DNA of 64,000 bases from Candidatus Levybacteria bacterium RIFCSPHIGHO2_01_FULL_37_17. Its GTDB lineage: Bacteria; Patescibacteriota; Microgenomatia; Levybacterales; UBA12049. This document shows, piece by piece, positions 1 through 64,000 of this stretch. Every line of letters starts with the position of its first letter. Position 1 is the first letter of the stretch. The translations under genes were made by a program, and so were the position numbers. The notes under the pieces are model-generated. The model worked only from the letters and a program-made list of their open reading frames with translations, did no database searches and was not told the DNA's origin. Location of the stretch: the NCBI GenBank assembly GCA_001782035.1, contig MFNL01000001.1, positions 212,648 through 276,647 on the forward strand, read 5' to 3'.

Positions 1-2
1 GA

Positions 3-195
3 TTTTGGCAGAGCGGCTGGGAAAACGGATTCGATAATTACAACCAATTTATGCAAGGCTTAGAAAGAGGACTTGGAATTGTAGACGCTGCAAAAAATAC
101 ATGGACAGGAAGGATTGCTACTTCTTATGGGTTTGAATTAAGAAGAGACTCAATAGTGATTGATGATGACATGGTAAAGCTTGTTTTTCATAGAT
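3..195 (+). CDS. 3' end of an unidentified upstream gene (partial at window edge, about 64 codons)
   Basis: Frame 3 is open from the window edge to TGA at 193-195 (..GWENGFDNYNQFMQGLERGLGIVDAAKNTWTGRIATSYGFELRRD..). It is not S10 or any ribosomal protein I recognise. Confidence 0.3.
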
Positions 196-214
196 GATTC
201 CTTCTTACTCCCCT

Positions 215-243
215 TGCATTTAGGTTCAAGCTTCTATATAATT
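215..243 (+). promoter_or_regulatory. putative sigma70-like promoter TTGCAT-17-TATAAT ahead of the ribosomal-protein cluster
   Basis: TTGCAT sits at 215-220 and TATAAT at 238-243 with a 17-nt spacer. This was judged by eye only. Confidence 0.3.
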
Positions 244-322
244 ACAAGTACAAAATGGCTAAACAAACGGAGGTGATTTTAGCTACATAGGGTAATTTTC
301 GCTACTTTTTTTGTAAGTAAAA

Positions 323-353
323 GCGGCTCTGTGTGGCCGCCTTTTTTGTGTTT
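323..353 (+). terminator. intrinsic-terminator-like hairpin GCGGC-N8-GCCGC followed by a T-run
   Basis: The stem is 323-327/336-340 and is followed by CTTTTTTGTGTTT, with an A-tract 5' of the stem. It lies between the putative promoter and the rplC ATG at 363. Confidence 0.5.
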
Positions 354-362
354 AGAGATACT

Positions 363-1283
363 ATGCAAGTTTCAACATTAATTGGAAGAAAAGTAAATCA
401 AACGAGCGGATTTCTGCAGAACGGGAAAAGAGTTCCTTTAACTGTAGTAAATGTTATGGGAAATGTAATAACCCAGCTTAAAACAACGGACAAAGAAGGA
501 TACAGCGCAATTCAAGTAGGACTAGACATTAAGAAAAAGCCGGGCAAAAGAGATTTAAATAGAGCAAAACAAGCGGGGCTAGAAAAAGCACCCCGCTTTT
601 TTAAAGAGATAAGAATGGACGATATCGAAGGAGCGGAGCTTGGAACTTCAATCGATATAGCAACAGTTTTTGCCCCGGGAGATATCATAGATGTGACGGG
701 AACGTCTAAGGGAAAAGGGTGGGCAGGTGGAGTGAAAAGACATGGATTTCACGGTGGACCTCGAACTCATGGACAATCAGACAGGGAAAGAGCCCCTGGA
801 TCTATTGGACAAACTACAACCCCAGGGAGAGTTTATAAAGGTAAAAGAATGGCAGGACGAATGGGAACCGACACAGTAACGGTTAAGAATTTAGAAATTA
901 TAGAAATTACAGCAGATGGAGTACTTTTAATAAAAGGTCTGGTGCCAGGAAATTTAAACGGATACTTAACAATTAAAAAGGTAGGAGAAAATAAAAAATT
1001 CGTGCCTTTATATAAAGAGAATACGGAAGAGGATAGTGGAATCGCCAGTGAAAGCTCGCCAGTTTCAGAGGACGCTTCGCAAACTAATGCGGATGAGCAA
1101 AGTTCAGAACCCGCTCAGCTAAGCGAGAGCAAGCCTTCAGACCCAAACGATAATCAAAAAATTAAACCTGAGTCCGCTCTCGATTCCTCTGAAAACGTTC
1201 AAACTTCCCCTACCGCTTCCACAGAACCTGAACAAGCTAAAGAAGAAGCTAAAAAGGAGGTAGTACAAGATGCCAAGAGCTAA
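363..1283 (+). CDS. rplC: 50S ribosomal protein L3 with a roughly 95-aa acidic Ser/Pro/Glu-rich C-terminal extension
   Basis: L3 core motifs are visible (GRKVNQTSGF.., ..GKGWAGGVKRHGFHGGPRTHGQS..). The ORF-track start at 333 falls inside the hairpin, so ATG 363 (MQVSTLIG) was chosen. Confidence 0.9.
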   Translation: MQVSTLIGRKVNQTSGFLQNGKRVPLTVVNVMGNVITQLKTTDKEGYSAIQVGLDIKKKPGKRDLNRAKQAGLEKAPRFFKEIRMDDIEGAELGTSIDIATVFAPGDIIDVTGTSKGKGWAGGVKRHGFHGGPRTHGQSDRERAPGSIGQTTTPGRVYKGKRMAGRMGTDTVTVKNLEIIEITADGVLLIKGLVPGNLNGYLTIKKVGENKKFVPLYKENTEEDSGIASESSPVSEDASQTNADEQSSEPAQLSESKPSDPNDNQKIKPESALDSSENVQTSPTASTEPEQAKEEAKKEVVQDAKS

Positions 1284-2004
1284 AGTTGAACTTAAAACAA
1301 CAAAACCAGCAAAGCCCAAAGTTGTTGCAAAAAAAGCTTCCAAAAAAGAATTACCAAAACAAGCAGGGCTTAAGCTTTCTGTTTATTCAGCAACGGGAAG
1401 AGTTTTAGAAAGCATCACTCTTCCAAAAGAGATTTTCGGACTTCCGGAAAATAAACAATTGCTTACACAAGCTGTAAGGGTTTATTTAGCAAATCAAAGG
1501 GCAGGAACAGCGAAGTCTAAAAGTAGAGGAGAAGTAAACATATCAACAAGAAAAATTTACAGACAAAAAGGAACAGGCAGAGCAAGACATGGAGCCGCAT
1601 CTGCGCCTATTTTTGTCGGAGGAGGAGTCGCTTTTGGACCTAAGCCAAGAGACTATTCTTTAAAACTCCCCCAAGCCTTAAAAAGAAAGGCCTTATTTAC
1701 GGCACTTTCATCAAAACTAAAAGAGGGACAAATAAAAATAGTAGCAGGGCTTGAGAAAATTGAACCAAAGACCAAAAATATGGCGCAAACCTTTTCAAAG
1801 CTTGATGGAAATAACAAAAAATTGCTGCTTGTTACACCGCCTTATTCCGAAAAATATGTAAACGTTGTAAAAGCGGCTAGAAATATCGAAGGTGTAGAGA
1901 TTAGGCCATCAAATTTAATAAACACTTACGAAGTTTTAAAATCAAGTCAGCTTTTGTTTATGAAAGAAGCAGTAAGCTCACTGAAGGAGAATTTTATTAA
2001 ATGA
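1270..2004 (+). CDS. rplD: 50S ribosomal protein L4 with a Lys-rich N-terminal extension
   Basis: L4 motifs RQKGTGRARHGAASAPIFVGGGVAFGPKPRDY are present. The gene overlaps the rplC end, which is the classic operon order. Confidence 0.9.
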   Translation: MPRAKVELKTTKPAKPKVVAKKASKKELPKQAGLKLSVYSATGRVLESITLPKEIFGLPENKQLLTQAVRVYLANQRAGTAKSKSRGEVNISTRKIYRQKGTGRARHGAASAPIFVGGGVAFGPKPRDYSLKLPQALKRKALFTALSSKLKEGQIKIVAGLEKIEPKTKNMAQTFSKLDGNNKKLLLVTPPYSEKYVNVVKAARNIEGVEIRPSNLINTYEVLKSSQLLFMKEAVSSLKENFIK

Positions 2005-2300
2005 ATGCTCTAAATATAATTTTGCAGCCTATAATTTCGGAAAAATCATTAAACGATGTAGGGAAAAGCCGATTTACATTTAAAGTTGCGAAAGATGCGG
2101 ACAAAAATCAAATTAGAAAAGCAGTTGAGGATAAATTTAAGGTGAATGTTATAAATATCTCAACGATTAAGTTGCATGGTAAAGAAAAACAAATCCGAAC
2201 AAGAACAAGGGTTGCAAAAGTAGCAAATAAACCATTTAAAAAAGCAATAGTAACACTTAAAGAGGGACAAAAAATTGCAGTTTTTGAATCAGGGAAATAA
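2001..2300 (+). CDS. rplW: 50S ribosomal protein L23
   Basis: The product has L23-like sequence (..ISEKSL..FTFKV..) and sits between rplD and rplB. Confidence 0.85.
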   Translation: MNALNIILQPIISEKSLNDVGKSRFTFKVAKDADKNQIRKAVEDKFKVNVINISTIKLHGKEKQIRTRTRVAKVANKPFKKAIVTLKEGQKIAVFESGK

Positions 2301-2344
2301 ATTAATGATTAATATTCAACAGCTAATGGTTAAGATGAACAAAT

Positions 2345-3100
2345 ATGAATAAATTAAAAATTATAAAAAAGAAGCAATCCGGAAGAGACGCTGCAGGCAG
2401 AGTCGCGGTGAGACATCAAGGGGGAGAACAGAAAAGATTCGTGCGTTCTATTGATTTTAAAAGAGACAAAAAAAACATACTCGGGAAAATTATTTCTTTA
2501 GAATATGATCCGGGACGAACCGTAGATATAGCACTTGTTCAATATAGCGACGGCGAGAAAAGATATATATTATCACCGGAAGGATTAAAGTTAAATGATA
2601 GGGTAATAGCGGCAGACAGTGGAGCCGAAATAAAAACAGGCAATGCAATGCCACTTTCTGAAATGCCCATAGGGACGGTAGTTCATAATGTAGAACTTTA
2701 TCCTGGTAGGGGAGGTCAAATCGCAAGAGGAGCAGGGGCACAAGCCGTTATTGCTGCAAAAGAAGGCGGTTATATACACTTAAAGCTTCCCAGCGGAGAA
2801 GTACGAAAAATTCTGCAAAAATCTATGGCAACAATCGGAGCTTTGGGTAATGCTGATTTAAAAAACAGAGTATTTGGAAAAGCGGGAACAAAAAGGCTAA
2901 TGGGAATAAGGCCAACAGTTAGAGGAGTCGCACAAAATCCAAGGAGTCATCCTCACGGAGGAGGAGAAGGCAGATCAGGAATTGGCATGAGTCTTCCTAA
3001 GACATTTGCCGGAAGAGCAGCTGTTGGCAATACAAGAAGGCCTAAAAAATATTCAAATAAATATATTTTGCAAAAAAGAAAGAAAGGAAAACATAGCTAA
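2345..3100 (+). CDS. rplB: 50S ribosomal protein L2, N-terminally short
   Basis: L2 motifs are visible: [44 protein letters not shown], and the [10 protein letters not shown] His-containing loop. Confidence 0.9.
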
Positions 3101-3384
3101 TGGCAAGAAGTTCTAAAAAAGGTCCGTTTATAGACCCGAAATTAGTTAAAAAAGTTAATTTACAAAAACAAAACGGTGATAAGTCGGCGATAAAAACATG
3201 GAAAAGATCCTGCCAAATTCCGCCGGAATTTGTCGGACATACTTTTGCCGTACATAACGGAAGAAATTTTATAAATGTTTTTGTGGTTGAAGGAATGGTT
3301 GGACACAGGCTTGGTGAATTTGCACCAACTCGAACTTTTAGAACTCACGGAAGAGTTGTAGCAAGGGAGATATCAAAGACATAA
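3100..3384 (+). CDS. rpsS: 30S ribosomal protein S19
   Basis: The sequence [34 protein letters not shown] matches S19. Confidence 0.9.
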
Positions 3385-3385
3385 T

Positions 3386-3793
3386 ATGGAAATTATTGCA
3401 GTATCAAAATCAGTTAGAATTGCGCCTAGAAAAATAAGGCTTATCGCAGATTCGATAAGGAAACAGACATTGGAAGATGCGCTAGTTTCTCTTCCCCTTT
3501 TAAATAAAAGAGGAGCTTCGACGCTTAATAAAACCTTGAAAAGCGCAATAGCTAATGCAAAAAACAATCATAACATACATAAAGATGTGCTTTTTATAAA
3601 ATCAATTGAAATAAATGAGGCGCCTTTTTATAAAAGGTTTAGACCATCAACACGCGGACGGGTACACCCTTATAAAAGAAGAGGAACACATATCAAGATT
3701 GTTTTAGCGGATAATAAATCCGAAAAATCAAATTCGAAGCCAGAAATAAAAGAACAAATTCGAAATCCAAAAATTGAAAAGGAGACTAAATAA
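3386..3793 (+). CDS. rplV: 50S ribosomal protein L22 with a Lys-rich C-terminal tail
   Basis: The L22 fold sequence (ISPRK.R..A..IRG..) is present and the gene holds the expected operon position. Confidence 0.85.
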   Translation: MEIIAVSKSVRIAPRKIRLIADSIRKQTLEDALVSLPLLNKRGASTLNKTLKSAIANAKNNHNIHKDVLFIKSIEINEAPFYKRFRPSTRGRVHPYKRRGTHIKIVLADNKSEKSNSKPEIKEQIRNPKIEKETK

Positions 3794-3795
3794 CA

Positions 3796-4437
3796 ATGGG
3801 ACAAAAAATTAATCCAAAAATTTTAAGATTGGGTGTAGGTGTTAATTGGTCAAGCCGCTGGTTTGATGACGTTAAATATAAGGATACGCTTTTGGAGGAT
3901 TATCATATTCGCAAGGCATTAATGGATAGGTTAAAAAATGCCGGTATTGCTGAAATTGATATTGAAAGAAGTATAAACAGTATAAAAATAACTGCATACG
4001 TTTCTAAACCGGGTATGGTAATAGGGCGTGGCGGTACAGGTCTTGAGGAATTAAAAAAATTCTTGACCAACCTACTTAAAAAAAGTGGCAAGAGTCAATA
4101 CAAAATTGATACCTTGGTCGAGCCGATAAAAGACCCAAATTTAAATGCGTATCTTGTTGCAAGAAATATATCAGACCAGCTTATCAGAAGACTTCCTGCA
4201 AAAAGGGTTATTAAATCGGCTGCCGAGCGGGTTATGGGCAGTGGAGCAAAGGGAGTAAGAATAGTTTTATCCGGCAGAATCGGCGGAGCGGAAATCGGAA
4301 GAAGAGAAAAGCTACAGCAAGGGACCGTTCCTTTGTCAACCATTAGAGAAAACATAGATTATGCATCTGCCCCTTCCCTAACAAAAAAAGGATATATCGG
4401 TGTAAAAGTTTGGATACACAAAGGAGAGGAGCAATAA
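3796..4437 (+). CDS. rpsC: 30S ribosomal protein S3
   Basis: The product has a KH domain and the S3 C-terminal motifs (MGQKINP.., ..[12 protein letters not shown]..). Confidence 0.9.
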
Positions 4438-4847
4438 TGTTGGTACCAAGAAGAGCAAAATACAGAAAACAAATGAGGGGAAAAATGAAAGGCGACTCTC
4501 ATAGAGGCACAACTGTTTCTTTTGGGGACTTTGGCTTAATGAGCGAGGATACAGCTTGGGTATCATCGCGGCAAATAGAAGCTGCAAGACGAGCAATAAC
4601 TCATTATACCCAAAGAGGAGGACGTGTTTGGATTAGGATTTTTCCGGACAAACCGATAACCAAAAAACCCGCAGAAACCAGAATGGGAAGCGGAAAAGGA
4701 GATGTGGCTGGATTCGTGGCAGTGGTAAAACCCGGAAGAATTTTGTTTGAAATGGGCGGAACGACAAAAGAAATTGCAATTGAAGCGCTGCGCCTTGCAG
4801 GGCATAAATTAAATGTAAAAACAAAAGTAGTTGAAAAAGAAAGCTAA
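4437..4847 (+). CDS. rplP: 50S ribosomal protein L16
   Basis: The protein starts [15 protein letters not shown] and is preceded by the RBS GGAGAGGAG. The ORF-track start at 4410 is a spurious extension. Confidence 0.9.
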
Positions 4848-5083
4848 TGAAAAATAAAGATAAAAAAGACTTATTTACAAAAAGCGAAATCGAGTTATCG
4901 AAGTTGTTAAAAGACGCAAGAGATAATTTATTTAACTTAAGGCTTGATTTATCTCAAAATAAGTTAAAAAATACAAAATCCGTATTTTTGAAAAGAAAAG
5001 AAATTTCGTTAATTCTTACAGCTTTAAGAGAAAAAGAGCTTGAAAATGCACGCTCGACTGACGTTCGTGGCAAGAAAGAGTAA
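4847..5083 (+). CDS. rpmC: 50S ribosomal protein L29
   Basis: A short helical protein lies in the L16-S17 slot (..LRLDLSQNKLKNT..). Confidence 0.75.
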   Translation: MKNKDKKDLFTKSEIELSKLLKDARDNLFNLRLDLSQNKLKNTKSVFLKRKEISLILTALREKELENARSTDVRGKKE

Positions 5084-5085
5084 AT

Positions 5086-5319
5086 ATGCAAAAAAAACTT
5101 GAAGGAAATATTGTTTCGTTAAAAATGGCAAATACAGCAGTAGTTGAGATAACAAGAAAGGTTGCCCATCCGCTTTATAAAAAACTGATGAAAAGAAGTA
5201 AAAAATTTAAAGCAGATACTGCAGGTTTAAATCTTGAGGTGGGACAGAAAGTCAAAATAGGCGCAATTAAAAAAATGTCAAAAGATAAATATTTTAAGGT
5301 TCTGGAGGTTATAAAATGA
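5086..5319 (+). CDS. rpsQ: 30S ribosomal protein S17
   Basis: The sequence G.VVS.KM..T.VV.I.R...HPLYKK is S17-like. Confidence 0.85.
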
Positions 5320-5690
5320 TTCAGCATAGAACAATGCTTATAGTTGCAGATAATTCAGGAGCAAGAAAATTGCAGGTTATCCATGTTTTGGGGGGACATA
5401 AAAGAAAGTTTGGATTTTTAGGAGATGTCTTGAATTGTGTTGTGAAAGAAGCAACTCCGACAGGGCAAGTTAAACAAAGTGAAATCGTAAAAGTGGTTTT
5501 GGTAAGAAGTAGAAAAGAACATAGAAGGCCGGATGGTTCTTACATAAGATTTTCGGATAACGCAGGAGTATTAATAGATAACCTAAAAGATAAAAATCCA
5601 AGAGGGACTAGAATTTTTGGGCCAATAGCCCGAGAGATTAGAGATAGAGGTTATGCAAAAATAGCAAGCATGGCAATAGAGGTAGTTTAA
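5316..5690 (+). CDS. rplN: 50S ribosomal protein L14
   Basis: The sequence [17 protein letters not shown] and the ..DN.GV.I.. motif match L14. Confidence 0.9.
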
Positions 5691-5691
5691 T

Positions 5692-5997
5692 ATGAAACTA
5701 AAAAAAGGTGACAATGTAAAAGTGATAAAAGGAAAAGATAAGGGGAAAAGCGGTAAAGTTGAAAAAGTTTTTCCAAAAGCTAAAAAAGTTCTCGTTGAGA
5801 ATGTAAACATGTTTAAAAGACACTTAAAAGCAAGAAACCAGAATCAGCCTTCTGAGATTGTTAATTTAACCAAACCAATACATGAGGCAAGTGTGGATTT
5901 TATCTGTCCAAAATGTTCAAAAGCATCACGAATAGGATACAAAATTGAAAAAGGCAAGAAAAGTAGAATTTGTACAAATTGTAAATCGGAGGTTTAA
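5692..5997 (+). CDS. rplX: 50S ribosomal protein L24 with a C-terminal CxxC..CxxC zinc-ribbon-like tail
   Basis: The KOW motif KKGDNVKVIKGKDKGKSGKV is present and the C-terminus reads ..CPKCSKASRIGYKIEKGKKSRICTNCKSEV. Confidence 0.85.
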   Translation: MKLKKGDNVKVIKGKDKGKSGKVEKVFPKAKKVLVENVNMFKRHLKARNQNQPSEIVNLTKPIHEASVDFICPKCSKASRIGYKIEKGKKSRICTNCKSEV

Positions 5998-5998
5998 A

Positions 5999-6538
5999 AT
6001 GAATACGTTGCAGCAAAATTATATCGAAAATATTTCTAAAAAATTAAAACAAGACTTGGGAATCAAAAATATAAATATGGTTCCAAAGCTTTCAAAAATA
6101 GTCATAAACATGGGAGTAAAAAATGCTTTGGCGGACAAAAAAAATATAGAAAAAGCAATGGAAATTTTAGCAGTTATTTCTGGACAAAAACCGGCTGTGA
6201 AAAAAGCCAAGAAATCAATTTCAACATTTAAGTTGCGTGAAGGCGACCCCATTGGTGTTGCGGTAACGCTTAGGGGAAAAAGAATGTACGATTTTTATCA
6301 AAAACTTACTTCAATAGTTTTTCCGAGATTGCGGGATTTTCATGGGGTAAAAGTAAATAGTTTTGATGGAAAAGGAAATTATACAATTGGTTTCGCAGAA
6401 AGTACCGTATTTCCTGAGATTGACCCAAGTAAAATAGATATACAGCAGGGTTTGGAAATTTCAATTGTAACAACAGCGGGGGATGATAAGCACGGAAAGG
6501 AGCTTTTGGCAGCACTAGGCATGCCATTTGTTAAATAA
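5999..6538 (+). CDS. rplE: 50S ribosomal protein L5
   Basis: ATG 5999 follows a GGAGG RBS. The sequence [18 protein letters not shown] is L5-like. Confidence 0.9.
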
Positions 6539-6540
6539 GT

Positions 6541-6726
6541 ATGGCTAAAACGTCTGACATAGTTAAATTTAGGAAAAAACAAAAGTTTTCCACAAGAAAC
6601 AAAAACAGATGCAATATCTGCGGAAGATCGCGTGGATATATGCGAAAGTTTGGGATTTGCAGAATTTGTTTTAGAGAGCTTGCACAGAAGGGAGAGTTAC
6701 CGGGGGTAGTCAAGGCCAGCTGGTAA
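6541..6726 (+). CDS. rpsZ: 30S ribosomal protein S14, zinc-binding type Z (61 aa)
   Basis: The sequence [24 protein letters not shown] is the canonical short S14 form. Confidence 0.9.
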
Positions 6727-6741
6727 TTGTTTAAAATCATT

Positions 6742-7134
6742 ATGAATCATTTAGTTTCGGATTTAATAATTAGAATAAAAAATAGCGCAATCGCAAAAAG
6801 AAAAGAAGTCTTACTGCCGTATTCAAAGGTAAATAAAGAAATAGGGAAAATTTTGGTTAAAGAAGGATTTTTGGAAGACTTAAAGGATGATGCGTCAACA
6901 GGAAGAAAGAGCTTGAGGGCGACAATAAAATATGAAAGAAGAATACCGGTTCTAACAGATGTGGAAATAATTTCCAAACCTTCTTTGAGAATTTATGGAA
7001 ATATTAAAAAAATAAATGAAATAAAAAAACGAGGCAAAAGAAGAGTAATAATATCAACGAGCAAAGGAATAATGACTTCCGAAGATGCAGAAAAGAAAGG
7101 AATAGGTGGCGAAATTCTTTTCGCAATTTGGTAA
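6742..7134 (+). CDS. rpsH: 30S ribosomal protein S8
   Basis: The sequence MNHLVSDLIIRIKNS..STSKGIMT..GGEILF matches S8. The ORF-track TTG at 6727 is an alternative start. Confidence 0.9.
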   Translation: MNHLVSDLIIRIKNSAIAKRKEVLLPYSKVNKEIGKILVKEGFLEDLKDDASTGRKSLRATIKYERRIPVLTDVEIISKPSLRIYGNIKKINEIKKRGKRRVIISTSKGIMTSEDAEKKGIGGEILFAIW

Positions 7135-7136
7135 AT

Positions 7137-7697
7137 ATGTCAAAGATTGCAAAAAAACCAATTATCATTAAAGAGGGGGTAATAATAACAACTACTGGTT
7201 CAACCATTACAGTTGCAGGACCCAAGGGAAGCCTTTCTTTTAATATCCCAAAGGGTGTTATAGCTGCAATTGAAGAAGGGAAAATTATGGTTAAAGCTAA
7301 AAGTAGCGATAAAGATTTAAAACCAATGCTTGGCTTAACCAGAGCAACGCTTGCTAATTTAGTAATTGGAGTTACAGACGGTTTTGAAAAAAAGCTTGAG
7401 CTAACCGGTGTTGGGTACAGAGCGCAGGCAGCTTCTGACAGCCTTACCCTTTCCGTTGGTTTTTCACATCCTGTTATAGTGAAAGCCCTACCCGGTATTA
7501 CTTTTAAAGTTGAGGAGAATATAATAACGATATTGGGTGCGGATAAAACCGTAGTTGGAGACACAGCCGCAAAAATTAGAAACATAAGACCGCCCGAACC
7601 CTACAAAGGCAAAGGGATAAAATATGTTGGAGAGCATATAAGAAGAAAAGTAGGTAAGGCAGCTAAAGCTTTAGCCGGTACAGGAGGGGCTAAATAA
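7137..7697 (+). CDS. rplF: 50S ribosomal protein L6
   Basis: The sequence MSKIAKKPI..GVGYRA.. shows the two-domain L6 pattern. Confidence 0.9.
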   Translation: MSKIAKKPIIIKEGVIITTTGSTITVAGPKGSLSFNIPKGVIAAIEEGKIMVKAKSSDKDLKPMLGLTRATLANLVIGVTDGFEKKLELTGVGYRAQAASDSLTLSVGFSHPVIVKALPGITFKVEENIITILGADKTVVGDTAAKIRNIRPPEPYKGKGIKYVGEHIRRKVGKAAKALAGTGGAK

Positions 7698-8026
7698 TGA
7701 AAAACAACGCGAGAGCAAAAAGAGTCAGAGTAAAAACAAAAGGAAGTGGTATCTCACCAAGGCTTTCGGTTTTTAGGTCTAATAAATTTGTTTATGCCCA
7801 ACTTATAAATGATGATAAGGGCGAAACGATCGTCTCTGCTAGTGAAAAAGAATTAAAAGCAGAAGGTAAAAAAGAGGAAAGAGCCAAAGCGTTGGGCGCC
7901 CTTATTGCGAAAAAAGCACTCGCAAAAAAAATATCAAGCGTTGTTTTTGACAGAGGCTCATATAAATATCATGGAAGAGTAAAACAAGTGGCGGAGGGGG
8001 CAAGAGAGGGGGGGCTTAAATTCTAA
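7697..8026 (+). CDS. rplR: 50S ribosomal protein L18
   Basis: The sequence RLSVFRSNK..YAQ.I.D and the C-terminal YHGRV match L18. Confidence 0.85.
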   Translation: MKNNARAKRVRVKTKGSGISPRLSVFRSNKFVYAQLINDDKGETIVSASEKELKAEGKKEERAKALGALIAKKALAKKISSVVFDRGSYKYHGRVKQVAEGAREGGLKF

Positions 8027-8526
8027 TGAACAGAAATATAAAAAATTTCGAAATGCAAAAGCGGGAAGACGGTTTTGAAGAGCGTATTGTACAAGTAAAC
8101 AGAGTTTCTAAAAAGACCCAGGGAGGAAACAAAATAGGCTTTAGTGTTCTTATGGTAGTTGGAGATAAAAACGGAAAAGTAGGAGTAGGACTTGGCAAAG
8201 GAGCAGATGTATCTCTTGCTATTAAAAAGGGAGTTGCTTTAGCAAAAAAACATGCTATTGCGGTGCCTATTGTAAATGGAACGATACCTTTTGAATTCTA
8301 TATAAAGCTAGGCGCAGCTAAAATTCTACTTAAGCCGGCTCCCAAAGGAAGCGGAGTAATCGCAGGAGGCGCTGTAAGAAGCGTAGTTTCTCTGGCAGGG
8401 ATTGAAAATATTTCATCAAAGGTTTTAGGAACGGACAACCAGGCAAGTAATGTATACGCAACGATAGAGGCTCTGAAAAGATTGGCAGTAAGACATAAGA
8501 GAGAGCTGGAAAGGAGAAATAAATGA
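8026..8526 (+). CDS. rpsE: 30S ribosomal protein S5
   Basis: The sequence ..RVSKKTQGG..F..L.VVGD.NG.VG.G.GKA.. matches the S5 dsRBD and C-terminal domain. Confidence 0.9.
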   Translation: MNRNIKNFEMQKREDGFEERIVQVNRVSKKTQGGNKIGFSVLMVVGDKNGKVGVGLGKGADVSLAIKKGVALAKKHAIAVPIVNGTIPFEFYIKLGAAKILLKPAPKGSGVIAGGAVRSVVSLAGIENISSKVLGTDNQASNVYATIEALKRLAVRHKRELERRNK

Positions 8527-8972
8527 ATTTAAATTCTTTAAGCAAGATCAAAAAAAGGGGCAAAAAAAGGCTTGGACAAGGACACGGCAGCGGAAGAGTA
8601 AAAACCGCAGGACGGGGAACTAAAGGACAGAACTCAAGAGGAAAAATTGCCTTAAGTTTTGAGGGAGGAGCACTCCCCTTGATAAAGAGACTTCCATTAA
8701 GAAGAGGCAAAGGGGAAAACAAGGCATTTAAAAAAGAACCGATTATTGTTAATATTAAACTGCTTGAGATTTTAAAAGATAAAACAGAAGTCGATTTAAA
8801 AACACTTGTCAAAGAACGTATAGTAAACGAGAAAGACGCTATTGAATACGGAATTAAAATTTTGGGGGACGGAAAAATTTCAAAGGCTTTAATTATTAAA
8901 CTTCCTATTTCAAAACAAGCAGCAAAAAAAATCGAAAAAGCAGGCGGCAGAATCGAATCTAGTCCCAAATAA
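8523..8972 (+). CDS. rplO: 50S ribosomal protein L15
   Basis: The Gly/Arg-rich N-terminus (GHGSGRVKTAGRGTKGQNSRG) matches L15. The gene directly overlaps the rpsE stop, so no rpmD lies between them. Confidence 0.85.
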   Translation: MNLNSLSKIKKRGKKRLGQGHGSGRVKTAGRGTKGQNSRGKIALSFEGGALPLIKRLPLRRGKGENKAFKKEPIIVNIKLLEILKDKTEVDLKTLVKERIVNEKDAIEYGIKILGDGKISKALIIKLPISKQAAKKIEKAGGRIESSPK

Positions 8973-8975
8973 TAA

Positions 8976-10262
8976 ATGGATAGAATTTTAACCATTTTTA
9001 GAAACAGCGTTAATTCGCCGGAGGTACGCAAGAAAATTCTTTTTACGGCATTTATTTTTGTTGTGGCAAGAATCTTTGCCCACATCCCTGTAGCGGGCGT
9101 TGATTTAGCACAACTTAAAGCACTTTTTGCTGGAAACGCATTTTTATCTTTGCTCGATATTTTCTCCGGAGGCACCTTAGCAAATTTCTCGGTTATGGCC
9201 CTAGGACTTAATCCTTATATCAACGCCTCAATTATTTTGCAGCTTTTAACAATGATTGTTCCAAAACTCGAGGCATTGTCAAAAGAAGGAGAGCAAGGAA
9301 GAAAGAAAATAAATCAATACACAAGATTTTTAACCGTGCCGCTTGCCGCCCTTCAGGCAGTAGGAATGTATGCGCTTTTAAGAAACCAGGGGATAATTGA
9401 TAATCTGACAATTGTTAGCTTAATTTCCTTAATTGTCACAATGACAGCAGGAACAATGCTTCTTGTTTGGCTTGGAGAATTAATAACAGAAAGAGGTGTA
9501 GGAAATGGGATTTCGCTTCTTATTTTTGCAGGAATAGTATCACGCCTTCCTGTTGTTTTTACACAAACTGTAACAACTGTAAACGAGCAGAATTTCTTTA
9601 ATCTCTTTATGTTTGCAGGTCTTGGAGCCTTAGTTATTGCTTCAATTGTAATAATTAACGAAGCAACAAGACAAATTACTGTTTACTATGCCAAAAGAGT
9701 AAGAGGTAACAAAATGTATGGAGGACAATCTACTCATTTACCATTAAGATTAAATCAAGCGGGTGTAATCCCAATTATATTCGCCGTTTCCTTAGTTCTT
9801 CTTCCCTCCTTAATTGCAAACTATTTGGCTGTTTCCAAAGTTGATATTTTACATAATATTGGTACTGCAATTAGTGTTTGGTTTAGTCCGGTAGGGTTTT
9901 TATATAACGCTGTTTACTTTCTCTTGGTCGTTGGTTTTACATACTTTTATACCGCTGTTGTTTTTAACCCTAAAAAAATTTCCGAGGAAATCCAAAAATA
10001 CGGAGGATTTATACCGGGAATCAGGCCTGGTAGTCCAACTGCTTCGTACTTAAATTACATATTGACAAGAATCACACTTGCTGGAGCCGTATTTTTGGGA
10101 CTTATTGCCATACTTCCAAATCTTGCAAGATTTTTTACCAACATTCAAAGCTTGGCTCTTGGCGGAACAGGAATTCTAATTGTAGTAACAGTAGTATTGG
10201 AAACAATTAAGGCAATTGAGGCCCAGCTTGTTATGAGAAATTACGAGGGATACGCAAAATAA
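8976..10262 (+). CDS. secY: preprotein translocase subunit SecY
   Basis: The product has ten TM segments, SecY motifs (..[15 protein letters not shown]..) and the expected operon position. Confidence 0.9.
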
Positions 10263-10795
10263 TGAAGGTGCTTTTAATAGGAATACAGGGTGCAGGAAAA
10301 TCAACACAAGGGAATTTTCTTTCCGAAAAATTAAACTTACCATATCTTTCAACTGGGCACATTTTTAGGGAGCTTTCCAAAGATAAATCTGTTGACGGAA
10401 GATTTATTAAGGAAACTATCAATGCCGGTTTTCTTGTGCCAGATGAACTAACCATAAGAGTTGTAAATGAGTACTTACAAAGACCAGAATATAGAAACGG
10501 CTATATTCTAGACGGTTTTCCACGAACAATACAGCAGGCAAAAAGTTTCCATGAAAAGCTAGATAAAGCATTTTATCTGAAAGTCTCAGACAAGGAAGCA
10601 TTATGGAGACTTGCAGGGCGAGACGAGTATAGAGAGGATGAAACGTTAAAGGCAATAAAAAAAAGAATCGATTTATTCCACGAAGTTACAGAGCCGATCC
10701 TAGATTTTTATAGACAAGTTGGAATCCTAGTTGAAGTAGATGGAGAAAAAACAATCTCAGAAGTTTCCGAAAACATATATTCCCACTTAAACTAA
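10262..10795 (+). CDS. adk: adenylate kinase, short form without a zinc LID
   Basis: The P-loop GIQGAGKSTQ and the ..LDGFPRT..Q. motif are present. Confidence 0.85.
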   Translation: MKVLLIGIQGAGKSTQGNFLSEKLNLPYLSTGHIFRELSKDKSVDGRFIKETINAGFLVPDELTIRVVNEYLQRPEYRNGYILDGFPRTIQQAKSFHEKLDKAFYLKVSDKEALWRLAGRDEYREDETLKAIKKRIDLFHEVTEPILDFYRQVGILVEVDGEKTISEVSENIYSHLN

Positions 10796-10799
10796 CCCC

Positions 10800-11573
10800 A
10801 TGATTGATATTAAATCCAGCAAAGAAATTGAAATAATGCAGCAGTCTGGCTCTATACTCTCATTACTCATGAAAAAGCTGATTAATGCGGCAGTTGACGG
10901 GACTTCGGAAATAGAGCTGGACAGAATGGCGCTGGATTTAATAAAGGAAAAAGGTGCAGAGCCGGGTTTTAAGAAAGTTGAAAATTATAAATATGGTATT
11001 TGTGTTTCCTTAAATGATGTATGCGCGCACGGAATTCCAACCAAAAGCAAGCTCAAAGAAGGCGATGTGTTGGGAATTGACGCAGGGGTATATTTTAAGG
11101 GTTTCCATACGGATATGAGCGAGACCATTAGGGTTAAGAGTTCAGATTCTAAAGTTAAAAATAAAAAGGATAAAATAGATAAGTTTATCGAGGTTGGGAA
11201 AAAAGCGCTCATAACCGGCATAAAAGAGGCAAAGATTGGAAATCATATTGGACATATCTCAAAAGCGATACAGGATATTGTTGAGGTTCAAAATGGCTAC
11301 TCTGTTGTAAGAACGCTTGTTGGACATGGTGTGGGAAGAAACCTACATGAAAAACCCGAAGTGCCCGGCTATTTAAAAGGCAATATCCATCAAACCCCGG
11401 TTTTAAAAGAAGGAATGACAATTGCAATTGAAGTTATTTATAACATGGGAAAACCCGAGCTTGTTTTAGATAAAGACGGATGGAGCTTAAAAACTAAAGA
11501 CGCAAGCTTGTCGGGATTATTTGAAAGATCTATTGCAGTTACTAAAAAAGGACCTTTGGTTTTAACGCCCTGA
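10800..11573 (+). CDS. map: methionine aminopeptidase type I
   Basis: The product has the pita-bread-fold metal ligands (..D..GID.G....FHTDMSETI.., ..GHGVGR..HE.P..). Confidence 0.85.
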   Translation: MIDIKSSKEIEIMQQSGSILSLLMKKLINAAVDGTSEIELDRMALDLIKEKGAEPGFKKVENYKYGICVSLNDVCAHGIPTKSKLKEGDVLGIDAGVYFKGFHTDMSETIRVKSSDSKVKNKKDKIDKFIEVGKKALITGIKEAKIGNHIGHISKAIQDIVEVQNGYSVVRTLVGHGVGRNLHEKPEVPGYLKGNIHQTPVLKEGMTIAIEVIYNMGKPELVLDKDGWSLKTKDASLSGLFERSIAVTKKGPLVLTP

Positions 11574-11575
11574 TT

Positions 11576-12127
11576 ATGGAATCTAAAAATAATTCAATTA
11601 AAGAAGATAAATTCAAATTTGCAGATAGGATAATAATTGAAAGCAAGGACGATAGCGTAGTAATAAAACAACTAGTTCCCGATGATGCACAAGCCTATTT
11701 TGATTTAGTTGATTCAGACAGGGCTCATTTAAGTCAATTCGGAGATAGAACTGCTGAAAAATATAAAACTGTTGAGGATGTAAGAGAGAGTATTGTGAAT
11801 CCACCTAATCCGAATAAAATTAGATTTGGTATCTGGGATGGAAAGGTCATGGTAGGATCTGATAATTTGACGCCTGCTGAAAACAATAGCGCCGAATTGG
11901 GTTCATGGGTTGCAAAAAAATATACAGGTCATAGATATGCAGCGAGAGCAAGAAAGTTATTAATTGACCTCGCGTTTAATAGGTTAGGTTTAGATAAGGT
12001 CTTCAGCGTGATAAAACCGGATAATTTAGCGAGCATTAATTCAATTGAATCTTCCGGATTTGTTTTCGAAGGAACTGAGGAAGACGGAGCAATAATTTAT
12101 GCGCTTTATCGTTTGCCAAGTTCTTAA
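11576..12127 (+). CDS. GNAT-family N-acetyltransferase (RimJ/RimL-like)
   Basis: The acetyl-CoA motif region reads ..WVAKKYTGHRYAARARKLLIDLAFNRLGLDKVF... The gene is embedded between map and infA. Confidence 0.6.
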   Translation: MESKNNSIKEDKFKFADRIIIESKDDSVVIKQLVPDDAQAYFDLVDSDRAHLSQFGDRTAEKYKTVEDVRESIVNPPNPNKIRFGIWDGKVMVGSDNLTPAENNSAELGSWVAKKYTGHRYAARARKLLIDLAFNRLGLDKVFSVIKPDNLASINSIESSGFVFEGTEEDGAIIYALYRLPSS

Positions 12128-12133
12128 TATTTG

Positions 12134-12162
12134 TTGCTCTTTTGAGTTCATTTTGTTATAAT
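12134..12162 (+). promoter_or_regulatory. putative promoter with an extended -10 (TTGCTC-17-TGTTATAAT) for infA-rpmJ-rpsM..
   Basis: TTGCTC sits at 12134-12139 and TGnTATAAT at 12154-12162. This was judged by eye. Confidence 0.4.
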
Positions 12163-12211
12163 TGGCTTTACAAATTCCTAAAATCCTAGAGGATAAGGGG
12201 AATTGTCTTTT

Positions 12212-12427
12212 ATGGTTCATCAGGGAAGTTTCGAAACCGAAGGTAAAGTATTAGAATCTTTGCCTAACACACTTTTTAGGGTAGAACTTGATAATGGCAA
12301 TGTAATTCTTTGCCATCTTTCGGGAAAAATGAGGATGCATTTCATAAAAATTCTTCCCGGAGACAGAGTTAGGGTCGAAATGACGCCATATGATACCGGA
12401 AAAGGACGAATAACATTTAGAATCTAG
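12212..12427 (+). CDS. infA: translation initiation factor IF-1
   Basis: The sequence ..[50 protein letters not shown] is IF-1. ATG 12212 follows an AAGGGGA RBS, and a TTG at 12203 is also possible. Confidence 0.85.
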
Positions 12428-12446
12428 AGCTCAGAATTAAAATAAC

Positions 12447-12560
12447 ATGAAAGTACAAGCAAGCATTAAGCCAAGATGTGTAAGATGCAAAGTTATAAAA
12501 AGAAGAGGAGTGCTTAGAATTGTATGCGATAATCCCAGGCACAATCAAAGACAGGGATAG
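12447..12560 (+). CDS. rpmJ: 50S ribosomal protein L36 (37 aa, zinc-ribbon C-C-C-H form), absent from the ORF track
   Basis: Manual translation gives [37 protein letters not shown]. The gene holds the canonical infA-rpmJ-rpsM position. Confidence 0.8.
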
Positions 12561-12562
12561 TT

Positions 12563-12973
12563 ATGAGAATTTTAGGAGTAAATTTACCGGATAATAAAAG
12601 AGTCGATATAGGGCTTTCTTATTTGTATGGAATCGGAAGAAATAACGTTAAAGGCGTATTGGGAAAAGCCGAGGTGGAAGCAGCGAAACGGATTAAGGAC
12701 TTAACCGAAGATGAGCAAAAAAGAATCCAGAAAGCTTTGGAGGAATATAAAATCGAGGGAGATTTAAGAGTTGAAGTAGCCGGTAATATAAAAAGGTTGA
12801 AAGAGTTAAGTTCCTACAGGGGAATGAGACACGCTAAAAACCTTCCGGCTAGAGGACAACGGACTAAATCAAATGCAAGAACAAAAAGAGGAAAGAGGGT
12901 AACAATTGGCGCAATAAAGAAAGAAATGGCTGTAAAAATGGGTATAGCAACGGAGGAACCAGCAACAAAATAA
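12563..12973 (+). CDS. rpsM: 30S ribosomal protein S13
   Basis: The sequence [11 protein letters not shown]...L..IYGIG matches S13. Confidence 0.9.
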
Positions 12974-12974
12974 A

Positions 12975-13373
12975 ATGGCTAAAAAACAGGAAGTTACAAA
13001 AAAATCAAAGAAGAGCAATTTAAAAGTTTCCGAAAGAGGAAAAGTTTATGTATCAGCCACATTTAATAATACCTTGGTTACTATAACAACAGAGGCTGGG
13101 GAGACAATTTCCTGGAGCAGCAGCGGAGCAGCGGGGTTTAAGGGCGCTAGAAAATCAACACCCTTTGCTGCCACAACCGCGATGGAAGCTGCTGCAAGAA
13201 AAGCCTTGGATAAAGGGCTAAAAACTGTCGATGTATTTATTAAAGGGCCAGGTGCCGGACGAGATGCGGCGCTTCGTGCTATAAAATCCGCCGGACTTTC
13301 TATAACAATGATTGCAGATATAACACCTATACCACATAACGGCCCTCGGGCTGAAAAGAAAAGGAGAGTTTAA
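12975..13373 (+). CDS. rpsK: 30S ribosomal protein S11
   Basis: The sequence ..[11 protein letters not shown]...G....WSS.G..GFKG..KSTPFAA.. matches S11. Confidence 0.9.
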
Positions 13374-13975
13374 TGGGACGATATACCGGACCAAAACATA
13401 GATTAGCAAGAAAAGAGGGCGTAAACCTTCTAGATAAAACATCACAAAGCTTAATGCGAAGGCTTAATATTCCCCCTGGGATTCATGGCAAAAAAAGAAA
13501 AAGAAGACTCTCGGAGTTTGGACTGCAGCTTAGGGAAAAACAAAAAGCAAAAACGGTTTACGGGCTCATGGAAAAACAATTCAAAAGATTGGTTCATAAT
13601 GTAAGAAGACAAAAAGGTGATACAAAAGAATTAATTCTATCAGCTCTTGAAACAAGGCTCGACAGCCTAGTTTACAGGCTTGGGTTTGCAAAGACTAGAT
13701 TTATGGCTCGTCAGCTGGTAACACACGGCCATATTTTGGTTAACGGCAAAAGAGTTTCTATTCCTTCATATCAGGTAAAAGTAGACGACGTTTTAAGCTT
13801 ATCACCTAAAATGCAAAACAACCCAAAAATTGTAGAAATTCTTGCAAATGAGGCTGAAAGTTTGCCCTTTTTGGAGAAAAAGGGTACAGTTGGAAAGCTG
13901 GTACGTTATCCACAGTCCTCGGATTTGCAAGTGCCATTTGATATGCAGTTAATTATTGAATATTACTCTAGGTAA
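13373..13975 (+). CDS. rpsD: 30S ribosomal protein S4
   Basis: The sequence [13 protein letters not shown] and the S4 domain (LESRLD..VYRLGFA.TR..ARQLV.HGHI.VNG) are present. Confidence 0.9.
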   Translation: MGRYTGPKHRLARKEGVNLLDKTSQSLMRRLNIPPGIHGKKRKRRLSEFGLQLREKQKAKTVYGLMEKQFKRLVHNVRRQKGDTKELILSALETRLDSLVYRLGFAKTRFMARQLVTHGHILVNGKRVSIPSYQVKVDDVLSLSPKMQNNPKIVEILANEAESLPFLEKKGTVGKLVRYPQSSDLQVPFDMQLIIEYYSR

Positions 13976-13992
13976 TGGTAGAATATTAAACT

Positions 13993-14916
13993 ATGGTTGA
14001 ACCTGAATTTAAAGTTAAAGAAGAAAAGTCAAGCGAGGATTATGGAGAGTTTGTAATAGAGCCTTTGGAATCGGGATACGGTCATACTTTGGGAAATGCT
14101 TTGCGAAGAGTTCTGCTTGTTTCAATCCCGGGAGCTGCAATTACCTCTGTTAAAATTGGCGGAGCAAAGCACAAATTTTCAACAATTCCGGGACTTAAGG
14201 AAAACGTAGTTGATTTTCTCCTAAACTTAAAAGGCCTTAATGTTAGACTTCTTGATTCTAAAGAAGAAAGCACGGTAACCCTTTCGGTAAAAGGCCCTAA
14301 GGAAATTACCGCAAAAGACCTAAATCCCGCAGAAGATGTTGAAATTGTAAATAAAGATCATTACTTAGGAAGTCTCTCAGATAAAAAAGCAAAACTGGAT
14401 TTGGAGCTAGTTGTAGAAAAAGGATATGGATACGCACTTGCAGAGGATCGAAAAATCTCAACCTTAGGAGTACTTCCCATTGACTCTATATTTACACCAA
14501 TTAAGCGAGTAAATTACGAAGTATCTGCAACCAGGGTCGGACGACAAACAAATTTAGACAAGCTCACATTACAAATCTGGACCAACGGGGCAGTGACACC
14601 AAGGCAAGCTCTAGACAGAGCATCAAAAATACTTTCTTCCTATTTTACGCAAGTTTTTGAGCCAAAAGAAGAAGTTACAGAAGAAGTACCTGCTGCTTTT
14701 CCCGGAGTTTCGGAAGGCGTACTTAAACTCACAATAGACGAGCTTGACTTACCTACAAGAATTTACAATTCACTTCGAAACGGGGGAGTTGAGACAATCG
14801 GAGATATTCTAAATACTCCAAGAAAAGAGCTTATTTCAATGAGGAATATGGGCGGAAAATCAATTACCACAATTGAGGAAAAGCTGAAAGAAAAGGGAAT
14901 TGAGCTAAACGCGTAA
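13993..14916 (+). CDS. rpoA: DNA-directed RNA polymerase alpha subunit
   Basis: The N-terminal domain reads ..GYGHTLGNALRRVLL.. and the C-terminal domain ..L.L..R..N.L.. is present. Confidence 0.9.
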   Translation: MVEPEFKVKEEKSSEDYGEFVIEPLESGYGHTLGNALRRVLLVSIPGAAITSVKIGGAKHKFSTIPGLKENVVDFLLNLKGLNVRLLDSKEESTVTLSVKGPKEITAKDLNPAEDVEIVNKDHYLGSLSDKKAKLDLELVVEKGYGYALAEDRKISTLGVLPIDSIFTPIKRVNYEVSATRVGRQTNLDKLTLQIWTNGAVTPRQALDRASKILSSYFTQVFEPKEEVTEEVPAAFPGVSEGVLKLTIDELDLPTRIYNSLRNGGVETIGDILNTPRKELISMRNMGGKSITTIEEKLKEKGIELNA

Positions 14917-14945
14917 TATCCGCCAAATCTTCTTACACAAAAATT

Positions 14946-15401
14946 ATGAGGAAAAATATATTCGGCAGAAAATTTAACAGGAATAAAAACCAAAGGGCGG
15001 CACTAATAAGAGGTCTTGTTACGTCAATGATTATAAATGAAAGAATTAAAACAACTGAGGCCAAAGCAAAATCGGTAAAAGGCGAAATAGAAAAGCTAGT
15101 TACAAAAGCTAAAAAGGGCAAAAAAGAATTAGTTTCCAAAAACATATATCCAAATGCTTTAAACAAACTATTTAACGACATTTCCAAAAGATTTGTAGGA
15201 AGAAACGGTGGATATACGAGAATCGTTAGAGTCGGAGAGCGCTTGGGAGACAAAGCTCAACTGGTACTGCTTGAGTGGGTAGAAGGTCCCGTTACAGTAG
15301 TTGCTCAGCCTAAAGAAGCAAAGGTAGTGAAAAAGGTAGCAACCAAGTCAAAAAAGGCGCCGACTAGAAAACCAAGAGCTAAGAAGGTAACTAAAAAATA
15401 A
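14946..15401 (+). CDS. rplQ: 50S ribosomal protein L17 with a Lys-rich C-terminal tail
   Basis: The L17 core reads ..LVTSMIINERIKTTEAKAK....GGYTRI.. and the gene follows rpoA. Confidence 0.85.
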   Translation: MRKNIFGRKFNRNKNQRAALIRGLVTSMIINERIKTTEAKAKSVKGEIEKLVTKAKKGKKELVSKNIYPNALNKLFNDISKRFVGRNGGYTRIVRVGERLGDKAQLVLLEWVEGPVTVVAQPKEAKVVKKVATKSKKAPTRKPRAKKVTKK

Positions 15402-15404
15402 ATT

Positions 15405-15848
15405 ATGAAACAGACTAAACCAACAAAAGCGTCGGAAATAAAAAGAGAGTGGAGATTAATAGATTTGGAGGGAAAAGTCTTGGGAAGAATAGCAACAGAT
15501 ATTGCAAAGCTTTTAATGGGTAAGCATAAGCCAAATTTTGTACGAAATTTAGATATGGGAGACAATGTCGTGGTAATAAATGCCGGTAAAATTAAAGTCA
15601 CTGGAAACAAAGAAAATCTAAAAACTTACTACAGGCACTCTGGTTACCCTGGCGGATTCAAAGCAGAAACGCTGTCTAAGCTTCGACAGAGAAAACCTCA
15701 GGATATAATTATTCGTGCGGTTTCAGGCATGCTTCCGCAAAACAGGTTAAAAGACAGGATGCTTTTAAGACTGCACGTATTTGCTGAGGCAGATCATACA
15801 TATCAAGATAAGTTTAAAGCTCAAAGTCCAGAACTTAAAACAAAGTAA
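15405..15848 (+). CDS. rplM: 50S ribosomal protein L13
   Basis: The sequence ..REW.LIDLEGKVLGR.A..IA..L.GKHKP matches L13. Confidence 0.9.
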   Translation: MKQTKPTKASEIKREWRLIDLEGKVLGRIATDIAKLLMGKHKPNFVRNLDMGDNVVVINAGKIKVTGNKENLKTYYRHSGYPGGFKAETLSKLRQRKPQDIIIRAVSGMLPQNRLKDRMLLRLHVFAEADHTYQDKFKAQSPELKTK

Positions 15849-15850
15849 TT

Positions 15851-16288
15851 ATGTCTAGTGATAATAAGAATTTTATTTTTGCAGTTGGAAAAAGAAAAGA
15901 ATCAGTTGCAAGGCTAAGGCTTTACGTAACTCTTCCAACAGATTTAAAAATAGAAACTCCTAAAAAAGGAGACTTATATGTCAATGGAACAAAAGCGCAA
16001 GATTATTTTAGGGGATTAATTGCACTGCCTATAATCTTGGAGCCTCTTATAAAAACAAACACACAAGACAAATACTTTATTAGCGTAAGAGCAGTAGGCG
16101 GAGGAAAAAAAGGACAACTCGATGCACTTGTCCATGCGCTTTCTCGTGCTCTTTCTTTTGCGGACGAAAAAAATAGGGGAATTCTTAAAAAAGCAGGACT
16201 ATTAACAAGGGATGCAAGAGTAAGAGAGCGAAGAAAAGTAGGAATGGGCGGAAAAGCAAGAAGAAAAATGCAGTCTCCAAAACGCTAA
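15851..16288 (+). CDS. rpsI: 30S ribosomal protein S9
   Basis: The sequence ..GKRKES.AR.. and the C-terminal ..LTRDAR..ERKK.G..KARR matches S9. Confidence 0.9.
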   Translation: MSSDNKNFIFAVGKRKESVARLRLYVTLPTDLKIETPKKGDLYVNGTKAQDYFRGLIALPIILEPLIKTNTQDKYFISVRAVGGGKKGQLDALVHALSRALSFADEKNRGILKKAGLLTRDARVRERRKVGMGGKARRKMQSPKR

Positions 16289-16827
16289 ATCATTTTTTGT
16301 TCTATAATTTTCTTAGCCCACGGAGAGAAAGCTTCATAGATTCTACCTTTTTTATTAGAGATATCATCTTTTGTTGCCAAAGAATATCCGTAAGCAAATT
16401 CTAGATTAGGATTTGGAAGTTCGTTTATTTTAGTGATTAAAATATCGCAGTATTCCTGTTCTGTATAGATGCTCTTTGGGTCTTTAGATTTATAATAAAC
16501 AAACCCGAGTCTCTTAATTTTGCCTACTAGGTCTTTTTTGGTTAAATTCCACTCTCTTTTTAGGGAAAAAATTACTGCCTCTTCTAAATTTTCAAATTTT
16601 CCATTTTTTAGTAATTGATGAGAGGCAGAGCTTAAATCTAAAACTGCGTCAAATGCGGGGTGTTTTCGATGCTGGAGCAAATAATAGTTTTTATAGACTA
16701 AAATTATCGCAAAACCCCTGTGTAAAATGCCCTTTTTATGCGCATCCCATTTTTCTACATAACCCAAATGCTTTCCATTTTTGTCCACTTTTCCTACGTA
16801 TTGTTTTTGTTTGTAATAATTATTCAT
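16285..16827 (-). CDS. NUDIX hydrolase resembling type-1 isopentenyl-diphosphate delta-isomerase (IDI)
   Basis: The segment GILHRGFAIIL..LLQHRK...F....D.SSASHQ aligns with IDI LHRAFS..LL.QRR..K.TFP..WTN..C.HP. The Nudix box reads E.LEEAVIFSLKREWN and the C-terminus has the IDI-like EAFSPW. Context with ispH supports the call. Confidence 0.5.
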   Translation of the reverse strand: MNNYYKQKQYVGKVDKNGKHLGYVEKWDAHKKGILHRGFAIILVYKNYYLLQHRKHPAFDAVLDLSSASHQLLKNGKFENLEEAVIFSLKREWNLTKKDLVGKIKRLGFVYYKSKDPKSIYTEQEYCDILITKINELPNPNLEFAYGYSLATKDDISNKKGRIYEAFSPWAKKIIEQKMI

Positions 16828-16831
16828 AATC

Positions 16832-17851
16832 TTATTGTGCGAATCTCAATTCTAATGCCGCAAGTTGTTTTCTAGGCATTCTAAAAATTCTCGGAATCTC
16901 CTCCATTACCTGAGGTAATTCTACAACATGAATACCTAAAAGTCTAAATTCATCAAGTGCTCTTTGTGTAAATTCTTCTGGCGTAGATGCTGCAGCGGTC
17001 AACCCAATTATTCTAATGTTTGGTGTAAAAACAGACCAATCTATCTCTTCTGGTTTACCGATAAGAGAACTTGGGATTTGTTTTTCGATAGCTAAGTCTC
17101 TTAATCCCCTCGCGTTATTACTTGATTTATCGCCAACGACTATCCAGAAATCCACACCCGTTAATGCTTTTCCAGCAGCGTATCTATTCCTTAAAGCGTA
17201 ACAAGGTAAAATCCTACTAGTATCAATATTTGTGCGAGCCTCAAGTTCCTTGGCTCTTGCTTGGTTTTTATCTGGATCATTGGTTGTTTTAACAAATAAT
17301 TTTGCATCCTCAGGAATGTAGGCATCTTCTGGTATTGGACTACTAGGATCAAATACCACCATTTCTGCCCCGTCGGGCACTTGTCCCTTTATCCCTATTG
17401 TTTCTGGATGATTTTCTTCGCCAAGATATACAATTGGTGTTCCTGCCGCAGCAGTTTCTCTAACCTTTTTTTGCTCGTCAAGCACAATAGGACAAGTTGT
17501 ATCAATGACAAATACATTTTTCTCTCGAGCTCTCTGGTATAAATCTGGTGGTGATCCGTGCGCGGAGATTATTAAAATAGCGCCGTCAGGAACATTAGAC
17601 ATATCTCCTCCTGCAGATTTTAATCTTTCACCATATTTTTCAAATGCAGGAGGAAAGTTTATCGGTGTATTTGTAGTCCATATATCAATTCCGGAAGGAA
17701 CAACTTCCATTATCTGCTGAACTGCTGCAAGTGTCATCTCAACTCCTCCACAGGTTCCCCTGTTGCCAGCCACTCTTACTTCCTGAACATTAAATCCAGA
17801 AGGGAGTTCTGGTATTCGTCCATAATAATGTCGCGAACTTTCTATTACCAT
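16832..17851 (-). CDS. ispH: 4-hydroxy-3-methylbut-2-enyl diphosphate reductase (IspH/LytB)
   Basis: The three Fe-S cysteines are present (NRGTCGGV, DTTCP, ILPCYALRNR). The motifs VPDGAILIISAHG, VVGDKSSNN and GLTAAASTPE are also visible. Confidence 0.85.
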   Translation of the reverse strand: MVIESSRHYYGRIPELPSGFNVQEVRVAGNRGTCGGVEMTLAAVQQIMEVVPSGIDIWTTNTPINFPPAFEKYGERLKSAGGDMSNVPDGAILIISAHGSPPDLYQRAREKNVFVIDTTCPIVLDEQKKVRETAAAGTPIVYLGEENHPETIGIKGQVPDGAEMVVFDPSSPIPEDAYIPEDAKLFVKTTNDPDKNQARAKELEARTNIDTSRILPCYALRNRYAAGKALTGVDFWIVVGDKSSNNARGLRDLAIEKQIPSSLIGKPEEIDWSVFTPNIRIIGLTAAASTPEEFTQRALDEFRLLGIHVVELPQVMEEIPRIFRMPRKQLAALELRFAQ

Positions 17852-17888
17852 AAAGAAGACAAATTATATCAATATTTATACCCAAAAG

Positions 17889-18944
17889 CTAACTTTGGCG
17901 GTGCTCAATAAGCACAACAAGTTCTATAAAATTTTGCTTATAGTCGTTTTCTAAGTTAGAGTTTCTAATTATATCCTTTGCTTTATTAAAATTTTCGTTA
18001 ATTAATTTTTTCCCATAAGTAATTGCTCCAGATTTTTCAAATGTTGCCCTTAATAATTTTTGGTTTGGTTCAGTTAGCTTTTTCCCAAAAACACTATTAA
18101 AATATTCTTGTTGTTCATTCGTTCCGTTTTCCTGTAAGTAATTAGTAAAAAAAGTATATCTATGTTCCTCTATGTCTAAAAGAGGAGTTTTTTTAATTTC
18201 GTCGGGTTTTCCTATAATATCCAAGAGATCGTCTTGTATCTGAAAAGCAATTCCAAGCTTCGTTCCAAAATCTTCGAAAAGCTTTTCCATTCCATAATTT
18301 GGATTAGCTAGAACTGCTCCTATTTGCAACGGTCTTATAAAGCTATAATAAGCGGTTTTTAAAGTTGTTTTTTCTTCAATTAACTTTAGCCCTGCTCTTT
18401 TTCTCGTGGAGGTATCGCCATCAATTATTTGTCCAATAATTACTTCATCTACATTTTTAAAGAAGTAATTGAAAAGATATGAAAGACTCTTGTTTTTAGA
18501 TTTAATCAATAATTCTAAAACCCAGGAAAAAATTAAGTCACCGATTACGATAGCCTGTGAATTTGCGATATGTTTTAAATCTCCAATTCTATCATCCTTA
18601 CTCAATTTTTCTAAAACATACTCGTGTATTGTTTTCTGGCCGCGCCTCACGATGCTTTTGTCTATTATGTCGTCGTGAATTAGAAGAAAGTTATGAAAAA
18701 GCTCGAGTGCTACAAAAACATCCATTTCTTCATCTTCGTTTCCGCCGCCAAATGTTTTATAAGAAAGATAAGCAAGGTATGGCCTAATTCTTTTTCCGCC
18801 GCCAGTTATTAAATTTTTGGAGTAAGTTACAAAATCCTTGATGAAAAGGTCGGTTGTGTGTTTAATAAATTCAGCGGTTTTTTTATCAACAAATTCGTTA
18901 AGAACAGGGTTAAAAACTTCTTTAAATTCTTCCAAACTTTGCAT
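17889..18944 (-). CDS. polyprenyl diphosphate synthase (trans-isoprenyl diphosphate synthase family)
   Basis: The first DDxxD motif reads LIHDDIIDKS and the second FQIQDDLLD. The true start is probably Met MQSLEEF at 18944, because the ORF-track N-terminus overlaps the tRNA. Confidence 0.8.
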   Translation of the reverse strand: MQSLEEFKEVFNPVLNEFVDKKTAEFIKHTTDLFIKDFVTYSKNLITGGGKRIRPYLAYLSYKTFGGGNEDEEMDVFVALELFHNFLLIHDDIIDKSIVRRGQKTIHEYVLEKLSKDDRIGDLKHIANSQAIVIGDLIFSWVLELLIKSKNKSLSYLFNYFFKNVDEVIIGQIIDGDTSTRKRAGLKLIEEKTTLKTAYYSFIRPLQIGAVLANPNYGMEKLFEDFGTKLGIAFQIQDDLLDIIGKPDEIKKTPLLDIEEHRYTFFTNYLQENGTNEQQEYFNSVFGKKLTEPNQKLLRATFEKSGAITYGKKLINENFNKAKDIIRNSNLENDYKQNFIELVVLIEHRQS

Positions 18945-18950
18945 AGTAAG

Positions 18951-19021
18951 TCGGGGAGCCGGGAATTGAACCCGGACCACACGCACCCCATGCGCGCATT
19001 CTACCGGTAAACTACTCCCCG
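18951..19021 (-). tRNA. tRNA-Pro, anticodon GGG (inferred by manual folding)
   Basis: The minus-strand sequence is CGGGGAG-TA-GTTT-ACCGGTA-GAAT-G-CGCGC-AUGGGGU-GCGTG-TGGT-CCGGG-TTCAATT-CCCGG-CTCCCCG-A. The C1:G72 pair and the A73 discriminator are typical of bacterial tRNA-Pro. The T-arm reads GGTTCAATTCC and CCA is not encoded. Confidence 0.7.
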
Positions 19022-19041
19022 GAGTTTATATATTATAGCAT

Positions 19042-19533
19042 CTACTTAAAAAGACCGGGAGTTTCAAATTCTTTTTCCAAATACTCTTCTACTTCTCTAT
19101 CAAAATGGCCGTGGCCAACTGATAGCTCTTTCAATTTTGGGTCGTCATAAAATAGGGAAGCAAGATATAAATCAAGTTTTTCACCGTGTGCATATCCCAA
19201 CAATCCATGCGGAGAATAAACTTCGTGTTTAAATTCTCCATCAACTACTTCGGTCCTTCCAATAGAGACAACGAGTCTTGCCTTGTGGTGCCCCCTTATA
19301 ATTTCAATTCTATCTAAATCAATAACAATCCCGCTTTCAAAAGCTGAATATTTATCGATGATTATTTTATCTCTTTGCTTACCCTTAGAAGGTAAGTCGA
19401 CAACTATACGGGGATCGAAAGTGTCGTACTGCCTGACTTTTTTATCAGCATAAGACGCCGTAAGCTTTCCGCCTCGTCTATAGCTGTGTTCTGAGTGTTG
19501 GGGATGTAACTCTATGTTTGGCACGAGCAGCAA
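19042..19533 (-). CDS. hypothetical protein (163 aa, Cys-free, His-rich segments)
   Basis: The ORF is long with good codon usage and I recognise no family. Confidence 0.3.
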   Translation of the reverse strand: MLLVPNIELHPQHSEHSYRRGGKLTASYADKKVRQYDTFDPRIVVDLPSKGKQRDKIIIDKYSAFESGIVIDLDRIEIIRGHHKARLVVSIGRTEVVDGEFKHEVYSPHGLLGYAHGEKLDLYLASLFYDDPKLKELSVGHGHFDREVEEYLEKEFETPGLFK

Positions 19534-19578
19534 TTATAACAGCTTTGAAGCTACAATACAACTATTATAGGATAAGAT

Positions 19579-21222
19579 CTACCAACTTCCTCCACCACCG
19601 CCCCCACCGCCCCCACCGGACGAGCCGCCGGAAAATCCGGAAGATGAAGATGGGGCAGAAGTTGTAAAACTACTTGATGCAGCGCTGTTAAAAAGGGCGT
19701 AACTTGCATAAAAATTTCCTGTGCCACTATACCAATCTGGTTTATAATCCGGTTTTAAAATTTTAAGCGCGGACAAAAACTTGTCAATATATCCAAGTGC
19801 AAGCGCATAAGGAATCATTTGCTCGACTGTGTAAAATTTTTCTGCCTGCCATTTGTAGTTTCTATCCATCCCTTTTAGAAAAAGCTTAAGCCCGTCTATT
19901 TTAAAATCTATTTCATCTCCTTTTTGAGTCCTTCCGTTTAATTTAAGGGATAGGAAAAAGAGTACCGGCGAAAGAATTATGTTACCAAAGAAAAGCACAA
20001 TAAGTGCAAACACCAAAAGGAACTGTTTTTGTACCTTCGGATTTTTTGCGTAGTAGCCTTTATCAACTAAGCTTTCAAAAACCTCGCTTTCCAGGTCGTT
20101 AAAAGTTTTGTAAAAGTCTGTTTTCAAACTCGAAACCTCAATTGTATCTCCGCTTTCAAAAAGTCTGTCCATTAAAATTTTTTCAAATGGAAAAAGCCTG
20201 CCATCGGGCTCTTTTAGTTTTGTAATTACTTGGTCGTCTGAATCGGGAAGCAGAGCTCGTGTTTTTTTCTTTCCTTCTATTTTTATGTATTTTCTCATTG
20301 CCAAGTCAAAAATTGTTGCTGTTATGTCGTCTCTTTCAAGCTTTGTGCTATCTATTGTTCCAGACAGCGCAGGTGGAATTCTATTTCCTTTTTCATCTTT
20401 TGGAATATCAAAGTTTACCGTAGGTATTCCTAACCGAGCTTTATTTTTATTCTTTTGGTACCAGTAAATTAAGCCGGCTGGAATTACTACATTCAAAAGC
20501 AGCCAGAACAGATAATAATATTTTGCCAAAAACAAGAAAATCTTTTCTTCTAAAGACCTTGGAGGCTCTTTTGATAATATGCTTGCCGGAAAAGTTTTGG
20601 GAGGGAAGGTTGCAACTATTGTTAAGCCGTAAGTCGGATATAAAATTTGAGAAACCTCTGCTTCACCGTTTACTATTTTACAACTCTTACTTGATCCGCT
20701 TGGCCCTTCAAAACACTTAAAGTTTGTCAATTTTGCATCAAAATCGGCTCTAACCTTGGCACTTGCCTTCTCTATATTTACCTGCCAACTATTTCCCGTT
20801 GCATTCCAGTAGATTTCATCGTGAGTCTCAAAATTACTCCCAATACCATTTTCAACTGTATAGAAAATGCTGTAAATTTGAGGTCCTGAAATCTCCTTAT
20901 CTGCATTGCCAATTTTTATAGTTATTTGTTCGTTATCTTGATTAGTTTCAAAATTCTCGTCTTTTCCGTTTCTTAAAACTTTAACATTATCTATTTTTAT
21001 AATTCTATACAAATCCCCGACTTTTGAATATAAAGGGATATTTCTGAAAATTCCATGTCTTGAAAGTGATTCGAAATCATAATCAATAACTTCCGTTATA
21101 TTCATTAAGCCGTTTTTATGTGCGAGAATTGAAACGTCGAAAGAATGGATTACTTCGGCGAAAGAGTATCTGGGAAAGAGGAAAAACACAGAAACAAATA
21201 AAAACAATAATAATTTCTTCAC
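19579..21222 (-). CDS. DUF2207-like membrane protein with a signal peptide, extracellular domain, TM helices and a poly-Gly C-terminal tail
   Basis: The signal peptide is MKKLLLFLFVSVFFLFPRYSFA. Hydrophobic helices flank a cytoplasmic loop and the C-terminus reads ..SSGFSGGSSGGGGGGGGGGSW. Confidence 0.5.
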   Translation of the reverse strand: MKKLLLFLFVSVFFLFPRYSFAEVIHSFDVSILAHKNGLMNITEVIDYDFESLSRHGIFRNIPLYSKVGDLYRIIKIDNVKVLRNGKDENFETNQDNEQITIKIGNADKEISGPQIYSIFYTVENGIGSNFETHDEIYWNATGNSWQVNIEKASAKVRADFDAKLTNFKCFEGPSGSSKSCKIVNGEAEVSQILYPTYGLTIVATFPPKTFPASILSKEPPRSLEEKIFLFLAKYYYLFWLLLNVVIPAGLIYWYQKNKNKARLGIPTVNFDIPKDEKGNRIPPALSGTIDSTKLERDDITATIFDLAMRKYIKIEGKKKTRALLPDSDDQVITKLKEPDGRLFPFEKILMDRLFESGDTIEVSSLKTDFYKTFNDLESEVFESLVDKGYYAKNPKVQKQFLLVFALIVLFFGNIILSPVLFFLSLKLNGRTQKGDEIDFKIDGLKLFLKGMDRNYKWQAEKFYTVEQMIPYALALGYIDKFLSALKILKPDYKPDWYSGTGNFYASYALFNSAASSSFTTSAPSSSSGFSGGSSGGGGGGGGGGSW

Positions 21223-21259
21223 TGCGGGAATTATATAACTTTAAAGCTTGAAGCTCAAA

Positions 21260-21685
21260 TTATTTTTGCTCTAAGAGTTGTTTAAGGGGGCCTAAATAAA
21301 AATCTTTCCAGCCGGAATTTATATCTTTTGCATTTTTTTCCGGAACATTTTCGTGAACTAGCTCTAGTTTTGTTTTACCATTTTCTTCGGAAAGCGAGAA
21401 TGTTGTGGTAGATGGTTCGTCCCATCTATCTTTTCCGCTCCACCATTCTTGTACGAGTTTTTTATGTTTGGAAACCAGCAAATTCTTTCCGAAAATTTGG
21501 GAACCCCAAAGTGTAAATTTAAATCCAACTTCATCACTCATTTTAGAAGGTCCGCCACCCCAGGCATCAATTTGCTTTGGATCAACAAGCGCTTTCCAAA
21601 CTTTAGAAATAGGGGAATTTATAAGGTATGTCTGCCTAATGGTCTTCACTGTCCTATTATACCATAACTGAGGCCAAATTACCAC
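21260..21685 (-). CDS. SRPBCC/AHSA1-like (Bet v1 fold) protein
   Basis: The sequence ..TIRQTYLINSPISKVWKALVDPKQIDAW.. is typical of Aha1/polyketide-cyclase-like START-fold proteins. The real start is uncertain. Confidence 0.5.
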   Translation of the reverse strand: MVIWPQLWYNRTVKTIRQTYLINSPISKVWKALVDPKQIDAWGGGPSKMSDEVGFKFTLWGSQIFGKNLLVSKHKKLVQEWWSGKDRWDEPSTTTFSLSEENGKTKLELVHENVPEKNAKDINSGWKDFYLGPLKQLLEQK

Positions 21686-21735
21686 ATACTAACATTCTCA
21701 GGTATGTTAGTATGTTTTATGTTAGTGGCATATGC
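21684..21735. promoter_or_regulatory. palindromic operator-like element upstream of recA
   Basis: A perfect 12-bp inverted repeat ACATACTAACAT (21684-21695) and ATGTTAGTATGT (21704-21715) is separated by 8 nt. A third ATGTTAGT copy lies at 21719-21726 and the GCATATGC palindrome at 21728-21735. Confidence 0.45.
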
Positions 21736-21792
21736 AAATCAATATAAAATACCTCTTGTAATTTGGATTACAAATGATTTACAATCGCACAA

Positions 21793-22881
21793 ATGGCAAG
21801 GACAAAGAAATCTTCATCAAACGGAGAAGTAGTTAAACAAGCTACAGCGCAATCTTCCGGAAAATTAGAAGCAGTAAAGCTTGCAATGGAGCAAATTGAA
21901 AAACAATACGGTCGCGGCTCCATTATGCGCTTTGGTGAAATAGGCCAAAAGCTGGATGTTTCGGTTATCTCCACAGGCTGTCTTCCTTTAGACTTAGCAC
22001 TCGGCGTAGGAGGAGTGCCAAGGGGTAGAATAATTGAAATTTACGGTCCCGAGGCTTCCGGCAAAACCACAGTTTGCTTATCAATTATTGCCCAAGCCCA
22101 AAAGCACGGAGGAGTTGCAGCATTTATAGACGCAGAACATGCGCTCGACCCATTGTGGGCTGAGCGAATCGGAGTAAAACTGGACGATTTGCTAATTTCT
22201 CAACCGGATACCGGTGAGCAGGCTTTGGAAATTGCAGAAAGTTTAATTAGAAGCGGAGGCGTTGATGTTCTCGTCATCGATTCAGTAGCAGCACTTGTGC
22301 CAAGGGCTGAAATTGAGGGTGAAATGGGGGACGCAGTAATGGGACTTCAGGCAAGACTAATGTCGCAGGCTTTAAGGAAATTAACTGCTGTAATTTCTAA
22401 AAGTAAAACCGTAGTTATATTTACAAATCAGCTAAGGCAAAAAATCGGGATAATGTTTGGAAACCCTGAAACAACCACCGGAGGGCTGGCTCTTAAATTC
22501 TATTCGTCTGTTAGAATCGACGTTAGAAAAATTGAAACCTTAAAAGAAGGCGACAAAGTATATGGAAGTAGACACAGAGCAAAGATTGTAAAAAATAAAG
22601 TTTCCTCTCCTTTTAGAATTGCAGAGTTTGATGTAATGGGAGACAGCGGAATTTCCAGAGAAGGGGGCATTATGGATGTTGGAGTTGAAATGGAAGTAAT
22701 TGGAAAGAGTGGTGCTTTTTTTAGATACGGCGAGACGATGATTGGACAAGGCAAACAAGCAGCAGTAATGTATTTGAAAGAAAAACCGGAAATGGCAAGA
22801 AAAATAGTCGATGAAATAATGGCAAAATCTAAGAGAACTCCAGGAAGAGTAGAAGTAGGAAAAGAAGAAGAGAAAGAATAA
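21793..22881 (+). CDS. recA: recombinase RecA
   Basis: The Walker [10 protein letters not shown] is present, with ..[11 protein letters not shown].. and the L2 loop. The full-length product is 362 aa. Confidence 0.95.
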
Positions 22882-22896
22882 CCCCTTATTCATTAA

Positions 22897-23394
22897 ATGG
22901 ATAACTTTGCTAAACTGCTAAACAAGGCCTACAGATTTTTGTCATACAGGCCGCGTAGCGTTAAAGAAGTTGAGGACTATCTTCTAAAGAAATCCTCTTT
23001 CGCTAAAGCTTCAGAGGGACAAGAAAAGCAAGAAATTGAGAAGCTCATAGATTCAATAATAAACAAACTAAAAGAGCAAAAGTTTTTAAACGATTTTGAG
23101 TTTGCAAAATGGTGGATAGAATCTCGGGCTAAATTTAAACCAAGAGCTCTAAAAATTATTAAGTTGGAGCTAAGGCAAAAAGGTATTGATAAGGAATTAA
23201 TAGAACAAGTTTTAGAACAAGGTGAAGAACTCAAGAGCGATTTTGATCAAGCCCTAGATTTGGCAAAGCACAAAGCCTTGCGCTTTAAAAATCTGGAGCA
23301 TAGAAAGGCGTATGAAAAAATGGGTAGATTTCTTGCAAGTAAAGGTTTTGAATGGGACACGATTAAAAAAGTCATTGACCAAGTTTTAAAGTAG
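22897..23394 (+). CDS. recX: RecA regulator RecX
   Basis: A helical repeat protein lies immediately downstream of recA (..AYRFLSYRPRS..E...L..). Confidence 0.7.
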   Translation: MDNFAKLLNKAYRFLSYRPRSVKEVEDYLLKKSSFAKASEGQEKQEIEKLIDSIINKLKEQKFLNDFEFAKWWIESRAKFKPRALKIIKLELRQKGIDKELIEQVLEQGEELKSDFDQALDLAKHKALRFKNLEHRKAYEKMGRFLASKGFEWDTIKKVIDQVLK

Positions 23395-23416
23395 AGTTAT
23401 AATAGCTTTAATAGGA

Positions 23417-23517
23417 TCGCGTCGAACGCGACTGGACAAAAGTAAGTATATGAACACCAGATTCGTATCAGAAATTAAATAATTTATAGCTCAGTAAACT
23501 GAGTTCTCCTTTTGTCC
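23417..23517 (+). promoter_or_regulatory. structured 5' leader region of rny (nested hairpins)
   Basis: One hairpin is TCGCG-tcgaa-CGCGA (23417-23431). A long-range 9-bp pair GGACAAAAG (23434-23442) / CTTTTGTCC (23509-23517) encloses the hairpin CTCAG-taaa-CTGAG (23490-23503). An A8 run precedes the ATG. Confidence 0.3.
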
Positions 23518-23530
23518 ACAAAAAAAATTT

Positions 23531-24769
23531 ATGGCACAACAAGATTTAGTAGCACTCGAGAAAAAACTTCTTGAAAAAGAGGAAAGGCTCGATGCTGAAA
23601 AACAAAAAATAGAAGGTCTGCGCGATAAGCTAGAGGAACAGCTTGAAAAAGTATCTTCATTAACGCCTCAGGAAGCAAGAGATGAGCTCCTCGCCTTAGT
23701 AGAGGGCAAAGAAGCAAAGGCAGCAGCCAAGATTATTAAAATCAAAGAGGAAGAAGCAAAAGCGACCGCTGATAAAAAGGCGCAGGAAATCCTTGTTGAT
23801 AGTATGCGCCACGGCGCTCTAAGTTATATCCCCGAATATACGCTTTCTATAGTAAAAATTACAGACGAGGACGTAAAGGGAAGAATTATTGGTAAAGAAG
23901 GACGAAATATTCGTGCATTTGAGCAGGCAACAGGAGTTGATGTAGATTTAGATGAAGAAGGAGTAATAAGGCTTTCATCTTTTGACCAGGTTAGGCGTGA
24001 AATTGCACGTAGATCACTCGACAAATTAATTAAAGACACCCGCATTCAGCCTTTTAGGATCGAGGAAATTGTAAGCCAAACAAAAGAAGAGGTAGATAAA
24101 GTAATGTTTGATGAGGGAGAAAAGCTTGCGCATGAGGCCGGGGTTTTTAATTTGCAAAAAGATCTGCTTTCGGTTTTGGGAAGGTTTAAGTTTAGGACAT
24201 CATTTGGGCAGAATTTGGTCGTACACACATTGGAGCTTACAAAAATCGGCATGCACATTGCTGCAGAGGTTGGTGCGGATGTAAATGTTGTAAGACTTGG
24301 CTGTTTGTTTCACGATATAGGAAAAGTGGTTGAGGGAGAGGGAAGCCACGTAAAATTAGGCGTTGATTTACTTAAAAAATTTAATATTCCGCAACCTATT
24401 GTTGATTGTGTTGCCCAGCATCACGAAGATGAGCCTTTTACGTCTGTTGAGAGTGTAATAGTTCACATAGCAGACCAAATATCAGGAGCAAGGCCTGGGG
24501 CAAGATACGAGGATATAGAAGAATATGGAAAAAGACTGACGCAAATGGAGGAAATTGCAAAGAAATTTGACGGAGTTGAAGACGCTTATGCTTTTGAAGC
24601 AGGAAGAGAATTGCGGGTAATTATTAACCCCGGAGTCTTAAACGATGAAGAAACTACGGTTTTGGCAGCAAAAATTAGAGATGAAGTGTCTAAGGCCTTG
24701 GCGGTTCCCGGAGAAGTTAAAGTAACAGCAATTCGGGAATTCAGGGCTGTATCCTCGGAGTCTTCGTAA
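23531..24769 (+). CDS. rny: ribonuclease Y (KH + HD domains, no N-terminal TM helix)
   Basis: The N-terminus is coiled-coil. The KH domain reads IIGKEGRNIRAFEQATGVD and the HD domain ..HTLE...IG..IA.E.GA.V...R.G.LFHDIGK... Confidence 0.85.
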   Translation: MAQQDLVALEKKLLEKEERLDAEKQKIEGLRDKLEEQLEKVSSLTPQEARDELLALVEGKEAKAAAKIIKIKEEEAKATADKKAQEILVDSMRHGALSYIPEYTLSIVKITDEDVKGRIIGKEGRNIRAFEQATGVDVDLDEEGVIRLSSFDQVRREIARRSLDKLIKDTRIQPFRIEEIVSQTKEEVDKVMFDEGEKLAHEAGVFNLQKDLLSVLGRFKFRTSFGQNLVVHTLELTKIGMHIAAEVGADVNVVRLGCLFHDIGKVVEGEGSHVKLGVDLLKKFNIPQPIVDCVAQHHEDEPFTSVESVIVHIADQISGARPGARYEDIEEYGKRLTQMEEIAKKFDGVEDAYAFEAGRELRVIINPGVLNDEETTVLAAKIRDEVSKALAVPGEVKVTAIREFRAVSSESS

Positions 24770-24795
24770 GATAATTTTTGACCCCTTTTGTTATA

Positions 24796-24824
24796 TTGAC
24801 AAAGAATAGTTTAGATTGTATTGT
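24796..24824 (+). promoter_or_regulatory. putative promoter TTGACA-17-TATTGT for hup
   Basis: TTGACA sits at 24796-24801 and TATTGT at 24819-24824. The AGGAGG RBS lies at 24838-24843. Confidence 0.4.
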
Positions 24825-24851
24825 AGGTCTAAATTAAAGGAGGTGATAAAT

Positions 24852-25124
24852 TTGACAAAAAAAGACTTAATTGAGCTGGTTGCTAAAAAAGCAAACCTTA
24901 CAAACAAAGCAGCACGAGACAGTGTACAGGCAATGTTAAACGGAATTAGGGATTCACTAAAAAGAGGAGAAAAAGTAGTAATTACAGGCTTTGGAACATT
25001 TAGTGTTAGAAAGAGAATTGAGCGAATCGGACGAAATCCTAAAACGGGAGAAAAAATGACAATTGAAGCACGAAAGGCTCCGGGCTTTACTGCAGGAAAA
25101 ACATTAAAAAGAATTGTAAGATAA
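24852..25124 (+). CDS. hup: DNA-binding protein HU
   Basis: A TTG start lies 8 nt after the AGGAGG RBS. The sequence ..KKDLIELVA......K..A...V......I...L..GEKV...GFGTF.VR.R..R.GRNP.TGE is HU/IHF-like. Confidence 0.85.
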   Translation: MTKKDLIELVAKKANLTNKAARDSVQAMLNGIRDSLKRGEKVVITGFGTFSVRKRIERIGRNPKTGEKMTIEARKAPGFTAGKTLKRIVR

Positions 25125-25148
25125 TGGCTTTCTGGTATAATTTCTTTA

Positions 25149-26198
25149 ATGATGTCGCTTCGTCTTAAGTTTTTATTTTTTTTAGCCGTAGGCGTTTTAT
25201 TTATTTGGTTTCTTTATATTCAAAGAGAAATAATAACCCCTTTTATTTTTGCAGCAATTTTTGCCTATGTTTTTAATCCGTTAGTAAATTTTCTTCACAA
25301 ACAGGTAAAAATACCTAGAACCTTGTCCGTAATAGTTATATATTCAATTATTATTGCGGCAATTGTAGGAAGCGGTGTTCTTATTTCTAAAAGAGTAATT
25401 GATGAGTCTGTTGCGCTTCACAGCCATGTCACTCAGTTTGCCCAAAGCGTAGAAAGTCAAATTAACACTCTTCCTGAATTTATTAGACCAACTGTTAAAG
25501 ATAGCGTATCTACAATTACAAACTTCAATAAGTTTATTTTTCCATCTCTATATACTTTTATTCCACAGGCCTTTAGTAGACTTATTGCTTTCGCACTTTT
25601 CCTTTTTGCAGCTTTTTATTTCTTAAAAGAGGGAAACAGCATGTATAACAGATTTTTAAATTGGATTCCTAATCGTTATAAACTCGAAACCGAAATTCTT
25701 CTTAAAAAAATAAATGTAGTACTGGGCGGATATTTGCGCGGAATTATATTTTTGGTAATTCTTGTGTCCTTTGTTCTCTTTGTTAGCCTTTCGGTTGTCG
25801 GAGTAAAATACGCCTTAATTCTTGCAATCTTCTCCGGTTTTGCAGAAATAGTTCCCATAATAGGTCCTATTTTGGCAACAGCAATCGTCGCATCTGTTGC
25901 ATATATTTCAGGAAGTAACCATTTCGGATGGGATCCCTTAACCACAGCGCTTGTTGTAGTTTTAATTTATTTTGTTGTAAGACAAGTCCAGGATTATTTT
26001 GTCAATCCGCAGGTTTTTGGAAGAGTTACAAAACTTCATCCTCTTGTTATACTTTTTGCAGTTTTAGCAGGCGAACATACTGCGGGAATAACAGGATTAC
26101 TTTTGGCAGTTCCAATAGCAGGTGTAATAAAAGTAATTTTTGAATATACCTTTGATTTTATTAGCGACAAGGAAATAGAGGAAAAATATAAAAAATAG
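25149..26198 (+). CDS. AI-2E family transporter (UPF0118/PerM-like)
   Basis: The product has eight TM segments and a topology and sequence typical of AI-2E (..ILATAIVASVAYISGS.., ..LLLAVPIAGVIKVIFEY..). Confidence 0.7.
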   Translation: MMSLRLKFLFFLAVGVLFIWFLYIQREIITPFIFAAIFAYVFNPLVNFLHKQVKIPRTLSVIVIYSIIIAAIVGSGVLISKRVIDESVALHSHVTQFAQSVESQINTLPEFIRPTVKDSVSTITNFNKFIFPSLYTFIPQAFSRLIAFALFLFAAFYFLKEGNSMYNRFLNWIPNRYKLETEILLKKINVVLGGYLRGIIFLVILVSFVLFVSLSVVGVKYALILAIFSGFAEIVPIIGPILATAIVASVAYISGSNHFGWDPLTTALVVVLIYFVVRQVQDYFVNPQVFGRVTKLHPLVILFAVLAGEHTAGITGLLLAVPIAGVIKVIFEYTFDFISDKEIEEKYKK

Positions 26199-26558
26199 TT
26201 CTTTGGAAGATAGTAAGCCAGATTCTGTTTTCAATTGCAATCTATCTCAAAATGATGTTTAAATCTCACTTTGCCCAGGTTTTGCCTGGATGCCCTAACT
26301 TTGATGCTGGGTATTGCACGTTGTCGCATCGTTCGTAGGTTACAGCAGGTAGGATTGCCCGTTTCACTCCCACTCGTCTCTGTTGCTCTCAGATTATGTT
26401 AATTCACAATCTGCTCCAAAACCATATGTGGGTAAAATTTTGGATACCAGCGCTTTCGCGTCGGAGCTTACGCCCCAGTCCTTGCAATACTGCTGTCTGG
26501 ACTTTCCTCCCGCTCACATTTTTCAACATGAGGGGTAGCAATTCATCTTCCAAAGAAC
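26198..26558 (-). ncRNA. rnpB: RNase P RNA (bacterial type A-like)
   Basis: The minus-strand transcript carries P1 pairing GUUCUUUGGAAGA (5') / UCUUCCAAAGAAC (3'). The P4 strand is GGGAGGAAAGUCCAGAC. GNRA loops are present (CGCGAAAGCG) along with GAGUGAAACGGG and the conserved 3' ACAGAAUCUGGCUUA. The region is GC-rich and has no plausible ORF. Confidence 0.8.
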
Positions 26559-26603
26559 GGCTATATTCTAACAAATTCGGGCACAAATTTCAACTCACAG
26601 AGG

Positions 26604-29474
26604 TCAATTATAAGCAGAGCAGAGCATCTTAAACTCGCAGGTTTTGCATATAATATTTCCGCTGCATTTAAAGTCGCTTTTTTCTATTTCTTCTATTTTT
26701 GCAATGAGCTCATCTTCCAAAACGTCTAAGTTCTTTTTTTCAAACTCTAATGATTTTTTGGTGTTTGCTTCTAAAAAGTACAAGGTTAAAATAATATCTT
26801 TCGGGTTTTTGCCCGCAAGGAGATCTTTAACTCTTGTAGCCGCAAGAGCATAAATGGCAAGTTGAAGTTGATGAGCTTTATCTGCTTTAGGATTATCAAT
26901 TCCGGTTTTGTAGTCGATAATCTCAATGCCATCTCCTCTGGGATCGATTCTGTCAATTTTACCAAACACTTTCACGCCGTTTTTAAGGACAAAATTGAAA
27001 GGCTGCTCAATTGCAAGAGGCTTGATAAAAGGACTACCTTCAGACTTATAAAACGCATCAATCATCTTTTGGGCTTGCGAAAACCTTTCTAGCTCGTGCT
27101 TTTTGCTATCGTAGCCTTCTTTTTCCCAGTTTTCTTCTAAAAGTTTTCCAAGTCGACCAAAAGTTGGTTTTTGATCCTCAATTATTAATTTATAAAATTC
27201 ATAAAACGTTTTGTGCATTGAAATTCCGAAAGATAAAACACCGGACTGCGGGGTAGGTAAGCTAAGAATAGCCTTGGCTTTATAATGAAGCGGGCAAATA
27301 TCAAACATTTGCAAATTGGAGTATGTGATATAGTCAATTTTAAGGGGCAATTTTTTTTGGCTTTTTTCTTCAACATTTTGATAAGGTGCAAGTACTTCAA
27401 GAAGCGACATCTGTTGGTTTTTTTCCAGTACTACCTCGTACTTTTTTAAGTCGGGGAGTGCTTCATAAACAAAGGGGGATAATTTTTTTTGTCTTTTCCC
27501 TGCTCCGTAATAATCTGCAGCTGTAAAATAAAGCTTTTCTTTAGCCCTTGTCATTCCAACATAAAAAAGCCTCCTTTCTTCCTCCAGGTGAAAATCCGTC
27601 ACAGCAGGAAGTTTTTCTTTAATTAATGCTTCCGGAAGGGGTATTTTGTCGGAGCGTTCCCTAGTAGGAAAACGGTCTGTTACGAGATTTGCTAAAAATA
27701 CAACTGGGAATTCAAGTCCCTTGCTTGAGTGAATCGTAAGAATGTTTACAGCGTTTGTCTCTCTTAAATCTATATCTGCCGCCAAAGGGCTGTCTCCCAT
27801 TTGCATCATTAAAGTAAGCCATTCCACCAGTGTAAAAATATTTGCATCTGAGCGTTCGGTTTCAAAATTTTTTATTCTGTCAAAAAACTTTGCAATATTT
27901 TGCACTCTTTTTTCGTCTTGCACCGATTCCGTATTTTGAAGGCTGTCATATATTTTTGTTTCCACCAAAAAATCGTATAAAAGCTGTCCGGCTTGATCTT
28001 TTCTACTTCTTCGCAAATGCTCTTCGACCATCTCCTTGAAATTTTTAAAAGTAATGACTGTTTTATCGCTTAAAAATTGTAAATTGGATTGGCTTATTGC
28101 TTCGAAAAGACTAAAGTTTCTTTTCTTTGCATAATTTAAAATATAGTTTAGCTCAACGTAAGATATCCCAAAAATTTCCATTGACAAAACCCTAAACAGA
28201 GAAACAGAATCTGAAAGATTAGTTAAAAACGTTAAATAAGCAATTAAGTCTTTAATCTCTTCTTGCTGGAAGAGATAACCGGGCCCCAAAAATTGAAAGG
28301 GAATTCTGTTTCTAAATAGTGCAGCCGTAATGGTTGAAGAATGGCTGTTTGCCCTAAGAAGAATTGCGATGTCTCTGTAGCTGTACCCCTCTTTTATTAG
28401 TGTTTTAACAGTTTGGGTGATTTTGTCGGCTTCATCCTCGGATCTAGGTTCATGAAGTAAATTTATTTTTTCATTTTTTTTGTCCGAGTGGCTCTTGAGT
28501 CTTTTTACAATATTTTCTACGACTTCTAGTCTATTAGGATTATTATTCTGTATAAGTTTGTATGAGGCATCCAAAATTTCCTGAGTTGACCTGTAATTAT
28601 CTGTAAGAGTAACAATTTTTGTTTTTGGAAAATTTTTTTTAAACTGCAATACGTTTGACACCGCGGCACCCCTGAATCTATATATAGACTGGTCGTCATC
28701 CGCTACTACATTGATATTTTCATCATCACCCGCAAGAAGAATAGCTAATTCATTCTGGGCATAGTTTGTATCTTGGAATTCATCAACAAGTATATACTTA
28801 AATTGGTTTTGATAGGTTTTTAAAACATGCGGCCTAATTCTAAAAAGAAGAAGCGTATTTGAAATTAAATCCGCAAAATCCATTATAGAGTGTTTGGTTT
28901 TCAACTCTTCGTATTTTAGAAAAGAATTTGCAAGTTCTAGGTATTGGGCATTTTCTCCCATCTTTTTTTGTTTTTTTGCCCATCCTAAGTACTGACTTGG
29001 ACTTATGTCTTCATCTTTTAGTCTTGAAAAATGTGTAAGAAGCGCTTCTAAAAATTTATTAGGATTTCCAAGAGGGCGAAATATTTGCAGTCCCAAATCA
29101 AATATATTTTGCCTTAAAAGTAAAATGGATTCGGACTCTGAAATTAACTTATAATTTGGATCAAGACCAATTAAATGTGCTTCGTTTCTCAAAATCCTGT
29201 CACAAAACGAATGGAAAGTATGAATCCAAAGGTTGGTATAGCCGTAGGGAAGCAAAACATCAACTCTGTCCTGCATTTGATGAGCTGCTTTTTCCGTAAA
29301 GGTCAAAGCTAATATTTGATCGGGTGAGGTATTCCTGTCAACTATTAAATGATTTATCCTTTGCGTAATAACTGTAGTTTTTCCCGTTCCTGCTCCCGCG
29401 ATTATTAAAAGAGGTCCACTGCCATGTTTTACAGCTTCAAGCTGATTTTTATCCAAACTAAGGCTATCGTTCAT
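26604..29474 (-). CDS. UvrD/PcrA-type SF1 helicase fused to a C-terminal PD-(D/E)xK nuclease with Cas4/AddB-like Fe-S cysteines
   Basis: The N-terminus has Walker A AGAGTGKTTV and UvrD motifs (DEFQDTN, ..YRSTQEIL..). The C-terminus has ..ICPLHY.., GKIDRID, EIIDYKTG, QLAIYA and C-x5-C-x2-C-x5-C (CSGNIICKTCEFKMLC). Confidence 0.8.
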   Translation of the reverse strand: MNDSLSLDKNQLEAVKHGSGPLLIIAGAGTGKTTVITQRINHLIVDRNTSPDQILALTFTEKAAHQMQDRVDVLLPYGYTNLWIHTFHSFCDRILRNEAHLIGLDPNYKLISESESILLLRQNIFDLGLQIFRPLGNPNKFLEALLTHFSRLKDEDISPSQYLGWAKKQKKMGENAQYLELANSFLKYEELKTKHSIMDFADLISNTLLLFRIRPHVLKTYQNQFKYILVDEFQDTNYAQNELAILLAGDDENINVVADDDQSIYRFRGAAVSNVLQFKKNFPKTKIVTLTDNYRSTQEILDASYKLIQNNNPNRLEVVENIVKRLKSHSDKKNEKINLLHEPRSEDEADKITQTVKTLIKEGYSYRDIAILLRANSHSSTITAALFRNRIPFQFLGPGYLFQQEEIKDLIAYLTFLTNLSDSVSLFRVLSMEIFGISYVELNYILNYAKKRNFSLFEAISQSNLQFLSDKTVITFKNFKEMVEEHLRRSRKDQAGQLLYDFLVETKIYDSLQNTESVQDEKRVQNIAKFFDRIKNFETERSDANIFTLVEWLTLMMQMGDSPLAADIDLRETNAVNILTIHSSKGLEFPVVFLANLVTDRFPTRERSDKIPLPEALIKEKLPAVTDFHLEEERRLFYVGMTRAKEKLYFTAADYYGAGKRQKKLSPFVYEALPDLKKYEVVLEKNQQMSLLEVLAPYQNVEEKSQKKLPLKIDYITYSNLQMFDICPLHYKAKAILSLPTPQSGVLSFGISMHKTFYEFYKLIIEDQKPTFGRLGKLLEENWEKEGYDSKKHELERFSQAQKMIDAFYKSEGSPFIKPLAIEQPFNFVLKNGVKVFGKIDRIDPRGDGIEIIDYKTGIDNPKADKAHQLQLAIYALAATRVKDLLAGKNPKDIILTLYFLEANTKKSLEFEKKNLDVLEDELIAKIEEIEKSDFKCSGNIICKTCEFKMLCSAYN

Positions 29475-29506
29475 GTAAGTAATGTATTATAACAAAACTC
29501 AGCTTG

Positions 29507-29926
29507 TTATTTTACCATTACAGTACCTGTTTGCTCCGGATGCAAGTGATTGTGATAAGCGTAAGTTCCCGCCTTATCAAATACTACGGAAACAGTCGTG
29601 CCGTTATCAAAATTGCCCAAATTTAGGAAAGGAAATCTTAAATGAGTAGGATGGTTATCCGAGCTGACATTTGTAACCTCTCCGCTACTGTTTGTCCAAA
29701 CTACGTTCGTATCTACTGAGACAGTTAAGGATTGTGGCTCAAAACCGGTTGCCGTAACATTAACGGATGCTTCTTTATTTTGTTCTTCGGTCTGTGTTTG
29801 TGCTTGCGTCGGATTTGGATTTTGGGTTCCTGCTTGATTTGTTGACTTATTGGACAAAAGTAAATAACCAGCAACTAATACTACTAAAACGACTGCACCC
29901 AACATTAATAGTCTTGTGTTATTCAT
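29507..29926 (-). CDS. membrane-anchored cupredoxin-like domain protein (Cys-less, His-rich)
   Basis: An N-terminal TM helix is followed by a Gln/Thr-rich linker. The beta-sandwich sequence ..FEPQSLTVSVDTNVVWTN.. ends ..AGTYAYHNHLHPEQTGTVMV, which resembles the plastocyanin/amicyanin C-terminus without the Cys ligand. Confidence 0.4.
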   Translation of the reverse strand: MNNTRLLMLGAVVLVVLVAGYLLLSNKSTNQAGTQNPNPTQAQTQTEEQNKEASVNVTATGFEPQSLTVSVDTNVVWTNSSGEVTNVSSDNHPTHLRFPFLNLGNFDNGTTVSVVFDKAGTYAYHNHLHPEQTGTVMVK

Positions 29927-30917
29927 TTATTTCACCTCCTTTCGAAAGTTTTTCTTGGTTTTCTTTTTCTAAAGATTTAGTTGTATCAAGCTTGCTCCCC
30001 ATTTTCTCAAAAGAGGAGGATACGTTTGTAAATTGAGAAGAAGCATTTGTAATGTGCCTTCCTAAAACCGAAAGTCCGTTATTTACTTTCTGATAGTCTA
30101 CTTTAAGCGCTCTAAGAAGTGCAAATACCTCTTTTGATCTTGTTTCTATCTTCTTTCCTTCAAAAGAGAGAAGTATCATTTGAAGATGCGCATAGAGCGT
30201 TGTAGGTGAGACCACATATACTCTTTGACTTCTTGCATACCCCATTAGTTCTGTCATATCTGCCACTTCGTAAAAAACAGTTTCAGAAGGAATATACATA
30301 AAGCAAAAATCCATTGTTCCTTCTTCGGGCAAAATATATTTTTTTGCAATAGCGTCAATATGTTTTTTAACGTCTTTCACAAAGTCCTTTTTAAAAACAT
30401 CTTTTTCCTCCTTTTGTGTCGCTTTGATCATTTTTTGGAAATTTTCCATAGGGAATTTTGAGTCAATTGGCAAAATTCCGGCGTCTGTTTTTAGCGCCGC
30501 ATCCACCCTATCTCCTGTTTTAAATTGGTATTGTAAGTGGAAGCTGTTTTTCGGAAAAACCTGGGAGATTAAGTCTTTTAAAACTTCCTCTCCGATATTG
30601 CCTCGGAGCTTTGGGCTTTTTAAAAAATCCTGAAGTTCTCTCATATTTCTTCCTATTTCGCTCATTTCCCCAATGCCTTTATTGACGTCACGTATTGCAA
30701 TGGCTGCTTTATCAAGCCTGTCGTTTAGTTGGGCCGAATTTGCCTGCAGTGTTTTAACCATGCTTGAGCTTGTTGAGTCAAGAGAATTTTGCATAGTTTT
30801 GAGCCATTCGATAAGGGTTGTCTCTGCGGAATTTTTGGACTTTCGAAGTTGCACGAATAGGATTAAAGAAAAGCCCAAAATCAAAATTGCAACGATTATT
30901 ATGTTATCTATTTGCAT
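29919..30917 (-). CDS. rmuC: DNA recombination protein RmuC
   Basis: An N-terminal TM helix and coiled coil precede the RmuC C-terminal domain (..ILPIDSKFPMENF.., ..DFCFMYIPSE..). Confidence 0.7.
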   Translation of the reverse strand: MQIDNIIIVAILILGFSLILFVQLRKSKNSAETTLIEWLKTMQNSLDSTSSSMVKTLQANSAQLNDRLDKAAIAIRDVNKGIGEMSEIGRNMRELQDFLKSPKLRGNIGEEVLKDLISQVFPKNSFHLQYQFKTGDRVDAALKTDAGILPIDSKFPMENFQKMIKATQKEEKDVFKKDFVKDVKKHIDAIAKKYILPEEGTMDFCFMYIPSETVFYEVADMTELMGYARSQRVYVVSPTTLYAHLQMILLSFEGKKIETRSKEVFALLRALKVDYQKVNNGLSVLGRHITNASSQFTNVSSSFEKMGSKLDTTKSLEKENQEKLSKGGEINE

Positions 30918-30944
30918 TTAGACAGTAAAACTTATTTTAGCAGA

Positions 30945-31955
30945 TTAGTCAAAATAAAGCTCCGGGTTTGCCTGTATTTTATCCCAACTAGTTTCTTTGC
31001 CAATGAGTGTGGCTGCTGCACCAATCATAGCTGCGTTGTCTGTGCACAGCTGCTTTTCGGGTACGAGAAGCGGAATTTTTAATTTCAAACTTCTAATTTC
31101 TAATTCAAACTTATCACGGAGAGTTTGATTTGCGGCAACACCTCCGCCAAGAAGAATGGACTTTGCGCCAAATTCTTTAGTAGCTTTTAAAGTTTTAGTA
31201 ACTAAGACATCCACAATTGCAGTCTGTACAGAAGCAGATATATTTTCAAGGTTCGGAGCCCTGCCAGCAGAATCCATTTTTTGAACTTCCCTAAAAACGG
31301 CTGTTTTTAAACCGCTGAAACTGAAATCATAATCAGCGGAATGCATTAAGGGTCTTGGAAATTTAAAAATATCTTTTCCCTTTTTTGCCAACTCTTCAAT
31401 TTTTGGTCCTGCTGGATAAGGAAGCCCTAGAAGCCTTCCGGTTTTATCTAAAGCCTCTCCGGCAGCATCGTCTCTTGTACCACCAAGCCACTTTAAACTT
31501 TTGCTGCCTTTCATCAATACAAGGTCGGTATGTCCTCCTGAAACAACAAGGGCAATTGCGGGAAACTCAATATCCCGCTTTTCTATAAAATTGGCATAAA
31601 TATGGCCGAACAAATGATTGACAGGAATAATTGGCTTTTTCCAAGCATATGCATATGCTTTTACTGTTTCAACTCCTACCAGAAGGGAGCCGATTAAGCC
31701 GGGACCAACAGTTACTGCCAGTTTGTCGATGTTGTTTTGTGAGGACTTAGATTCTTCGAGTGCTTGCTTTATAACTGGAATAATATATTTTAGCTGTTCT
31801 CTTGCAGCAGCTTCAGGTATTACTCCGCCTGTTTTGCTATGAAGCGGAAGCGAAGTTGCAACAACGTTAGATAATAATCTTAGTGTCACTCCTTCGGCTT
31901 CTATTACCGAAGCTCCCGTTTCATCGCAGCTTGTCTCAACAGCAAGGATTCTCAT
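30945..31955 (-). CDS. tsaD: tRNA N6-adenosine threonylcarbamoyltransferase TsaD (Kae1/Gcp)
   Basis: The sequence MRILAVETSCDETGASV.. and the His-His metal site ..HLFGHIY.. match the ASKHA fold. Confidence 0.9.
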   Translation of the reverse strand: MRILAVETSCDETGASVIEAEGVTLRLLSNVVATSLPLHSKTGGVIPEAAAREQLKYIIPVIKQALEESKSSQNNIDKLAVTVGPGLIGSLLVGVETVKAYAYAWKKPIIPVNHLFGHIYANFIEKRDIEFPAIALVVSGGHTDLVLMKGSKSLKWLGGTRDDAAGEALDKTGRLLGLPYPAGPKIEELAKKGKDIFKFPRPLMHSADYDFSFSGLKTAVFREVQKMDSAGRAPNLENISASVQTAIVDVLVTKTLKATKEFGAKSILLGGGVAANQTLRDKFELEIRSLKLKIPLLVPEKQLCTDNAAMIGAAATLIGKETSWDKIQANPELYFD

Positions 31956-32392
31956 TTTATAATTCTAACTTCGTCTCCTTCCTTAAAATTGTTTTTATCA
32001 GAAACCCCTGCTTTTACTTCTATTACGGTATCTGAAAAAAGTCGGGGCTGATAAAGTGGAAGTGCATCGTTAATTGATTTCGGCGGCGGTAAATTTTTGA
32101 AAATCTGAATAATTTTTGAATTATTTACGAAAATTATATCTATAGGGAATTTCATGCCCTTCATCCAGAATATAGGTTTCACATTATTTTCAAAAGGAAA
32201 AACCATTACAAAATCGTCTTGTATGGTGTCATATTTGGAAAGTCCGATTTCCTTTTGTTTGCTTGTGATTGCAAATTCCGCTTTAAACTTAGTCTCATTT
32301 ATTACAACAGAACTTCTATTATTAGTGTTTTGAAAAGTGGAGATTATCAAAAGTGCGAATAAGCCTATTAGCAAAACTGTGATTTTTTTCAT
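31952..32392 (-). CDS. DUF192-family secreted protein
   Basis: A signal/TM anchor is followed by ..IFWMKGMKFPIDIIFV.., which is characteristic of DUF192 (COG1430). Confidence 0.5.
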   Translation of the reverse strand: MKKITVLLIGLFALLIISTFQNTNNRSSVVINETKFKAEFAITSKQKEIGLSKYDTIQDDFVMVFPFENNVKPIFWMKGMKFPIDIIFVNNSKIIQIFKNLPPPKSINDALPLYQPRLFSDTVIEVKAGVSDKNNFKEGDEVRIIK

Positions 32393-32394
32393 TG

Positions 32395-32874
32395 TCAGAA
32401 GCTTTTGGAAACAATATCGGCAATCTTCGTAGTTGATTTGTTTTTAATTCTTGGAATTACTTCGATTACTTTTGCGCCCACTTTTTCTCCCTGCCTTTTG
32501 GCATGAATTAAAGTCGTGCTTTGTGAGGTTACGGCAATCACGTCGGGTTTGATTATTGCAATCAAACCGTCGTAATCTTTAAAGTTATCCTCAAGCATTA
32601 TTACATAATCAACAAATATTAAAGACGCGAGAATTTCCGCTCTTTCCGCTTGTGGATTAATAGGACGGGTATTTCCTTTTTCTTTTTTTGCACGACTGTC
32701 TGATTCAAGAAGAACTAAGAGTACGTCTTTCTGCCTCTTTGCTTTTTGAAGAAACCTTATGTGTCCGATGTGAAGTATGTCAAAAATGCCACCGCACAAA
32801 ACTAATTTTTTTCCATGATTTTTTAAATCTTGAGATATTTTTTTTGCCTGATTGGCAGTTATAATTTTATTCAT
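32395..32874 (-). CDS. cytidylyltransferase-like nucleotidyltransferase (RfaE domain II / heptose-1-phosphate adenylyltransferase-like)
   Basis: The HxGH motif reads LCGGIFDILHIGHIRFL. The sequences ..RAKKEKGNTRPINP..ERAEILASL..VDYV.. and ..STTKI.. resemble the HldE C-terminal domain. Confidence 0.6.
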   Translation of the reverse strand: MNKIITANQAKKISQDLKNHGKKLVLCGGIFDILHIGHIRFLQKAKRQKDVLLVLLESDSRAKKEKGNTRPINPQAERAEILASLIFVDYVIMLEDNFKDYDGLIAIIKPDVIAVTSQSTTLIHAKRQGEKVGAKVIEVIPRIKNKSTTKIADIVSKSF

Positions 32875-32875
32875 T

Positions 32876-34324
32876 CTAAACGGGATTTGTTCCTTTTAAA
32901 AATACTGCCCTCCATGGCTGGTAATTCGAATAGTACCTCTCATTAATTATTGTTTTGCCTTGTTTTTCAACTCTGTAGTCGAAATATACAGATGCTCCAT
33001 ATGCTGCAAAATCTACTTGTTTAATGGTTCCAAGAGGAAGCGTCGGATCATCCTGATAGAGTGCTTCCGGCGGAGGACGTTGATTATAGACCACAGGCTT
33101 TGTGATAGCTGCGACCCTGCCGTCTCTTGTTCCATATAGGTAAAATTTTAAAGATAAATTATCCAAATCAATTTCGCTTTGGACCAAAATGTGATTTCCT
33201 GTATCATTTTTAAATTTTAAATCAACGCTTGGAACAAAAATGGTTGCATCAAGCCCGGGGGAAGAGTCTTCTTCGTAATATCCAACCCTGTAAGCGTGTG
33301 CGTGGCGCTCTGTTATCGGAAGACCTGCGTTAAGTAACGCTCTAAAAAATGTTGTTGAAACCTGACATACACCACCTCCGTCTCCTAATATTGTTCTACC
33401 GTTTTGGATGATATATGCCTGTTTGTAACCGGTAAAGGAAGACACGTCCCCCAGGGCTTTGTCAAAAGAAAATTCTTCTCCAGGTTCTATTAATAGTCCG
33501 TTTAGTCTTTCTGCTGCTAGATTTATATTATAAATTCTTGATGGAATAGAATGGTAAAATAGAGAAGAGCCTTGTCCAATTAGCTCTTTTATACCTAAAT
33601 TATTTGCTTCCTCCGTTTTAACAGCAGGGGGAATTATTTTGATTGGTATAGTTACAACTGCCGAGATAGGTTTTTCCGCAGAGACAACAGCAAGAGTTTT
33701 GTCATGAATATTTTGAAATAAAAGATCTAGATTAACCGTTTGGCCGTCCTCGGAGGCTTTAAATGTTGTAACGCGACCATTTTCAAATTTAAACTGGGCA
33801 TCAATAGGCTTTTTGTCAACTTTTGCTTTTATTTCCGAAATTGCATCTTCAACCTTTTGCTGCGAAAACTTGTAGGAAGGGGAAAGTTTTACTCCGCCAG
33901 TATATGCCTGCACTATTATGCTCATGTTGCTAAAAACATTTACAGAGCGTCCCAAGAGATATGCTTGCTCCGAAAGAAGAGTTGAGTCATAGCCAAAACC
34001 TATTTCTTTTGCAGAAACTGTTGCAATCCCGTAATCATTTTTCAGAACAAAGCTGCTCATTCCTATTTTTTCATTTCTTAGGTCAAAATACGCTTTAACA
34101 TCAGCCTTTGTTTTCCCTCCGAAATCCTTACCTTGAATTTTAATTCCAGGATAAATCTGGTTATTGTAGAGTGTCTGGTAGAATAAAGAACCTACTCCAA
34201 AAAGAAGAATTAGTGTAATAATAGCGCCGGTTAAAAACCAGAAAATATTTTTCAGAACTTTCTGTGTATGCCTTTTATATTTAAATCTAAAGATGGTTTT
34301 TAGCCTCTGTAATGAAAGATCCAT
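32876..34324 (-). CDS. VanW-family protein (membrane-anchored)
   Basis: An N-terminal TM helix is followed by the VanW core ..NGRTILGDGGGVCQVSTTFFRALLNAGLPITERHAHAY... Confidence 0.7.
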   Translation of the reverse strand: MDLSLQRLKTIFRFKYKRHTQKVLKNIFWFLTGAIITLILLFGVGSLFYQTLYNNQIYPGIKIQGKDFGGKTKADVKAYFDLRNEKIGMSSFVLKNDYGIATVSAKEIGFGYDSTLLSEQAYLLGRSVNVFSNMSIIVQAYTGGVKLSPSYKFSQQKVEDAISEIKAKVDKKPIDAQFKFENGRVTTFKASEDGQTVNLDLLFQNIHDKTLAVVSAEKPISAVVTIPIKIIPPAVKTEEANNLGIKELIGQGSSLFYHSIPSRIYNINLAAERLNGLLIEPGEEFSFDKALGDVSSFTGYKQAYIIQNGRTILGDGGGVCQVSTTFFRALLNAGLPITERHAHAYRVGYYEEDSSPGLDATIFVPSVDLKFKNDTGNHILVQSEIDLDNLSLKFYLYGTRDGRVAAITKPVVYNQRPPPEALYQDDPTLPLGTIKQVDFAAYGASVYFDYRVEKQGKTIINERYYSNYQPWRAVFLKGTNPV

Positions 34325-34358
34325 TTGAGTAGGAAATTTTCTTGTATTATACTATACT

Positions 34359-35813
34359 TTGACTATGCAAAACGAACAAAGTTCCAATCCACAAGCGAAG
34401 GCATCCGATTTTTTGAATCCTCCTGTGCAAGCTGTTCAAAATCAAACTGAAAATACTCCAGTTAGTCCTTCTTTACCCACCGCCACTGCTGGCGCAACGC
34501 CTCCACCAGAGAAACGTTTTTCAATAAAAACATCAGGGATTTTAAAAATTATTGTAGGATTAATTAGTGTCCTGGTAATAATTGCGCTTGTTTATCTTAT
34601 CGCCACAAGATTTTTGGGAGGAGCAAGCAAAGAAATTACACTTAACCTTTGGGGAATTTGGGAAGATGGAAAAACCATGCAGGCTGTGATTGCTGATTTT
34701 GAAAGACAGAATCCAAACGTTAAAGTCACATACAGTAAGCAGGATTTAAAGCAATATAAAGACAGACTTTTGGCGAGAAGTCAAAACGACAATCGACCAG
34801 ACACCTTTTTATTCCATAATACCTGGAAAGAGGTATTGTCAGAAATTTTGTTACCGGTTCCGGAAAGTGTCATGTCGAAGCAAGATTTCGAAAAAAATTA
34901 TTACAACGTAATAAAAAAAGATTTGGCTCCTAAGGGTGCAATATATGGAATCCCCTCTAACATAGACACGCTCGTTATGTTTGTAAACAAGGATTTATTT
35001 AGCGCAACGGGTTCAGAAATACCTGCAAACTGGAATGATTTTATAGATACCGCAAGAGGCCTTACCGTAAAAGATGAAGAAGGAAAAATAATAACTTCGG
35101 GCGCCGCTCTTGGTACTTATGAGAATGTAACCCATGCTCCAGACATAGTATCGCTGCTTTTTCTCCAAAATGGAGTAAATATTAAAAATCTGGACGCTAC
35201 CTCTGATAGAGCAATTGGTGCGCTTAATTTTTACACCGCATTTGCACTTGATGAAAATAATGTTTGGAATGCCTCAGAAGAGCCCTCAATCGTTAAGTTT
35301 TCAGCTGGAAAGCTCGCAATGTATTTTGGATATTCCTGGGATTATTACGATATTAAGGCCGCAAATCCGAATATAAATCTGCAAATTGTGCCTGTCCCGC
35401 AACTGGGTGATGAGCCAATAAATCTGGCCAGTTACTGGGCATGGGGAGCTAACCTTAAAAGCAAAAATCAAAAAGAAGCATTAGCGCTTTTGAAACTATT
35501 AACAAGTAAAGAAACACAGATGAAATTATATTCAGAAGAAGCCAAGGGGAGAGAATTTGGCGAGCCTTATCCACGAGTGGATTTAGCGGAAAGTTTAAAA
35601 GATACAGTCATTTATCCTGTTGTTCTTCAAGCTGCTTATGCCGATTCAAGTTTTCTAGTTGATGCAGCCGGCGACAATGGAATAAATAAAGAATTAAATA
35701 GTTATTTGGAAAATGCAGTAAATTCAATTAACACAGGAACTTCAGTTGAATCTGCTTTCGACACATTTAAACAAGGGGTTTTTCAGGTTCTAGAAAAGTA
35801 TGGACAGCAGTAG
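34359..35813 (+). CDS. extracellular solute-binding protein (sugar ABC-transporter SBP family 1-like) with an N-terminal TM anchor
   Basis: A Pro/Thr/Gln-rich N-terminus and TM helix precede an SBP-like domain (..ITLNLWGIWEDGK..FERQNPNVKV.., ..FSAGKLAMYFGYSWDY..). No permease or ATPase lies adjacent. Confidence 0.55.
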   Translation: MTMQNEQSSNPQAKASDFLNPPVQAVQNQTENTPVSPSLPTATAGATPPPEKRFSIKTSGILKIIVGLISVLVIIALVYLIATRFLGGASKEITLNLWGIWEDGKTMQAVIADFERQNPNVKVTYSKQDLKQYKDRLLARSQNDNRPDTFLFHNTWKEVLSEILLPVPESVMSKQDFEKNYYNVIKKDLAPKGAIYGIPSNIDTLVMFVNKDLFSATGSEIPANWNDFIDTARGLTVKDEEGKIITSGAALGTYENVTHAPDIVSLLFLQNGVNIKNLDATSDRAIGALNFYTAFALDENNVWNASEEPSIVKFSAGKLAMYFGYSWDYYDIKAANPNINLQIVPVPQLGDEPINLASYWAWGANLKSKNQKEALALLKLLTSKETQMKLYSEEAKGREFGEPYPRVDLAESLKDTVIYPVVLQAAYADSSFLVDAAGDNGINKELNSYLENAVNSINTGTSVESAFDTFKQGVFQVLEKYGQQ

Positions 35814-36678
35814 AAACTCGGTTTTTAAAACACTGCTATATTTTGACATTTTTGAATATCCCTTAACCAAAGAGCAAATCTGGCAGTTTCTTAATAAAAA
35901 AATATCCAGGAAAGATTTTGAAAATTCGTTAAAAGACGTCTCCAATAAAAACTCGTTTTATTTTTTAAAAGGAAAAATTGCGAATATTTCAAAAAGAAAA
36001 AAACGAGAAGGTTTCAGTGCGCCAAAAATTGAAAGAGTGGAAGAAGTAGCAAAAAAACTATCCTTTATACCTACGCTGCACTTGATTGGAATAAGCGGAA
36101 GTTTATCGATGAAAAATTCAGATGAAGATGATGATATAGATATTTTTATAATCAGTAAAACTGGCTTTGTGTGGTTCACGCGATTATTATTGGCAATTTT
36201 ACTTAAGCTATTAGGAGTTTATAGAAGTCAACAAGAAAAAAATGTAAAAAATAAATTTTGTTTGAATTTTGTCATAGGTGAAGATAAAATGACTTTTAAT
36301 AAAAAAAAGCGTAATTTATATTTAGCTCACGAAATAGTACAACTTTTACCAGTTTTCCAAAGAGACAATACTTATAAAAAATTCATTAAAAATAATAATT
36401 GGATTTACAAATTTTTACCTAATTCTAAAGAAAAAATCATTAAAAATAATAATTTTATAAATAGAAAGTCTACAGCCTCAGAAAAAACTTTAGTTATGTT
36501 ATTAAATTTACTATATATAGAAAATTTAAGCAGATTTTTCCAATATATCTATATGAAACCAAAAATAACAAGTGAAAAAATTGAGAACGATGTGTTAGCC
36601 TTTCACCCGAAAAGTTATGAAAACCTTGTACTCAAAAAATTTAATTCTAGGTCGAAATACGATACTAGAGGACATTGA
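35800..36678 (+). CDS. Pol-beta-superfamily nucleotidyltransferase-domain protein (AT-rich gene)
   Basis: The G[SG]-x9-13-DhDh signature reads HLIGISGSLSMKNSDEDDDIDIFII. The 3' half is very Lys/Asn-rich and AT-rich. Confidence 0.45.
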   Translation: MDSSRNSVFKTLLYFDIFEYPLTKEQIWQFLNKKISRKDFENSLKDVSNKNSFYFLKGKIANISKRKKREGFSAPKIERVEEVAKKLSFIPTLHLIGISGSLSMKNSDEDDDIDIFIISKTGFVWFTRLLLAILLKLLGVYRSQQEKNVKNKFCLNFVIGEDKMTFNKKKRNLYLAHEIVQLLPVFQRDNTYKKFIKNNNWIYKFLPNSKEKIIKNNNFINRKSTASEKTLVMLLNLLYIENLSRFFQYIYMKPKITSEKIENDVLAFHPKSYENLVLKKFNSRSKYDTRGH

Positions 36679-36736
36679 CAAAGTATGTTTTTTGATATAT
36701 TATGACATGAAAATTAAGGCTTAATTATTATTTATT

Positions 36737-36765
36737 CCCTCGAGAAACTTGAGGGATTTTATTTT
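36737..36765 (+). terminator. intrinsic terminator CCCTCGAG-aaa-CTTGAGGG + ATTTTATTTT
   Basis: An 8-bp stem at 36737-36744/36748-36755 is followed by a T-rich run. Confidence 0.6.
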
Positions 36766-36772
36766 AAAAATT

Positions 36773-37240
36773 ATGGATAAAAAAATATTTTTAACAAAGG
36801 AGGGGTTTGCGGAGCTCAAAAAAGAATTCACACAGCTCAATGATATAAGAAGACCGGAAGTTTTGGAAAGAGTTTCTCAAGCAAGAAGTATGGGGGACCT
36901 TTCCGAGAACGCAGAATATGCTGCAGCAAGAGAAGAGCTTTCTTTTATTGACGGAAGGATAGATGAACTCGAAGAATTGATTGCCCAAGCTGTACTAATT
37001 CAGGAGGATCACGCAAAAGGAAATCATGTTGTAAAATTGGGTTCTAAAGTTTCCGTTAACATTAAAGGGAAAAAAGAGGAATTTATGGTTGTTGGGGAAT
37101 GGGAAGCCGACCCAAATGAAAAAAAAATATCACACGAGTCCCCTTTGGGCAAAGCAATAATTGGCAAAAAAGTTGGAGAGAAAGTCGAAGTAGAAGCTCC
37201 TGCAGGTACCGTTGTTTACACAATTACCTCTGTAAGCTAG
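36773..37240 (+). CDS. greA: transcription elongation factor GreA
   Basis: The sequence MDKKIFLTKEGFAELKKE..RRPEV..RVSQARSMGDLSENAEY matches GreA. The ORF-track start at 36749 lies inside the terminator. Confidence 0.85.
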   Translation: MDKKIFLTKEGFAELKKEFTQLNDIRRPEVLERVSQARSMGDLSENAEYAAAREELSFIDGRIDELEELIAQAVLIQEDHAKGNHVVKLGSKVSVNIKGKKEEFMVVGEWEADPNEKKISHESPLGKAIIGKKVGEKVEVEAPAGTVVYTITSVS

Positions 37241-37249
37241 AATAAGAGA

Positions 37250-38449
37250 GTGCCACAAGTTGATGATTTTTACAAAAAATTGGAAAAAGCTTCTGCGTCT
37301 TATAAAAGTGCGCGTATCATCGAATCCGGCGAAGGTGCTTATCTAACTATTGATGGAAATGAGGTGCTCAACCTTTGCTCAAGCCATTATTTGGGTCTTG
37401 CCGTAAATCCAAGACTCGTAAAAGCAGCAGCTGATGCTTCACAAAAATATGGAATTGGTACTGGATATCGAACTCTTGCAGGAAATCATAAGCTTCATTT
37501 AGAGCTTGAAGACTCCCTTGCAACATTCAAAAATGCAGAAGCCTCAATCGTTTTAACAGGAGGATATATGGCAAACTGCGCTGCCATACAAACAATTGTT
37601 GGGAAAGAAGACATCGTAATATCCGATGAGCTAAATCATGCTTCGATAATTGATGCGATTAGACTTTCCCAAGTAAAAAATAAATTAATCTACGAACATA
37701 AGAATCTCAGCTCTTTGGAAGAAAAATTAAAAGAAGCGGACAATTTAAGAAAAACACCCAATTCGGACGGAGAAAAACCTCTAATTTTAGTTGTAACAGA
37801 CGGAGTGTTTTCTATGGATGGGGATTTAGCACCCCTTCCTCAAATTGTGCAACTCGCCAAGAAATATGATGTTTTAACAATGGTAGATGATGCTCATGGG
37901 GAAGGAGTTTTAGGAGAGGGTGGGAGGGGAGTAGTAGACCATTTTAAACTTCATGGACAAATAGATATAGAAGTTGGGACATTGTCAAAAGCTTTTTCGG
38001 TGATAGGAGGTTTTATAACCGGTAAAAAGCTACTAATTGATTATTACAAGCAAAAAGCAAGGCAATATCTTTTTTCAAACGCCCTTACAATTTCCGATAC
38101 GGCGGCACTCATTGAGGCTGTAAGAATTCTTAGCGAATCAGACGAGCTGGTTAAAAAGCTTTGGGAGAATGCAAAATATCTAAAAGTTGAATTCAAAAAC
38201 GCAGGATTTGATACCGGACATTCTGAAACTCCTATAACCCCTGTTATGATTGGAGACGAAGACAAAGCAAGAGAATTTTCAAGAATGCTATTTGAAGAAG
38301 GCGTTTTTGCAACACCCATTGTTTTCCCAATGGTTGCTAAAGGAAAAGCGCGAGTCCGCGTCATCCCCTCCGCATCTCATTCAAGGCAAGACCTTAACAA
38401 AGGCATCTCTGCCTTTGTAAAAATCGGCAAACAGCTTAAATTAATATGA
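37250..38449 (+). CDS. kbl: glycine C-acetyltransferase / 2-amino-3-ketobutyrate CoA ligase (Kbl; AONS-family PLP enzyme)
   Basis: The sequence ..LNLCSSHYLGL.. and the PLP lysine region ..TLSKAFSVIGGF.. match the family. Pairing with tdh supports Kbl over BioF. Confidence 0.7.
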   Translation: MPQVDDFYKKLEKASASYKSARIIESGEGAYLTIDGNEVLNLCSSHYLGLAVNPRLVKAAADASQKYGIGTGYRTLAGNHKLHLELEDSLATFKNAEASIVLTGGYMANCAAIQTIVGKEDIVISDELNHASIIDAIRLSQVKNKLIYEHKNLSSLEEKLKEADNLRKTPNSDGEKPLILVVTDGVFSMDGDLAPLPQIVQLAKKYDVLTMVDDAHGEGVLGEGGRGVVDHFKLHGQIDIEVGTLSKAFSVIGGFITGKKLLIDYYKQKARQYLFSNALTISDTAALIEAVRILSESDELVKKLWENAKYLKVEFKNAGFDTGHSETPITPVMIGDEDKAREFSRMLFEEGVFATPIVFPMVAKGKARVRVIPSASHSRQDLNKGISAFVKIGKQLKLI

Positions 38450-39396
38450 AAAAAATACTGGTAACTGGCGCTTTTGGACAAATAGGATCAGAACTTGTTC
38501 CGGCTCTGCAAAAAAAATTTGGAGATGATCAAGTTGTTGCGATGGGGCATGAGCGCATAGGCCAAAACTTCAAAGGCATTATAGAAAAGGCAGATATAAG
38601 AGATAAAGAGTCAATTTTGTCCATAGTAAAAAAATATGATGTCGGTGAAATTTATCATCTTGTTTCGCTTCTTTCGGTAGGAGGAGAAAAGGATCCGAAA
38701 GTTACTTGGGAAATAAATGTCGGAGGTCTAAAAAATATTCTAGAGCTTGGAGTAGAGTTTGGACTTAAAATTTTTTGGCCTAGCTCAATTGCCGCATTCG
38801 GACCTACAACTCCGAGAAATAACACTCCACAGGAAACTATTTTGGAGCCAACTACAATGTATGGAGTAACAAAAGTTACGGGAGAAAATCTCTGCCGCTA
38901 TTTTAATATTAAATACGGACTTGATGTTAGATCTGTTCGCTATCCCGGAATAATTTCCTGGAAAACACCGCCGAGTGCCGGAACAACGGAATATACAGTA
39001 GCTATGCTATATGACGGTGTACAAGGAAAAGGAAATACTTGTTGGCTTGGACCTGATACGATGCTGCCCATGATGTATGTTAATGACGCCATAAAAGCAA
39101 CGGTAGACTTAATGGATACTCCGGTTTTAAAAATTAAACTTAGAGGAAGCTACAACCTTGCTGCTGTAAGTTTTACTGCAAAACAGTGGGAAGAAGCAAT
39201 TGGGAAACATATACCCGATTTAAAAGTTTCCTATAAACCCGATGAACGGCAAAAAATAGCAGATTCCTGGCCAAAAACAATTGATGATTCTAAAGCTAGA
39301 GCCGATTGGGGATGGGAACATGAGTATGATTTAGAAAAAATGACTAAAGAAATGGTAGATAATCTTCAAAGAAAATTAACCTCAAAAGCTGTATAA
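38446..39396 (+). CDS. tdh: L-threonine 3-dehydrogenase, NAD-dependent epimerase/dehydratase (extended SDR) type
   Basis: The Rossmann motif reads ILVTGAFGQIGSEL and the YxxxK reads ..MYGVTKV.. The gene overlaps the kbl stop. Confidence 0.65.
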   Translation: MKKILVTGAFGQIGSELVPALQKKFGDDQVVAMGHERIGQNFKGIIEKADIRDKESILSIVKKYDVGEIYHLVSLLSVGGEKDPKVTWEINVGGLKNILELGVEFGLKIFWPSSIAAFGPTTPRNNTPQETILEPTTMYGVTKVTGENLCRYFNIKYGLDVRSVRYPGIISWKTPPSAGTTEYTVAMLYDGVQGKGNTCWLGPDTMLPMMYVNDAIKATVDLMDTPVLKIKLRGSYNLAAVSFTAKQWEEAIGKHIPDLKVSYKPDERQKIADSWPKTIDDSKARADWGWEHEYDLEKMTKEMVDNLQRKLTSKAV

Positions 39397-39403
39397 TATC
39401 TTC

Positions 39404-40888
39404 ATGTTTTGGGCAGATAAATTATTAGAAAAAATTGAGGGAAAACAAGTTATAAATGACTCTTTTACTCCTTCGGGCATTGTTCATATGGGATCGTTAA
39501 AAGGCCCTGTAATTCACGATACTCTGGCAAAAGTTTTAAGAGAGAAAAAAGTTGATACAGAATTCCGTTATGGATTCGATGATATGGATCCGATTGATGG
39601 ATTACCAGCGAATTTAATGGAGTCACACGGAAAATACATGGGACAGCCTCTTTTTATGGCGGAAGGGCTTGAAAAAGGAGAAACATTTGGAGGACACTTT
39701 TCAAAAATGATGGAAGGCTTACTCAATCAATTAGATATAAAACCTGATTTTCTTTATAGAACAAGTGTTTTGTACAAAGAGGGAGTATTCAATAAAGCGA
39801 TAAAAATAGTTCTAGACGATGTAGATAAAGTTAGAAAAGTTTATGAAGATATGTACAAGAAAAAACTTTCAGATACCTGGTATCCTTTTCAAGTAATTTG
39901 CCCAAACTGCAAAAAATTAGGGACTACAAAAGTAATTAATTGGGACGGAGAAAAGGTTGAATATGAATGTCTTCCCAATTTAGTTATCTGGGCTAAAGGC
40001 TGCGGGCAAAAAGGAAAGATTTCTCCATATGATGGAAAAGGAAAAATGGTATGGAAAGTAGAATGGGCAGCAAAATGGTTTACTTTTGGCGTAACAATTG
40101 AGGGAGCTGGAAAAGACCATGCATCAGCAGGCGGATCTTACGATATAGCAATGGAGCTTGTTGAAAAAGTGTTCAAAACAAAAAAACCTCTAAAACTTGC
40201 TTATGAATTTTTTCTCTCCGGAGGCAAAAAAATGTCATCTTCGAAAGGCTTGGGTATAACAGGGGATGAGCTTTTAAAGGTGGTAGGTTCGGAAAGGGCA
40301 AGATTTTTGATGATAAAAACAGAGCCGAATGTTGCGGTTGAGTTTAGTCCAAAAGGCACAGATGGAATCCCTGCGCTATTCGATCAATACCAGTCCTTTG
40401 CCAATTCAAAAGACAAAGATCATCAAAGAGTAATTCAGTTTTCTAAAACTGCTCAAAAAGAAAATTTGCCGGATATTCGCTTTTCAACGATTGCGCAACT
40501 TGCTCAAATGCCAAATGCACAAGATAAAATTAAAAAGTATGAAGAATGGGCAGAATATGCAAAGGTTTGGGTAGAAAAATACGCGCCGGAGTCTGAAAAA
40601 TTCACAATTCAAAAAGAATTGCCAAAAGAAGTTAAAAATTTATCAAAAGAACAAAAAAAATTGTTGTCAAAAATTTCAAGTGAGATATTCAAAGATTTAC
40701 ATGCGGAAGAATTTCAAACTAAAATTTACGAATTAGGAAAAGAATTGGGTTTAAATGGAAAGCAAACATTTTCAGCCATTTATAATTCACTTCTTGGAAA
40801 AGATCACGGTCCAAAAGCAGCATGGTTAATTCTTTCTTTGGATAAAGATTTCGTTAAAAAAAGATTTGAAGAAGTTTCAAATGATTAA
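39404..40888 (+). CDS. lysK: lysyl-tRNA synthetase, class I (archaeal/spirochaete type)
   Basis: The HIGH-variant reads PSGIVHMGSLKG, ..FRYGFDDMDPIDGLP.. is present, the KMSKS-variant reads KKMSSSKG, and the C-terminal helical anticodon domain is present. Confidence 0.8.
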   Translation: MFWADKLLEKIEGKQVINDSFTPSGIVHMGSLKGPVIHDTLAKVLREKKVDTEFRYGFDDMDPIDGLPANLMESHGKYMGQPLFMAEGLEKGETFGGHFSKMMEGLLNQLDIKPDFLYRTSVLYKEGVFNKAIKIVLDDVDKVRKVYEDMYKKKLSDTWYPFQVICPNCKKLGTTKVINWDGEKVEYECLPNLVIWAKGCGQKGKISPYDGKGKMVWKVEWAAKWFTFGVTIEGAGKDHASAGGSYDIAMELVEKVFKTKKPLKLAYEFFLSGGKKMSSSKGLGITGDELLKVVGSERARFLMIKTEPNVAVEFSPKGTDGIPALFDQYQSFANSKDKDHQRVIQFSKTAQKENLPDIRFSTIAQLAQMPNAQDKIKKYEEWAEYAKVWVEKYAPESEKFTIQKELPKEVKNLSKEQKKLLSKISSEIFKDLHAEEFQTKIYELGKELGLNGKQTFSAIYNSLLGKDHGPKAAWLILSLDKDFVKKRFEEVSND

Positions 40889-41435
40889 AAAATTAATTTT
40901 TGCTACATCTCATAAAGGAAAAGTTGGAGAAGCGCAAGGCATATTGGATATTCCGTTGGAAATTGCCGATATAGAAGTTGATGAAGTACAGAGTATGGAT
41001 CTTGAATATGTAGCAAGAAAAAAGGTTGAAGAGGTTTTTAAAATTGTTCAACAACCTGTGATCATTGATGATGTTGGGCTCAAAATAAGAGCATGGAATG
41101 ATTTCCCCGGTCCATTAGTGAAATTTCTACAGAGAATTGTAGGCAATAAGAAAGTAGTTGAGCTTTTAAAAGATGAACAAAATAGAGAAGTTATAGTTCA
41201 GAGTGCCATTGGATTCCATGATGGAACAAAATCACATGTATTCATCGGAGAAGTTAAGGGAATAATAGCAACAGAGGAAAGAGGGACAGAAGGTTACGGA
41301 TTCGACCCAATAATAATTCCAGATGGACAAGATAAAACATATGCCGAAATGGGACTAGAGGGGAAAAATAAACTTTCTCACAGAAGAAAGGCCTTTGATA
41401 AATTAAAGGAACATTTAGATAGTCAAGGAAAATAA
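40881..41435 (+). CDS. rdgB: non-canonical purine NTP pyrophosphatase (RdgB/HAM1, ITPase)
   Basis: The sequence ..LIFATSHKGKVGE.., ..FPGPL.KF.. and ..GYGFDPI..P.G...T.AEM....KN..SHR.KA match the family. Confidence 0.8.
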   Translation: MIKKLIFATSHKGKVGEAQGILDIPLEIADIEVDEVQSMDLEYVARKKVEEVFKIVQQPVIIDDVGLKIRAWNDFPGPLVKFLQRIVGNKKVVELLKDEQNREVIVQSAIGFHDGTKSHVFIGEVKGIIATEERGTEGYGFDPIIIPDGQDKTYAEMGLEGKNKLSHRRKAFDKLKEHLDSQGK

Positions 41436-41454
41436 AAAGGAATATAATTAAATT

Positions 41455-42693
41455 ATGATTGACATTAAATTATTACGGGAAAATCCGCAGAAATTCCAGC
41501 AATCCGCCAAGGATAAAGGTATAAAGATTGATGTCGAACATGTTTTAGAGCTTGATAATAAATTCAGGGGGCTTGATTCAATGGCTCAAAAATTACGAGA
41601 AGAAAGAAACAGAGCATCTAGCGAAAAAAATATTGAAAAAGGGAAAGAAATAAAATTAAAGCTTGAAAAGCAGGAAAATGCACTTAGAGCAGTGGAGCAA
41701 GAATTAAAAGAATGGTTATACAAAATTCCAAACCCTGCAAAAAAAGATGTAAAAGTCGGCAAAGATGAAAGAGAAAACCAGGTTGTTAAAACATTTGGAA
41801 AAATTACAAAGTTTGATTTTAAACCAAAAGACCATTTGGATCTTGGAACAGCTTTGGGGATAATAGATATAGAATCTGCCGCAAAAGTTTCAGGAACAAG
41901 ATTTGCTTATTTAAAAAATGATGGTGTTTTACTAGAACTTGCGCTTATACAGTTCGCATTCGATATCCTTATTAAAGAAGGATTCGAGCCGATAATTCCA
42001 CCGGTTCTTATAAAAAAAGAGATAACAGAAGGCCTAGGGTATTGGCAAGCTGGGGGGCATGAAGACTATTTTTGGATTAACAGCGGAGAGGGCGAAGGAT
42101 ATTATCTAATAGGAACAGCAGAGCACTCAATAATTCCAATGTATAAAGATAAAATTCTAAATGGCAAAGAATTGCCCAAAAGAATAGTGGCTTTTTCGTC
42201 AGCATTCAGGAGAGAGGCGGGAAGTTATGGAAAGGATACTAGAGGAATATTGCGGGTTCACCAATTTGACAAAATTGAGATGGTCTCATTAGTAAAAGAG
42301 GGTGAAGATGATAAGGAACAAGATTATCTTATTTCTTTGGAAGAAAAATTTTTCCGGCTTCTTGAGATTCCTTATCAAATCCTAAAAATGTGCACTGCAG
42401 ATACGGGCTTTGTACAAGCTAGAAAGTACGATTTAGAAGCATGGATTCCTAGTGAAAACAAATTCAGGGAAATGACATCTGCTTCAACTGTTACGGATTT
42501 TCAATCAAGAAGATTAAATATTAAATACCAACAAGGCAATGAAAAAAAATACGCTTATGTATTAAATGCAACAGGGCTTGCAATTGGAAGAACGATTATT
42601 GCAATTTTAGAAAATTACCAACAAATTGATGGAAGCGTAAAAGTTCCAAAAGTTCTACAAAAATATTTAGGTAAAAGTGTAATAAAACAGTAA
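41455..42693 (+). CDS. serS: seryl-tRNA synthetase
   Basis: The N-terminal coiled-coil arm and class II motifs 2 and 3 (..FRREAGS.GKDTRGI.RVHQF.K.E.., ..GLAIGRT..A.LEN) are present. Confidence 0.9.
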   Translation: MIDIKLLRENPQKFQQSAKDKGIKIDVEHVLELDNKFRGLDSMAQKLREERNRASSEKNIEKGKEIKLKLEKQENALRAVEQELKEWLYKIPNPAKKDVKVGKDERENQVVKTFGKITKFDFKPKDHLDLGTALGIIDIESAAKVSGTRFAYLKNDGVLLELALIQFAFDILIKEGFEPIIPPVLIKKEITEGLGYWQAGGHEDYFWINSGEGEGYYLIGTAEHSIIPMYKDKILNGKELPKRIVAFSSAFRREAGSYGKDTRGILRVHQFDKIEMVSLVKEGEDDKEQDYLISLEEKFFRLLEIPYQILKMCTADTGFVQARKYDLEAWIPSENKFREMTSASTVTDFQSRRLNIKYQQGNEKKYAYVLNATGLAIGRTIIAILENYQQIDGSVKVPKVLQKYLGKSVIKQ

Positions 42694-42762
42694 TAATTCT
42701 TCTTTCTATTTTTTGCTTGTAAATTCAATCTAAATTATTGAATTCGAGGCTGACGAGATCTC

Positions 42763-42791
42763 TTGACAAAGTTAAATAAAATATCCATTAT
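42763..42791 (+). promoter_or_regulatory. putative promoter (TTGACA, then a weak -10 CATTAT/ATTATA) inside the cassette
   Basis: A perfect -35 hexamer sits at 42763-42768 and the -10 region at 42786-42791 is AT-rich. The -10 assignment is uncertain. Confidence 0.3.
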
Positions 42792-42836
42792 AAACTCAAT
42801 TATACTTTTACGAACGTAAAGGGGGGTGAGCTGAAA

Positions 42837-42875
42837 ATGGCAAAGAAGAAAAAGAAGTCCAAGAAAAGAAAGTAA
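42837..42875 (+). CDS. 12-codon poly-lysine micro-ORF (MAKKKKKSKKRK) with a strong Shine-Dalgarno
   Basis: The RBS AAAGGGGGGTGA (42818-42829) is followed by an ATG 8-10 nt downstream. The codons are AAG/AAA/AGA and the stop is TAA. The ORF is too short for the ORF track. Confidence 0.4.
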   Translation: MAKKKKKSKKRK

Positions 42876-42921
42876 TTGATAAGCTATTTGGAGCATTATC
42901 ACTTACCAATTGATCAATTGT

Positions 42922-42952
42922 AATCCCTCACATTTAATGTGAGGGATTTTCT
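42922..42952 (+). terminator. intrinsic terminator AATCCCTCACAT-tta-ATGTGAGGGATT + TTCT
   Basis: A 12-bp perfect stem (42922-42933/42937-42948) with a GC-rich core is followed by a U-tract. Confidence 0.55.
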
Positions 42953-43000
42953 ACATACTTTATTTTGGCAGTCAGCCTCGAATTGTGATAAAATTAATTA

Positions 43001-45682
43001 ATGATTGGGTTTTTAAACAAATTCTTCGATACTAATGAAAAAGAAATAAACAAATTGACTCCTATTGTTGAAAAAATAAATTTATACACGGAGGATTTTA
43101 AAAAATTAAAATTATCCGACTTTTCTAAAAAAACAGAAGACTTTAAAAATAAAATTTCCAGAGGAGAGCCACTAGAAACTATTATCCCACAGGCTTTCGC
43201 TCTGGTTCGGGAAGCATCCAGAAGAACAACAGGACTCGTACATTTTGACGTACAGCTAATGGCGGGCATTGCACTTTCTATGGGAAAAATTTCAGAGCAA
43301 AAAACAGGAGAAGGAAAAACGCTTTCTGCAACACCCGCTTTATATTTGCATGCCTTAACAGGAAAAAATGTTCATCTTGTAACAGTTAATGATTATTTAG
43401 CAAGAAGAGATGCGGGATGGATGGGTCCTATATTTAGCCTTCTGGGAATTAGCGTCTCTTCAATTATTAATGAAGAGTCTTTTATTTTCGACCCAACATT
43501 TGAGGCGAAAGATGTTGGGGACAGTCGTCTTTTACATCTAAAGCCAATAACAAGAAAAGAGGCTTATGAAGCGGATATTGTTTACGGAATAAATTCCGAG
43601 TTCGGGTTCGATTATTTAAGAGACAATATGTCACAGGATAAAAGCCAGCTCGTGCAAAGAGGGTTTTACTTCGCAATAGTAGATGAGGTCGACTCAGTTT
43701 TAATAGATGAAGCAAGAACCCCCCATATTATATCAGCACCTGACGAAGCTCCGACCCAAAAATATTACGAATATGCAAAACTTGTTGAGAAATTATCGTC
43801 CGAGACAGACTATAAAATAGATGAGAAGTTGCGTACTGCTCATCTTACAGAACACGGTATTGGAAAAATAGAAAAACTTTACGGGATTGAAAACATTTAT
43901 GAGAAGGATTTTGATACCGTTTATCATTTGGAGGCCGCATTAAAAGCAAGAACCTTATTCCATAAGGAAAAGGACTATATTGTAAAAGATGGTGAAGTAA
44001 TTCTAGTTGATGAATTTACAGGCCGACTCATGGTCGGAAGAAGGCTTTCTGAAGGCCTTCACCAGGCAATTGAAGCAAAAGAAAACGTTCCGATACAAAG
44101 AGAATCCAAAACTCTAGCTACAGTTTCTTTGCAGAATTATTTCAGGCAATACGATCTCCTTGCAGGAATGACAGGAACAGCAGTAACAGAAGCGGAAGAA
44201 TTCAACAAAATTTATAAATTAGATGTTGTCGTAGTTCCAACGCATAGACAAATGATAAGAAAAGACTTATCTGATGCAATTTATAAAACCGCAAGAGCAA
44301 AATATAGCGCAGTAGCTTCCGAAATTGAAAAAGCTCATAAAACTGGACAGCCTGTTTTAGTTGGAACCACCTCGATTGATAAAAATGAAATAATCGCCGA
44401 GCTTTTAAGACGAAGGGGAATAAAACATGAAGTGTTAAATGCGAAAAACCACGAGAGGGAAGCAGAAATTATCGCAAAAGCAGGAGAAAAAGGCGCGGTA
44501 ACCGTTGCAACTAACATGGCTGGAAGAGGAGTCGATATTATTTTAGGCGGTGACACTCCTAAAAATACAGATGGAACCGAAAACAAAAGTTCAAAAGAAT
44601 GGGAAACGTGGCAAAAACGACACGACGAAGTTGTTGAACTCGGAGGGTTATATGTTATAGGAACCGAAAGACATGAGTCAAGAAGAATTGATAACCAGCT
44701 GCGAGGAAGGTCTGGCAGGCAAGGGGATCCGGGAATGTCGCAATTTTTTGTTGGACTTGATGATGAAATCATGAGGCTTTTTGGCGGAGAAACAATATCT
44801 TCTCTTATGACTCGCTTTAATATGCCCGAAGACGTTCCACTGCAGCATCCTTTAGTTTCGCGCGCAATTGAGCAAGCACAAGTAAAAGTCGAAGGATATA
44901 ACTTTGATATTAGAAAGCACTTAGTGGAATATGATGATGTTTTAAATAAACAGAGGGAAATAATTTACTCAAGAAGACTTTCTGCATTAGGTATGGATGA
45001 AAAATCAAAAGAATTAAAAGATGAAATTAAAAATAAAATTCATGAGAATATCGCACAAACTATTATTATGTACTCCGAAAATTTTCAGGATAGTAAATCG
45101 CCATCGTTGCAAATCGCAGAAAAATTTGCAACGGTTATTCCATTCGATGAGCAATCCATTGGACAGCTCGCCAAACAATTAGAACAGTTAGGCTCAGTAG
45201 ATCAAAAAACAGAATTTCTTACAAAAATAGCCGACGATTTGTACGAAAACAAAGAAAAAGAATTAGGAGAAAGTTTAATGAGGCAAGTTGAAAAATTCGT
45301 TGTACTTTCGGTAATTGATAATTTATGGGTAGACCATTTGGACGCAATTGATAATTTAAGGCAAGGGATAGGACTTAGAGGATACGGCCAAAAAGACCCG
45401 TTAGTTGAGTATAAAAACGAAGCATTTTCTATGTTTGATACCCTTATAAACACAGTGGAGGATGAAATTGTACATAGAGTTTATAAAATCCATGTACACC
45501 AAGAGGCACCTTTAGAGAGCCCTCTTAACAGACCTGGAGTTGTTGAAAATGCAGCGGGTTCTAATATAGTTCCTGAAGTATCACCGCAAGAACAAGCTAA
45601 AGCCAAAAAGAGACTTGGAAGAAACGATCCCTGCTGGTGTGGAAGCGGAAAAAAATACAAAAAATGTCACTGGCCTAATTAA
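43001..45682 (+). CDS. secA: preprotein translocase ATPase SecA
   Basis: The DEAD motor motifs and the C-terminal zinc-binding CWCGSGKKYKKCH are present. Confidence 0.95.
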   Translation: MIGFLNKFFDTNEKEINKLTPIVEKINLYTEDFKKLKLSDFSKKTEDFKNKISRGEPLETIIPQAFALVREASRRTTGLVHFDVQLMAGIALSMGKISEQKTGEGKTLSATPALYLHALTGKNVHLVTVNDYLARRDAGWMGPIFSLLGISVSSIINEESFIFDPTFEAKDVGDSRLLHLKPITRKEAYEADIVYGINSEFGFDYLRDNMSQDKSQLVQRGFYFAIVDEVDSVLIDEARTPHIISAPDEAPTQKYYEYAKLVEKLSSETDYKIDEKLRTAHLTEHGIGKIEKLYGIENIYEKDFDTVYHLEAALKARTLFHKEKDYIVKDGEVILVDEFTGRLMVGRRLSEGLHQAIEAKENVPIQRESKTLATVSLQNYFRQYDLLAGMTGTAVTEAEEFNKIYKLDVVVVPTHRQMIRKDLSDAIYKTARAKYSAVASEIEKAHKTGQPVLVGTTSIDKNEIIAELLRRRGIKHEVLNAKNHEREAEIIAKAGEKGAVTVATNMAGRGVDIILGGDTPKNTDGTENKSSKEWETWQKRHDEVVELGGLYVIGTERHESRRIDNQLRGRSGRQGDPGMSQFFVGLDDEIMRLFGGETISSLMTRFNMPEDVPLQHPLVSRAIEQAQVKVEGYNFDIRKHLVEYDDVLNKQREIIYSRRLSALGMDEKSKELKDEIKNKIHENIAQTIIMYSENFQDSKSPSLQIAEKFATVIPFDEQSIGQLAKQLEQLGSVDQKTEFLTKIADDLYENKEKELGESLMRQVEKFVVLSVIDNLWVDHLDAIDNLRQGIGLRGYGQKDPLVEYKNEAFSMFDTLINTVEDEIVHRVYKIHVHQEAPLESPLNRPGVVENAAGSNIVPEVSPQEQAKAKKRLGRNDPCWCGSGKKYKKCHWPN

Positions 45683-45701
45683 AAATTCAGATATTTTCGC
45701 T

Positions 45702-46175
45702 ATGAGTAATAGAAACATATTTATAGTATCAACAGCTTTGATAGCAATAATAGTTGGCGTGTTGCTTGTTATAAATCAAGTATCTAGGCCAGTTCAAAAT
45801 CAAGAAAAAACGGTTGCAAAGGGCAACATTATAAATAAAGAGACTTCTGACAATTCTAGGTATATCGCATATTCAAAAGATATTTTAAAAAATTCTCAAA
45901 ATACCAGAAGAGTTTTGTACTTTTATGCAAACTGGTGTCCAACATGTCTTCCTGCAAATGATGATTTAAGTTCAAAAGCGGACCAAATCCCAAGCGACGT
46001 AACGGTAATAAGAGTAAATTATAATGATTCTGATACAGATGAAGACGAAAAAGAACTTGCAAGGAAGTATGGAATAACATACCAACACACATTTGTACAA
46101 ATAGATTCCGAAGGAAAAGAGATAGCCAAATGGAACGGTGGTCAACTAAAAGAGCTTCTGGAAAATATTAAATAA
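45702..46175 (+). CDS. membrane-anchored thioredoxin-like protein (WCPTC active site)
   Basis: A TM helix precedes ..YFYANWCPTC... ATG 45702 lies after the secA stop, and the ORF-track start at 45615 overlaps secA. Confidence 0.6.
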   Translation: MSNRNIFIVSTALIAIIVGVLLVINQVSRPVQNQEKTVAKGNIINKETSDNSRYIAYSKDILKNSQNTRRVLYFYANWCPTCLPANDDLSSKADQIPSDVTVIRVNYNDSDTDEDEKELARKYGITYQHTFVQIDSEGKEIAKWNGGQLKELLENIK

Positions 46176-46178
46176 TTA

Positions 46179-47873
46179 ATGATTTTACTTATTGCTTTTG
46201 CCTTTTTAGCAGGAATCGTAACGATACTTTCTCCCTGCATTCTACCAATTTTACCTGTCGTTTTATCATCCTCAATCGATACTACAGGTATAAGACGACC
46301 AATCGGAATAGTTATGGGCTTCATTTTAAGCTTCACTTTTTTTACTTTATTTCTTTCTACGATTGTTAAAATAAGCGGAATTCCGGCAGATATTTTAAGG
46401 CTTTTTTCGGTCATTGTAATAGCTTCGTTTGGCCTTTCTTTATTAACCCCCCAATTTCAAATTTTAACGGAGAGATTATTTTCAAAACTGTCGGCCCTAG
46501 TTCCGAACGGGCAGAAAAAGACAGGCTTTCATGGAGGTTTGTTAATTGGATTGTCATTGGGATTGCTATGGACTCCATGTGTAGGGCCAATTCTTGCTTC
46601 TGTTATATCGCTTGCAATTACAGGCGAAGTTACATTTAATGCGGTTTTAATTACCTTGGCATTTTCTTTAGGAACTGCAATTCCGATGTTTTTAATAATG
46701 GTAGGCGGACAGAGCGCATTAAAAAAAGTACCTTGGCTTGTGTCTAATACTATAAAAATTCAAAAAGCGTTTGGAGTAATAATGATAATTACAGCCATTG
46801 CAATATTATTTAATTTCGATAGAAAATTTCAATCTCTTGTTTTGGAGAAATTTCCAAATTACGGTGTCGGATTAACCAAGCTTGAGGATAATGAAGCGGT
46901 TAGAGAACAGTTAAAAAAAATTAACTCAACTGAAGTAAAAAAAGAAGATATGGGAAAACCAATGTCGGATTTTGTACAAAAAGGTCCTCCCGCGCCAGAA
47001 ATAATTGAAGGAGGAAAGTGGTTTAATAGCAAGTCATTAACACTAGCAGAATTAAGAGGAAAAGTGGTTTTGATTGATTTTTGGACATATTCTTGTATTA
47101 ATTGCCAAAGAACCCTACCCTATCTTCGCCAATGGTATGAAAAATATAATGATAAAGGGTTAGTAATTATTGGAGTTCATTCACCGGAGTTTGAGTTTGA
47201 AAAAAGTGAAAAAAATGTAGCGCAAGCAATTGCCGATTTTAAACTAAAATATCCAATTGTTCAGGACAACAACTTTGCCACTTGGCGCGCATATAGTAAT
47301 CAGTACTGGCCGGCAAAATATTTTATAGATAAAGACGGATTTATTCGTTACGTACATTTTGGCGAAGGAGCTTACAATGAGAGTGAAAAAGCAATCCAGG
47401 ATTTATTAAAAGAATCGGGTATAAAAAATATTTCTTCTTTGCAGGAAAACGAGGAATATCAATTATATTCCAAAACTCCGGAAACTTATTTAGGTTATGG
47501 TAGAATTTCAAATCTTGCATCTAATGAGCAAATCGAACAAGATGGTTTGAGCAAATATTCTGCTCCGCGAAATCTTCCCGATAATAGCGTTGCATATAAA
47601 GGAGAATGGATTGTGACGAGCGAATATGCAAATCCGCAAAATGGCGCAACGCTTTTTCTTAATTTCGAGGCGAAGGAAGTATATTTGGTAATTAGGCCAA
47701 AAACTGATAAGGCGTCTGTTGAGGTTTATCTTGATGATAAACTTCAAAATTTAATTACAATAGATACGGACAAGCTTTACAGGATAATTAACCTTGAAAC
47801 CCCTGGTAGACATAATCTTCGTTTAGAGTTTTTAGATAAAAACGCAGAAGTCTACGCATTCACCTTTGGATAA
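46179..47873 (+). CDS. CcdA/DsbD-like thiol-disulfide transporter fused to a TlpA-like thioredoxin domain and a C-terminal beta-rich domain
   Basis: The TM region carries the two CcdA cysteines (LSPCILP, WTPCVGP). The thioredoxin fold follows with FWTYSCINCQR, then a roughly 230-aa C-terminal domain. Confidence 0.65.
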   Translation: MILLIAFAFLAGIVTILSPCILPILPVVLSSSIDTTGIRRPIGIVMGFILSFTFFTLFLSTIVKISGIPADILRLFSVIVIASFGLSLLTPQFQILTERLFSKLSALVPNGQKKTGFHGGLLIGLSLGLLWTPCVGPILASVISLAITGEVTFNAVLITLAFSLGTAIPMFLIMVGGQSALKKVPWLVSNTIKIQKAFGVIMIITAIAILFNFDRKFQSLVLEKFPNYGVGLTKLEDNEAVREQLKKINSTEVKKEDMGKPMSDFVQKGPPAPEIIEGGKWFNSKSLTLAELRGKVVLIDFWTYSCINCQRTLPYLRQWYEKYNDKGLVIIGVHSPEFEFEKSEKNVAQAIADFKLKYPIVQDNNFATWRAYSNQYWPAKYFIDKDGFIRYVHFGEGAYNESEKAIQDLLKESGIKNISSLQENEEYQLYSKTPETYLGYGRISNLASNEQIEQDGLSKYSAPRNLPDNSVAYKGEWIVTSEYANPQNGATLFLNFEAKEVYLVIRPKTDKASVEVYLDDKLQNLITIDTDKLYRIINLETPGRHNLRLEFLDKNAEVYAFTFG

Positions 47874-47890
47874 TTTGTTATTATTTAATT

Positions 47891-48760
47891 ATGCCTAAGA
47901 AAAATAGCAGGCAATACGAACATCTTAGAAATGTTTGGGCCAAAAAACATAAAGATCTACAGACAGAATTATTTTCAAAACACAAAGACGCATTTGATTG
48001 GTTAGAAGCAAACTCAAAGCAAGTTGTTGTTGGGTCTGCAGCAGGCCTTTACCTTTTAACGTCTCCAATCGTTGCTCAGATACCACAAAGTTTTACTGCT
48101 TCTGCCCAGACTCAACCCATAGATAAAAAAGTATTTTTAGTTTATGATTTAAAAAATGTATTACCAAATGAAATACGACAGTTAAACATAGATGAAGAAG
48201 AGAAAGTTATTGAAGTTTTGGACAGAACGTTTGGAATTAGCGTGAAAGGTGAGCTTTCTGGAATTAGGTTAAACACCCAATACGGTTTAATTGGCCAGGA
48301 ACAACATTTAGCAAGATTCCCAGGAGATAATATTTATTCGCATTTTGACACACCGGATGATTCTCAGGAGTATTTCAAATATGGTATGGCGCCTGGACTT
48401 GGTGCATGGAGATACTTTGCTGACAGTAAAGAAAGTATGAATGAAGAAGAAAACTCAAGGGAAAAATATTACATTGCGGTTCAAACCTTTCTTGCTCAAG
48501 GATTTAATGAAAATAGAGCAAGATACGTTGAGTTTTTCAAATACAGAAAAATGTTAGTGGTAAATCCGCAAAATGGAAAAGCAGTCGTTGCCGTAATCGG
48601 AGATGCTGGCCCTGCGGAATGGACGGGAAAGCATTTAGGTGGATCGCCTGAAGTCATGAGCTATCTTGAAAGATACGACGGAAGAGCCCGCGGTCCCGTT
48701 TTATATTTTTTTATAGATGATCCTGAGAATAAAATTCCGTTGGGTCCAATAAATCCGTGA
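47891..48760 (+). CDS. hypothetical membrane-anchored protein with a possible DPBB/3D-like C-terminus
   Basis: A single TM helix is present. The C-terminal ..VVAVIGDAGPAEWTGKHLGGSPEVMSYL.. weakly resembles the RlpA/MltA double-psi beta-barrel signature. Confidence 0.3.
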   Translation: MPKKNSRQYEHLRNVWAKKHKDLQTELFSKHKDAFDWLEANSKQVVVGSAAGLYLLTSPIVAQIPQSFTASAQTQPIDKKVFLVYDLKNVLPNEIRQLNIDEEEKVIEVLDRTFGISVKGELSGIRLNTQYGLIGQEQHLARFPGDNIYSHFDTPDDSQEYFKYGMAPGLGAWRYFADSKESMNEEENSREKYYIAVQTFLAQGFNENRARYVEFFKYRKMLVVNPQNGKAVVAVIGDAGPAEWTGKHLGGSPEVMSYLERYDGRARGPVLYFFIDDPENKIPLGPINP

Positions 48761-49104
48761 AGCATAAGCATTTTTACTCATATTTGATAGAGTCAACAGA
48801 TATAACCCTTGAGCTGGGAGAACTACGCATTAAAAAAGAAGAAAGGTTGCATCTGCTTTCATTAGTTGATGCGAATCTTCATAGTAGTGTTGTTGCGACA
48901 GTTTTAGAACAGCTTGATAGAGAAGATAAAAAGATTTTTCTTAAGAATCTAAGCGAGGGTACTCATGACAAGATATGGCGACATTTAAATCTAAAAATCA
49001 AAAACGCAGAAGAAAGAATTCAAGCCTCAGTTAGAAAGGTTACAAAAGAACTGGTAGATGATATTCGTAAAGCCCATAAATTAAATAAAAACTCCAAATC
49101 TTGA
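48757..49104 (+). CDS. hypothetical protein (115 aa)
   Basis: The ORF is 4-bp start/stop coupled to the preceding gene and has no recognisable motif. Confidence 0.3.
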   Translation: MKHKHFYSYLIESTDITLELGELRIKKEERLHLLSLVDANLHSSVVATVLEQLDREDKKIFLKNLSEGTHDKIWRHLNLKIKNAEERIQASVRKVTKELVDDIRKAHKLNKNSKS

Positions 49105-49398
49105 TAAATCTACTTTTTCTTCGTTAAATTTTATTCCCTCATTCTCAAGCATGTCCTTTTGAACATGAGGGCCACCAAAAGCGTAGCCTTCTGCTATTTT
49201 ACCATTTGCCTTTATTACCCTATGACAGGGAATTTTGTCCGGAGTTTTGTTTGAATTGAGTGCAAATCCTACAATTCTTGGATCAACCCCTACAATTTTG
49301 GAAAGAGCCCCATATGTTGTTACTTTACCTTTCGGAACTTTCGCAACCAAATCAAGAATTTTATCAAATGTGTTCATTATTTTATTAATATATACCAA
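49081..49398 (-). CDS. ogt: methylated-DNA--protein-cysteine methyltransferase, DNA-binding/active-site domain only (Ogt/MGMT family)
   Basis: The sequence ..VPKGKVTTYG.LS..VG.. and the active site IPCHRVI are present. Confidence 0.7.
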   Translation of the reverse strand: MVYINKIMNTFDKILDLVAKVPKGKVTTYGALSKIVGVDPRIVGFALNSNKTPDKIPCHRVIKANGKIAEGYAFGGPHVQKDMLENEGIKFNEEKVDLSRFGVFI

Positions 49399-50150
49399 AA
49401 TATAATTGCTGCCAATACTCTATAAATTCCAAAAGCGAGAAAGCTATGATTTTGCAAATAATTTAGAAACCATTTAACAACTACTAATGCTGTAATAAAA
49501 CTTCCAAAGAAACCAAGAATCAGAAGAAGCCACTGGTTTGAAGAAAACACAAAATTACTTTTAGCTAAATCGAGCCCGGTTGCTGCAAGCATGGTAGGGA
49601 TGGCGAGCAAAAAAGAAAATTCAGCCGCCGCTTTTCTTTTCGTACCCAAGAACAAAGCTGGAATTATAGTAGCTGCAGACCTAGAAACACCAGGGATTAC
49701 TGCAAATGATTGAAATGCGCCTATTAAAAACGCATTGGTATAGGAAATTTTTTCTATAGACTGAGCATAGTGCTGTTTTTCCTTATGAAGTAGTTCAAGG
49801 ATAATAAGGATGATTCCTCCTGTTAGCATTGCAATTATGGTTATATAGAAATTCCCTAAAAGAAAGTTCTTTATGAAGTTAAAAAGCAAAAATCCAACTA
49901 TAGCAGTTGGTATAAAAGCGGTTATAATTTTTTTCCAAACTTGGCTATTTTGTAAAAACTGCCTAAAATATAAAAACACAATAGACATTATTGCTCCAAG
50001 TTGAATTACTATTTCAAAATCCTTGACAAAGTTTGATTGTTCAATATTTAAAATTTTTGCGGCAATAATGAGGTGTCCGGTTGAGGATATAGGTAAAAAT
50101 TCGGTAATGCCCTCAACTGCAGAAAAAATAATTACATTTAAAACATCCAT
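49377..50150 (-). CDS. uppP: undecaprenyl-diphosphatase (UppP/BacA)
   Basis: The sequence ..VEGITEFLPISSTGHLII.. and ..PGVSRSAATI.. match UppP. Confidence 0.85.
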   Translation of the reverse strand: MDVLNVIIFSAVEGITEFLPISSTGHLIIAAKILNIEQSNFVKDFEIVIQLGAIMSIVFLYFRQFLQNSQVWKKIITAFIPTAIVGFLLFNFIKNFLLGNFYITIIAMLTGGIILIILELLHKEKQHYAQSIEKISYTNAFLIGAFQSFAVIPGVSRSAATIIPALFLGTKRKAAAEFSFLLAIPTMLAATGLDLAKSNFVFSSNQWLLLILGFFGSFITALVVVKWFLNYLQNHSFLAFGIYRVLAAIIFWYILIK

Positions 50151-50153
50151 TAA

Positions 50154-50558
50154 TTGATTATAACAATTTTGTTTGCAAAGGGCTTTCTTTTAACCTACAA
50201 TTATTTCATGAAGCCGGTAAAAGATGAAGCTAATTGGGACAAAAAGAAAATATTTATTTTTTTCTCCGTTTTAATATTAATTTTATTGTTTCTGTCATAT
50301 CGATTAGTGCAGTTTAACACTTCTGAGCCGGCAGAATTGCCCAATTCCCAAATTAAGGGCATTAGCGCTGATGATTTGTCGAAAAATGTAAAAGAAACAA
50401 TTTCTAATTTGCAAAAGCAAGCAGAGAATCTTGATATCGAAGAGGTTGCAACTTCTTCCCCGCAGGTGCAAAAAATAATCAATGATTTAAAATCCTTAAA
50501 AGATGTACCCAAAAACGAACTTAAAAATACATGTGAGCGAATTTGTAATGGCTTGTAA
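50154..50558 (+). CDS. hypothetical small membrane-anchored protein
   Basis: One TM helix is present. The likely start is Met MKPVKDE at 50208. Confidence 0.3.
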   Translation: MIITILFAKGFLLTYNYFMKPVKDEANWDKKKIFIFFSVLILILLFLSYRLVQFNTSEPAELPNSQIKGISADDLSKNVKETISNLQKQAENLDIEEVATSSPQVQKIINDLKSLKDVPKNELKNTCERICNGL

Positions 50559-51826
50559 TGAAGAAAATTAAGAGATTCCTAAAGCTTCTTGGACCGGGAT
50601 TTATTACAGGGGCCTCAGACGATGATCCATCCGGAATCGGTACTTATGCACAAACCGGCGCAGTATTCGGATACAGCCAGGCTTGGACAGCACTTTTTTC
50701 TTTTCCCTTTATGACGGTAATTCAGGAAATATGCGGTAGGGTAGGAATGGTAACCGGAAAAGGAATTGCGAGTGTGATAAGAATACATTATTCAAGAAGA
50801 ATCCTTTTCGGAATTGTTGCGCTTCTTTTTTTTGCCAATACAGTGAATGTCGGAGCAGACTTAGGTGCTATGGCGGCTTCAGGCCAACTTTTGTTCGGAA
50901 TCCCATTCTATCTTTGGCTTTTTTTAATTGCTGCGATCACCTTACTGCTTGAAATATTTGTTCCCTATCCTCTCTATGCTAGATTTCTTAAATATGTAAC
51001 TCTTTCCCTTTTTGCTTATATAATTGTTGCGTTTGTCGTAAAACAACCATGGAGAGAAATTGCTATAAGCACTATTATTCCATCATTCACGTTTTCAAAG
51101 GAATATTTAATGAACATTGTGGCGATATTAGGTACAACAATTTCTGCTTATTTATTTTTCTGGCAAGCAGACCAAGAAGCAGAAGAGGATTTTGTTCAAG
51201 GAAGGCTCAGAACTTACGGGAAAGGAATACCGAAAATCACAACGAAAGATATACGCTCTATGAGATGGGATACAACAATAGGCATGTTTTTTTCTAACAT
51301 TGTTATGTTTTTTATCATTATTACAACAGCTTCAACTCTTTTTGCAAAGGGGATAACTAATATTGAAACTGCAACCCAGGCAGCTGAGGCACTAAGACCA
51401 TTGGCAGGAGATTTCACATACATCCTTTTTGCCGCGGGAATTATGGGAACTGGTTTTCTTGCAATACCAATTCTTGCAGGTTCTGCTTCATATGCACTTT
51501 CGGAAAGCGTGGGATGGAAAGCCGGCTTAAATTATAAATTTAAACAAGCGCACGCTTTCTATTTAGTAATTGCTCTCTCAACAGTTTTAGGAATTCTAAT
51601 TAATTTTATTGGCATAAAACCTTTTCAAATGCTTTATTACACCGCAATTCTAAATGGCTTCATCTCTCCTCCTATAATGATAATGCTTATGCTTGCTTCG
51701 AGTAACAGAAAAATTATGGGAGAGCATATAAATAATCGTTATGTAAACATTGTAGGCTGGTTTATTACAATAGTCATGTCTTTTGCATCTATTGCGCTTC
51801 TTTTATCCATCTTAGGTTTGTACTAA
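50558..51826 (+). CDS. mntH: NRAMP-family divalent metal (Mn2+/Fe2+) transporter
   Basis: The sequence ..GPGFITGASDDDPSGIGTY.QTGA.FGY.. is the NRAMP signature. The product has multiple TM segments. Confidence 0.8.
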   Translation: MKKIKRFLKLLGPGFITGASDDDPSGIGTYAQTGAVFGYSQAWTALFSFPFMTVIQEICGRVGMVTGKGIASVIRIHYSRRILFGIVALLFFANTVNVGADLGAMAASGQLLFGIPFYLWLFLIAAITLLLEIFVPYPLYARFLKYVTLSLFAYIIVAFVVKQPWREIAISTIIPSFTFSKEYLMNIVAILGTTISAYLFFWQADQEAEEDFVQGRLRTYGKGIPKITTKDIRSMRWDTTIGMFFSNIVMFFIIITTASTLFAKGITNIETATQAAEALRPLAGDFTYILFAAGIMGTGFLAIPILAGSASYALSESVGWKAGLNYKFKQAHAFYLVIALSTVLGILINFIGIKPFQMLYYTAILNGFISPPIMIMLMLASSNRKIMGEHINNRYVNIVGWFITIVMSFASIALLLSILGLY

Positions 51827-51852
51827 AAAGCGACCTCTGTTAAAATCAGCCT

Positions 51853-52857
51853 ATGGAAGACTTATTAGAGCGAGCAAAAAAAATTTTAGACAAAGCGGGT
51901 TTGGACGAAAAAAGGCTTATGTTATTTCAGTTGGAGGCTTTATCATCGGAGCCTGATTTTTGGAAAAATCCAAAGGATGCAACAGAAAAAATGAAACAGC
52001 TGGCAAGACTTGCGGAAGAAGTTTCAGAGCTGCAGGCGCTTTCTGATAAAATAAAAAATAAAAATCAAGAGGGATTAGGAGAGCTAGTTTCAAAATTAGA
52101 GAAAATATTATATTTTTCCAACCCCCACGATAAAGGCGGCGCGATACTTTCTCTTCATGCTGGGCAAGGCGGGGTAGAGGCAATGGATTGGACAGAAATG
52201 CTTCTTAGAATGTACAGTAGATTTTTTGAAAAACATGGATGGAAATTTGAGACAATCGACCAAACCCAGGGCGAGGAAGCAGGGATTAAAAGTATAACGA
52301 TTGTAATAGACGGAGAGTACGCTTATGGTTTATTAAAACATGAAGCAGGAGTTCATAGATTGGTCCGGCAATCTCCTTTTAATGCGGACAAATTACGGCA
52401 AACCTCCTTTGCGCTTATTGAAGTTTTACCCAATCTTGAAAATAATGAAAACGTAGATGTTAAAGAAGAAGATTTAGAATGGGATTTTTTTAGAAGCGGC
52501 GGACACGGTGGGCAAAACGTTAATAAAGTATCGACCGCAGTAAGACTTAATCATAAACCAACAGGAATAGTTGTTACTGCTCACGCCGAAAGATATCAGG
52601 GGAAAAACAGGGAGTTTGCTTTGAATATTCTTAAAGGAAAACTTTGGCAGCTTTATGAAGAAGAAAAAAAGAAAGAACAAGCAGCAGCCAAAGGAACATA
52701 TAAAACTCCGGGATGGGGAAACCAAATACGATCCTACGTTTTACATCCTTATAAATTGGTAAAAGATCTTCGCACTGGATATGAGACCTCAGAAACAGAG
52801 GCAGTGTTAAATGGTGAGATTGGAGGCTTTATAGACGAAGAGCTCCGTAAGTTATAA
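51853..52857 (+). CDS. prfB: peptide chain release factor 2 (continuous ORF, no programmed frameshift)
   Basis: The SPF tripeptide (..RQSPFNAD..) and the GGQ motif ([12 protein letters not shown]) are present. Confidence 0.85.
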
Positions 52858-52878
52858 AAGGTTGATAAAATTTAGAAT

Positions 52879-53388
52879 TTGTGCTTAACTAGATATGGGA
52901 GAATACTCTTTATGGATGAAAATAATACATCTCAACCTACTGGAACAATCATTGAAAATAAGCCTTTAATTCACAAGTTTAGAGAGGTAGGAATGTTCAC
53001 TCCGAAAATTATTACCGTTTTAGTTTTAGTTGTAAGCCTAGGTGTTTTAAGCGGCTATTTACTTTCGACAAGGAATTTAAATTTTTCTTCCAATAATAGC
53101 GCGTCTTCTTCCTCGCAAAATGTTACGGCAAAAGGTACAGTGGTTGGATCTAATGATACTATCACATTTAAAGACACTGCTGAGGGAGTGCTTAAAGAAG
53201 GAGGAATAGACGGTGAGGGCGCTTTTCATCTGGAGAGAGCTGGTGGAGAAAGTCAAAATGTTTACTTAACATCCTCAATTGTTGATTTATCTAAATTTGT
53301 AGACAAAAAAATAAAAGTTTGGGGACAAACTCAGGCTGCGCAACATGCGGGGTGGTTGATGGATGTTGGAAAAGTTGAAGTTCTCTAA
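52879..53388 (+). CDS. hypothetical membrane-anchored/secreted protein
   Basis: A TM helix is followed by a Ser-rich linker and a small beta-rich domain. I recognise no family. Confidence 0.3.
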   Translation: MCLTRYGRILFMDENNTSQPTGTIIENKPLIHKFREVGMFTPKIITVLVLVVSLGVLSGYLLSTRNLNFSSNNSASSSSQNVTAKGTVVGSNDTITFKDTAEGVLKEGGIDGEGAFHLERAGGESQNVYLTSSIVDLSKFVDKKIKVWGQTQAAQHAGWLMDVGKVEVL

Positions 53389-54146
53389 TGATAAAGCTCG
53401 ATGGAGTATCTAAAAAATTTGCTACAGGTACATTTGGACTTTCCGAAATAAATCTTGCAATTGATAAAGGAGAGTTTGTATTTTTAGTAGGAGCAACCGG
53501 ATCTGGAAAAACAACGCTTTTTAGAATTCTAATTAGGGACTTAGTTCCATCAGAAGGAAAGGTTAGAGTAGGCGATTTAGACGTTTCAACTCTTCCAAAA
53601 TCTAAGCTTACAACACTTAGGAAAATGATAGGCGTGGTGTTCCAAGACCTTAAATTATTAAACGATAGAACAATATTTGAAAACGTTGTACTTCCACTGG
53701 ATGTTTCAGGAGAAACGGGACTTGGCGCAGCAGAAAAAGTTGAAAAGATTTTGAGAAAAGTTGGCATTTTTGAGCACAAAGATAAATTTCCAGTTCAATT
53801 GTCTGGAGGAGAACTTCAAAGGACCGCAATCGCAAGAGCCTTAGTTTTATCGCCTCAGATTATTCTTGCAGATGAACCAACTGGAAATTTAGATGCCGCG
53901 ACCTCATGGGAAATAGTAAAAATTCTTTCCGACATCAATAAGGAAGGGACAACAGTTATTATGGCAACCCATAATACTGATATTGTCAAAAGCATGGATA
54001 TGCGCACAATTCATATTGATAGAGGCAAAATTGTAAAAGATGAAAATATAAAACATGTAGTCATAAAAGAAAAAGAGAAAGATGAGAAAGGTGAAAATAA
54101 AGACGACAAGGAAGTTAAAGAAAAAGGGGAAGGAAAGAAAGAATGA
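53388..54146 (+). CDS. ftsE: cell division ATP-binding protein FtsE with a Lys/Glu-rich C-terminal tail
   Basis: Walker A GATGSGKTT, the ABC signature LSGGELQR and Walker B ILADEPTGNLD are present. Confidence 0.85.
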   Translation: MIKLDGVSKKFATGTFGLSEINLAIDKGEFVFLVGATGSGKTTLFRILIRDLVPSEGKVRVGDLDVSTLPKSKLTTLRKMIGVVFQDLKLLNDRTIFENVVLPLDVSGETGLGAAEKVEKILRKVGIFEHKDKFPVQLSGGELQRTAIARALVLSPQIILADEPTGNLDAATSWEIVKILSDINKEGTTVIMATHNTDIVKSMDMRTIHIDRGKIVKDENIKHVVIKEKEKDEKGENKDDKEVKEKGEGKKE

Positions 54147-55012
54147 AATTTTTTAGTACTGCTTGGAGAAATATAAGAAGGTCGCCCTATCAGGCGCTTT
54201 CTGCAGTACTTATAATGTCACTGACGTTTTTAGTTATTTCATTTTTTGTTTTTCTTTTAGTCGGATCGTCCAAGATAATAAACTTTTTTGAATCTAAGCC
54301 TCAGGTTACAGCATTTTTCAAAAATGACGCGACACAGCAGCAAATAAATGGTTTGCAAAATGAATTGTCTACAAGCGGAGAAATAGCATCTATAAAGTTT
54401 GTTTCAAAAGATGAGGCGCTAAAAATTTATAAAGAACAAAATAAAGACGACCCTTTACTTTTGGACTTGGTTACAGCAGATGTTTTGCCGGCTTCGTTTG
54501 AAATCTCCGCCGTAAAAATTGAAGATTTGGCAGGGATTTCCGAGACCCTCAAAAAAAGTCCAATTGTATCTGAAGTTATATATCAAAGAGACGTAGTGTC
54601 CGCATTAACTTCATGGACAAATGCAATAAGACAAATTGGGCTTGCACTAATCATACTGCTTTCCGCAGTATCTGTTTTTATTATGGTGACAATAATTGGT
54701 GTTAAAATATCGCGTAAAAAGCCAGATATTGAAATAATGAAATTAATAGGTGCAACAAGTTGGTATATAAGATGGCCTTTTATAATAGAAGGAGTTACCT
54801 ATGGAGCAATTGGGGCTATTATTGGTTGGACAATTTCAGTTGGTGTGCTTTTATACACAACTCCTTTTTTAGAGTCTTTTCTAAAAGGGATTCCGGTTCT
54901 TCCAGTTTCTCTTCTTTCATTGCTAGGGTTACTAGCATTTGAACTGCTTCTTGCTAGTCTCTTGGGGATACTCTCAAGTTATTTGGCAGTACTTCGCTAT
55001 CTTAAAACATAA
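54143..55012 (+). CDS. ftsX: cell division permease FtsX
   Basis: The product has four TM segments and a periplasmic domain, and overlaps the ftsE stop. Confidence 0.8.
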   Translation: MKFFSTAWRNIRRSPYQALSAVLIMSLTFLVISFFVFLLVGSSKIINFFESKPQVTAFFKNDATQQQINGLQNELSTSGEIASIKFVSKDEALKIYKEQNKDDPLLLDLVTADVLPASFEISAVKIEDLAGISETLKKSPIVSEVIYQRDVVSALTSWTNAIRQIGLALIILLSAVSVFIMVTIIGVKISRKKPDIEIMKLIGATSWYIRWPFIIEGVTYGAIGAIIGWTISVGVLLYTTPFLESFLKGIPVLPVSLLSLLGLLAFELLLASLLGILSSYLAVLRYLKT

Positions 55013-56203
55013 ATGTTTTTTAAAAAATTCTTTGCCATTTTCTTTGTTTTATTATCGGGCATTTTATTTTTTTTATTTAGCTTAACTTCAAATGCCCAAA
55101 CTTCTACATTGCCAGAGTGTAAGGAGAAAGGACTTACGCCTCAAGAGTGCATTGACTATTTCTCAAACAAGATAAGCGAATTAAGAAGTCAAGAGACCAC
55201 ATTGTCAAATCAGATCGCAATTATGAATAATCAGATAAAACTAACAGAATACCGTATTGAAGCAACAGAAGAAGAAATAACGAATTTAACGCTAGACATA
55301 GATACTGCGTCTAAAAAAATAGGCGGACTTGAAAAGTCCTTAAACGAACTCATAGTAGTCTTGATGAATAGAGTTGTAGCAACGTATGAAATTGGTACTA
55401 TTCAGCCTTTGCAAATTCTTCTTACCTCAACTGACGCATCTGACTTTCTCTCGAGACTGAATTATTTAAAAAGAGCACAAGCTCACGACAAAAGACTTAT
55501 TTATGAAACCCAACAAGCAAAAATAGACTATACAAATCAGAAAGAAATATATGAGGATAAAAAGAAAAAAGTTGAGCAATTAAAAACACAACTTGTTACG
55601 TATAGCTCGCAACTTGATAAAGAAAAGCAGGCTAAACAGATCTTATTAAATGAAACGAGAGGAAATGAGGCAAGCTATCAAAGGCTCTTGGCACAAGCAA
55701 GAGCTGAGTTTCTAGCTATTCAAGGAATTATTGCTGGTAAAGGAACAGAAGAGGAAGTTCGCGAGGTCAAGAAAGGAGACGTGGTTGCGTCTATAATTCC
55801 TTCAGCCTCTTGCAACTCTTCCGGTCCGCATCTTCATTTTACAGTTCTTGAAGGTAGTAACGCTGTTAATCCATTTAGCAAGTTAAAAGACGTAGCATAT
55901 ACAGATAGATCTGGGGGCGACTCTTGGTCTCCATCCGGAAGTTGGGATTGGCCTTTATCTCCTCCTATACAATTTAATCAAGGTTACGGAGTTACTACAT
56001 GCGTCAAGTCAGGATTCTGTGGCAATATTTACAATTCACATAACGGGCTTGATATCTCAAGCTCATCCTACACAGTTTACGCTGTCGCTGATGGGGTAAT
56101 GTATAGGGGGAGCTACTCTGTTGGGTGCGCTCTTCCTTATGTAAGAGTAAAACATAAAGATTCAAACATCGATACTCTTTATCTTCACACGTATTCAAAC
56201 TGA
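55013..56203 (+). CDS. FtsEX-associated coiled-coil M23/LytM-family peptidase (EnvC/PcsB-like) with an apparently permuted catalytic domain
   Basis: A signal peptide and long coiled coil are followed by M23 C-terminal-half motifs (..VKKGDVVASI..SGPHLHFTVLEGSNAVNPF). These are followed, not preceded, by M23 N-terminal-half motifs (..HNGLDIS...YTVYAVADGVMY..VRVKH.D...TLYLH). Confidence 0.6.
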   Translation: MFFKKFFAIFFVLLSGILFFLFSLTSNAQTSTLPECKEKGLTPQECIDYFSNKISELRSQETTLSNQIAIMNNQIKLTEYRIEATEEEITNLTLDIDTASKKIGGLEKSLNELIVVLMNRVVATYEIGTIQPLQILLTSTDASDFLSRLNYLKRAQAHDKRLIYETQQAKIDYTNQKEIYEDKKKKVEQLKTQLVTYSSQLDKEKQAKQILLNETRGNEASYQRLLAQARAEFLAIQGIIAGKGTEEEVREVKKGDVVASIIPSASCNSSGPHLHFTVLEGSNAVNPFSKLKDVAYTDRSGGDSWSPSGSWDWPLSPPIQFNQGYGVTTCVKSGFCGNIYNSHNGLDISSSSYTVYAVADGVMYRGSYSVGCALPYVRVKHKDSNIDTLYLHTYSN

Positions 56204-56253
56204 CAGATAATTGTAATAAGTGAAAAATCAACTAGCTTATCAATAAATTTTAA

Positions 56254-57075
56254 ATGAAAGCTCTATTTATAGGAGCAGTATTTACCTTTCTATTTTATTT
56301 TTTTACCGCTTCTTCTTTTGCTGCAACATTATCTATAGATAATCCACCTTCCACGATTGATGAATCACAGGAATTTGACAGCAGCGTTAATTTTATATGT
56401 TCTGGGTGTAGTGATTCATATATTAGGGGAGTTTTTTATCCAAGCGGAAGCAGTTATTTTGGATACACACAAGATAATAGCGGAAATTGGAGTAACGCGT
56501 CTGGAAGCAATTGCACATCATTTTATAAGATTTCTCAAGCTGAATTACAGAGTGGAAGTTGGAGTGGAACTTTGAAGTTTAAACCAGATCCTGAAAGTTC
56601 ATACTATAATGGACCAGGAGAATATTCTTTTAAAATAGGAAGATACACCTCAAGTTGTAGTTCATCTTCTGTTACTTGGTCTGACGAGAAAACGATTGCT
56701 ATATCGGGCCCAACGCCGACACCTACCAATTCACCGACCCCAACTTCTGAGCTAACTGTAACTAATACTCCCACTTCAACAAAGACTCCAACTCCAACCA
56801 AAACACCTACGCCTACTAAATCTCCAACCCCCACCAAGAAACCAAGTCCAACAAGCTCAAGTGAGCAAAATATTCTTGGTACATCTTCAGAAACGAGCAA
56901 TGCTCCTACAAAATCAGAGGTTAAAATAGCTTCGGCAAGCGGAGCGGATTTAGCGGGGGGCATTTTCATTGGGGCGGGAATTGTTTTTGCATTTCTTTGT
57001 GGTATAGTTATTTTCTGGCCAAAAATAAAAACTTATATTGACAAAAATGGACAAGATAGTAACTCAGACAGTTGA
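56254..57075 (+). CDS. cell-surface protein with a Pro/Thr-rich repeat linker and a C-terminal TM anchor
   Basis: A signal peptide, a Cys-containing globular domain, (PTPTK)n repeats and a C-terminal hydrophobic helix plus charged tail are present. Confidence 0.4.
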   Translation: MKALFIGAVFTFLFYFFTASSFAATLSIDNPPSTIDESQEFDSSVNFICSGCSDSYIRGVFYPSGSSYFGYTQDNSGNWSNASGSNCTSFYKISQAELQSGSWSGTLKFKPDPESSYYNGPGEYSFKIGRYTSSCSSSSVTWSDEKTIAISGPTPTPTNSPTPTSELTVTNTPTSTKTPTPTKTPTPTKSPTPTKKPSPTSSSEQNILGTSSETSNAPTKSEVKIASASGADLAGGIFIGAGIVFAFLCGIVIFWPKIKTYIDKNGQDSNSDS

Positions 57076-57472
57076 ACAAACAAAAGAACTTGGGAAGGAA
57101 TTAGCAAAAACATTAAAAAAAGGCGATATCATATGTCTGTATGGTAATCTTGGAAGCGGGAAAACCTCTTTTGCCCAGGGCTTAGCAGAGGGCTTAGGGA
57201 TTGAAAGAAGGATAATCTCTCCGACTTTTATAATTATTAGAAGCTACAAAACAAAAAACGTCAAATTTTACCATATAGATTTATATAGAACATCAACCAA
57301 AAATGATTTGATTTCACTAGGTATTGACCAACTTTTAAAAAGTAGCGATGCAATTTTAACAATTGAATGGGCTGAGAAACTTAATAAATTCTTGCCAAAA
57401 AAAAGAATTGATCTACACTTTAAACAGACAGATGATAATAGCCGGGAAATAACTAAAAATAAATATGACTAG
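57038..57472 (+). CDS. tsaE: tRNA threonylcarbamoyladenosine biosynthesis protein TsaE (YjeE)
   Basis: The P-loop reads ..ICLYGNLGSGKTSFAQG.. and ..SPTF.I...Y.. is present. Confidence 0.75.
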   Translation: MTKMDKIVTQTVEQTKELGKELAKTLKKGDIICLYGNLGSGKTSFAQGLAEGLGIERRIISPTFIIIRSYKTKNVKFYHIDLYRTSTKNDLISLGIDQLLKSSDAILTIEWAEKLNKFLPKKRIDLHFKQTDDNSREITKNKYD

Positions 57473-58364
57473 CCAGGTTGATAAAGCTGTTTCTGTTTTA
57501 AATAAGGGTGGAATAATAATTTTTCCAACCGACACTGCATTTGGAATAGGATGCAGGATTGACAAGGCAGAGTCAGTTGAAAGACTTTTTGAGATTAGAA
57601 AAAGGCCAAAAAATCAAGCGACCCCCGTACTTGTATCATCCATTGTAATGGCGAGAAATTACTTTTTAGAGATTCCTAAAGAGGTTGAACACAAGTTAGT
57701 GGAAAAATATTGGCCCGGTGCACTTACAATTGTTCTTCCTGCAAAAACTAAGAAAGTGCCCGAGCTTGTTCGAGGCATGCAGAAGAGTGTTGGAATCAGG
57801 GTACCGAATAATCCAACAATTCTTGAAATAATAAAAAAGACAGGAGTACCCATCCTTGGTCCCTCGGCAAACATGCACGGGGAAAATACTCCATTTAAGC
57901 TAGAAGATTTAGATAAAGAGTTAGTAAGTAAGGTGGATTTTGTTGTTAAAGGTGAAGTGGCACTCAAAAATATTTCAACAGTGATAGATTGTTCGGTAAA
58001 GCCTTGGAAAATATTGAGGCAAGGCGCGATAAAAATTTCTGACACTGTAAAAAATATTCTTTTTATTGATACTTCTGATAACCAAAAAATCGAATTAGGA
58101 TTAGTAATTGAAGCTAAAAAATATAAAGAGATTGTTTCACTGACAGCTTTAAAAAGAGAGATAGTATTAAATCTAATTGATAAGATTATTGCAAAGCACA
58201 ACTTAAATTTAAAAGAAATAACAGAAATAAAGGTAAATAATGGCCCTGGTTCTTTTACGGGTCTTAGGGCGGGAATTTCTATTGCAAATGCTTTAGCAAG
58301 TATTTTAAATATACCTATAAATGGTAAAAAGATTGGAGATTTGGAAAATGCCGTATATAATTAA
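57465..58364 (+). CDS. fusion protein: TsaC/Sua5/YrdC domain (N-terminal) + TsaB/YeaZ-like domain (C-terminal)
   Basis: The N-terminus has ..VLNKGGIIIFPTDTAFGIGC.., ..YWPGALTIVL.. and ..GIRVPN.. (YrdC). The C-terminus has ..LFIDTSDNQKIELGLV.. and ..GPGSFTGLRAGISIANALA.. (TsaB). Confidence 0.65.
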   Translation: MTSQVDKAVSVLNKGGIIIFPTDTAFGIGCRIDKAESVERLFEIRKRPKNQATPVLVSSIVMARNYFLEIPKEVEHKLVEKYWPGALTIVLPAKTKKVPELVRGMQKSVGIRVPNNPTILEIIKKTGVPILGPSANMHGENTPFKLEDLDKELVSKVDFVVKGEVALKNISTVIDCSVKPWKILRQGAIKISDTVKNILFIDTSDNQKIELGLVIEAKKYKEIVSLTALKREIVLNLIDKIIAKHNLNLKEITEIKVNNGPGSFTGLRAGISIANALASILNIPINGKKIGDLENAVYN

Positions 58365-58367
58365 ATT

Positions 58368-59309
58368 ATGCTTAAATTGTTGCGTCATATATTAACACCA
58401 CAAGCAACTAATAATTACAGAGCAAGAATTCTGCATCCTCAGTTTCTAATCTTAGCTATCCTCTTGTTTTTTGCATCCGGGATTCTTATGTCCTTTGTTA
58501 GAACAAATTTCCCTTCCGTTTTGGGCATAACATCGAATGTTTCAACCAACGAGTTACTAGTTCTTACAAATCAAAAGCGCCTAGAGGTAGGTTTGTCCCC
58601 CTTAACGATGAACTCCCAGCTTGAGGTGGCAGCACAGAATAAAGCAAATGATATGCTTGCAAAAAACTACTGGTCACACATTGCTCCTGATGGCACTACC
58701 CCTTGGTACTTTATAAAAAATTCTGGATATAGCTATATTTATGCAGGAGAAAACCTGGCACGAGGTTACAATAGTGCAAACGATGTTTTAAATGCATGGC
58801 TTGCAAGCCCGACACATAGAGATAACATCTTATCCAATAAATATCAAAACATTGGCTTTGCTGTTGTAACAGGAAATTTAACCGGTGAAGAAACGGTGCT
58901 GGTAGTGGAAATGTTTGGGAGTACAGGAGCGCCTGCTATAAATAAAGTTGCGTTGCAAACAGCTCAAAACATAAGTCCAACACCCGTAGTTGTAGCTCAA
59001 GAAGCAATTTCTCAACCCAGCCCAACCTTAACCTATACTCCAACCCCAACCCCGTTGCCTTTGGTAACAACTACAGGTAGTCAACTTTCAGCTAATTCAC
59101 AGATAAAGCCTCTTATTAATTCACAAACCTTCTCATCTAATATAGCAACATTAACAGTCGCCTTGTTCATGTTCGTTTTGATCTTGGATGTAGTAATTAT
59201 AGAAAGAAAAAAGATTTTAAGATTTGTGGGACACAATCTCGACCATTTTATATTCTTCGGCATGATTTTAGCAGTTATTTTATTTTTACTTAAAGGAAGT
59301 ATAATTTGA
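58368..59309 (+). CDS. CAP (SCP/PR-1-like, YkwD-type) domain protein with N- and C-terminal TM segments
   Basis: The CAP motifs ..LTNQKRLEVGLSPLTMNSQL..A.., ..YWSHI.. and ..GENLA.GY.. are present, along with a PT-rich linker. Confidence 0.6.
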   Translation: MLKLLRHILTPQATNNYRARILHPQFLILAILLFFASGILMSFVRTNFPSVLGITSNVSTNELLVLTNQKRLEVGLSPLTMNSQLEVAAQNKANDMLAKNYWSHIAPDGTTPWYFIKNSGYSYIYAGENLARGYNSANDVLNAWLASPTHRDNILSNKYQNIGFAVVTGNLTGEETVLVVEMFGSTGAPAINKVALQTAQNISPTPVVVAQEAISQPSPTLTYTPTPTPLPLVTTTGSQLSANSQIKPLINSQTFSSNIATLTVALFMFVLILDVVIIERKKILRFVGHNLDHFIFFGMILAVILFLLKGSII

Positions 59310-59310
59310 T

Positions 59311-59577
59311 ATGAAAAAGTTCTTAAAACATTTTGGATATTATTCTTCAATGATTCTAATCTTTACCTTGGGCTTTCTGGCATCCACAGTATCTTATCCT
59401 AACTTACCGTTAGTTTTTACAGTCCTAATACTTACTGTTGTATTTTATGTAATTTGGGGAATAGCGCATCACAAGATAAATCATGATTTAAGCACCAAAA
59501 TTCTTCTTGAGTATCTACTAATAGGATTTTTAGGCATTTCTATAATCTTCTTCATAATTGTTGGGGGAAAAGTATGA
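59311..59577 (+). CDS. small hydrophobic membrane protein (88 aa, 2-3 TM)
   Basis: The gene is coupled to the downstream GT2 genes. It may be a GtrA-like flippase accessory protein, but this is unproven. Confidence 0.3.
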   Translation: MKKFLKHFGYYSSMILIFTLGFLASTVSYPNLPLVFTVLILTVVFYVIWGIAHHKINHDLSTKILLEYLLIGFLGISIIFFIIVGGKV

Positions 59578-60461
59578 TGCTTATTTCAGTAATACTTCTA
59601 AATTACAATAAGCCGAATTTGACCTTGGCTTGTATGAGTTCCTTAAAAACAAACTTTAGCAAAGAACTTTTGGAAAATAGTATGGAAATTATTATTGTAG
59701 ATAACGCATCAAGTGACAATTCTGTAGAAATATTAAAAAAAGAAATTAAGATTAAAAATTATTTAAGCGTTCATCTCATAAGTAGTGATAAGAATAATGG
59801 ATTTGGAAAGGGGTGTAATATTGCAGCAGAAACAGCAAAAGGGAAGTATTTATTATTTTTAAATAACGACACGATTGTAAAAGATAAAGGTATTTTAGAC
59901 ATGGCCAAATTTCTTGACAAAAACAAACTTGTTTCAATACTTGGCGGCCAATTGAAAAATCCGGACGGAAGTAGGCAGACAAGCGTAGGCAGTTTTTACA
60001 CTCTTGGTAAAGCAATACTTCTTCTGTTAGGCTTTCAAAGATTTGGAGTATTAGATAGAAGTCCGAATAACATTACAAAAGTTGATTGGGTAAAGGGCGG
60101 ACTTTTTATGATAAGAAGTGAAGCCTTTAACAGATTAGGCGGGTTTGATGAGAAAATTTTTATGTACACCGAGGATATGGAATTATGCTATAGAGCTAAA
60201 AAAATGGGATTTCAGATCTATTTTTACCCAGATATTGAAGTTGTACATAAGGAACACGGGAGCACTAACAGAACTTTTGCAATAGTTAACATATATAAAA
60301 ATCTTTTATATTTCTATAAAAAACACAGAACCTATTTGGAATATTTTGTATTAAAACTCATTCTTGTTACGAAAGCTCTTGTCCTTATTTTTCTGGGAGC
60401 ACTTATTGGCAGCAACTATCTAAAATCTACTTATAAACAAGCTTTACAAAATATAGAATGA
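59574..60461 (+). CDS. family-2 glycosyltransferase
   Basis: The sequence ..ISVILLNYN... and the D.D/DxD elements (VDNASSD, NNDT) are typical of GT2. Confidence 0.75.
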   Translation: MMLISVILLNYNKPNLTLACMSSLKTNFSKELLENSMEIIIVDNASSDNSVEILKKEIKIKNYLSVHLISSDKNNGFGKGCNIAAETAKGKYLLFLNNDTIVKDKGILDMAKFLDKNKLVSILGGQLKNPDGSRQTSVGSFYTLGKAILLLLGFQRFGVLDRSPNNITKVDWVKGGLFMIRSEAFNRLGGFDEKIFMYTEDMELCYRAKKMGFQIYFYPDIEVVHKEHGSTNRTFAIVNIYKNLLYFYKKHRTYLEYFVLKLILVTKALVLIFLGALIGSNYLKSTYKQALQNIE

Positions 60462-61393
60462 CAAAAACGGTACTTTCAATAATAATTCTTACCTATAACA
60501 CAAAAGATATTACCATAGATGCTGTGCGCTCTATTGAGGAAAATTATGAGAGGGAAATAAAAAATGGATATTTTCAAATTATAGTTTGCGATAACTCATC
60601 AACCGATGGGACTCTTAAGGCTTTCAATGAGTATAAAAAATCATCGAGTATAAAATTATTTCATATAGTCGATAACGGGGCAAATCTAGGATTTTCTGCC
60701 GGCAACAACAAAGGCCTACCTTACGTTAAGGGAAGCCATGTTTTATTTCTAAATCCGGATACTATTGTTTACAAAAAGACCCTGACTTATATGGTTGATT
60801 TTATGGAGAAAAATCCAAGCGTTGGGGCATCAACTTGTAAATTAGTAAACAAAGACGGTCTGGTTGATTTTAATTGTCACAGGGGTTTTCCAACTCCCTG
60901 GAATGCCTTTTGCTATTTTACAGGCCTTCAGAGACTTTTTCCCAAAAGCAGATTGTTTGCCGGATATACGCAGGGATGGAAGGATTTAAATACAACTCAT
61001 GAAGTCGATGCAATTGAAGGAGCTTTTATGTTAATTCCTAAAAAAGTAGGAGAAAAGGTAGACTGGTGGGATGAGGATTATTTTTTTTACGGAGAGGACT
61101 TGCAGTTTTGTTATAACATAAAAAAAGTCGGGCTTCCTATTTATTACGTCGGAGAAGTAAGCATTATGCATATTGGAGGTGCAGCAAGTGGAATAAAGAA
61201 GCAGTCGCAAGGTATTACAACAGCTAATATTGAAACCAAAAAAAAATTACAACAAGCAAGGTTTAATGCAATGAGAATTTTTTACAAAAAAAATTATAAG
61301 AACAAATATCCATTTTTTATTTATTACTTAATTTTGCTAGGAGTAAATTTGCTCGAGAAAAAAACTCTTAGATCTATAAGAGTTTCTTCATGA
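60458..61393 (+). CDS. family-2 glycosyltransferase
   Basis: The sequence ..LSIIILTYNTKD.., CDNSSTDGT and LNPDT are typical of GT2. Confidence 0.75.
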   Translation: MTKTVLSIIILTYNTKDITIDAVRSIEENYEREIKNGYFQIIVCDNSSTDGTLKAFNEYKKSSSIKLFHIVDNGANLGFSAGNNKGLPYVKGSHVLFLNPDTIVYKKTLTYMVDFMEKNPSVGASTCKLVNKDGLVDFNCHRGFPTPWNAFCYFTGLQRLFPKSRLFAGYTQGWKDLNTTHEVDAIEGAFMLIPKKVGEKVDWWDEDYFFYGEDLQFCYNIKKVGLPIYYVGEVSIMHIGGAASGIKKQSQGITTANIETKKKLQQARFNAMRIFYKKNYKNKYPFFIYYLILLGVNLLEKKTLRSIRVSS

Positions 61394-62008
61394 GGAAAGC
61401 CAGGAAAACTTAGAAAAGTCAACCTGGTCGCCAAATTTTTCTTTCAAAGTGGGATAGCTTGCATCTTTTTCGGAAACTATTGGGTTTTCAATCGGCCATC
61501 CTCCAAACTGCTTAGTAAGCATAGGATCATTATAATAAACTGCAGGTGTTTGTTTGCCTTCAAAGTAACTTGTAATAAGATATATATATTCAGCGTCCCC
61601 ACTCCCAACTGCGCACAATGAATTTCCCATCCCAAGAGGTAGATATAGAGTATTAAAATGGTTGTCACCCAGCATTATTTTTACTGCTTTCCCAAAGGTT
61701 TCCGAATCGGTTCTAAAATCAACTATAACTGCCATAACTTCGCCTTTTGCAACGTATACAATTTTTTCCCATGGTTCGGCATGGAAACCTCGTATAACTC
61801 CCGGTTTGGAGCGAGCGTGGTTACTTTGTACAACATTAATTTTTTTGCCCAAAACCTTTTCTAAGTCCCTAAGTTCTACTATTTCATGGAAAAAACCTCG
61901 ATTGTCTTCAAAAATTTCTCTTTTGTAAACTAAAAGTTGTGGTATATCTGTGGTTTCGATCATTTTAGGCCAGAGAGGATCTTTTGGAGACATTATTAAA
62001 TCATACAT
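61388..62008 (-). CDS. rfbC: dTDP-4-dehydrorhamnose 3,5-epimerase (RmlC, cupin)
   Basis: The sequence ..FEDNRGFF.E.., ..QSNHARSKPGVIRGFH.. and ..K.V.V..GEV..V.VD.R match RmlC. The likely start is MYDLIM at 62008, and the ORF-track start at 62152 extends into the divergent promoter region. Confidence 0.75.
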   Translation of the reverse strand: MYDLIMSPKDPLWPKMIETTDIPQLLVYKREIFEDNRGFFHEIVELRDLEKVLGKKINVVQSNHARSKPGVIRGFHAEPWEKIVYVAKGEVMAVIVDFRTDSETFGKAVKIMLGDNHFNTLYLPLGMGNSLCAVGSGDAEYIYLITSYFEGKQTPAVYYNDPMLTKQFGGWPIENPIVSEKDASYPTLKEKFGDQVDFSKFSWLSS

Positions 62009-62074
62009 ATTAAGCCTAATATAGCAGAAAAATATTGTGTAAACAAACAATAGATGGTAAGATAAGTTGGCATT

Positions 62075-63094
62075 ATGAAGCTTCTGGTAACTGGAGGAGC
62101 GGGATTTATAGGCTCGCATTTTATAAACCATCGGTTGGCCAATCATTCGCAAGACTCAATAATTAATCTAGATAATTTAACCTATGCTGCAAGCCTTGTG
62201 AATTTACAGCAGGTAATGGAAAGCCCTAGGTATAAATTTATTAAAGGTGATATTTCAAGCATGGCTTTAATTGAAGAAGTTATGCAGGGAGTGGACGTAG
62301 TTGTGCATTTTGCTGCAGAAACACACGTTGATAGGTCGATTCTTGACCCCTGGCCGTTTATACAATCAAATATAGTTGGAACTTATACTCTGCTTGAAGT
62401 TGCAAAAAAGATGAAAGTAAAAAGATTCCATCATATCTCAACAGATGAAGTTTTTGGCTCATTAGAGTTACAAAGTAACGAAAAGTTTAACGAGAATACG
62501 CTTTATAGCCCGCGTAGTCCATATTCCGCAACAAAAGCAGGCTCAGACCATTTAGTAAGGGCTTATTACCATACTTATGGACTCCCTGTGACTATAAGTA
62601 ATTGTTCTAATAATTTCGGTCCTGCTATGTATCCTGAAAAATTGATTCCCCTTGCAATAACAAGTGCCCTTGAAAACAAGAAAATACCAATTCATGGCGA
62701 CGGCAAAAACGAAAGAGACTGGCTGTTTGTCGAGGACCATATATCTGCAATAGAGCTAATTTTAGAGGAAGGTAAAATTGGAGAAACCTATCTTGTCGGG
62801 GGACTTAAAAATGGTGTTTCTAACGTTGATATTGTTAAAAAGATCTTAAAAATACTCAAAAAAGATGAAGATCTTATAAAGTTTGTTGATGATAGGCCAG
62901 GAAATGACAGAAAGTATGACATTGACTGGAGCAAAATTAATAAACAGTTAGGCTGGGAACCTAAATATAACTTGGATAAAGCTTTAGAATTAACCATTGA
63001 ATGGTACAAGAAAAATGTAGACTGGTGGAAAAAAATAAAAGAAGGGGAGTTTAAGGAATATTACGAAAAACAATTCGGAAAATCCGACCTCTAA
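62075..63094 (+). CDS. rfbB: dTDP-glucose 4,6-dehydratase
   Basis: The sequence MKLLVTGGAGFIGSHF.., YSATKAGSDHL and ..NCSNNFGP.. match RmlB. Confidence 0.9.
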   Translation: MKLLVTGGAGFIGSHFINHRLANHSQDSIINLDNLTYAASLVNLQQVMESPRYKFIKGDISSMALIEEVMQGVDVVVHFAAETHVDRSILDPWPFIQSNIVGTYTLLEVAKKMKVKRFHHISTDEVFGSLELQSNEKFNENTLYSPRSPYSATKAGSDHLVRAYYHTYGLPVTISNCSNNFGPAMYPEKLIPLAITSALENKKIPIHGDGKNERDWLFVEDHISAIELILEEGKIGETYLVGGLKNGVSNVDIVKKILKILKKDEDLIKFVDDRPGNDRKYDIDWSKINKQLGWEPKYNLDKALELTIEWYKKNVDWWKKIKEGEFKEYYEKQFGKSDL

Positions 63095-63097
63095 AAT

Positions 63098-63970
63098 ATG
63101 ATAAAAATTCTTGGAACCGGACTAACCGGACTTGTAGGATCTAGGATAGTAGAACTTTTATCCTCAAAATATTCATTTGAAAATATTTCAAGGGCAACTG
63201 GCATAGATATTACTGATTATCAATCGGTTGAGCAATCTATAAAAAAATCCGAGGCAGAAATAGTTTTGCATGCCGCAGCATTTACCGATGTTAAATTAGC
63301 CGAAAAAGAAAAGGATTTAAAAGAAAAGAGTCAGTGTTACAGAATAAATGTTTTAGGGACGGAAAATGTAACAAGAGCCTGTGAGCTTCTTGGAAAAAAA
63401 ATAATATTCTTCTCAACAGATATGGTAGTAGGGGGAGATACGTATCCAAAAGGAGGGTTCAAAGAGGATGCTGACTACAATCCGTTAAGTTGGTATTCGG
63501 TTACCAAAGCAGCAGCAGAAAAAGTAGTTAAAAAAACTTCGAGCCCTTGGCTAGTAATGCGCTTGGCATATCCATATAGAGCTAAATTTGAAAAACTCGA
63601 TTTTGTACGTCTTTTTATTCAAATGCTTAGAGAGGGAAAAACTATTACGGCTTTAACCGATAGAATTATCTCACCTACTTTTATTGATGATGTAGCGAAT
63701 GCATTGGATGTTTTAATTGAAAGTAATTCAACAGGTTTATACAATACGGTGGGAAGTGAAAAGTTAAACATATATGATGCAGCAATGTTCATTTCGAAAA
63801 TTTTTAACCTTGATAGCTCATTAATTCACAAAACTACAAGAAGAGAGTTTTTGATAGATAGACCCCCAGAACCCTTTTCTTCGGCCCTAAACAATGATAA
63901 AATACAGGAACTTGGTGCCAGGATGCACACCTTTCAAGAGGGATTGAAAATCCTTAAGGATCAAATATGA
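63098..63970 (+). CDS. rfbD: dTDP-4-dehydrorhamnose reductase
   Basis: The sequence MIKILGTGLTGLVGSR.. and ..YSVTKAAAE.. match RmlD. Confidence 0.8.
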   Translation: MIKILGTGLTGLVGSRIVELLSSKYSFENISRATGIDITDYQSVEQSIKKSEAEIVLHAAAFTDVKLAEKEKDLKEKSQCYRINVLGTENVTRACELLGKKIIFFSTDMVVGGDTYPKGGFKEDADYNPLSWYSVTKAAAEKVVKKTSSPWLVMRLAYPYRAKFEKLDFVRLFIQMLREGKTITALTDRIISPTFIDDVANALDVLIESNSTGLYNTVGSEKLNIYDAAMFISKIFNLDSSLIHKTTRREFLIDRPPEPFSSALNNDKIQELGARMHTFQEGLKILKDQI

Positions 63971-64000
63971 TCTTAACTTTTATCGGCCACGGATATGTTG

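Follow-up and report, generated by a model that had tools for sequence, protein, structure and literature searches.

A UvrD-like helicase / Cas4-like Fe-S nuclease fusion conserved beside rmuC in Microgenomates-type CPR bacteria

The characterised bacterial machines for end resection at double-strand breaks, namely RecBCD, AddAB and AdnAB, are all multi-subunit (PMC5314763). We examined a 64-kb stretch of the genome of a Candidatus Levybacteria bacterium (CPR/Patescibacteria), referred to below as the window, in which one gene encodes both a helicase motor and a nuclease on a single chain. The question raised by this locus is whether the fusion is a housekeeping end-resection enzyme, a variant of a general repair helicase, a defence protein or one half of a larger machine.

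The fusion protein and its motor

The open reading frame lies at 26604..29474 and its product is 956 aa long, as an earlier note made from the DNA alone had proposed; we add that it is read from the minus strand, beginning with ATG and ending with TGA. The product is 100% identical to the database entry ‘hypothetical protein A2798_01410’ of Candidatus Levybacteria bacterium. Each motif quoted in the earlier note was located in the protein: GKIDRID and EIIDYKTG within residues 838-858, QLAIY at 871-875, ICPLHY at 726-731 and the C-terminal CSGNIICKTCEFKMLCSAYN at 937-956. The gene is real and intact, and both catalytic sets are kept.

To define the distribution of the protein, we scanned species-representative genomes with a profile built from nine close sequences and recovered at least 500 loci. 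The best 80 of these were all from Patescibacteria, and the two domains were fused in 79 of the 80, the exception being broken by a contig end. Short matches on long contigs that resembled stand-alone nucleases were rejected as a separate architecture, as each proved to be a fragment or a gene with a broken frame in this same setting. The catalytic residues of motor and nuclease alike were intact in 73-75 of the 75 full-length orthologues from species-representative genomes, and the protein retains at least 68% identity across more than 120 clusters.

The motor occupies residues 7-655 (27510..29456, minus strand) and was identified with two Pfam models, UvrD-helicase (PF00580; residues 7-283, E 3.8e-75, 253.5 bits against a cutoff of 23) and UvrD_C (PF13361; residues 289-653, E 1.1e-61, 209.7 bits against a cutoff of 25.6). 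Helicase motifs Q, I, Ia, II, III, IV, V and VI are intact, with the key residues kept in 73-75/75 orthologues. Motif I (Walker A, AGAGTGKT, residues 26-33; 29376..29399, minus) retains G29, K32 and T33 in 73/75 orthologues, the other two being gaps, while D231 and E232 of motif II (Walker B, ILVDEFQDTN, residues 228-237; 28764..28793, minus) were found in 75/75 and 74/75, respectively. Motif III, NVVADDDQSIYRFRGA (residues 255-270; 28665..28712, minus), has at position 267 a Phe in 44/75 and a Trp in 31/75 orthologues. F267 probably sits at the position of an aromatic ratchet pawl, a concept introduced with AdnB Trp325 and RecB Phe422 (PMC13000450). Motif V, NILTIHSSKGLEFPVVFL (residues 577-594; 27693..27746, minus), and motif VI, EERRLFYVGMTRAKEKLY (residues 632-649; 27528..27581, minus), carry H582, G586 and E588, and R635, T642 and R643, respectively, each present in all 75 orthologues.

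One alternative is that the protein is the general-purpose UvrD/PcrA of its lineage with an accessory nuclease, serving strand removal in nucleotide excision or mismatch repair, clearing of RecA filaments or relief of replication-transcription conflicts rather than dedicated end resection. The closest solved structure to the motor is indeed PcrA (1pjr, E 7.8e-101), the NCBIfam scores are highest for pcrA (490 bits), rep (415) and uvrD (383-395) as against 218 for addA and 164 for recB, JGI labels members of the group ‘DNA helicase II / PcrA’, and no second UvrD-like gene was found within 10 kb in Levybacteria-type loci. However, every one of these scores falls far under its equivalog cutoff (911 for pcrA, 951 for rep and 965-1144 for uvrD). 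Assignment of the motor to SF1A as UvrD/PcrA/Rep-like holds at the level of the superfamily, as judged from the Pfam scores and the motifs, and the test for a PcrA, UvrD or Rep orthologue failed. In addition, 33 of the 80 loci, all from sister lineages, encode 2-3 kb downstream of the fusion a plain UvrD-like helicase that is about 625 aa long and carries the annotation PcrA. Its identity to the fusion motor is 32% which, together with the co-occurrence, indicates that the two are distinct co-existing paralogues. The best 120 matches of a plain-helicase profile search were from Woesebacteria, other Microgenomates or unlabelled genomes, and none was labelled Levybacteria. The C-terminal region of PcrA/UvrD has a role in RNA polymerase binding, and in the fusion the nuclease stands in place of that region by Pfam layout. 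A general UvrD/PcrA role is thus unlikely.

The nuclease domain and its cysteines

The motor is followed by a putative tether (residues 656-715; 27330..27509, minus) that is poorly conserved, with a median identity to orthologues of 36%, whereas the motor reaches 57% and the nuclease 42%. Confidence in the full-length AlphaFold model is low here, with pLDDT below 50 at residues 654-661, 685-696 and 698-710. The full-length model was poor overall (pLDDT 70.8, pTM 0.46, Fe-S regions below 50), and it does not give the placement of the nuclease relative to the motor.

The remaining residues, 716-956 (26607..27329, minus), form a PD-(D/E)xK nuclease domain that matches Pfam PDDEXK_1 (PF12705) over residues 716-952 (E 3.6e-32; score 112.7 bits, cutoff 22). 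Of the four Pfam families that the earlier note proposed to search, UvrD-helicase, UvrD_C and PDDEXK_1 scored above their cutoffs, in agreement with its description of a single chain made of an SF1A UvrD-like motor and a C-terminal nuclease of the Cas4/AddB/AdnA type. The Cas4 part of that proposal was borne out by PDDEXK_1 and not by Cas_Cas4 (PF01930), which missed its cutoff (21.4 against 22.7 bits), as did TIGR00372 (29 against 65). With these scores, and with no cas genes in the window, we rejected an identity as Cas4 proper.

The catalytic core, GKIDRIDPRGDGIEIIDYKTG (26901..26963, minus), contains D841, E851, D854 and K856, which were found in all 75 orthologues. In a set of 131 divergent homologues, D841, D854 and K856 were invariant and E851 was kept in 117. 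D854 lines up with AdnA D934, the residue that was mutated to kill the AdnA nuclease (PMC13000450). The QxxxY motif (QLAIY, with Q871 and Y875; 26850..26864, minus) is likewise conserved in homologues and orthologues.

The earlier note described four cysteines as an Fe-S arrangement, but listed five. The conserved motif stood and the count did not. C727 (27294..27296, minus), within DICPLHY, is the predicted N-terminal ligand; it lines up with the Cys of AdnA DCPLRW and is present in 131/131 homologues and 75/75 orthologues. The three predicted C-terminal ligands, C943, C946 and C952, form the CxxCx5C motif CKTCEFKMLC (26619..26648, minus), line up with AdnA CANCPVRSSC, and were found in 131, 131 and 130 of the 131 homologues, respectively, and each in all 75 orthologues. 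The fifth cysteine, C937 (26664..26666, minus), lies outside this universal set: the position is Pro in 60, Ala in 33 and Cys in 32 of the 131 homologues, and Cys in 73/75 within the Microgenomates clade; it is lineage-specific. Because the four are near-invariant and C937 varies among the 131 homologues, we take the ligand set to be the canonical C...CxxCx5C, and these residues probably hold an Fe-S cluster. The earlier note had named failure of the C-terminal domain to match PD-(D/E)xK models, with cysteines not conserved among orthologues, as the outcome that would count against it; the domain matches PDDEXK_1 and the four cysteines are conserved among homologues and orthologues.

A model of the nuclease domain made with a deeper alignment reached a pLDDT of 92. 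Its best fold matches were AdnA, ACE1, Dna2 and Cas4, ahead of AddA and RecB, and Foldseek also matched it to AddB (4ceh_B, E 1.4e-7). The fold ranking and the cysteines agree in supporting a Cas4/AddB-like rather than a RecB/AddA-like nuclease, and the cysteine pattern and modelled fold place the domain in the Fe-S subclass of Cas4, AddB, AdnA, Dna2 and Exo5.

Relation to known helicase-nucleases

The novelty implied by the earlier note was not upheld, as the architecture is already known (PMC5704561, PMC9453066, PMC13000450). A 2017 study reported UvrD-Cas4-like fusions, which make up the largest pfam12705 branch, from Type III RM, Dcm-Vsr, stand-alone or non-conserved contexts and suggested a defence or ancillary role for them (Hudaiberdiev et al., PMC5704561). 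As in the CPR protein, a UvrD-like SF1 helicase at the N terminus is joined in one chain to a PDDEXK_1 Cas4-like Fe-S nuclease at the C terminus. Two plasmid-borne members, from Methanomethylovorans (30% identity, E 2e-109) and Enterococcus (25% identity, E 7e-70), are colinear with the CPR protein from end to end, C...CxxCx5C included. By architecture and colinear sequence homology, the CPR protein is a member of this family. The CPR clade stands well apart, its nuclease domains being at least 36% identical to one another as compared to at most 28% to plasmid and phage relatives, and the context differs, since the CPR fusion lies in housekeeping synteny with rmuC upstream, a gene that PMC5704561 does not mention.

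ZomB, from the Streptococcus pneumoniae element ICESp23FST81, is a single-chain protein with UvrD and Cas4-like parts whose ATP-dependent nuclease activity was shown experimentally; it has two Cas4-like domains, resides on a mobile element and is linked to pneumolysin regulation (PMC9453066). Compared by description only, the CPR protein differs in having one nuclease domain and in being encoded by a chromosomal core gene. The CPR fusion differs from Cas4 and ACE1, both of them stand-alone nucleases with ties to CRISPR or Argonaute. In Dna2, the nuclease is N-terminal to an SF1B 5’-to-3’ helicase; with the domain order reversed and an SF1B motor, a Dna2-like identity was rejected.

In AddAB and RecBCD, too, one chain combines an SF1 helicase-like module with a PD-(D/E)xK nuclease at its C terminus, and AddB has the same type of Fe-S nuclease as the CPR protein. 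Membership of these groups was rejected, however, as the equivalog cutoffs for addA (218 against 708), addB_alphas (30.6 against 486) and recB (164 against 696) were all missed. The AdnA subunit of mycobacterial AdnAB (PDB 6PPJ, 6PPU, 7SJR, 9NP6) has the same domain order, a UvrD-like module followed by an Fe-S nuclease. AdnA functions only within a heterodimer in which AdnB drives translocation, and the motor-like domain of AdnA is without demonstrated motor activity (PMC13000450). Unlike AdnA, the CPR protein has a PcrA-like motor with all motifs conserved and is encoded without an adjacent partner gene at the 80 loci.

These likenesses bear on the possibility that the CPR protein is one subunit of a two-subunit machine of the AddAB/AdnAB type, with its partner encoded elsewhere. 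In its favour, AdnA is the nearest match to the nuclease, the motor resembles AdnB (E 1.6e-40) more than AdnA (E 1.8e-13), and the characterised end-resection enzymes noted at the outset are multi-subunit. On the other hand, addA and addB, as well as adnA and adnB, are normally adjacent genes, and no second motor-nuclease ORF was found within 10 kb at any of the 80 loci (the best 80 of at least 500), which also led us to reject AdnAB membership. The plain helicase encoded near the fusion in some lineages has no nuclease and is convergent rather than co-oriented. A two-subunit arrangement therefore seems extremely improbable.

The rmuC neighbourhood and the proposed function

The conserved upstream partner of the fusion gene is rmuC (29919..30917, minus; Pfam RmuC E 2.8e-52), encoding a PD-(D/E)xK nuclease predicted to be membrane-anchored through an N-terminal hydrophobic helix. 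Of the 70 loci that could be assessed, 64 have rmuC upstream in the same orientation, and in 17 the two genes overlap or are separated by at most 100 bp, so that the rmuC neighbourhood pointed out in the earlier note is real and strongly conserved. Our literature search turned up no report of this CPR protein or of a linkage of rmuC with UvrD-Cas4 fusions, and the conserved pairing appears to be unreported. A small cupredoxin-like ORF between the two genes (29507..29926, minus; Pfam Cupredoxin_1 E 2.7e-7) was seen in 14/80 loci as a Levybacteria-type insertion and is probably outside the function. On the other side, recA (21793-22881) and recX (22897-23394), together at 21793..23394 on the plus strand (Pfam RecA E 9e-129, and RecX domains), are convergent with the helicase gene, whose 3’ end lies about 3.2 kb away. 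They lie 3-5 kb away in Levybacteria-type loci, where a downstream HU-RNaseY-RecX-RecA block is conserved. The proximity of recA is limited to this context; Woesebacteria- and Gottesmanbacteria-type loci have other downstream neighbours.

We considered whether the fusion might be a defence nuclease-helicase that degrades phage or plasmid DNA together with RmuC, comparable to the Type III RM-linked plasmid fusions or the RmuC-based Shield system. RmuC domains mediate Shield phage defence and degrade DNA in vitro (PMC10270631), the wider fusion family occurs in the Type III RM and Dcm-Vsr contexts cited above, and, among the colinear relatives (25-30% identity), those on Enterococcus plasmids have a methyltransferase and a TnsA-like endonuclease as neighbours, while that on the archaeal plasmid lies near CRISPR genes. 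PADLOC also gave matches to GajB and to models for an RT-associated helicase and an RT-associated RmuC. However, its helicase matches cover the generic UvrD motor only, and its RmuC match (1.6e-14) is far weaker than that of Pfam. The RT-associated models come from different systems (UG35 and UG2), and therefore lend no support to a shared system. The 64-kb window holds no methyltransferase, GajA, reverse transcriptase, Shield accessory or other defence gene, and the stable synteny with tsaD, HU, RNase Y, recX and recA, together with the high conservation of the protein, is what a core gene under vertical inheritance would show. The whole window and the conserved synteny are housekeeping and not a defence island. 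The defence alternative raised in the earlier note is accordingly disfavoured, and we regard it as decidedly unlikely.

A further explanation is that RmuC and the helicase-nuclease trim or degrade DNA taken up from the host or the environment, which organisms unable to make nucleotides de novo would use for transformation or salvage. This would link the gene pair to nucleotide auxotrophy and competence. The predicted transmembrane helix of RmuC and the conservation of the gene pair in CPR would fit, as would the reduced, host-dependent genomes of CPR bacteria. No competence genes are adjacent, however, and recombinational repair fits the same features equally well, making a role in uptake highly improbable.

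Our preferred reading, which we hold at somewhat better than even probability, is that the protein is a housekeeping recombination and repair helicase-nuclease of Microgenomates-type CPR that carries out single-chain end resection yielding single-stranded DNA for RecA. The SF1A motor would hydrolyse ATP, move along one strand with a predicted 3’-to-5’ polarity and unwind the duplex from an end or a nick, its likely substrate. The nuclease, stabilised by an Fe-S cluster on the four conserved cysteines and held by the flexible linker of about 60 residues, would thread and cut the single strand made by the motor. The net output would be resection or degradation of the DNA end, and the cellular role would be to supply RecA with single-stranded DNA, so that one chain would do the job of the AdnAB or AddAB heterodimers or of RecBCD elsewhere. 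A homo-oligomeric form, which would allow both strands to be cut, is conceivable, and the protein may work jointly with the putatively co-transcribed and membrane-anchored RmuC. Roizmanbacteria are reported to be without RecBCD, and the same paper relays the suggestion that CPR may lack it (PMC6509639); the view of the protein as a minimal AddAB/RecBCD substitute in a reduced genome, offered in the earlier note, is plausible.

A broader proposal, which we offer tentatively and consider doubtful, is that RmuC and the fusion constitute a previously unrecognised two-gene module for DNA-end processing, with one partner anchored in the membrane, that would be the principal double-strand break resection and DNA-processing machinery of Microgenomates-type CPR in place of RecBCD, AddAB and AdnAB. 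The function of RmuC itself is poorly defined and, to our knowledge, that of housekeeping RmuC has stayed undefined in the 25 years since the protein was discovered.

The CPR fusion proteins currently carry the labels ‘hypothetical’, ‘ATP-dependent helicase’ or ‘PcrA’. A better label would be UvrD-like helicase / Cas4-like Fe-S nuclease fusion, which would set them apart from the true PcrA that co-exists in the sister lineages. What distinguishes this case is the occurrence of a known architecture as a conserved CPR housekeeping gene that is almost always paired with rmuC. If the end-resection reading is true, the conserved one-chain enzyme would be a minimal model for the coupling of unwinding to strand cleavage and would help to explain how RecA is fed in genome-reduced CPR reported to be without RecBCD. 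The tight and widespread linkage to rmuC is a concrete lead to the function of housekeeping RmuC and, should the two-gene module be real, this long-enigmatic protein would gain a defined biochemical partner.

Domain organization and the predicted Fe-S nuclease

The 956-aa helicase-nuclease that the earlier note had placed at 26604-29474 is encoded by one long ORF on the minus strand, beginning with ATG and ending with TGA; the plus-strand frame over the same interval contains many stops. Of the Pfam models recommended in the note as a check, three matched above their cutoffs, with UvrD-helicase at residues 7-283 (E 3.8e-75), UvrD_C at residues 289-653 (E 1.1e-61) and PDDEXK_1 at residues 716-952 (E 3.6e-32, well beyond the cutoff), and all of the motifs quoted were found in the relative positions described. 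The Cas_Cas4 score of 21.4 bits was narrowly under the cutoff of 22.7. Against NCBIfam, the motor scored 490 bits with PcrA, 415 with Rep, 383-395 with UvrD, 218 with AddA and 164 with RecB, all far under the respective equivalog cutoffs, so the fusion is a UvrD-family helicase, with AddA and RecB trailing far behind the first three, and an orthologue of no named enzyme. The nearest solved structure to the motor was PcrA (E 7.8e-101), and that to the isolated nuclease domain was AdnA of mycobacterial AdnAB. By its defining features, the protein belongs to both the UvrD-Cas4-like fusion family and the Fe-S nuclease subclass. It could be assigned neither to PcrA, UvrD, Rep, AddA, AddB, RecB or Cas4 proper, nor to known defence systems, nor to AdnAB, for which no partner gene was found within 10 kb in the best 80 loci.

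Modelled in full length with AlphaFold, the protein reached only pLDDT 70.8 and pTM 0.46, too low for a reliable reading of the inter-domain geometry. The structure prediction suggested earlier gave a confident model for the nuclease domain alone (pLDDT 92.1, pTM 0.86), built from a 53-sequence alignment of 30-65% identity. A Foldseek search of this model against the PDB placed AdnA first (E 6e-10, TM 0.65-0.69), followed by the Argonaute-associated Cas4-family enzyme ACE1, AddB, Dna2, Exo5 and Cas4 SSO0001, with AddA and RecB ranked below the Fe-S nucleases. The sequence profile of the nuclease matched AdnA over the whole domain (E 6e-13), pairing the four cysteines (tCPlhY with DCPLRW, and CkfCeykllC with CANCPVRSSC) and aligning D854 with AdnA D934, a residue whose mutation kills the AdnA nuclease. 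The ranking and the profile alignment support placing the nuclease in the Fe-S-bearing subclass rather than with RecB and AddA, and cluster binding is predicted from the sequence and the model. Members of the Cas4 family bind [4Fe-4S] or [2Fe-2S] clusters (PMC5704561).

All five cysteines of the C-terminal domain were invariant among 120 close homologues. We extended the comparison to 131 divergent nuclease domains (27-65% identity), in which C727, C943 and C946 were each kept in 131/131 and C952 in 130/131, while the C937 position was Pro in 60, Ala in 33 and Cys in 32. Since C937 varies and the other four cysteines are conserved, the ligand set would be the canonical C-x(n)-C-x2-C-x5-C. Of the C-x5-C-x2-C-x5-C cluster described in the earlier note, the last three cysteines thus withstood the conservation check, as did the upstream C727, and the first (C937) is a clade-specific extra. 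C937 (26664-26666, minus strand) lies six residues upstream of the CxxCx5C and was present in 73/75 Microgenomates orthologues, being mostly Pro or Ala in the remaining family members; it may act as an alternative ligand or have a redox role.

The residues H754, E823, D841, D854, K856, Q871 and Y875 were essentially invariant. We compared 75 full-length orthologues from species-representative genomes; the Walker A/B residues, those of motifs III, IV, V and VI, the nuclease residues and the four cysteines were kept in 73-75 of them, and the motif III aromatic at position 267 was F or W in every one. The least conserved region was the linker of about 60 residues (median identity 36%). Evidently, as judged from this conservation, both the motor and the nuclease activities are under maintaining selection.

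Distribution of the fusion

A Candidatus Levybacteria MAG (CPR/Patescibacteria) encodes a protein with 100% identity to the fusion, annotated there as a 'hypothetical protein', and over 120 clusters, about 953 aa in length, have the Pfam architecture of the fusion at an identity of at least 68%. Searching exhaustively with only the nuclease domain gave 3,644 cluster representatives at E <=1e-3, of which 83 reached E <=1e-30; those of the top matches that are full-length proteins measure 900-1,060 aa and carry the domain at their very C-terminal end. A stand-alone, nuclease-only architecture was considered and rejected, as the short database entries proved to be fragments or frame-broken genes. 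The cluster representatives P0142, P0143, P0198, P0234, P0171, P0206 and P0208 carry 2-5 tandem Fe-S nuclease domain matches in proteins of 554-1,297 aa, recalling the two Cas4-like domains of ZomB.

We then scanned one genome per GTDB species and confirmed at least 500 loci. The best 80 of these were all from Patescibacteria, chiefly Levy-, Woese-, Gottesman-, Roizman-, Ames- and Beckwithbacteria, and 79/80 encoded the nuclease and the UvrD motor in one ORF, the exception being truncated by a contig end. Many of the MAGs that represent their species in the scan (loci L007, L014, L016, L017, L020, L022, L025 and others) bear the title 'uncultured Gammaproteobacteria bacterium' (TPA assemblies). 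These MAGs carry the CPR-specific synteny tsaD-rmuC-helicase-nuclease-HU-RNaseY-recX-recA, and their titles look like a placeholder or wrong taxonomy.

Gene neighbourhood and the link to rmuC

Housekeeping genes make up the whole of the 64-kb window: a ribosomal-protein operon, secY, rpoA, recA, recX, RNase Y, HU, tsaD, secA, three aminoacyl-tRNA synthetases, RF2, ftsEX, sua5 and rhamnose biosynthesis. Genes for restriction-modification, CRISPR or other defence were absent from it, as were further end-resection genes. A role for the fusion as a defence nuclease-helicase, as proposed for the Cas4-like family in a 2017 survey, would fit the colinear relatives of 25-30% identity that occur in RM or defence-like plasmid contexts, but we consider it quite unlikely for the CPR clade, which lacks defence neighbours, has stable and vertical synteny and gave PADLOC matches to the generic motor only.

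The helicase gene is the last of a co-oriented, tightly spaced minus-strand run of vanW-like, cytidylyltransferase, DUF192, tsaD, rmuC, cupredoxin-like and helicase-nuclease genes. The cupredoxin-like ORF (29507-29926, minus strand; 139 aa with a hydrophobic N-terminus) sits between rmuC and the helicase gene, overlaps the 3' end of rmuC by 8 nt and occurs in 14 of the best 80 loci, all Levybacteria-type; it is an odd insertion in an otherwise DNA-metabolism gene pair. Directly downstream of the helicase gene, a 405-bp gap holds a divergent bacterial RNase P RNA (26198-26554, minus strand; Rfam RF00010, full model 1-367, E 2.1e-15). With 52.8 bits against a gathering score of 100, the gene escapes a default Rfam scan. 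A promoter-like site, TTGAAA-17-TAGAAT with an upstream TG, lies on the same strand at 26593-26565. Elsewhere in the window, a Sua5/YrdC ORF (57465-58364, plus strand) has a partial TsaD-family match at C-terminal residues 231-285 (E 2.9e-12), apart from the full tsaD at 30945-31955, which points to an unusually fused or extended t6A-pathway gene in this genome.

Two context types were found among the best 80 loci. In Levybacteria-type loci, the fusion gene is followed by convergent HU, RNase Y, recX and recA. Loci of the Woese-, Gottesman- and related type have a convergent, nuclease-free UvrD-like helicase of about 625 aa 2-3 kb downstream, so that two UvrD-family paralogues are kept in one neighbourhood. 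This plain helicase is 32% identical to the fusion motor, is annotated as PcrA in the sources and accompanies the fusion in 33/80 loci of Woese-, Gottesman-, Ames- and Beckwithbacteria-type genomes (e.g. L020, L026, L036, L041 and L047, and L032 at 13163-15040, minus strand), usually with FemAB-family genes in between. The PcrA-like motor could point to a generalist PcrA/UvrD with an added nuclease, an unlikely reading given the sub-threshold PcrA/UvrD scores and this separate PcrA-like paralogue in sister lineages.

The sole constant neighbour across the context types was rmuC (29919-30917, minus strand, in the window), which the earlier note had correctly placed beside the helicase-nuclease. 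Of the 70 loci whose sequence extends far enough upstream, 64 had it there on the same strand; the distance was at most 1 kb in 47 and at most 100 bp, or an overlap, in 17. RmuC has a transmembrane helix at its N-terminus and is predicted to be a PD-(D/E)xK nuclease, and in the RmuC of the window, too, a hydrophobic helix stands at the N-terminus. RmuC domains of the Shield defence system degrade DNA in vitro (PMC10270631). Processing of imported or scavenged DNA together with a membrane-bound RmuC is a speculative role that we regard as very unlikely.

Proposed function and relation to known enzymes

The best-supported reading, which we hold with moderate confidence, is that the fusion is a single-chain DNA-end resection or degradation enzyme for recombinational repair. 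It draws on the motor and AdnA-like nuclease, the core-gene behaviour, the rmuC pairing, the proximity of recA-recX (21793-23394, plus strand) in this lineage and reports that Roizmanbacteria lack RecBCD and that CPR may lack it (PMC6509639). The SF1A motor is apparently active and would have 3'-to-5' polarity, and ssDNA would be threaded through the tethered Fe-S nuclease. AdnA cuts the displaced 5' strand at the fork in DSB resection (PMC13000450). UvrD-family enzymes generally unwind only once dimerised (PMC11912403); a homodimer of the fusion might bring two nucleases together and mimic the AdnAB heterodimer. That the fusion instead pairs, as a heterodimer, with a second subunit encoded at a distance is highly improbable, as a second motor-nuclease gene within 10 kb was found in 0 of the best 80 loci.

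The helicase plus Fe-S nuclease architecture is already known. In the survey of Hudaiberdiev et al. (2017), UvrD-Cas4-like fusions form the largest branch of pfam12705, their helicase moiety is monophyletic, and their nuclease was predicted to have a RecB/AddB-like role. For ZomB of S. pneumoniae, which joins a UvrD-like helicase to two Cas4-like Fe-S domains, ATP-dependent nuclease activity has been shown, and AdnA has the same domain order as the fusion. The structure read in the earlier note was largely right, and its implied novelty gives way to these precedents. In the literature searched, three points appear unreported: the near-universal presence and high conservation of the clade as a housekeeping gene in Microgenomates-type CPR, its co-existence with a separate PcrA-like helicase in sister lineages, and the conserved, operon-like link between the helicase-nuclease and rmuC. 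The novelty is otherwise modest, and the new element is this testable gene linkage to rmuC.

Follow-up and report, generated by a model that had tools for sequence, protein, structure and literature searches.

Upstream peptides of the SecM type are long, carry a signal or transmembrane segment together with an arrest motif, and unmask a downstream Shine-Dalgarno (SD) sequence on the same mRNA. The locus described here resembles secM-secA of E. coli, MifM and VemP in that an ORF lies upstream of a secretion gene, and a readout via RNA structure would be possible in principle. It shares with the attenuators trpL, hisL, thrL and pheL a short ORF rich in one residue, a terminator within about 50 nt and ribosome-dependent pairings, and with the dual-function RNAs SgrS/SgrT, RNAIII/hld and SR1/SR1P a size of about 150–190 nt, an own promoter and terminator, and an ORF next to a structured part. 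Tiny ribosomal proteins are a further group for comparison. They are often unannotated and were discovered only by cryo-EM (PMC10618245). One of them is bL37, a protein of 24 aa with the N-terminal sequence MAKRGRKKRDRK..., whose pocket is filled by an extension of uL30 in Borrelia (PMC10618245), and the parcubacterial uS19 bears an Ala/Lys-rich tail (PMC9297842). For runs of lysine codons, a reduced protein output by iterated AAA was reported in E. coli (PMC4363877).

The locus was found in a genome of Candidatus Levybacteria (CPR/Patescibacteria), of which a stretch of 64 kb, in the following called the window, was analyzed. A first-pass annotation had described the spacer between serS and secA as a cassette bounded by an inverted repeat and had suggested that its poly-lysine ORF could be a secM-like leader of secA, with a MITE-like element or a long-range RNA stem as alternatives. 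Our analysis points to a different reading: with a probability of roughly 0.55, the spacer would hold an independent, highly expressed gene for a polycationic micro-peptide.

Layout of the Spacer

The features of the locus are as follows (plus strand where marked +).

42691–42693: serS stop codon TAA, from direct reading
Between serS TAA and secA ATG at 43001: serS-secA spacer, 307 bp
42726–42734, +: conserved upstream block CAATCTAAA, about 30 nt 5′ of the −35
42741–42754: inverted-repeat arm 1 with the core TTCGAGGC at 42743–42750, a promoter-proximal motif
42763–42791, +: putative micro-gene promoter TTGACA-17 nt-CATTAT, pattern found in the window, TTGACA at 42763–42768
42818–42829, +: SD sequence AAAGGGGGGTGA, 7 nt 5′ of the ATG, from direct reading
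42837–42875, +: micro-ORF, 12 codons and TAA, encoding MAKKKKKSKKRK; ATG at 42837, TAA at 42873–42875
42873–42905, +: hairpin H1, stop codon included, loop UAUUUGGA, from folding and covariation
42905–42922, +: H2, degenerate copy ACCAATTGATCAATTGTA of the family palindrome ACCAATTGATCAATTGGT, a 5-bp hairpin in the window
42922–42952, +: intrinsic terminator, 12–13-bp stem followed by UUUU, confirmed by folding in the window
42965–42994, +: predicted secA promoter TTGGCA-18 nt-TGaTAAAAT, found in the window, ending 6 nt before the ATG
42971–42984: inverted-repeat arm 2, the second motif copy, within the secA promoter spacer
43001–45682, +: secA, 893 aa, with the Pfam domains SecA_DEAD, SecA_PP_bind, P-loop_SecA, SecA_SW and SEC-C

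The identities of serS and secA are backed by Pfam. All spacer features of the first-pass annotation, among them the terminator at 42922–42952, were found in the sequence, and the coordinates of the micro-ORF were corrected to 42837–42875. Two genes upstream, in a conserved cluster, lies a gene for a class-I lysyl-tRNA synthetase. A search of the window spacer and 15 related loci against Rfam 15, at gathering as well as permissive thresholds, revealed no family.

Expression Signals and Peptide Family

The TTGACA proposed earlier as a −35 element is followed 17 nt on by CATTAT, ending at 42791, from which a transcript start near 42798 is predicted. The promoter is of the sigma-70 type with an A-tract upstream and the conserved motif TTYGARGC. 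TTGACA-17-CAnnAT is present in nearly all units of the relatives, and most of the 53 GTDB units carry the block CARYCYAAA at an equivalent place. The leader varies in length from 25 to 130 nt across units. The SD, which had been called unusually strong, proved to be exceptional across the family: exact complementarity of 9–12 nt to the canonical 16S 3′ end, which may differ from this organism's own, occurs in 125 of the 172 units listed. GGTGA is always located 5–9 nt 5′ of the start codon in these units, which is ATG in 165, GTG in five and TTG in two cases.

The 172 units listed encode 83 distinct peptides of 9–34 aa. Lys and Arg account for 815 of the 1142 residues (K 728, R 87), followed by A 169, T 67, V 44 and P 20; rarer are S 12, G 6, H 5, and N, W, E and D with one each. 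L, I, F, M, Y and C are absent from the 83 peptides and the single W stems from a frameshifted contig. None of them shows an N-terminal signal or transmembrane segment for Sec or YidC. The second codon is GCN or CCN (Ala/Pro), and Arg substitutes freely for Lys in many lineages, for example in MARKRAKRRKRR and MAKKRKKRR. The +2 frame of the same DNA would be Glu-rich.

Among the Lys codons AAG reaches 60% in the micro-ORFs vs. 20% in secA (odds ratio 6.2). With only 18% in ribosomal-protein genes, AAG is hence not preferred there. Due to this bias no A-run exceeds 8 in any of the 53 GTDB units; with the codon use typical of the genome, a median of 15 would be expected. Stalling on AAA or Lys runs, as suggested before, does not fit this avoidance of long A-runs and the exchange of Lys for Arg. 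Synonymous sites are conserved as well, with AAG AAA AAG AAG AAG AAG AAA being identical across many species, and this high nucleotide identity leaves room for a constraint at the RNA level. The micro-ORF is real, as had been claimed, being strongly conserved, preceded by an exceptional SD and tightly linked to secA.

Gene callers overlook ORFs this small. Searches of Pfam, NCBIfam and the PDB with variants of 20–30 aa gave no matches, low-complexity short queries of this kind being hardly able to score. An exact look-up among about 15 billion predicted proteins contained none of seven long variants, and no earlier literature was found on a poly-lysine micro-ORF in CPR or beside secA. Three further coding possibilities were discarded. 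An antisense ORF for a Leu/Phe-rich peptide, considered as type I toxin, is not conserved in length, frame or start. Read-through of the stop codon into the 3′UTR was rejected on account of the distance from stop to UUGGUAA, which varies by 0–3 nt, and a second small ORF (UUG AUC AGU UGG UAA) behind the GGAG of the H1 loop is conserved neither in the window nor in locus L001.

Occurrence and Proposed Function

The comparison of secA upstream regions proposed in the first-pass annotation revealed the unit, with conserved micro-ORF and Lys/Arg-rich content, in 53 of 80 related GTDB genomes. At least 120 further metagenome contigs with the unit, from groundwater or peat, were obtained by a scan whose pattern carried no secA information. 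Viral contigs of IMG/VR contained no unit; palindrome matches there lay inside phage coding genes and poly-K matches were N-termini of longer proteins. Mapped on the SecA tree, the distribution of the unit is consistent with a single gain and a few losses. Three or four lineages are without the unit through loss, so that it must be dispensable or relocated there. Since serS and secA are adjacent also in lineages that never had the unit, synteny is no proof of function here. None of the loci examined showed hpf, a gene syntenic with secA in Firmicutes and Actinobacteria, upstream of secA.

For the stand-alone gene we propose that transcription yields an RNA of about 150–190 nt ending before secA, and that an extended −10 promoter right after the terminator gives rise to a separate, leaderless secA mRNA. 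The selected product would be the peptide itself, of the form (Met)-Ala/Pro-(Lys/Arg)n. Its net charge would lie at about +7 to +18, and it may act in trans as a small polycation binding a polyanion. rRNA or the ribosome is what we would guess as its target, given the resemblance to bL37, bS22, Thx and eL41, with DNA or an anionic membrane as alternatives. The best account of why the unit is linked to secA is that it arose within the ancient spacer between serS and secA in a compact genome, and co-regulation of both genes through the shared TTYGARGC motif is possible.

More speculatively, Levybacteria may make, by ribosomal synthesis, an oligolysine (AK7–AK12, and longer K/A/T-rich forms in basal lineages) as an abundant polycation, a tentative idea. 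The oligolysine could be a micro ribosomal protein in an rRNA pocket of uL30-less ribosomes, or else a protamine- or polyamine-like counter-ion of RNA and DNA in ultra-small cells. No uL30 is encoded between uS5 and uL15 in this organism. In a sister clade the serS-secA slot is occupied by a polyamine-aminopropyltransferase-like gene, a positional hint towards a cellular polycation. The link to spermidine synthase is a hint only, with scores far below the equivalog cut-offs and the aspartate of GGGDG absent.

The secA Promoter and Linkage to secA

Absent from the first-pass description was the putative secA promoter TTGGCA-18-TGaTAAAAT. A −10-like hexamer ends 4–12 nt 5′ of the secA start in 134 of the 164 loci listed, preceded by TG in 123 of these 134, and the distance to the start has its mode at 6 nt (66 loci listed). 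The gene lacks an SD and its −10 is downstream of the terminator, which predicts a leaderless mRNA. The same signature, a −10 ending 6–8 nt before the start, was observed for 17 of 74 genes in the window. Loci L017, L031 and L033, which branch within the clade that bears the unit, have lost the unit and kept the secA promoter. A promoter of secA beyond the terminator, which the first-pass annotation had regarded as incompatible with its leader model, is hence what the sequence predicts. Furthermore, neither the free half of the palindrome nor the SD or 5′UTR showed consistent complementarity to a terminator arm as expected for an antiterminator. The secA promoter, the missing antiterminator and the unit-less loci that keep this promoter leave the reading as attenuator or secM-like leader unsupported, and the peptides have no hydrophobic segment.

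Counted against a stand-alone gene are the near-absolute adjacency to secA and the terminator abutting the secA −10. Both observations raise the question of a cis device for secA, acting by regulated read-through, by delivery of RNA polymerase to the adjacent promoter or by insulation, which we regard as rather unlikely. Polymerase terminating after a very strong promoter would be handed to the −35-less secA promoter, and how the RNA folds beside the terminator would be decided by translation of the poly-Lys ORF. This idea draws on the position of secA on the same strand 85–290 nt after the micro-ORF stop in 53 of 53 GTDB units and, among the matches listed, in 111 of the 112 metagenome loci with enough 3′ DNA. 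Inserted genes were found between serS and the unit, never between the unit and secA. In many loci (L013, L014, L019, L020, L040) the T-run of the terminator leads directly into TGnTAAAAT, TTYGARGC is common to both promoters, and a translation-sensitive H1/H2 switch is predicted 0–6 nt 5′ of the terminator. However, secA with its own −10 at leaderless distance and without SD would be translated poorly from read-through RNA, the terminators are strong and universal, and neither H1 nor H2 overlaps their stem. Unit-less loci carry the same secA promoter, and in locus L158 an island of at least 4.7 kb separates the intact unit from secA. Nor would a cis device account for the conservation of the peptide charge, of Ala/Pro as second residue and of the reading frame.

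Structure of the 3′UTR

Support for H1 comes from alignment A2, where 91% of the cells are paired and three pairs show compensatory changes, one of them being the window's own G-C to A-U exchange (GATAA/TTATC vs. GGTAA/TTACC). The structure outscores 500 of 500 shuffles. The palindrome was found with at most one mismatch in 47 of 53 units, 14–56 nt 3′ of the stop; no other copy is present in 689 kb of sequence. The terminator hairpin with the arms AATCCCTCACATT and AATGTGAGGGATT at 42922–42948 is followed by TTTT, and a GC-rich hairpin with T-run but differing stem sequence occurs in 53 of 53 GTDB units. Folding of 3′UTR and terminator in the window gave z = −4.9 vs. shuffles; a second z-score for the 3′UTR structure is −5.5.

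Two states of the 3′UTR are predicted. In H1 the stop codon and UUGGUAA would be paired with UUACCAAUUG, which in H2 would pair instead with CAAUUGGUAA further downstream. Occupation of the stop codon by a ribosome is expected to convert H1 into H2, and the switch may affect mRNA stability or ribosome release with the terminator stem left untouched: H1 and H2 lie outside this stem and the terminator is present in every fold. Among the units listed there are 97 distinct 3′UTRs, 58 of which show the predicted switch. A duplication of 10 nt in the clade of the window allows H1 and H2 simultaneously and so abolishes the switch.

That the RNA itself is the functional molecule, a dual-function or translation-reporting small RNA whose poly-Lys ORF senses Lys-tRNA or the translation rate, seems improbable to us. 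H1 (with the loop AUUUGGAG exposed and the 3′ half of the palindrome free) vs. H2 would then control pairing in trans or protein binding. The 3′UTR is indeed far more conserved than expected for neutral DNA at 60–78% SecA identity, H1 shows covariation, and a three-way complementarity leads to mutually exclusive helices in most lineages. The conserved synonymous sites, the use of AAG as the rarer Lys codon and the nearby lysyl-tRNA synthetase gene would fit as well. Sensing of Lys-tRNA is not conserved, however, as Arg replaces Lys in many lineages. Loci L036 and L039 retain promoter, SD, ORF and terminator with both H1 and H2 absent, the switch is lost in the window's clade, and no Rfam family matches. 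No convincing complement of the H1 loop or the palindrome was detected in the 64-kb window including the 5′ end of lysK.

The perfect and conserved sequence of the 18-bp palindrome could also indicate a DNA operator, alone or together with the TTYGARGC repeats, for a regulator of secA, the ORF being incidental. Its variants CCAACTG... and ...CAGTTGG mirror each other as in a symmetric DNA site, and TTYGARGC is present in either orientation near the secA −10, even without the unit. We consider this very unlikely. The palindrome accompanies the micro-gene and invariably lies between its stop and the terminator, even with the secA promoter more than 150 nt away, and it is absent from the secA promoters of unit-less loci. 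At its position L032, L046, L050 and L069 have hairpins of other sequence, A-to-G variants retain G·U pairing, and the strand common to H1 and H2 accounts for the conservation. The coding signal of the ORF, moreover, is not incidental.

The Inverted Repeat

As described in the first-pass annotation, AATTCGAGGCTGAC at 42741–42754 has its exact complement at 42971–42984 (14 nt, 100% complementary). The chance expectation of a perfect 14-nt inverted repeat within 307 bp is about 1e−4 to 1e−3 (about 4e4 pairs × 4^−14). T[TC]GA[AG]GC starts 18–19 nt 5′ of the −35 in 48 of 53 units, and a second copy between terminator and secA was observed in 16 of 53 loci (10 direct, 6 inverted) vs. 0.6 expected. 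The motif is also found in secA promoters of loci without micro-gene. We interpret the two arms of the 14-nt repeat as copies of this conserved promoter-proximal motif. In the window TTYGARGC is not enriched (7 matches vs. 4.7 expected), and the idea of a general regulon motif was dropped.

The downstream copy occurs in either orientation in the relatives, so that the arms represent neither the ends of a MITE nor an RNA stem; the long-range stem suggested before is abandoned with this result. For a MITE-like mobile element the perfect repeat flanking the cassette could be quoted, yet the chance of this reading is negligible, since AATTCGAGGCTGAC has no further copy with 0–2 mismatches in the 64-kb window, the relatives' flanking motif copies match over just about 8 nt, the unit occupies one orthologous site in about 170 genomes listed and nowhere else in 689 kb, and the SecA tree fits one gain.

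Significance and Comparison with Known Systems

Should the peptide be produced, an entire candidate order of ultra-small bacteria would have a highly expressed, unannotated gene for what is essentially oligolysine. This would push the minimum size of conserved bacterial genes further down, 9 codons being among the shortest known, supply a possible new constituent of the CPR ribosome or nucleoid, unusual as these are already, and provide a natural example of poly-Lys encoding that avoids slippery A-tracks. The analysis corrects a tempting mis-annotation as "secM-like leader of secA" and records leaderless promoters and a terminator-promoter junction in Levybacteria, both predicted from sequence. 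The predicted H1/H2 switch would be a new conserved RNA element.

In contrast to attenuators of the trpL type, the pairings of the unit exclude the terminator stem and secA has a promoter beyond the terminator; Lys and Arg are interchangeable and secA is unrelated to lysine. Unlike SecM, the micro-peptide has only 9–34 aa and no hydrophobic segment, its transcript is terminated and secA is without SD. With own promoter, terminator and a conserved structured segment the unit has the hallmarks of a dual-function RNA, but here the ORF and not the structured part is universally retained, and no pairing target was found in the 64-kb window. Runs of Lys codons are shared with attenuators based on iterated AAA or poly(A) tracks (PMC4363877, PMC4552401). 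The micro-ORFs, holding A-runs of at most 8 and 60% AAG, are the opposite of a sliding or stalling track.

Closest in size and composition, on which the comparison is based with no detectable homology, are the tiny ribosomal proteins bL37 (24 aa, mycobacteria), bS22 (33 aa), Thx (26 aa) and eL41 (25 aa), very short and with more than 50% Lys/Arg. The micro-peptides stay within the same bounds of no more than 35 aa and above 50% Lys/Arg. Many micro-peptides consist of only 9 nearly pure Lys residues and are shorter and simpler than any known ribosomal protein, and a length range of 9–34 aa is unusual for a fixed rRNA pocket. Tiny ribosomal proteins begin with Met-Ala-Lys, as seen for MAKRGRKKRDRKHSKANHGKRPNA of bL37 (PDB 5o60 chain 3) compared to MAKKRKKKR here, and they share with the micro-gene the expression signals of highly expressed genes.

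Architecture of the serS-secA spacer

By its SecA relatives (best GTDB matches 71-78% identity) the organism is placed in Candidatus Levybacteria (Microgenomates, CPR/Patescibacteria). All features named by the first-pass annotation are present in the window sequence; the second promoter-like site near secA was absent from that annotation.

end 42693: serS (Pfam tRNA-synt_2b and Seryl_tRNA_N)
42763-42791: micro-gene promoter, TTGACA-17-CATTAT
42818-42829: Shine-Dalgarno sequence AAAGGGGGGTGA, 7 nt ahead of the ATG at 42837
42837-42875: micro-ORF, product MAKKKKKSKKRK
42922-42948: GC-rich terminator hairpin of 12-13 bp, then UUUU
-10 end 6 nt 5' of the secA ATG: second promoter-like site, TTGGCA-18-TGaTAAAAT
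start 43001: secA (five SecA Pfam domains)

A class-I lysyl-tRNA synthetase (PF01921; within 39404-42693) is encoded two genes 5' of the micro-gene, and the order lysK - Ham1/RdgB - serS - micro-gene - secA is kept in many relatives. The proximity of lysK to a poly-Lys ORF is notable, though it may be coincidence.

Distribution of the unit

Related loci (689 kb, both strands) were searched for K/R-rich micro-ORFs with a strong Shine-Dalgarno sequence. Such an ORF occurred at a single site, on the same strand and 75-266 nt 5' of secA, in 53/80 loci, many of which are akin, so that the counts are non-independent events. The micro-ORF is conserved upstream of secA in relatives. A metagenome scan for the 3'UTR palindrome, three K/R codons and a stop, which excluded secA information and recovers canonical units only, gave at least 120 contigs with the unit. 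Among the matches listed, secA followed 85-290 nt (once 484 nt) 3' of the stop codon in 111 contigs, eight were too short 3' of the unit to judge, and one (L158, ~100-4783) carried, in place of secA, a gene for a Bro-N-like protein and a long ORF of helicase-like type, inserted 3' of the intact unit. This insertion after the terminator resembles a mobile or defence island.

In a neighbour-joining tree of SecA, unit-bearing loci group into a single clade. Three loci (L017, L031, L033) are nested within it yet lack the unit, pointing to secondary loss; their secA promoter is as in unit-bearing loci, including the TTGAAGC or GCCTCAA motif. Since serS-secA adjacency also extends to lineages that never carried the unit, the conserved neighbourhood alone is no evidence of a functional link.

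In a sister clade without the micro-gene, a gene for a 208-264-aa protein lies directly 5' of secA (L044:2199-2993, L045:2320-2988, L047:2337-2993, L051:2314-2955, L053:2091-2717; second gene upstream in L075:1728-2414) and, in loci that have serS, fills the gap between serS and secA. It best matches the polyamine aminopropyltransferase and spermidine synthase families (PF01564, 24-48 bits), with NCBIfam scores far under the equivalog cut-offs; read by eye, the sequences seem to miss the GGGDG aspartate. An oligolysine gene may have taken the position of a polyamine-type gene.

Expression signals of the micro-gene

The units share a TTGACA-17-CAnnAT promoter preceded by an A-rich tract, with T[TC]GA[AG]GC starting 18-19 nt 5' of the -35 in 48/53 units and a block CARYCYAAA ~30 nt upstream; here and below, promoters and leaderless starts are predicted from consensus matches. 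Among the 172 units in the matches listed, 125 have a Shine-Dalgarno sequence matching AAGGAGGTGATC exactly over 9-12 nt (canonical 16S 3' end assumed), with GGTGA 5-9 nt ahead of the start codon, which is ATG in 165, GTG in 5 and TTG in 2. Every GTDB unit ends in a GC-rich hairpin and T-run whose stem sequence varies freely.

Close relatives (L001:2799-2845, L005, L006, L008, L010) carry a 5'UTR hairpin, absent from the window, with an anti-SD-like 5' arm GUUCACCUUUA; its 5' extremity (UUGCC) can pair with the start-codon GGCAA. It is possibly a second translational control element. Right after the serS stop of the window, a pyrimidine tract (CTTCTTTCTATTTTTTGC, 42699-42716) shows 83% complementarity to the micro-ORF's first Lys codons (42840-42857). 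Because the tract precedes the micro-gene promoter, this pairing could form only in serS read-through RNA; relatives show no clear conservation of the tract.

The predicted secA promoter and leaderless starts

In 17/74 window genes (e.g. starts 39404, 41455, 43001, 50150(-), 51853, 58368) the distance from the end of a -10-like hexamer to the start codon is exactly 6-8 nt, and such hexamers are rare at other distances; genes within the ribosomal-protein operon have a Shine-Dalgarno sequence instead. From this spacing, first genes of transcription units here, secA included, appear to be leaderless by default. uS5 is directly followed by an overlapping uL15 (8026-8972), and the uL30 gene that canonically lies between them is missing there, a trait reported for all CPR (PMC9297842).

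In relatives, 4-12 nt (mode 6) separate the end of the secA -10 from the start codon in 134/164 loci among the matches listed; 123 of the 134 have a TG extension. Several loci lacking a call merely have a mis-set start, such as L024 and L035 with TAAGAT or TAAAAT, 6 nt and then ATGGCATTTTC. Several leaderless promoters of the window have CCTC 3-8 nt 5' of the TG-extended -10 (ACCTCAAAAGCTGTATAAT, TACCTCTGTAAGCTAGAAT, GACCTCTGTTAAAAT, GCCTCGAATTGTGATAAAAT; 39375-39403, 37220-37249, 51825-51852, 42975-42994), which may be a lineage-specific element standing in for the canonical -35.

In eight loci (L078:~2925-3000, L192, L023, L025, L046, L050, L053, L170) insertions of ~60-110 nt separate the secA ATG from the micro-gene terminator (or from the secA -10). 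These insertions have terminal inverted repeats of 11-12 nt, e.g. TTGTCATTCTGA...TCAGGATGACAA, and contain hairpins such as TCATCCCGAACTTGATTCGGGATC. They resemble MITE or REP elements and make secA leadered.

The inverted repeat as a probable promoter-associated element

The 14-nt inverted repeat is exact. Its first arm (42741-42754) is the window's form of the conserved TTYGARGC motif 5' of the micro-gene -35, and its second arm (42971-42984) is a further copy within the secA promoter spacer. A second copy between terminator and secA was found in 16/53 loci, compared with 0.6 expected from shuffles, in direct (10) or inverted (6) orientation, and the motif also occurs in the secA promoter where the unit is lacking. 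Elsewhere in the window TTYGARGC is not enriched. A DNA-level, promoter-associated element is the more likely reading, perhaps a regulator site shared by both promoters; full 14-nt identity of the arms is confined to the window's lineage. Because the motif works in either orientation, it forms neither a conserved RNA stem nor transposon ends: the long-range stem suggested earlier does not agree with an orientation that varies between loci, and the MITE reading is further contradicted by the arms being the sole close copies in the 64-kb window.

Predicted competing 3'UTR hairpins

UUGGUAA stands directly 3' of the stop codon and, as its spacing varies from 0 to 3 nt, is non-coding. It is followed by a variable apical part (loop often AUUUGGAG), UUACCAAUUGAUCARUUGGUAA and the terminator. 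Allowing one mismatch, the 18-nt palindrome ACCAATTGATCAATTGGT is found in 47/53 units and nowhere else in the 689 kb. Two hairpins are predicted to compete: H1, in which the stop codon and UUGGUAAGC pair with GCAUUACCAAUUG (about -13 kcal/mol), and H2, the palindrome hairpin (about -7 kcal/mol). Of 97 distinct 3'UTRs among the matches listed, 67 fold into H1, 83 into H2 when the first 15 nt are blocked to mimic a ribosome at the stop codon, and 58 are predicted to switch. H1 is supported by covariation, with 91% of cells paired and compensatory double changes at 3 pairs, one being the window's own (GGUAA/UUACC to GAUAA/UUAUC); the score exceeds 500/500 shuffles and every slid register. Folding gave z-scores of -4.9 and -5.5 relative to shuffles. 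The three-way complementarity accounts for the strong sequence conservation, and a protein site is not needed.

Neither helix overlaps the terminator stem, which rules out an antiterminator role; the switch may have an RNA-centred one. The clade to which the window belongs has a 10-nt duplication, UUACCAAUUA, that enables both helices to coexist. Since L036 and L039 keep the ORF with both helices missing, and L032, L046, L050 and L069 have different hairpins at this place, the ORF and its expression signals are the core and the switch is accessory.

The peptide and its codons

The ORFs span 9-34 codons (mode 9) and encode at least 83 distinct peptides. In 83 of these, among the matches listed, the residues are K 728, A 169, R 87, T 67, V 44, P 20, S 12, G 6 and H 5, with N, W, E and D once each; N and W trace to contig L131, which has evident indels. 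Residue 2 is Ala or Pro. The +2 frame of the same DNA would give mostly Glu; the conserved property is the reading frame, hence positive charge, and not purine richness as such.

AAG makes up 60% of Lys codons in the units. Its share is 20% in secA of these genomes (Fisher odds ratio for units against secA 6.2, p = 5e-67, phylogeny not corrected for) and 18% in ribosomal-protein genes. With the codon choice typical of the genome, the longest A-run in a K7 tract would have a median length of 15; actual runs are at most 8 in 53/53 units. As iterated AAA lowers protein output in E. coli via ribosome sliding (PMC4363877), the codon pattern argues for faithful peptide synthesis and against a slippery or stalling tract.

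No antisense ORF is conserved across units, seven 27-34-aa variants had no match in about 15 billion predicted proteins, and Pfam, NCBIfam, PDB and Rfam gave no matching family. Elsewhere in the window, an Rfam n00280 match just over threshold ('C. difficile sRNA included into helicase gene'; 27511-27611, minus strand) lies inside a UvrD/PD-(D/E)XK helicase-nuclease gene (26604-29474) and is probably conserved coding sequence, not an sRNA.

Interpretation and known analogues

The comparative sequence data establish that the micro-gene is conserved, is constrained in its coding frame and has expression signals and a terminator of its own, and that secA has a separate promoter signature. They fit a micro-gene that stands alone and is highly expressed, with a small polycation as the product that selection would act on. 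A cis role for secA weaker than attenuation may exist, for example the handing over of RNA polymerase where terminator and -10 meet, or co-regulation via the motif common to both promoters. The attenuator or secM-like leader of secA envisaged by the first-pass annotation fails every defining test run. For the stand-alone micro-gene, we infer that the peptide would accumulate and act in trans; any target is speculative.

The closest known likeness is to tiny basic ribosomal proteins such as bL37 (MAKRGRKKRDRKHSKANHGKRPNA, PDB 5o60_3). Borrelia bS22 and bL38 were previously unannotated and revealed by cryo-EM (PMC10618245), and an Ala/Lys-rich tail is found on parcubacterial uS19 (PMC9297842).

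Follow-up and report, generated by a model that had tools for sequence, protein, structure and literature searches.

The window analysed here, a 64,000-nucleotide stretch of contig MFNL01000001.1 from Candidatus Levybacteria bacterium RIFCSPHIGHO2_01_FULL_37_17, contains the following genes, listed with window coordinates and strand:

52879..53388, + strand: small single-pass membrane protein between prfB and ftsE (tblastn, most related loci)
53388..54146, + strand: ftsE, ABC ATPase, 252 aa (Pfam ABC_tran E=3.4e-32; conserved synteny)
54143..55012, + strand: ftsX, 289 aa (Pfam FtsX_ECD E=1.1e-19, FtsX E=4.6e-12)
55013..56203, + strand: peptidase gene, 396 aa plus stop, encoding a secreted protein that combines a coiled coil with a circularly permuted M23/LytM domain (ORF, translation, Pfam)

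The peptidase gene, placed directly after ftsE-ftsX by an earlier sequence-only reading of this DNA, indeed abuts ftsX: it starts at the base right after the ftsX stop (55012). The ftsE and ftsX genes overlap by 4 bases, and the ORF downstream of the peptidase gene begins after 50 bases. This arrangement is conserved: in 77 of the 86 related loci, ftsX is the immediate upstream neighbour and has the same orientation, and the order prfB - small membrane protein - ftsE - ftsX - peptidase gene is likewise found in 77/86. The small membrane protein (52879-53388), for which no Pfam family was matched, is possibly an accessory factor. In some genomes (loci L033, L036 and L055), paralogues of the peptidase are encoded away from ftsEX.

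The peptidase itself is divided into the following parts:

55013..55096, + strand: probable Sec signal peptide, residues 1-28 (KK, hydrophobic core, SNA/Q), read from the sequence
55139..55732, + strand: coiled-coil region, residues 43-240, about 200 aa (AF2 secondary structure, Foldseek)
55745..55876, + strand: relocated segment, the end of a canonical M23 domain, residues 245-288 (VREVKKGD…SCNSSGPHLHF…NPF), with H273 and H275 (HxH) and C267 (Pfam M23 61-96/96; 9gy1_A 115-142; C-termini of Clostridia homologues)
55877..55942, + strand: conserved linker between the former C-terminus and the former N-terminus, residues 289-310 (…GGDSWSPSGS) (conservation; pLDDT 95-98)
55943..56200, + strand: segment that opens a canonical M23 domain, residues 311-396 (WDWPL…FNQGYG…HNGLD…YLH), with H343 and D347 (HxxxD), C372 and H392 (Pfam M23; 9gy1_A 32-93)

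The AF2 model shows a helix at residues 3-23 in the signal-peptide region, followed by a low-confidence stretch (26-32), then the long helices of the coiled coil (64-128 and 142-215) and a final helix (219-240) that runs into the catalytic domain; judging from the order of the helices, the tip of a coiled-coil hairpin would lie near residues 129-141. The top Foldseek matches of the whole model were 8tzl_E (EnvC in the FtsEX complex), 8idc_E (RipC), 6tpi_A (EnvC) and 4cgk (PcsB), and Pfam CC_PcsB aligned to residues 106-170 with 23.3 bits, under its 27-bit cut-off. A protein predicted to be exported, with a long coiled-coil hairpin ahead of a LytM domain, matches the EnvC-type layout.

Comparison of the catalytic region with Pfam M23 (PF01551) gave a match of 41.0 bits (E=2.3e-10; gathering cut-off 28.7) that was broken into two stretches, the stronger of which aligned residues 250-287 to positions 61-96 of the 96-position profile, while residues 311-396 taken alone aligned to positions 2-52/96. 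The same reversal appeared against the solved M23 chain 9gy1_A, where query residues 333-395 corresponded to chain residues 32-93 and query residues 267-293 to chain residues 115-142; the family profile was likewise reversed relative to 9gy1_A and to phage Gp16 (9m7n_A). In these alignments H343-N-G-L-D347 lies opposite HNGID of 9gy1_A, H273-L-H275 opposite PHLHF, and H392 of YLH opposite YGH, and the protein ends 4 residues past H392. The motifs of the query therefore run HxH … HxxxD … YxH, instead of the HxxxD … YxH … HxH of the canonical colinear domain. When residues 296-396 and 240-295 were rejoined in silico in that order, Pfam M23 aligned as a single stretch over profile positions 2-96/96 with 50.1 bits, compared with 44.6 bits for the native sequence in two stretches, and the rejoined query became colinear with 9gy1_A (E=1.1e-8), LytM, Csd3 and others. 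In 6/6 family members tested (the query and 5/5 others), rejoining raised the score and merged the alignment into a single colinear match of full length. Since the alignments to the HMM and to PDB chains break in two with the halves swapped, and colinearity is restored only by rejoining the segments, the peptidase is a permuted variant and not a standard member of M23, and at the sequence level the circular permutation is real.

The sequence-only reading had proposed a genuine circular permutation in an FtsEX-linked coiled-coil protein, and this held in every sequence-level test that it had put forward, including the HMM alignment, which came out split and reordered as that reading had anticipated. 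Its order of motifs also stood, although its positions shifted: the C-terminal motifs, which come first, lie at residues 251-288 (EVKKGD…NPF) and not at about 258-295, and the N-terminal motifs, which come second, were refined to FNQGYG from residue 321, HNGLD at 343-347 and YLH at 390-392. The Gly/Ser/Trp linker of roughly 35 residues that it described had to be revised, the actual linker (289-310) being about 20-25 residues long, conserved, confidently modelled and not of low complexity.

An unusual order of motifs could in principle be produced by a local rearrangement, a frameshift or a chimeric contig, and the order itself is the one observation in favour of such an assembly or annotation artefact. 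The reading frame, however, is intact, and when the family HMM was run against all six-frame ORFs of the window it matched the peptidase gene only, so that no further M23 pieces lie elsewhere in the window and no M23 continuation exists downstream, as had been claimed. We found 974 homologues of the peptidase, with 55 clusters at 50% identity matching at E<=1e-30 and relatives in 123 species genomes, those of Levy-, Roizman-, Davies-, Woese- and Beckwithbacteria among them. The homologues come from independent assemblies and sources (NCBI, JGI, ENA and Logan), complete chromosomes (CP066688, CP055307 and OY970292) among them, and all 119 examined have the permuted order. Because the order is common to all of these orthologues, an assembly artefact is ruled out, and we give that explanation practically no weight. 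The Microgenomates lineages sampled have the permuted M23 order in common, and H273, H275, H343, D347 and H392 are invariant in the 119 sequences. In source annotations, members of the family are named 'hypothetical' or 'CwlO-like'. One protein of 4970 aa (P0196), with 16 weak matches to the linker region, was discarded as a false positive, being a T/A/G-rich repeat protein with many sub-threshold matches.

Modelled as a monomer, the catalytic region gave one compact domain (AF2 pLDDT 90.4, pTM 0.88) in which the two pieces fold together, a point that the sequence-only reading had suggested checking. Order-dependent structure aligners recovered 71-85 residues or none against M23 structures, and Foldseek found no M23 match for the domain-only model in the PDB (best E=0.41), a missing match that is uninformative except as a sign of altered topology. 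Such weak structural matches might be read as the remnant of two decayed tandem M23 domains, in which the C-terminal half of one and the N-terminal half of the next persist as a scaffold with no working active site; tandem M23-M23 proteins that match the profile across their junction do exist. This is a very improbable account, given that the catalytic residues of both halves and the linker are strictly conserved in the 119 sequences and also in divergent subfamilies, that AF2 builds a single compact domain and that the profile recognises a complete M23 domain once the segments are rejoined. In a further alternative, residues 245-288 of one chain would pack on residues 311-396 of another in a domain-swapped dimer. 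The native order of segments is the one that a swap would require, and PcsB forms an auto-inhibited dimer (PMC11627006), but the compact and confident monomer model (pTM 0.88), together with a conserved and confidently modelled 22-residue linker consistent with intramolecular closure, makes a swap quite unlikely.

The linker carries the hallmark GGDxxxPSGSWxWP, in which D303, P307, S308, G309, W313 and P314 vary hardly or not at all, and many relatives have an inserted CSGSSCGSSDGD loop within it. A pair of cysteines, C267 in the relocated segment and C372 in the body of the domain, is present in 203 sequences; both are absent from 4, which are mutually related, and only one is found in 2. None of the canonical domains in the compared set has equivalents of both. 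The pattern of co-occurrence suggests that a family-specific C267-C372 disulfide may staple the moved segment onto the domain body.

The canonical proteins most readily compared with the peptidase are FtsEX-linked coiled-coil M23 proteins of Clostridia, namely P0231 (Miniphocaeibacter massiliensis WP_100065645.1), P0246 and P0267 (Acetitomaculum ruminis). Like the query, P0231 and P0246, whose loci were looked up, sit directly after ftsE-ftsX, and in the Clostridia proteins, too, a signal peptide is followed by a coiled coil, here matched by Pfam CC_PcsB, and by an M23 domain in which HxxxD and HxH are intact. WP_100065645.1 is labelled 'EnvC family / peptidoglycan DD-metalloendopeptidase family protein'. 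BLASTP against these proteins returned one HSP over query residues ~1-392 (E down to 3e-29) and a second that placed query residues 250-292 on the extreme C-terminus, the last 40-50 residues, of the Clostridia subjects. The M23 domain of the Clostridia proteins is thus colinear, whereas in the query the counterpart of their last 40-50 residues precedes the rest of the domain. The two groups also differ in the connection between coil and domain, which is a long Gly/Ser-rich tether in P0246 and, in the permuted family, a short, conserved and ordered junction (AIQGIxAGxGxE), and in the C267/C372 pair, which the Clostridia proteins lack. Stand-alone M23 endopeptidases such as LytM, lysostaphin and StM23 (9GY1) have HxxxD, HxH and YxH in common with the query, but in canonical order, with no coiled coil and no link to FtsEX.

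Coiled-coil partners of FtsEX fall on either side of the question of whether the peptidase is itself an enzyme. The zinc ligands have disappeared from E. coli EnvC, which works as an activator of the amidases AmiA and AmiB, whereas in PcsB, CwlO and RipC the coiled-coil FtsEX partner is the hydrolase itself and stays auto-inhibited until FtsEX intervenes (PMC11627006). PcsB (S. pneumoniae), CwlO (B. subtilis) and RipC (M. tuberculosis) are structural matches to the query coiled coil, although their catalytic domains are cysteine peptidases (CHAP or NlpC/P60) and that of the query is M23; the NCBIfam PcsB model scored the query at 17 bits against a cut-off of 450, and M23 was the sole catalytic domain detected. 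The LytM domain of EnvC (E. coli 6TPI/4BH5; V. cholerae 8TZL) is colinear and degenerate, whereas that of the query is permuted with invariant catalytic residues.

It is conceivable that the peptidase is a catalytically silent regulator of the EnvC kind, its permuted LytM domain providing only a groove on which a separate amidase would dock and be activated. Its architecture and adjacency to FtsEX are as in EnvC, the NCBIfam EnvC model aligns to its coiled coil, and in one source a member of the family is annotated as 'septal ring factor EnvC (AmiA/AmiB activator)'. That alignment is confined to the coiled coil, however, and the EnvC equivalog NF008644, whose cut-off is 270, reached only 26.1 bits; the peptidase/ftsEX operon showed no amidase gene; and the degenerate active site of EnvC-type LytM domains was not found in the query, whose five zinc/catalytic residues are invariant in 119 sequences, in contrast to EnvC, which is without zinc ligands (PMC11627006). 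We therefore consider a silent regulator improbable, although a dual role is conceivable, and the invariance of these five residues likewise disfavours the fallback of the sequence-only reading, in which the protein would be EnvC-like but altered in its catalysis or purely regulatory.

The reading that we prefer, with a probability of about 0.72, is that the peptidase is the extracytoplasmic partner of FtsEX in this Microgenomates (CPR/Patescibacteria) bacterium, in which a signal peptide precedes a coiled-coil hairpin of the EnvC/PcsB/RipC type and a permuted M23 zinc endopeptidase domain gated by FtsEX; from its conserved residues it is most likely a catalytically active peptidoglycan endopeptidase. 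By homology and synteny, the hairpin tip would bind the extracellular domains of FtsX, and ATP binding and hydrolysis by FtsE would alter the conformation of the coiled coil and relieve auto-inhibition of the catalytic domain. The putative zinc site, with H343, D347 and H275 as ligands and H273 and H392 as catalytic residues, would then cut peptide cross-links of peptidoglycan at the division site. The logic would be that of PcsB, CwlO and RipC, unlike that of E. coli EnvC, which is solely an amidase activator. In the proposed enzyme the moved segment of some 40-50 residues, which contributes the HxH strands, sits between the coiled coil and the remainder of the domain and is joined to the latter by the conserved linker of ~22 residues. 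Because the junction is short, conserved and ordered and leads straight to the HxH strands, the coupling between coil and domain is probably more rigid than in the canonical Clostridia relatives, where a long tether of low complexity connects the two.

A more far-reaching version of this scheme, which we regard as doubtful but worth stating, is that the permutation is more than neutral rewiring and creates a new mode of FtsEX control, in which FtsE-driven movement of the coiled coil, transmitted from its last helix through a short rigid junction to the strands with the HxH zinc ligand and catalytic His, would assemble or distort the metal site and so gate it by direct mechanical means, with the C267-C372 disulfide setting the resting geometry. 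If true, this mechanism would take the place of the steric 'restraining arm' and of the release of a tethered domain on which EnvC, PcsB and RipC rely.

As to the origin of the permuted domain, we infer that M23 was duplicated in tandem in an ancestor of the FtsEX partner and that the outer halves were then lost. Tandem M23-M23 proteins (P0207, P0221, P0236, P0249, P0250 and others) match the permuted profile colinearly over their inter-domain junction, with a spacing from HxH to HxxxD of about 60-70 residues across that junction (70 in the query). They differ from the query in that their outer halves are kept and both domains are complete, and in having neither the coiled coil nor the GSWxWP linker, so that we take them as an illustration of the duplication-deletion route and not as established ancestors.

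Few cell-wall enzymes and regulators have been studied as thoroughly as the M23/LytM peptidases, which include lysostaphin, LytM, EnvC and NlpD. We found no earlier report of a natural circular permutant of the fold: the literature searched for permuted M23, LytM or lysostaphin yielded nothing relevant, and the CPR and FtsEX papers in it do not mention the peptidase. The only permuted wall peptidases reported there are of the NlpC/P60 type, for which Anantharaman and Aravind 2003, as cited in PMC6403190, describe natural permutants with a swapped order of catalytic residues (YaeF/poxvirus G6R, LRAT-like). These provide a precedent among cell-wall peptidases, but in an unrelated fold with a different chemistry (Cys/His, papain-like). 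The peptidase also exposes a blind spot in annotation, as order-dependent tools under-call permuted domains, Pfam giving 'faint' partial matches and Foldseek returning no M23. The permuted domain offers a ready design for engineered permuted enzymes of the lysostaphin type.

To our knowledge, division and wall remodelling in the uncultured, ultrasmall CPR bacteria are essentially unstudied. The permuted peptidase is a clade-wide division gene of the FtsEX operon in the Microgenomates lineages sampled, and it constitutes a natural experiment on how the point at which an FtsEX-driven coiled coil is attached to its catalytic domain may affect regulation.

The gene lies at the end of five consecutive, densely packed plus-strand genes (window G+C, 36.4%):

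51853-52857, plus strand: prfB
52879-53388, plus strand: small single-pass membrane protein between prfB and ftsE, without a Pfam family
53388-54146, plus strand: ftsE (Pfam ABC_tran, E=3.4e-32)
54143-55012, plus strand: ftsX (Pfam FtsX_ECD, E=1.1e-19; FtsX, E=4.6e-12)
55013-56203, plus strand: permuted-M23 gene, 396 aa

Its first base directly follows the end of ftsX, in agreement with the sequence-only reading, which had placed a peptidase gene there, and its N terminus (MFFKKFF…LTSNA/Q) reads to us as a typical export signal. The small membrane protein keeps its position in most related loci and, speculatively, may serve FtsEX as an accessory factor, as SweCD and SteAB do in other bacteria. 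In three Levybacteria relatives (L001-L003, about 2200-3900), a reverse transcriptase gene (RVT_1) adjoining a bAvd gene interrupts the stretch from prfB to the small gene that precedes ftsE; the pair looks like a diversity-generating retroelement, and the window has no such element. Directly downstream of the permuted-M23 gene, 56254-57075 (plus strand) encodes a secreted protein that has a stretch rich in Pro and Thr (PTPT…) and is anchored in the membrane at its C terminus; a Pfam search returned no family for it, and some of the related loci have a relative in that place. The 3′ end of this ORF is overlapped by tsaE (57038-57472, plus strand), followed by Sua5/TsaC fused to a TsaD/TsaB-like N-terminal piece (57465-58364, plus strand), the two forming a compact t6A-synthesis gene pair (57038-58364). 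The next gene (58368-59309, plus strand) encodes a protein that combines a CAP/SCP domain, a spacer rich in Pro and Thr, and transmembrane segments at the C terminus; it keeps this downstream position in Levy- and Roizmanbacteria loci.

Pfam M23 matched the protein with 41 bits (threshold 28.7) in two separate stretches, the stronger of which aligned residues 250-287 to the last part of the profile (61-96 of 96). In a phmmer search against the PDB, residues 333-395 aligned to positions 32-93 of the M23 peptidase chain 9gy1_A and residues 267-293 to positions 115-142, so that the order was reversed; the reversal recurred when a profile of 33 family members was aligned to 9gy1_A and to a second, independent solved chain, phage Gp16 9m7n_A. 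We then cut the domain in silico at residue 295/296 and reassembled it canonically, as 296-396 followed by 240-295. The Pfam match changed from two stretches and 44.6 bits for the native domain to a single colinear stretch (profile 2-96 of 96) with 50.1 bits, and the match to 9gy1_A from two stretches and 27.8 bits for the full-length protein to one stretch (chain 32-142; 38.3 bits, E=1.1e-8). The rejoined sequence was also colinear across the entire domain with LytM, Csd3, NMB0315, TagE and SpoIIQ in the PDB. Rejoining had the same outcome in 5/5 further members, divergent ones and a 1,256-aa protein among them (Pfam bits 36.8 to 38.5, 63.9 to 71.0, 48.3 to 58.8, 66.4 to 72.5 and 57.8 to 60.7). 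Both the split, reordered M23 alignment and the genuine circular permutation proposed by the sequence-only reading were thus recovered, the permutation being well supported at the sequence level. The motifs it named are present but lie a few residues from where it put them (VKKGD…HLHF…NPF at 251-288, FNQGYG from 321, HNGLD at 343-347, YLH at 390-392), and what it took for a Gly/Ser/Trp linker is not a floppy Gly/Ser tract but a conserved segment, modelled with confidence and marked by the motif GGDxxxPSGSWxWP.

With a cut-off of E<=1e-3, a first homologue search returned 974 proteins, and almost every one of the best 120 is full length; the closest, from Candidatus Levybacteria and other Microgenomates, share 45-79% identity. 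HxH precedes HxGxD in 119/119 aligned sequences, which upholds the order in orthologues, and H273, H275, H343, D347 and H392 are invariant in these 119, as are G255, W313, P314, Q323, G326 and others, so that the suggestion of a catalytically altered EnvC-like partner is disfavoured. When one genome per species was scanned, 123 contained relatives; those with names are Roizman-, Levy-, Davies-, Beckwith- and Woesebacteria and 'Microgenomatus', and closed chromosomes are among them. The gene is immediately preceded by a same-strand ftsX in 77 of 86 loci; of the other nine, six offer no upstream sequence and three are paralogues at a different genomic site. Paralogues unlinked to ftsEX include L033 (4308-5513), L055 (4032-5483), L036 and L080, the last sharing its assembly with another copy, L068; one of them adjoins a response regulator and histidine kinase pair. 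In a search with the profile, 55 clusters (50% identity) reached E<=1e-30. The search also retrieved more divergent proteins of 375-420 aa, which are colinear with the permuted profile and all end in …Y(L/W)H(V/L/I)Q; one, P0186, retains the gene order prfB, small protein, ftsE, ftsX. The module has spread beyond FtsEX partners, because it also ends far larger proteins, P0205 (1,256 aa; L091 5001-8771) and P0214/P0272 (P0272, 2,492 aa, which also carries an Exo_endo_phos endonuclease/exonuclease/phosphatase domain). Public annotations call family members 'hypothetical', 'CwlO-like' or 'EnvC'. Many species-representative MAG records with the Microgenomates-type operon (loci L011-L085) are titled 'uncultured Gammaproteobacteria', 'Pseudomonadales', 'Brocadiaceae', 'Spirochaetia' or 'Limnocylindrales', probably mislabelled submissions.

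The full-length AlphaFold2 model (119 sequences; pLDDT 89.2, pTM 0.70) comprises long helices (64-128 and 142-215), then a final one (219-240) and a beta-rich domain, linker included, with pLDDT mostly 94-98. Its best PDB structural matches were V. cholerae EnvC in the FtsEX complex (8tzl_E, E=3.4e-4), M. tuberculosis RipC (8idc_E), E. coli EnvC (6tpi_A) and PcsB (4cgk); Foldseek with the domain model against the PDB gave no M23 match. Modelled alone, residues 236-396 form a single compact unit (pLDDT 90.4, pTM 0.88), as expected if the two halves assemble, and from this confident model and the invariant ligands we infer that the zinc site closes. C267, just ahead of HLHF in the moved segment (245-288), and C372 in the other segment (311-396) are both present in 203 permuted-family sequences and both absent in 4; C267 occurs without C372 in two, one of them truncated, C372 without C267 in none, and 0/69 canonical domains in the set have the two together. 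This pattern would fit a disulfide, specific to the family, that holds the relocated segment to the body, but it is only suggestive, because the both-lost cases are few and related. Local pairs C330…C336 (W…W in relatives) and C36…C46 near the N terminus, and the inserted NCSGSSCGSSDGD loop in the linker of many relatives, would fit a disulfide-rich exported protein. Anecdotally, a DsbB gene directly follows paralogue L055.

The best canonical-order matches in a 1.8-billion-protein library were Clostridia proteins of about 390-430 aa, such as Miniphocaeibacter massiliensis WP_100065645.1 ('EnvC family / peptidoglycan DD-metalloendopeptidase'; P0231) and one from Acetitomaculum ruminis. HxxxD and HxH are intact in 5/5, and the two loci looked up (P0231, P0246) encode CC_PcsB plus M23 directly after ftsE-ftsX. 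BLASTP gave one HSP running from the N terminus through the coiled coil to H392 (residues 1-392 against P0231 1-379, E=3e-29) and a second from residues 250-292 to the subject's final ~40 residues, past the point to which our C terminus maps. These alignments therefore indicate homology over the whole length to a known kind of FtsEX partner, with one rearrangement, the domain's C-terminal ~40-50 residues now standing in front of it.

Through its extracellular domains, FtsEX passes ATP-driven movement on to its partner's coiled-coil hairpin; the partner is either a regulator such as EnvC, whose LytM domain is degenerate and has a 'restraining arm' helix lying in its groove, or an auto-inhibited hydrolase such as PcsB (CHAP), CwlO and RipC (NlpC/P60) (PMC11627006). 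The protein resembles EnvC in architecture but not in its degenerate active site, scores 26 against 270 bits for the NCBIfam EnvC equivalog, and belongs to M23 by sequence and motifs but not by colinearity. Alongside the gene order, architecture, permutation and intact catalytic residues established here, we propose by analogy with PcsB, CwlO and RipC and with the canonical Clostridia metalloendopeptidases that it would be an auto-inhibited M23 endopeptidase, released by FtsEX to cut peptidoglycan cross-links at division. The permutation shifts the point at which the coiled coil enters the domain. In canonical P0246 the two are connected by a long tether rich in Gly and Ser; in our protein the junction is short and conserved (AIQGIxAGxGxE; pLDDT 89-94, full model) and runs straight into the HxH-bearing strands. 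Coupling is thus plausibly tighter; that the coiled coil acts directly on the active site seems unlikely.

The permutation plausibly arose by the classic duplication-deletion route. Tandem M23-M23 proteins, P0207, P0221, P0236, P0249 and P0250 among them, are colinear with the permuted profile across their junction, where HxH and HxxxD lie ~60-70 residues apart (70 in our protein). Lacking the family's linker motif and coiled coil, they count as analogues and not as demonstrated intermediates. A search of 8 million full texts turned up no account of a permuted M23/LytM domain; the known precedent among wall peptidases, cited in PMC6403190, is NlpC/P60. A permuted M23 FtsEX partner overturns no paradigm and would be a moderate surprise for specialists, and it gives a testable way into FtsEX-effector coupling.
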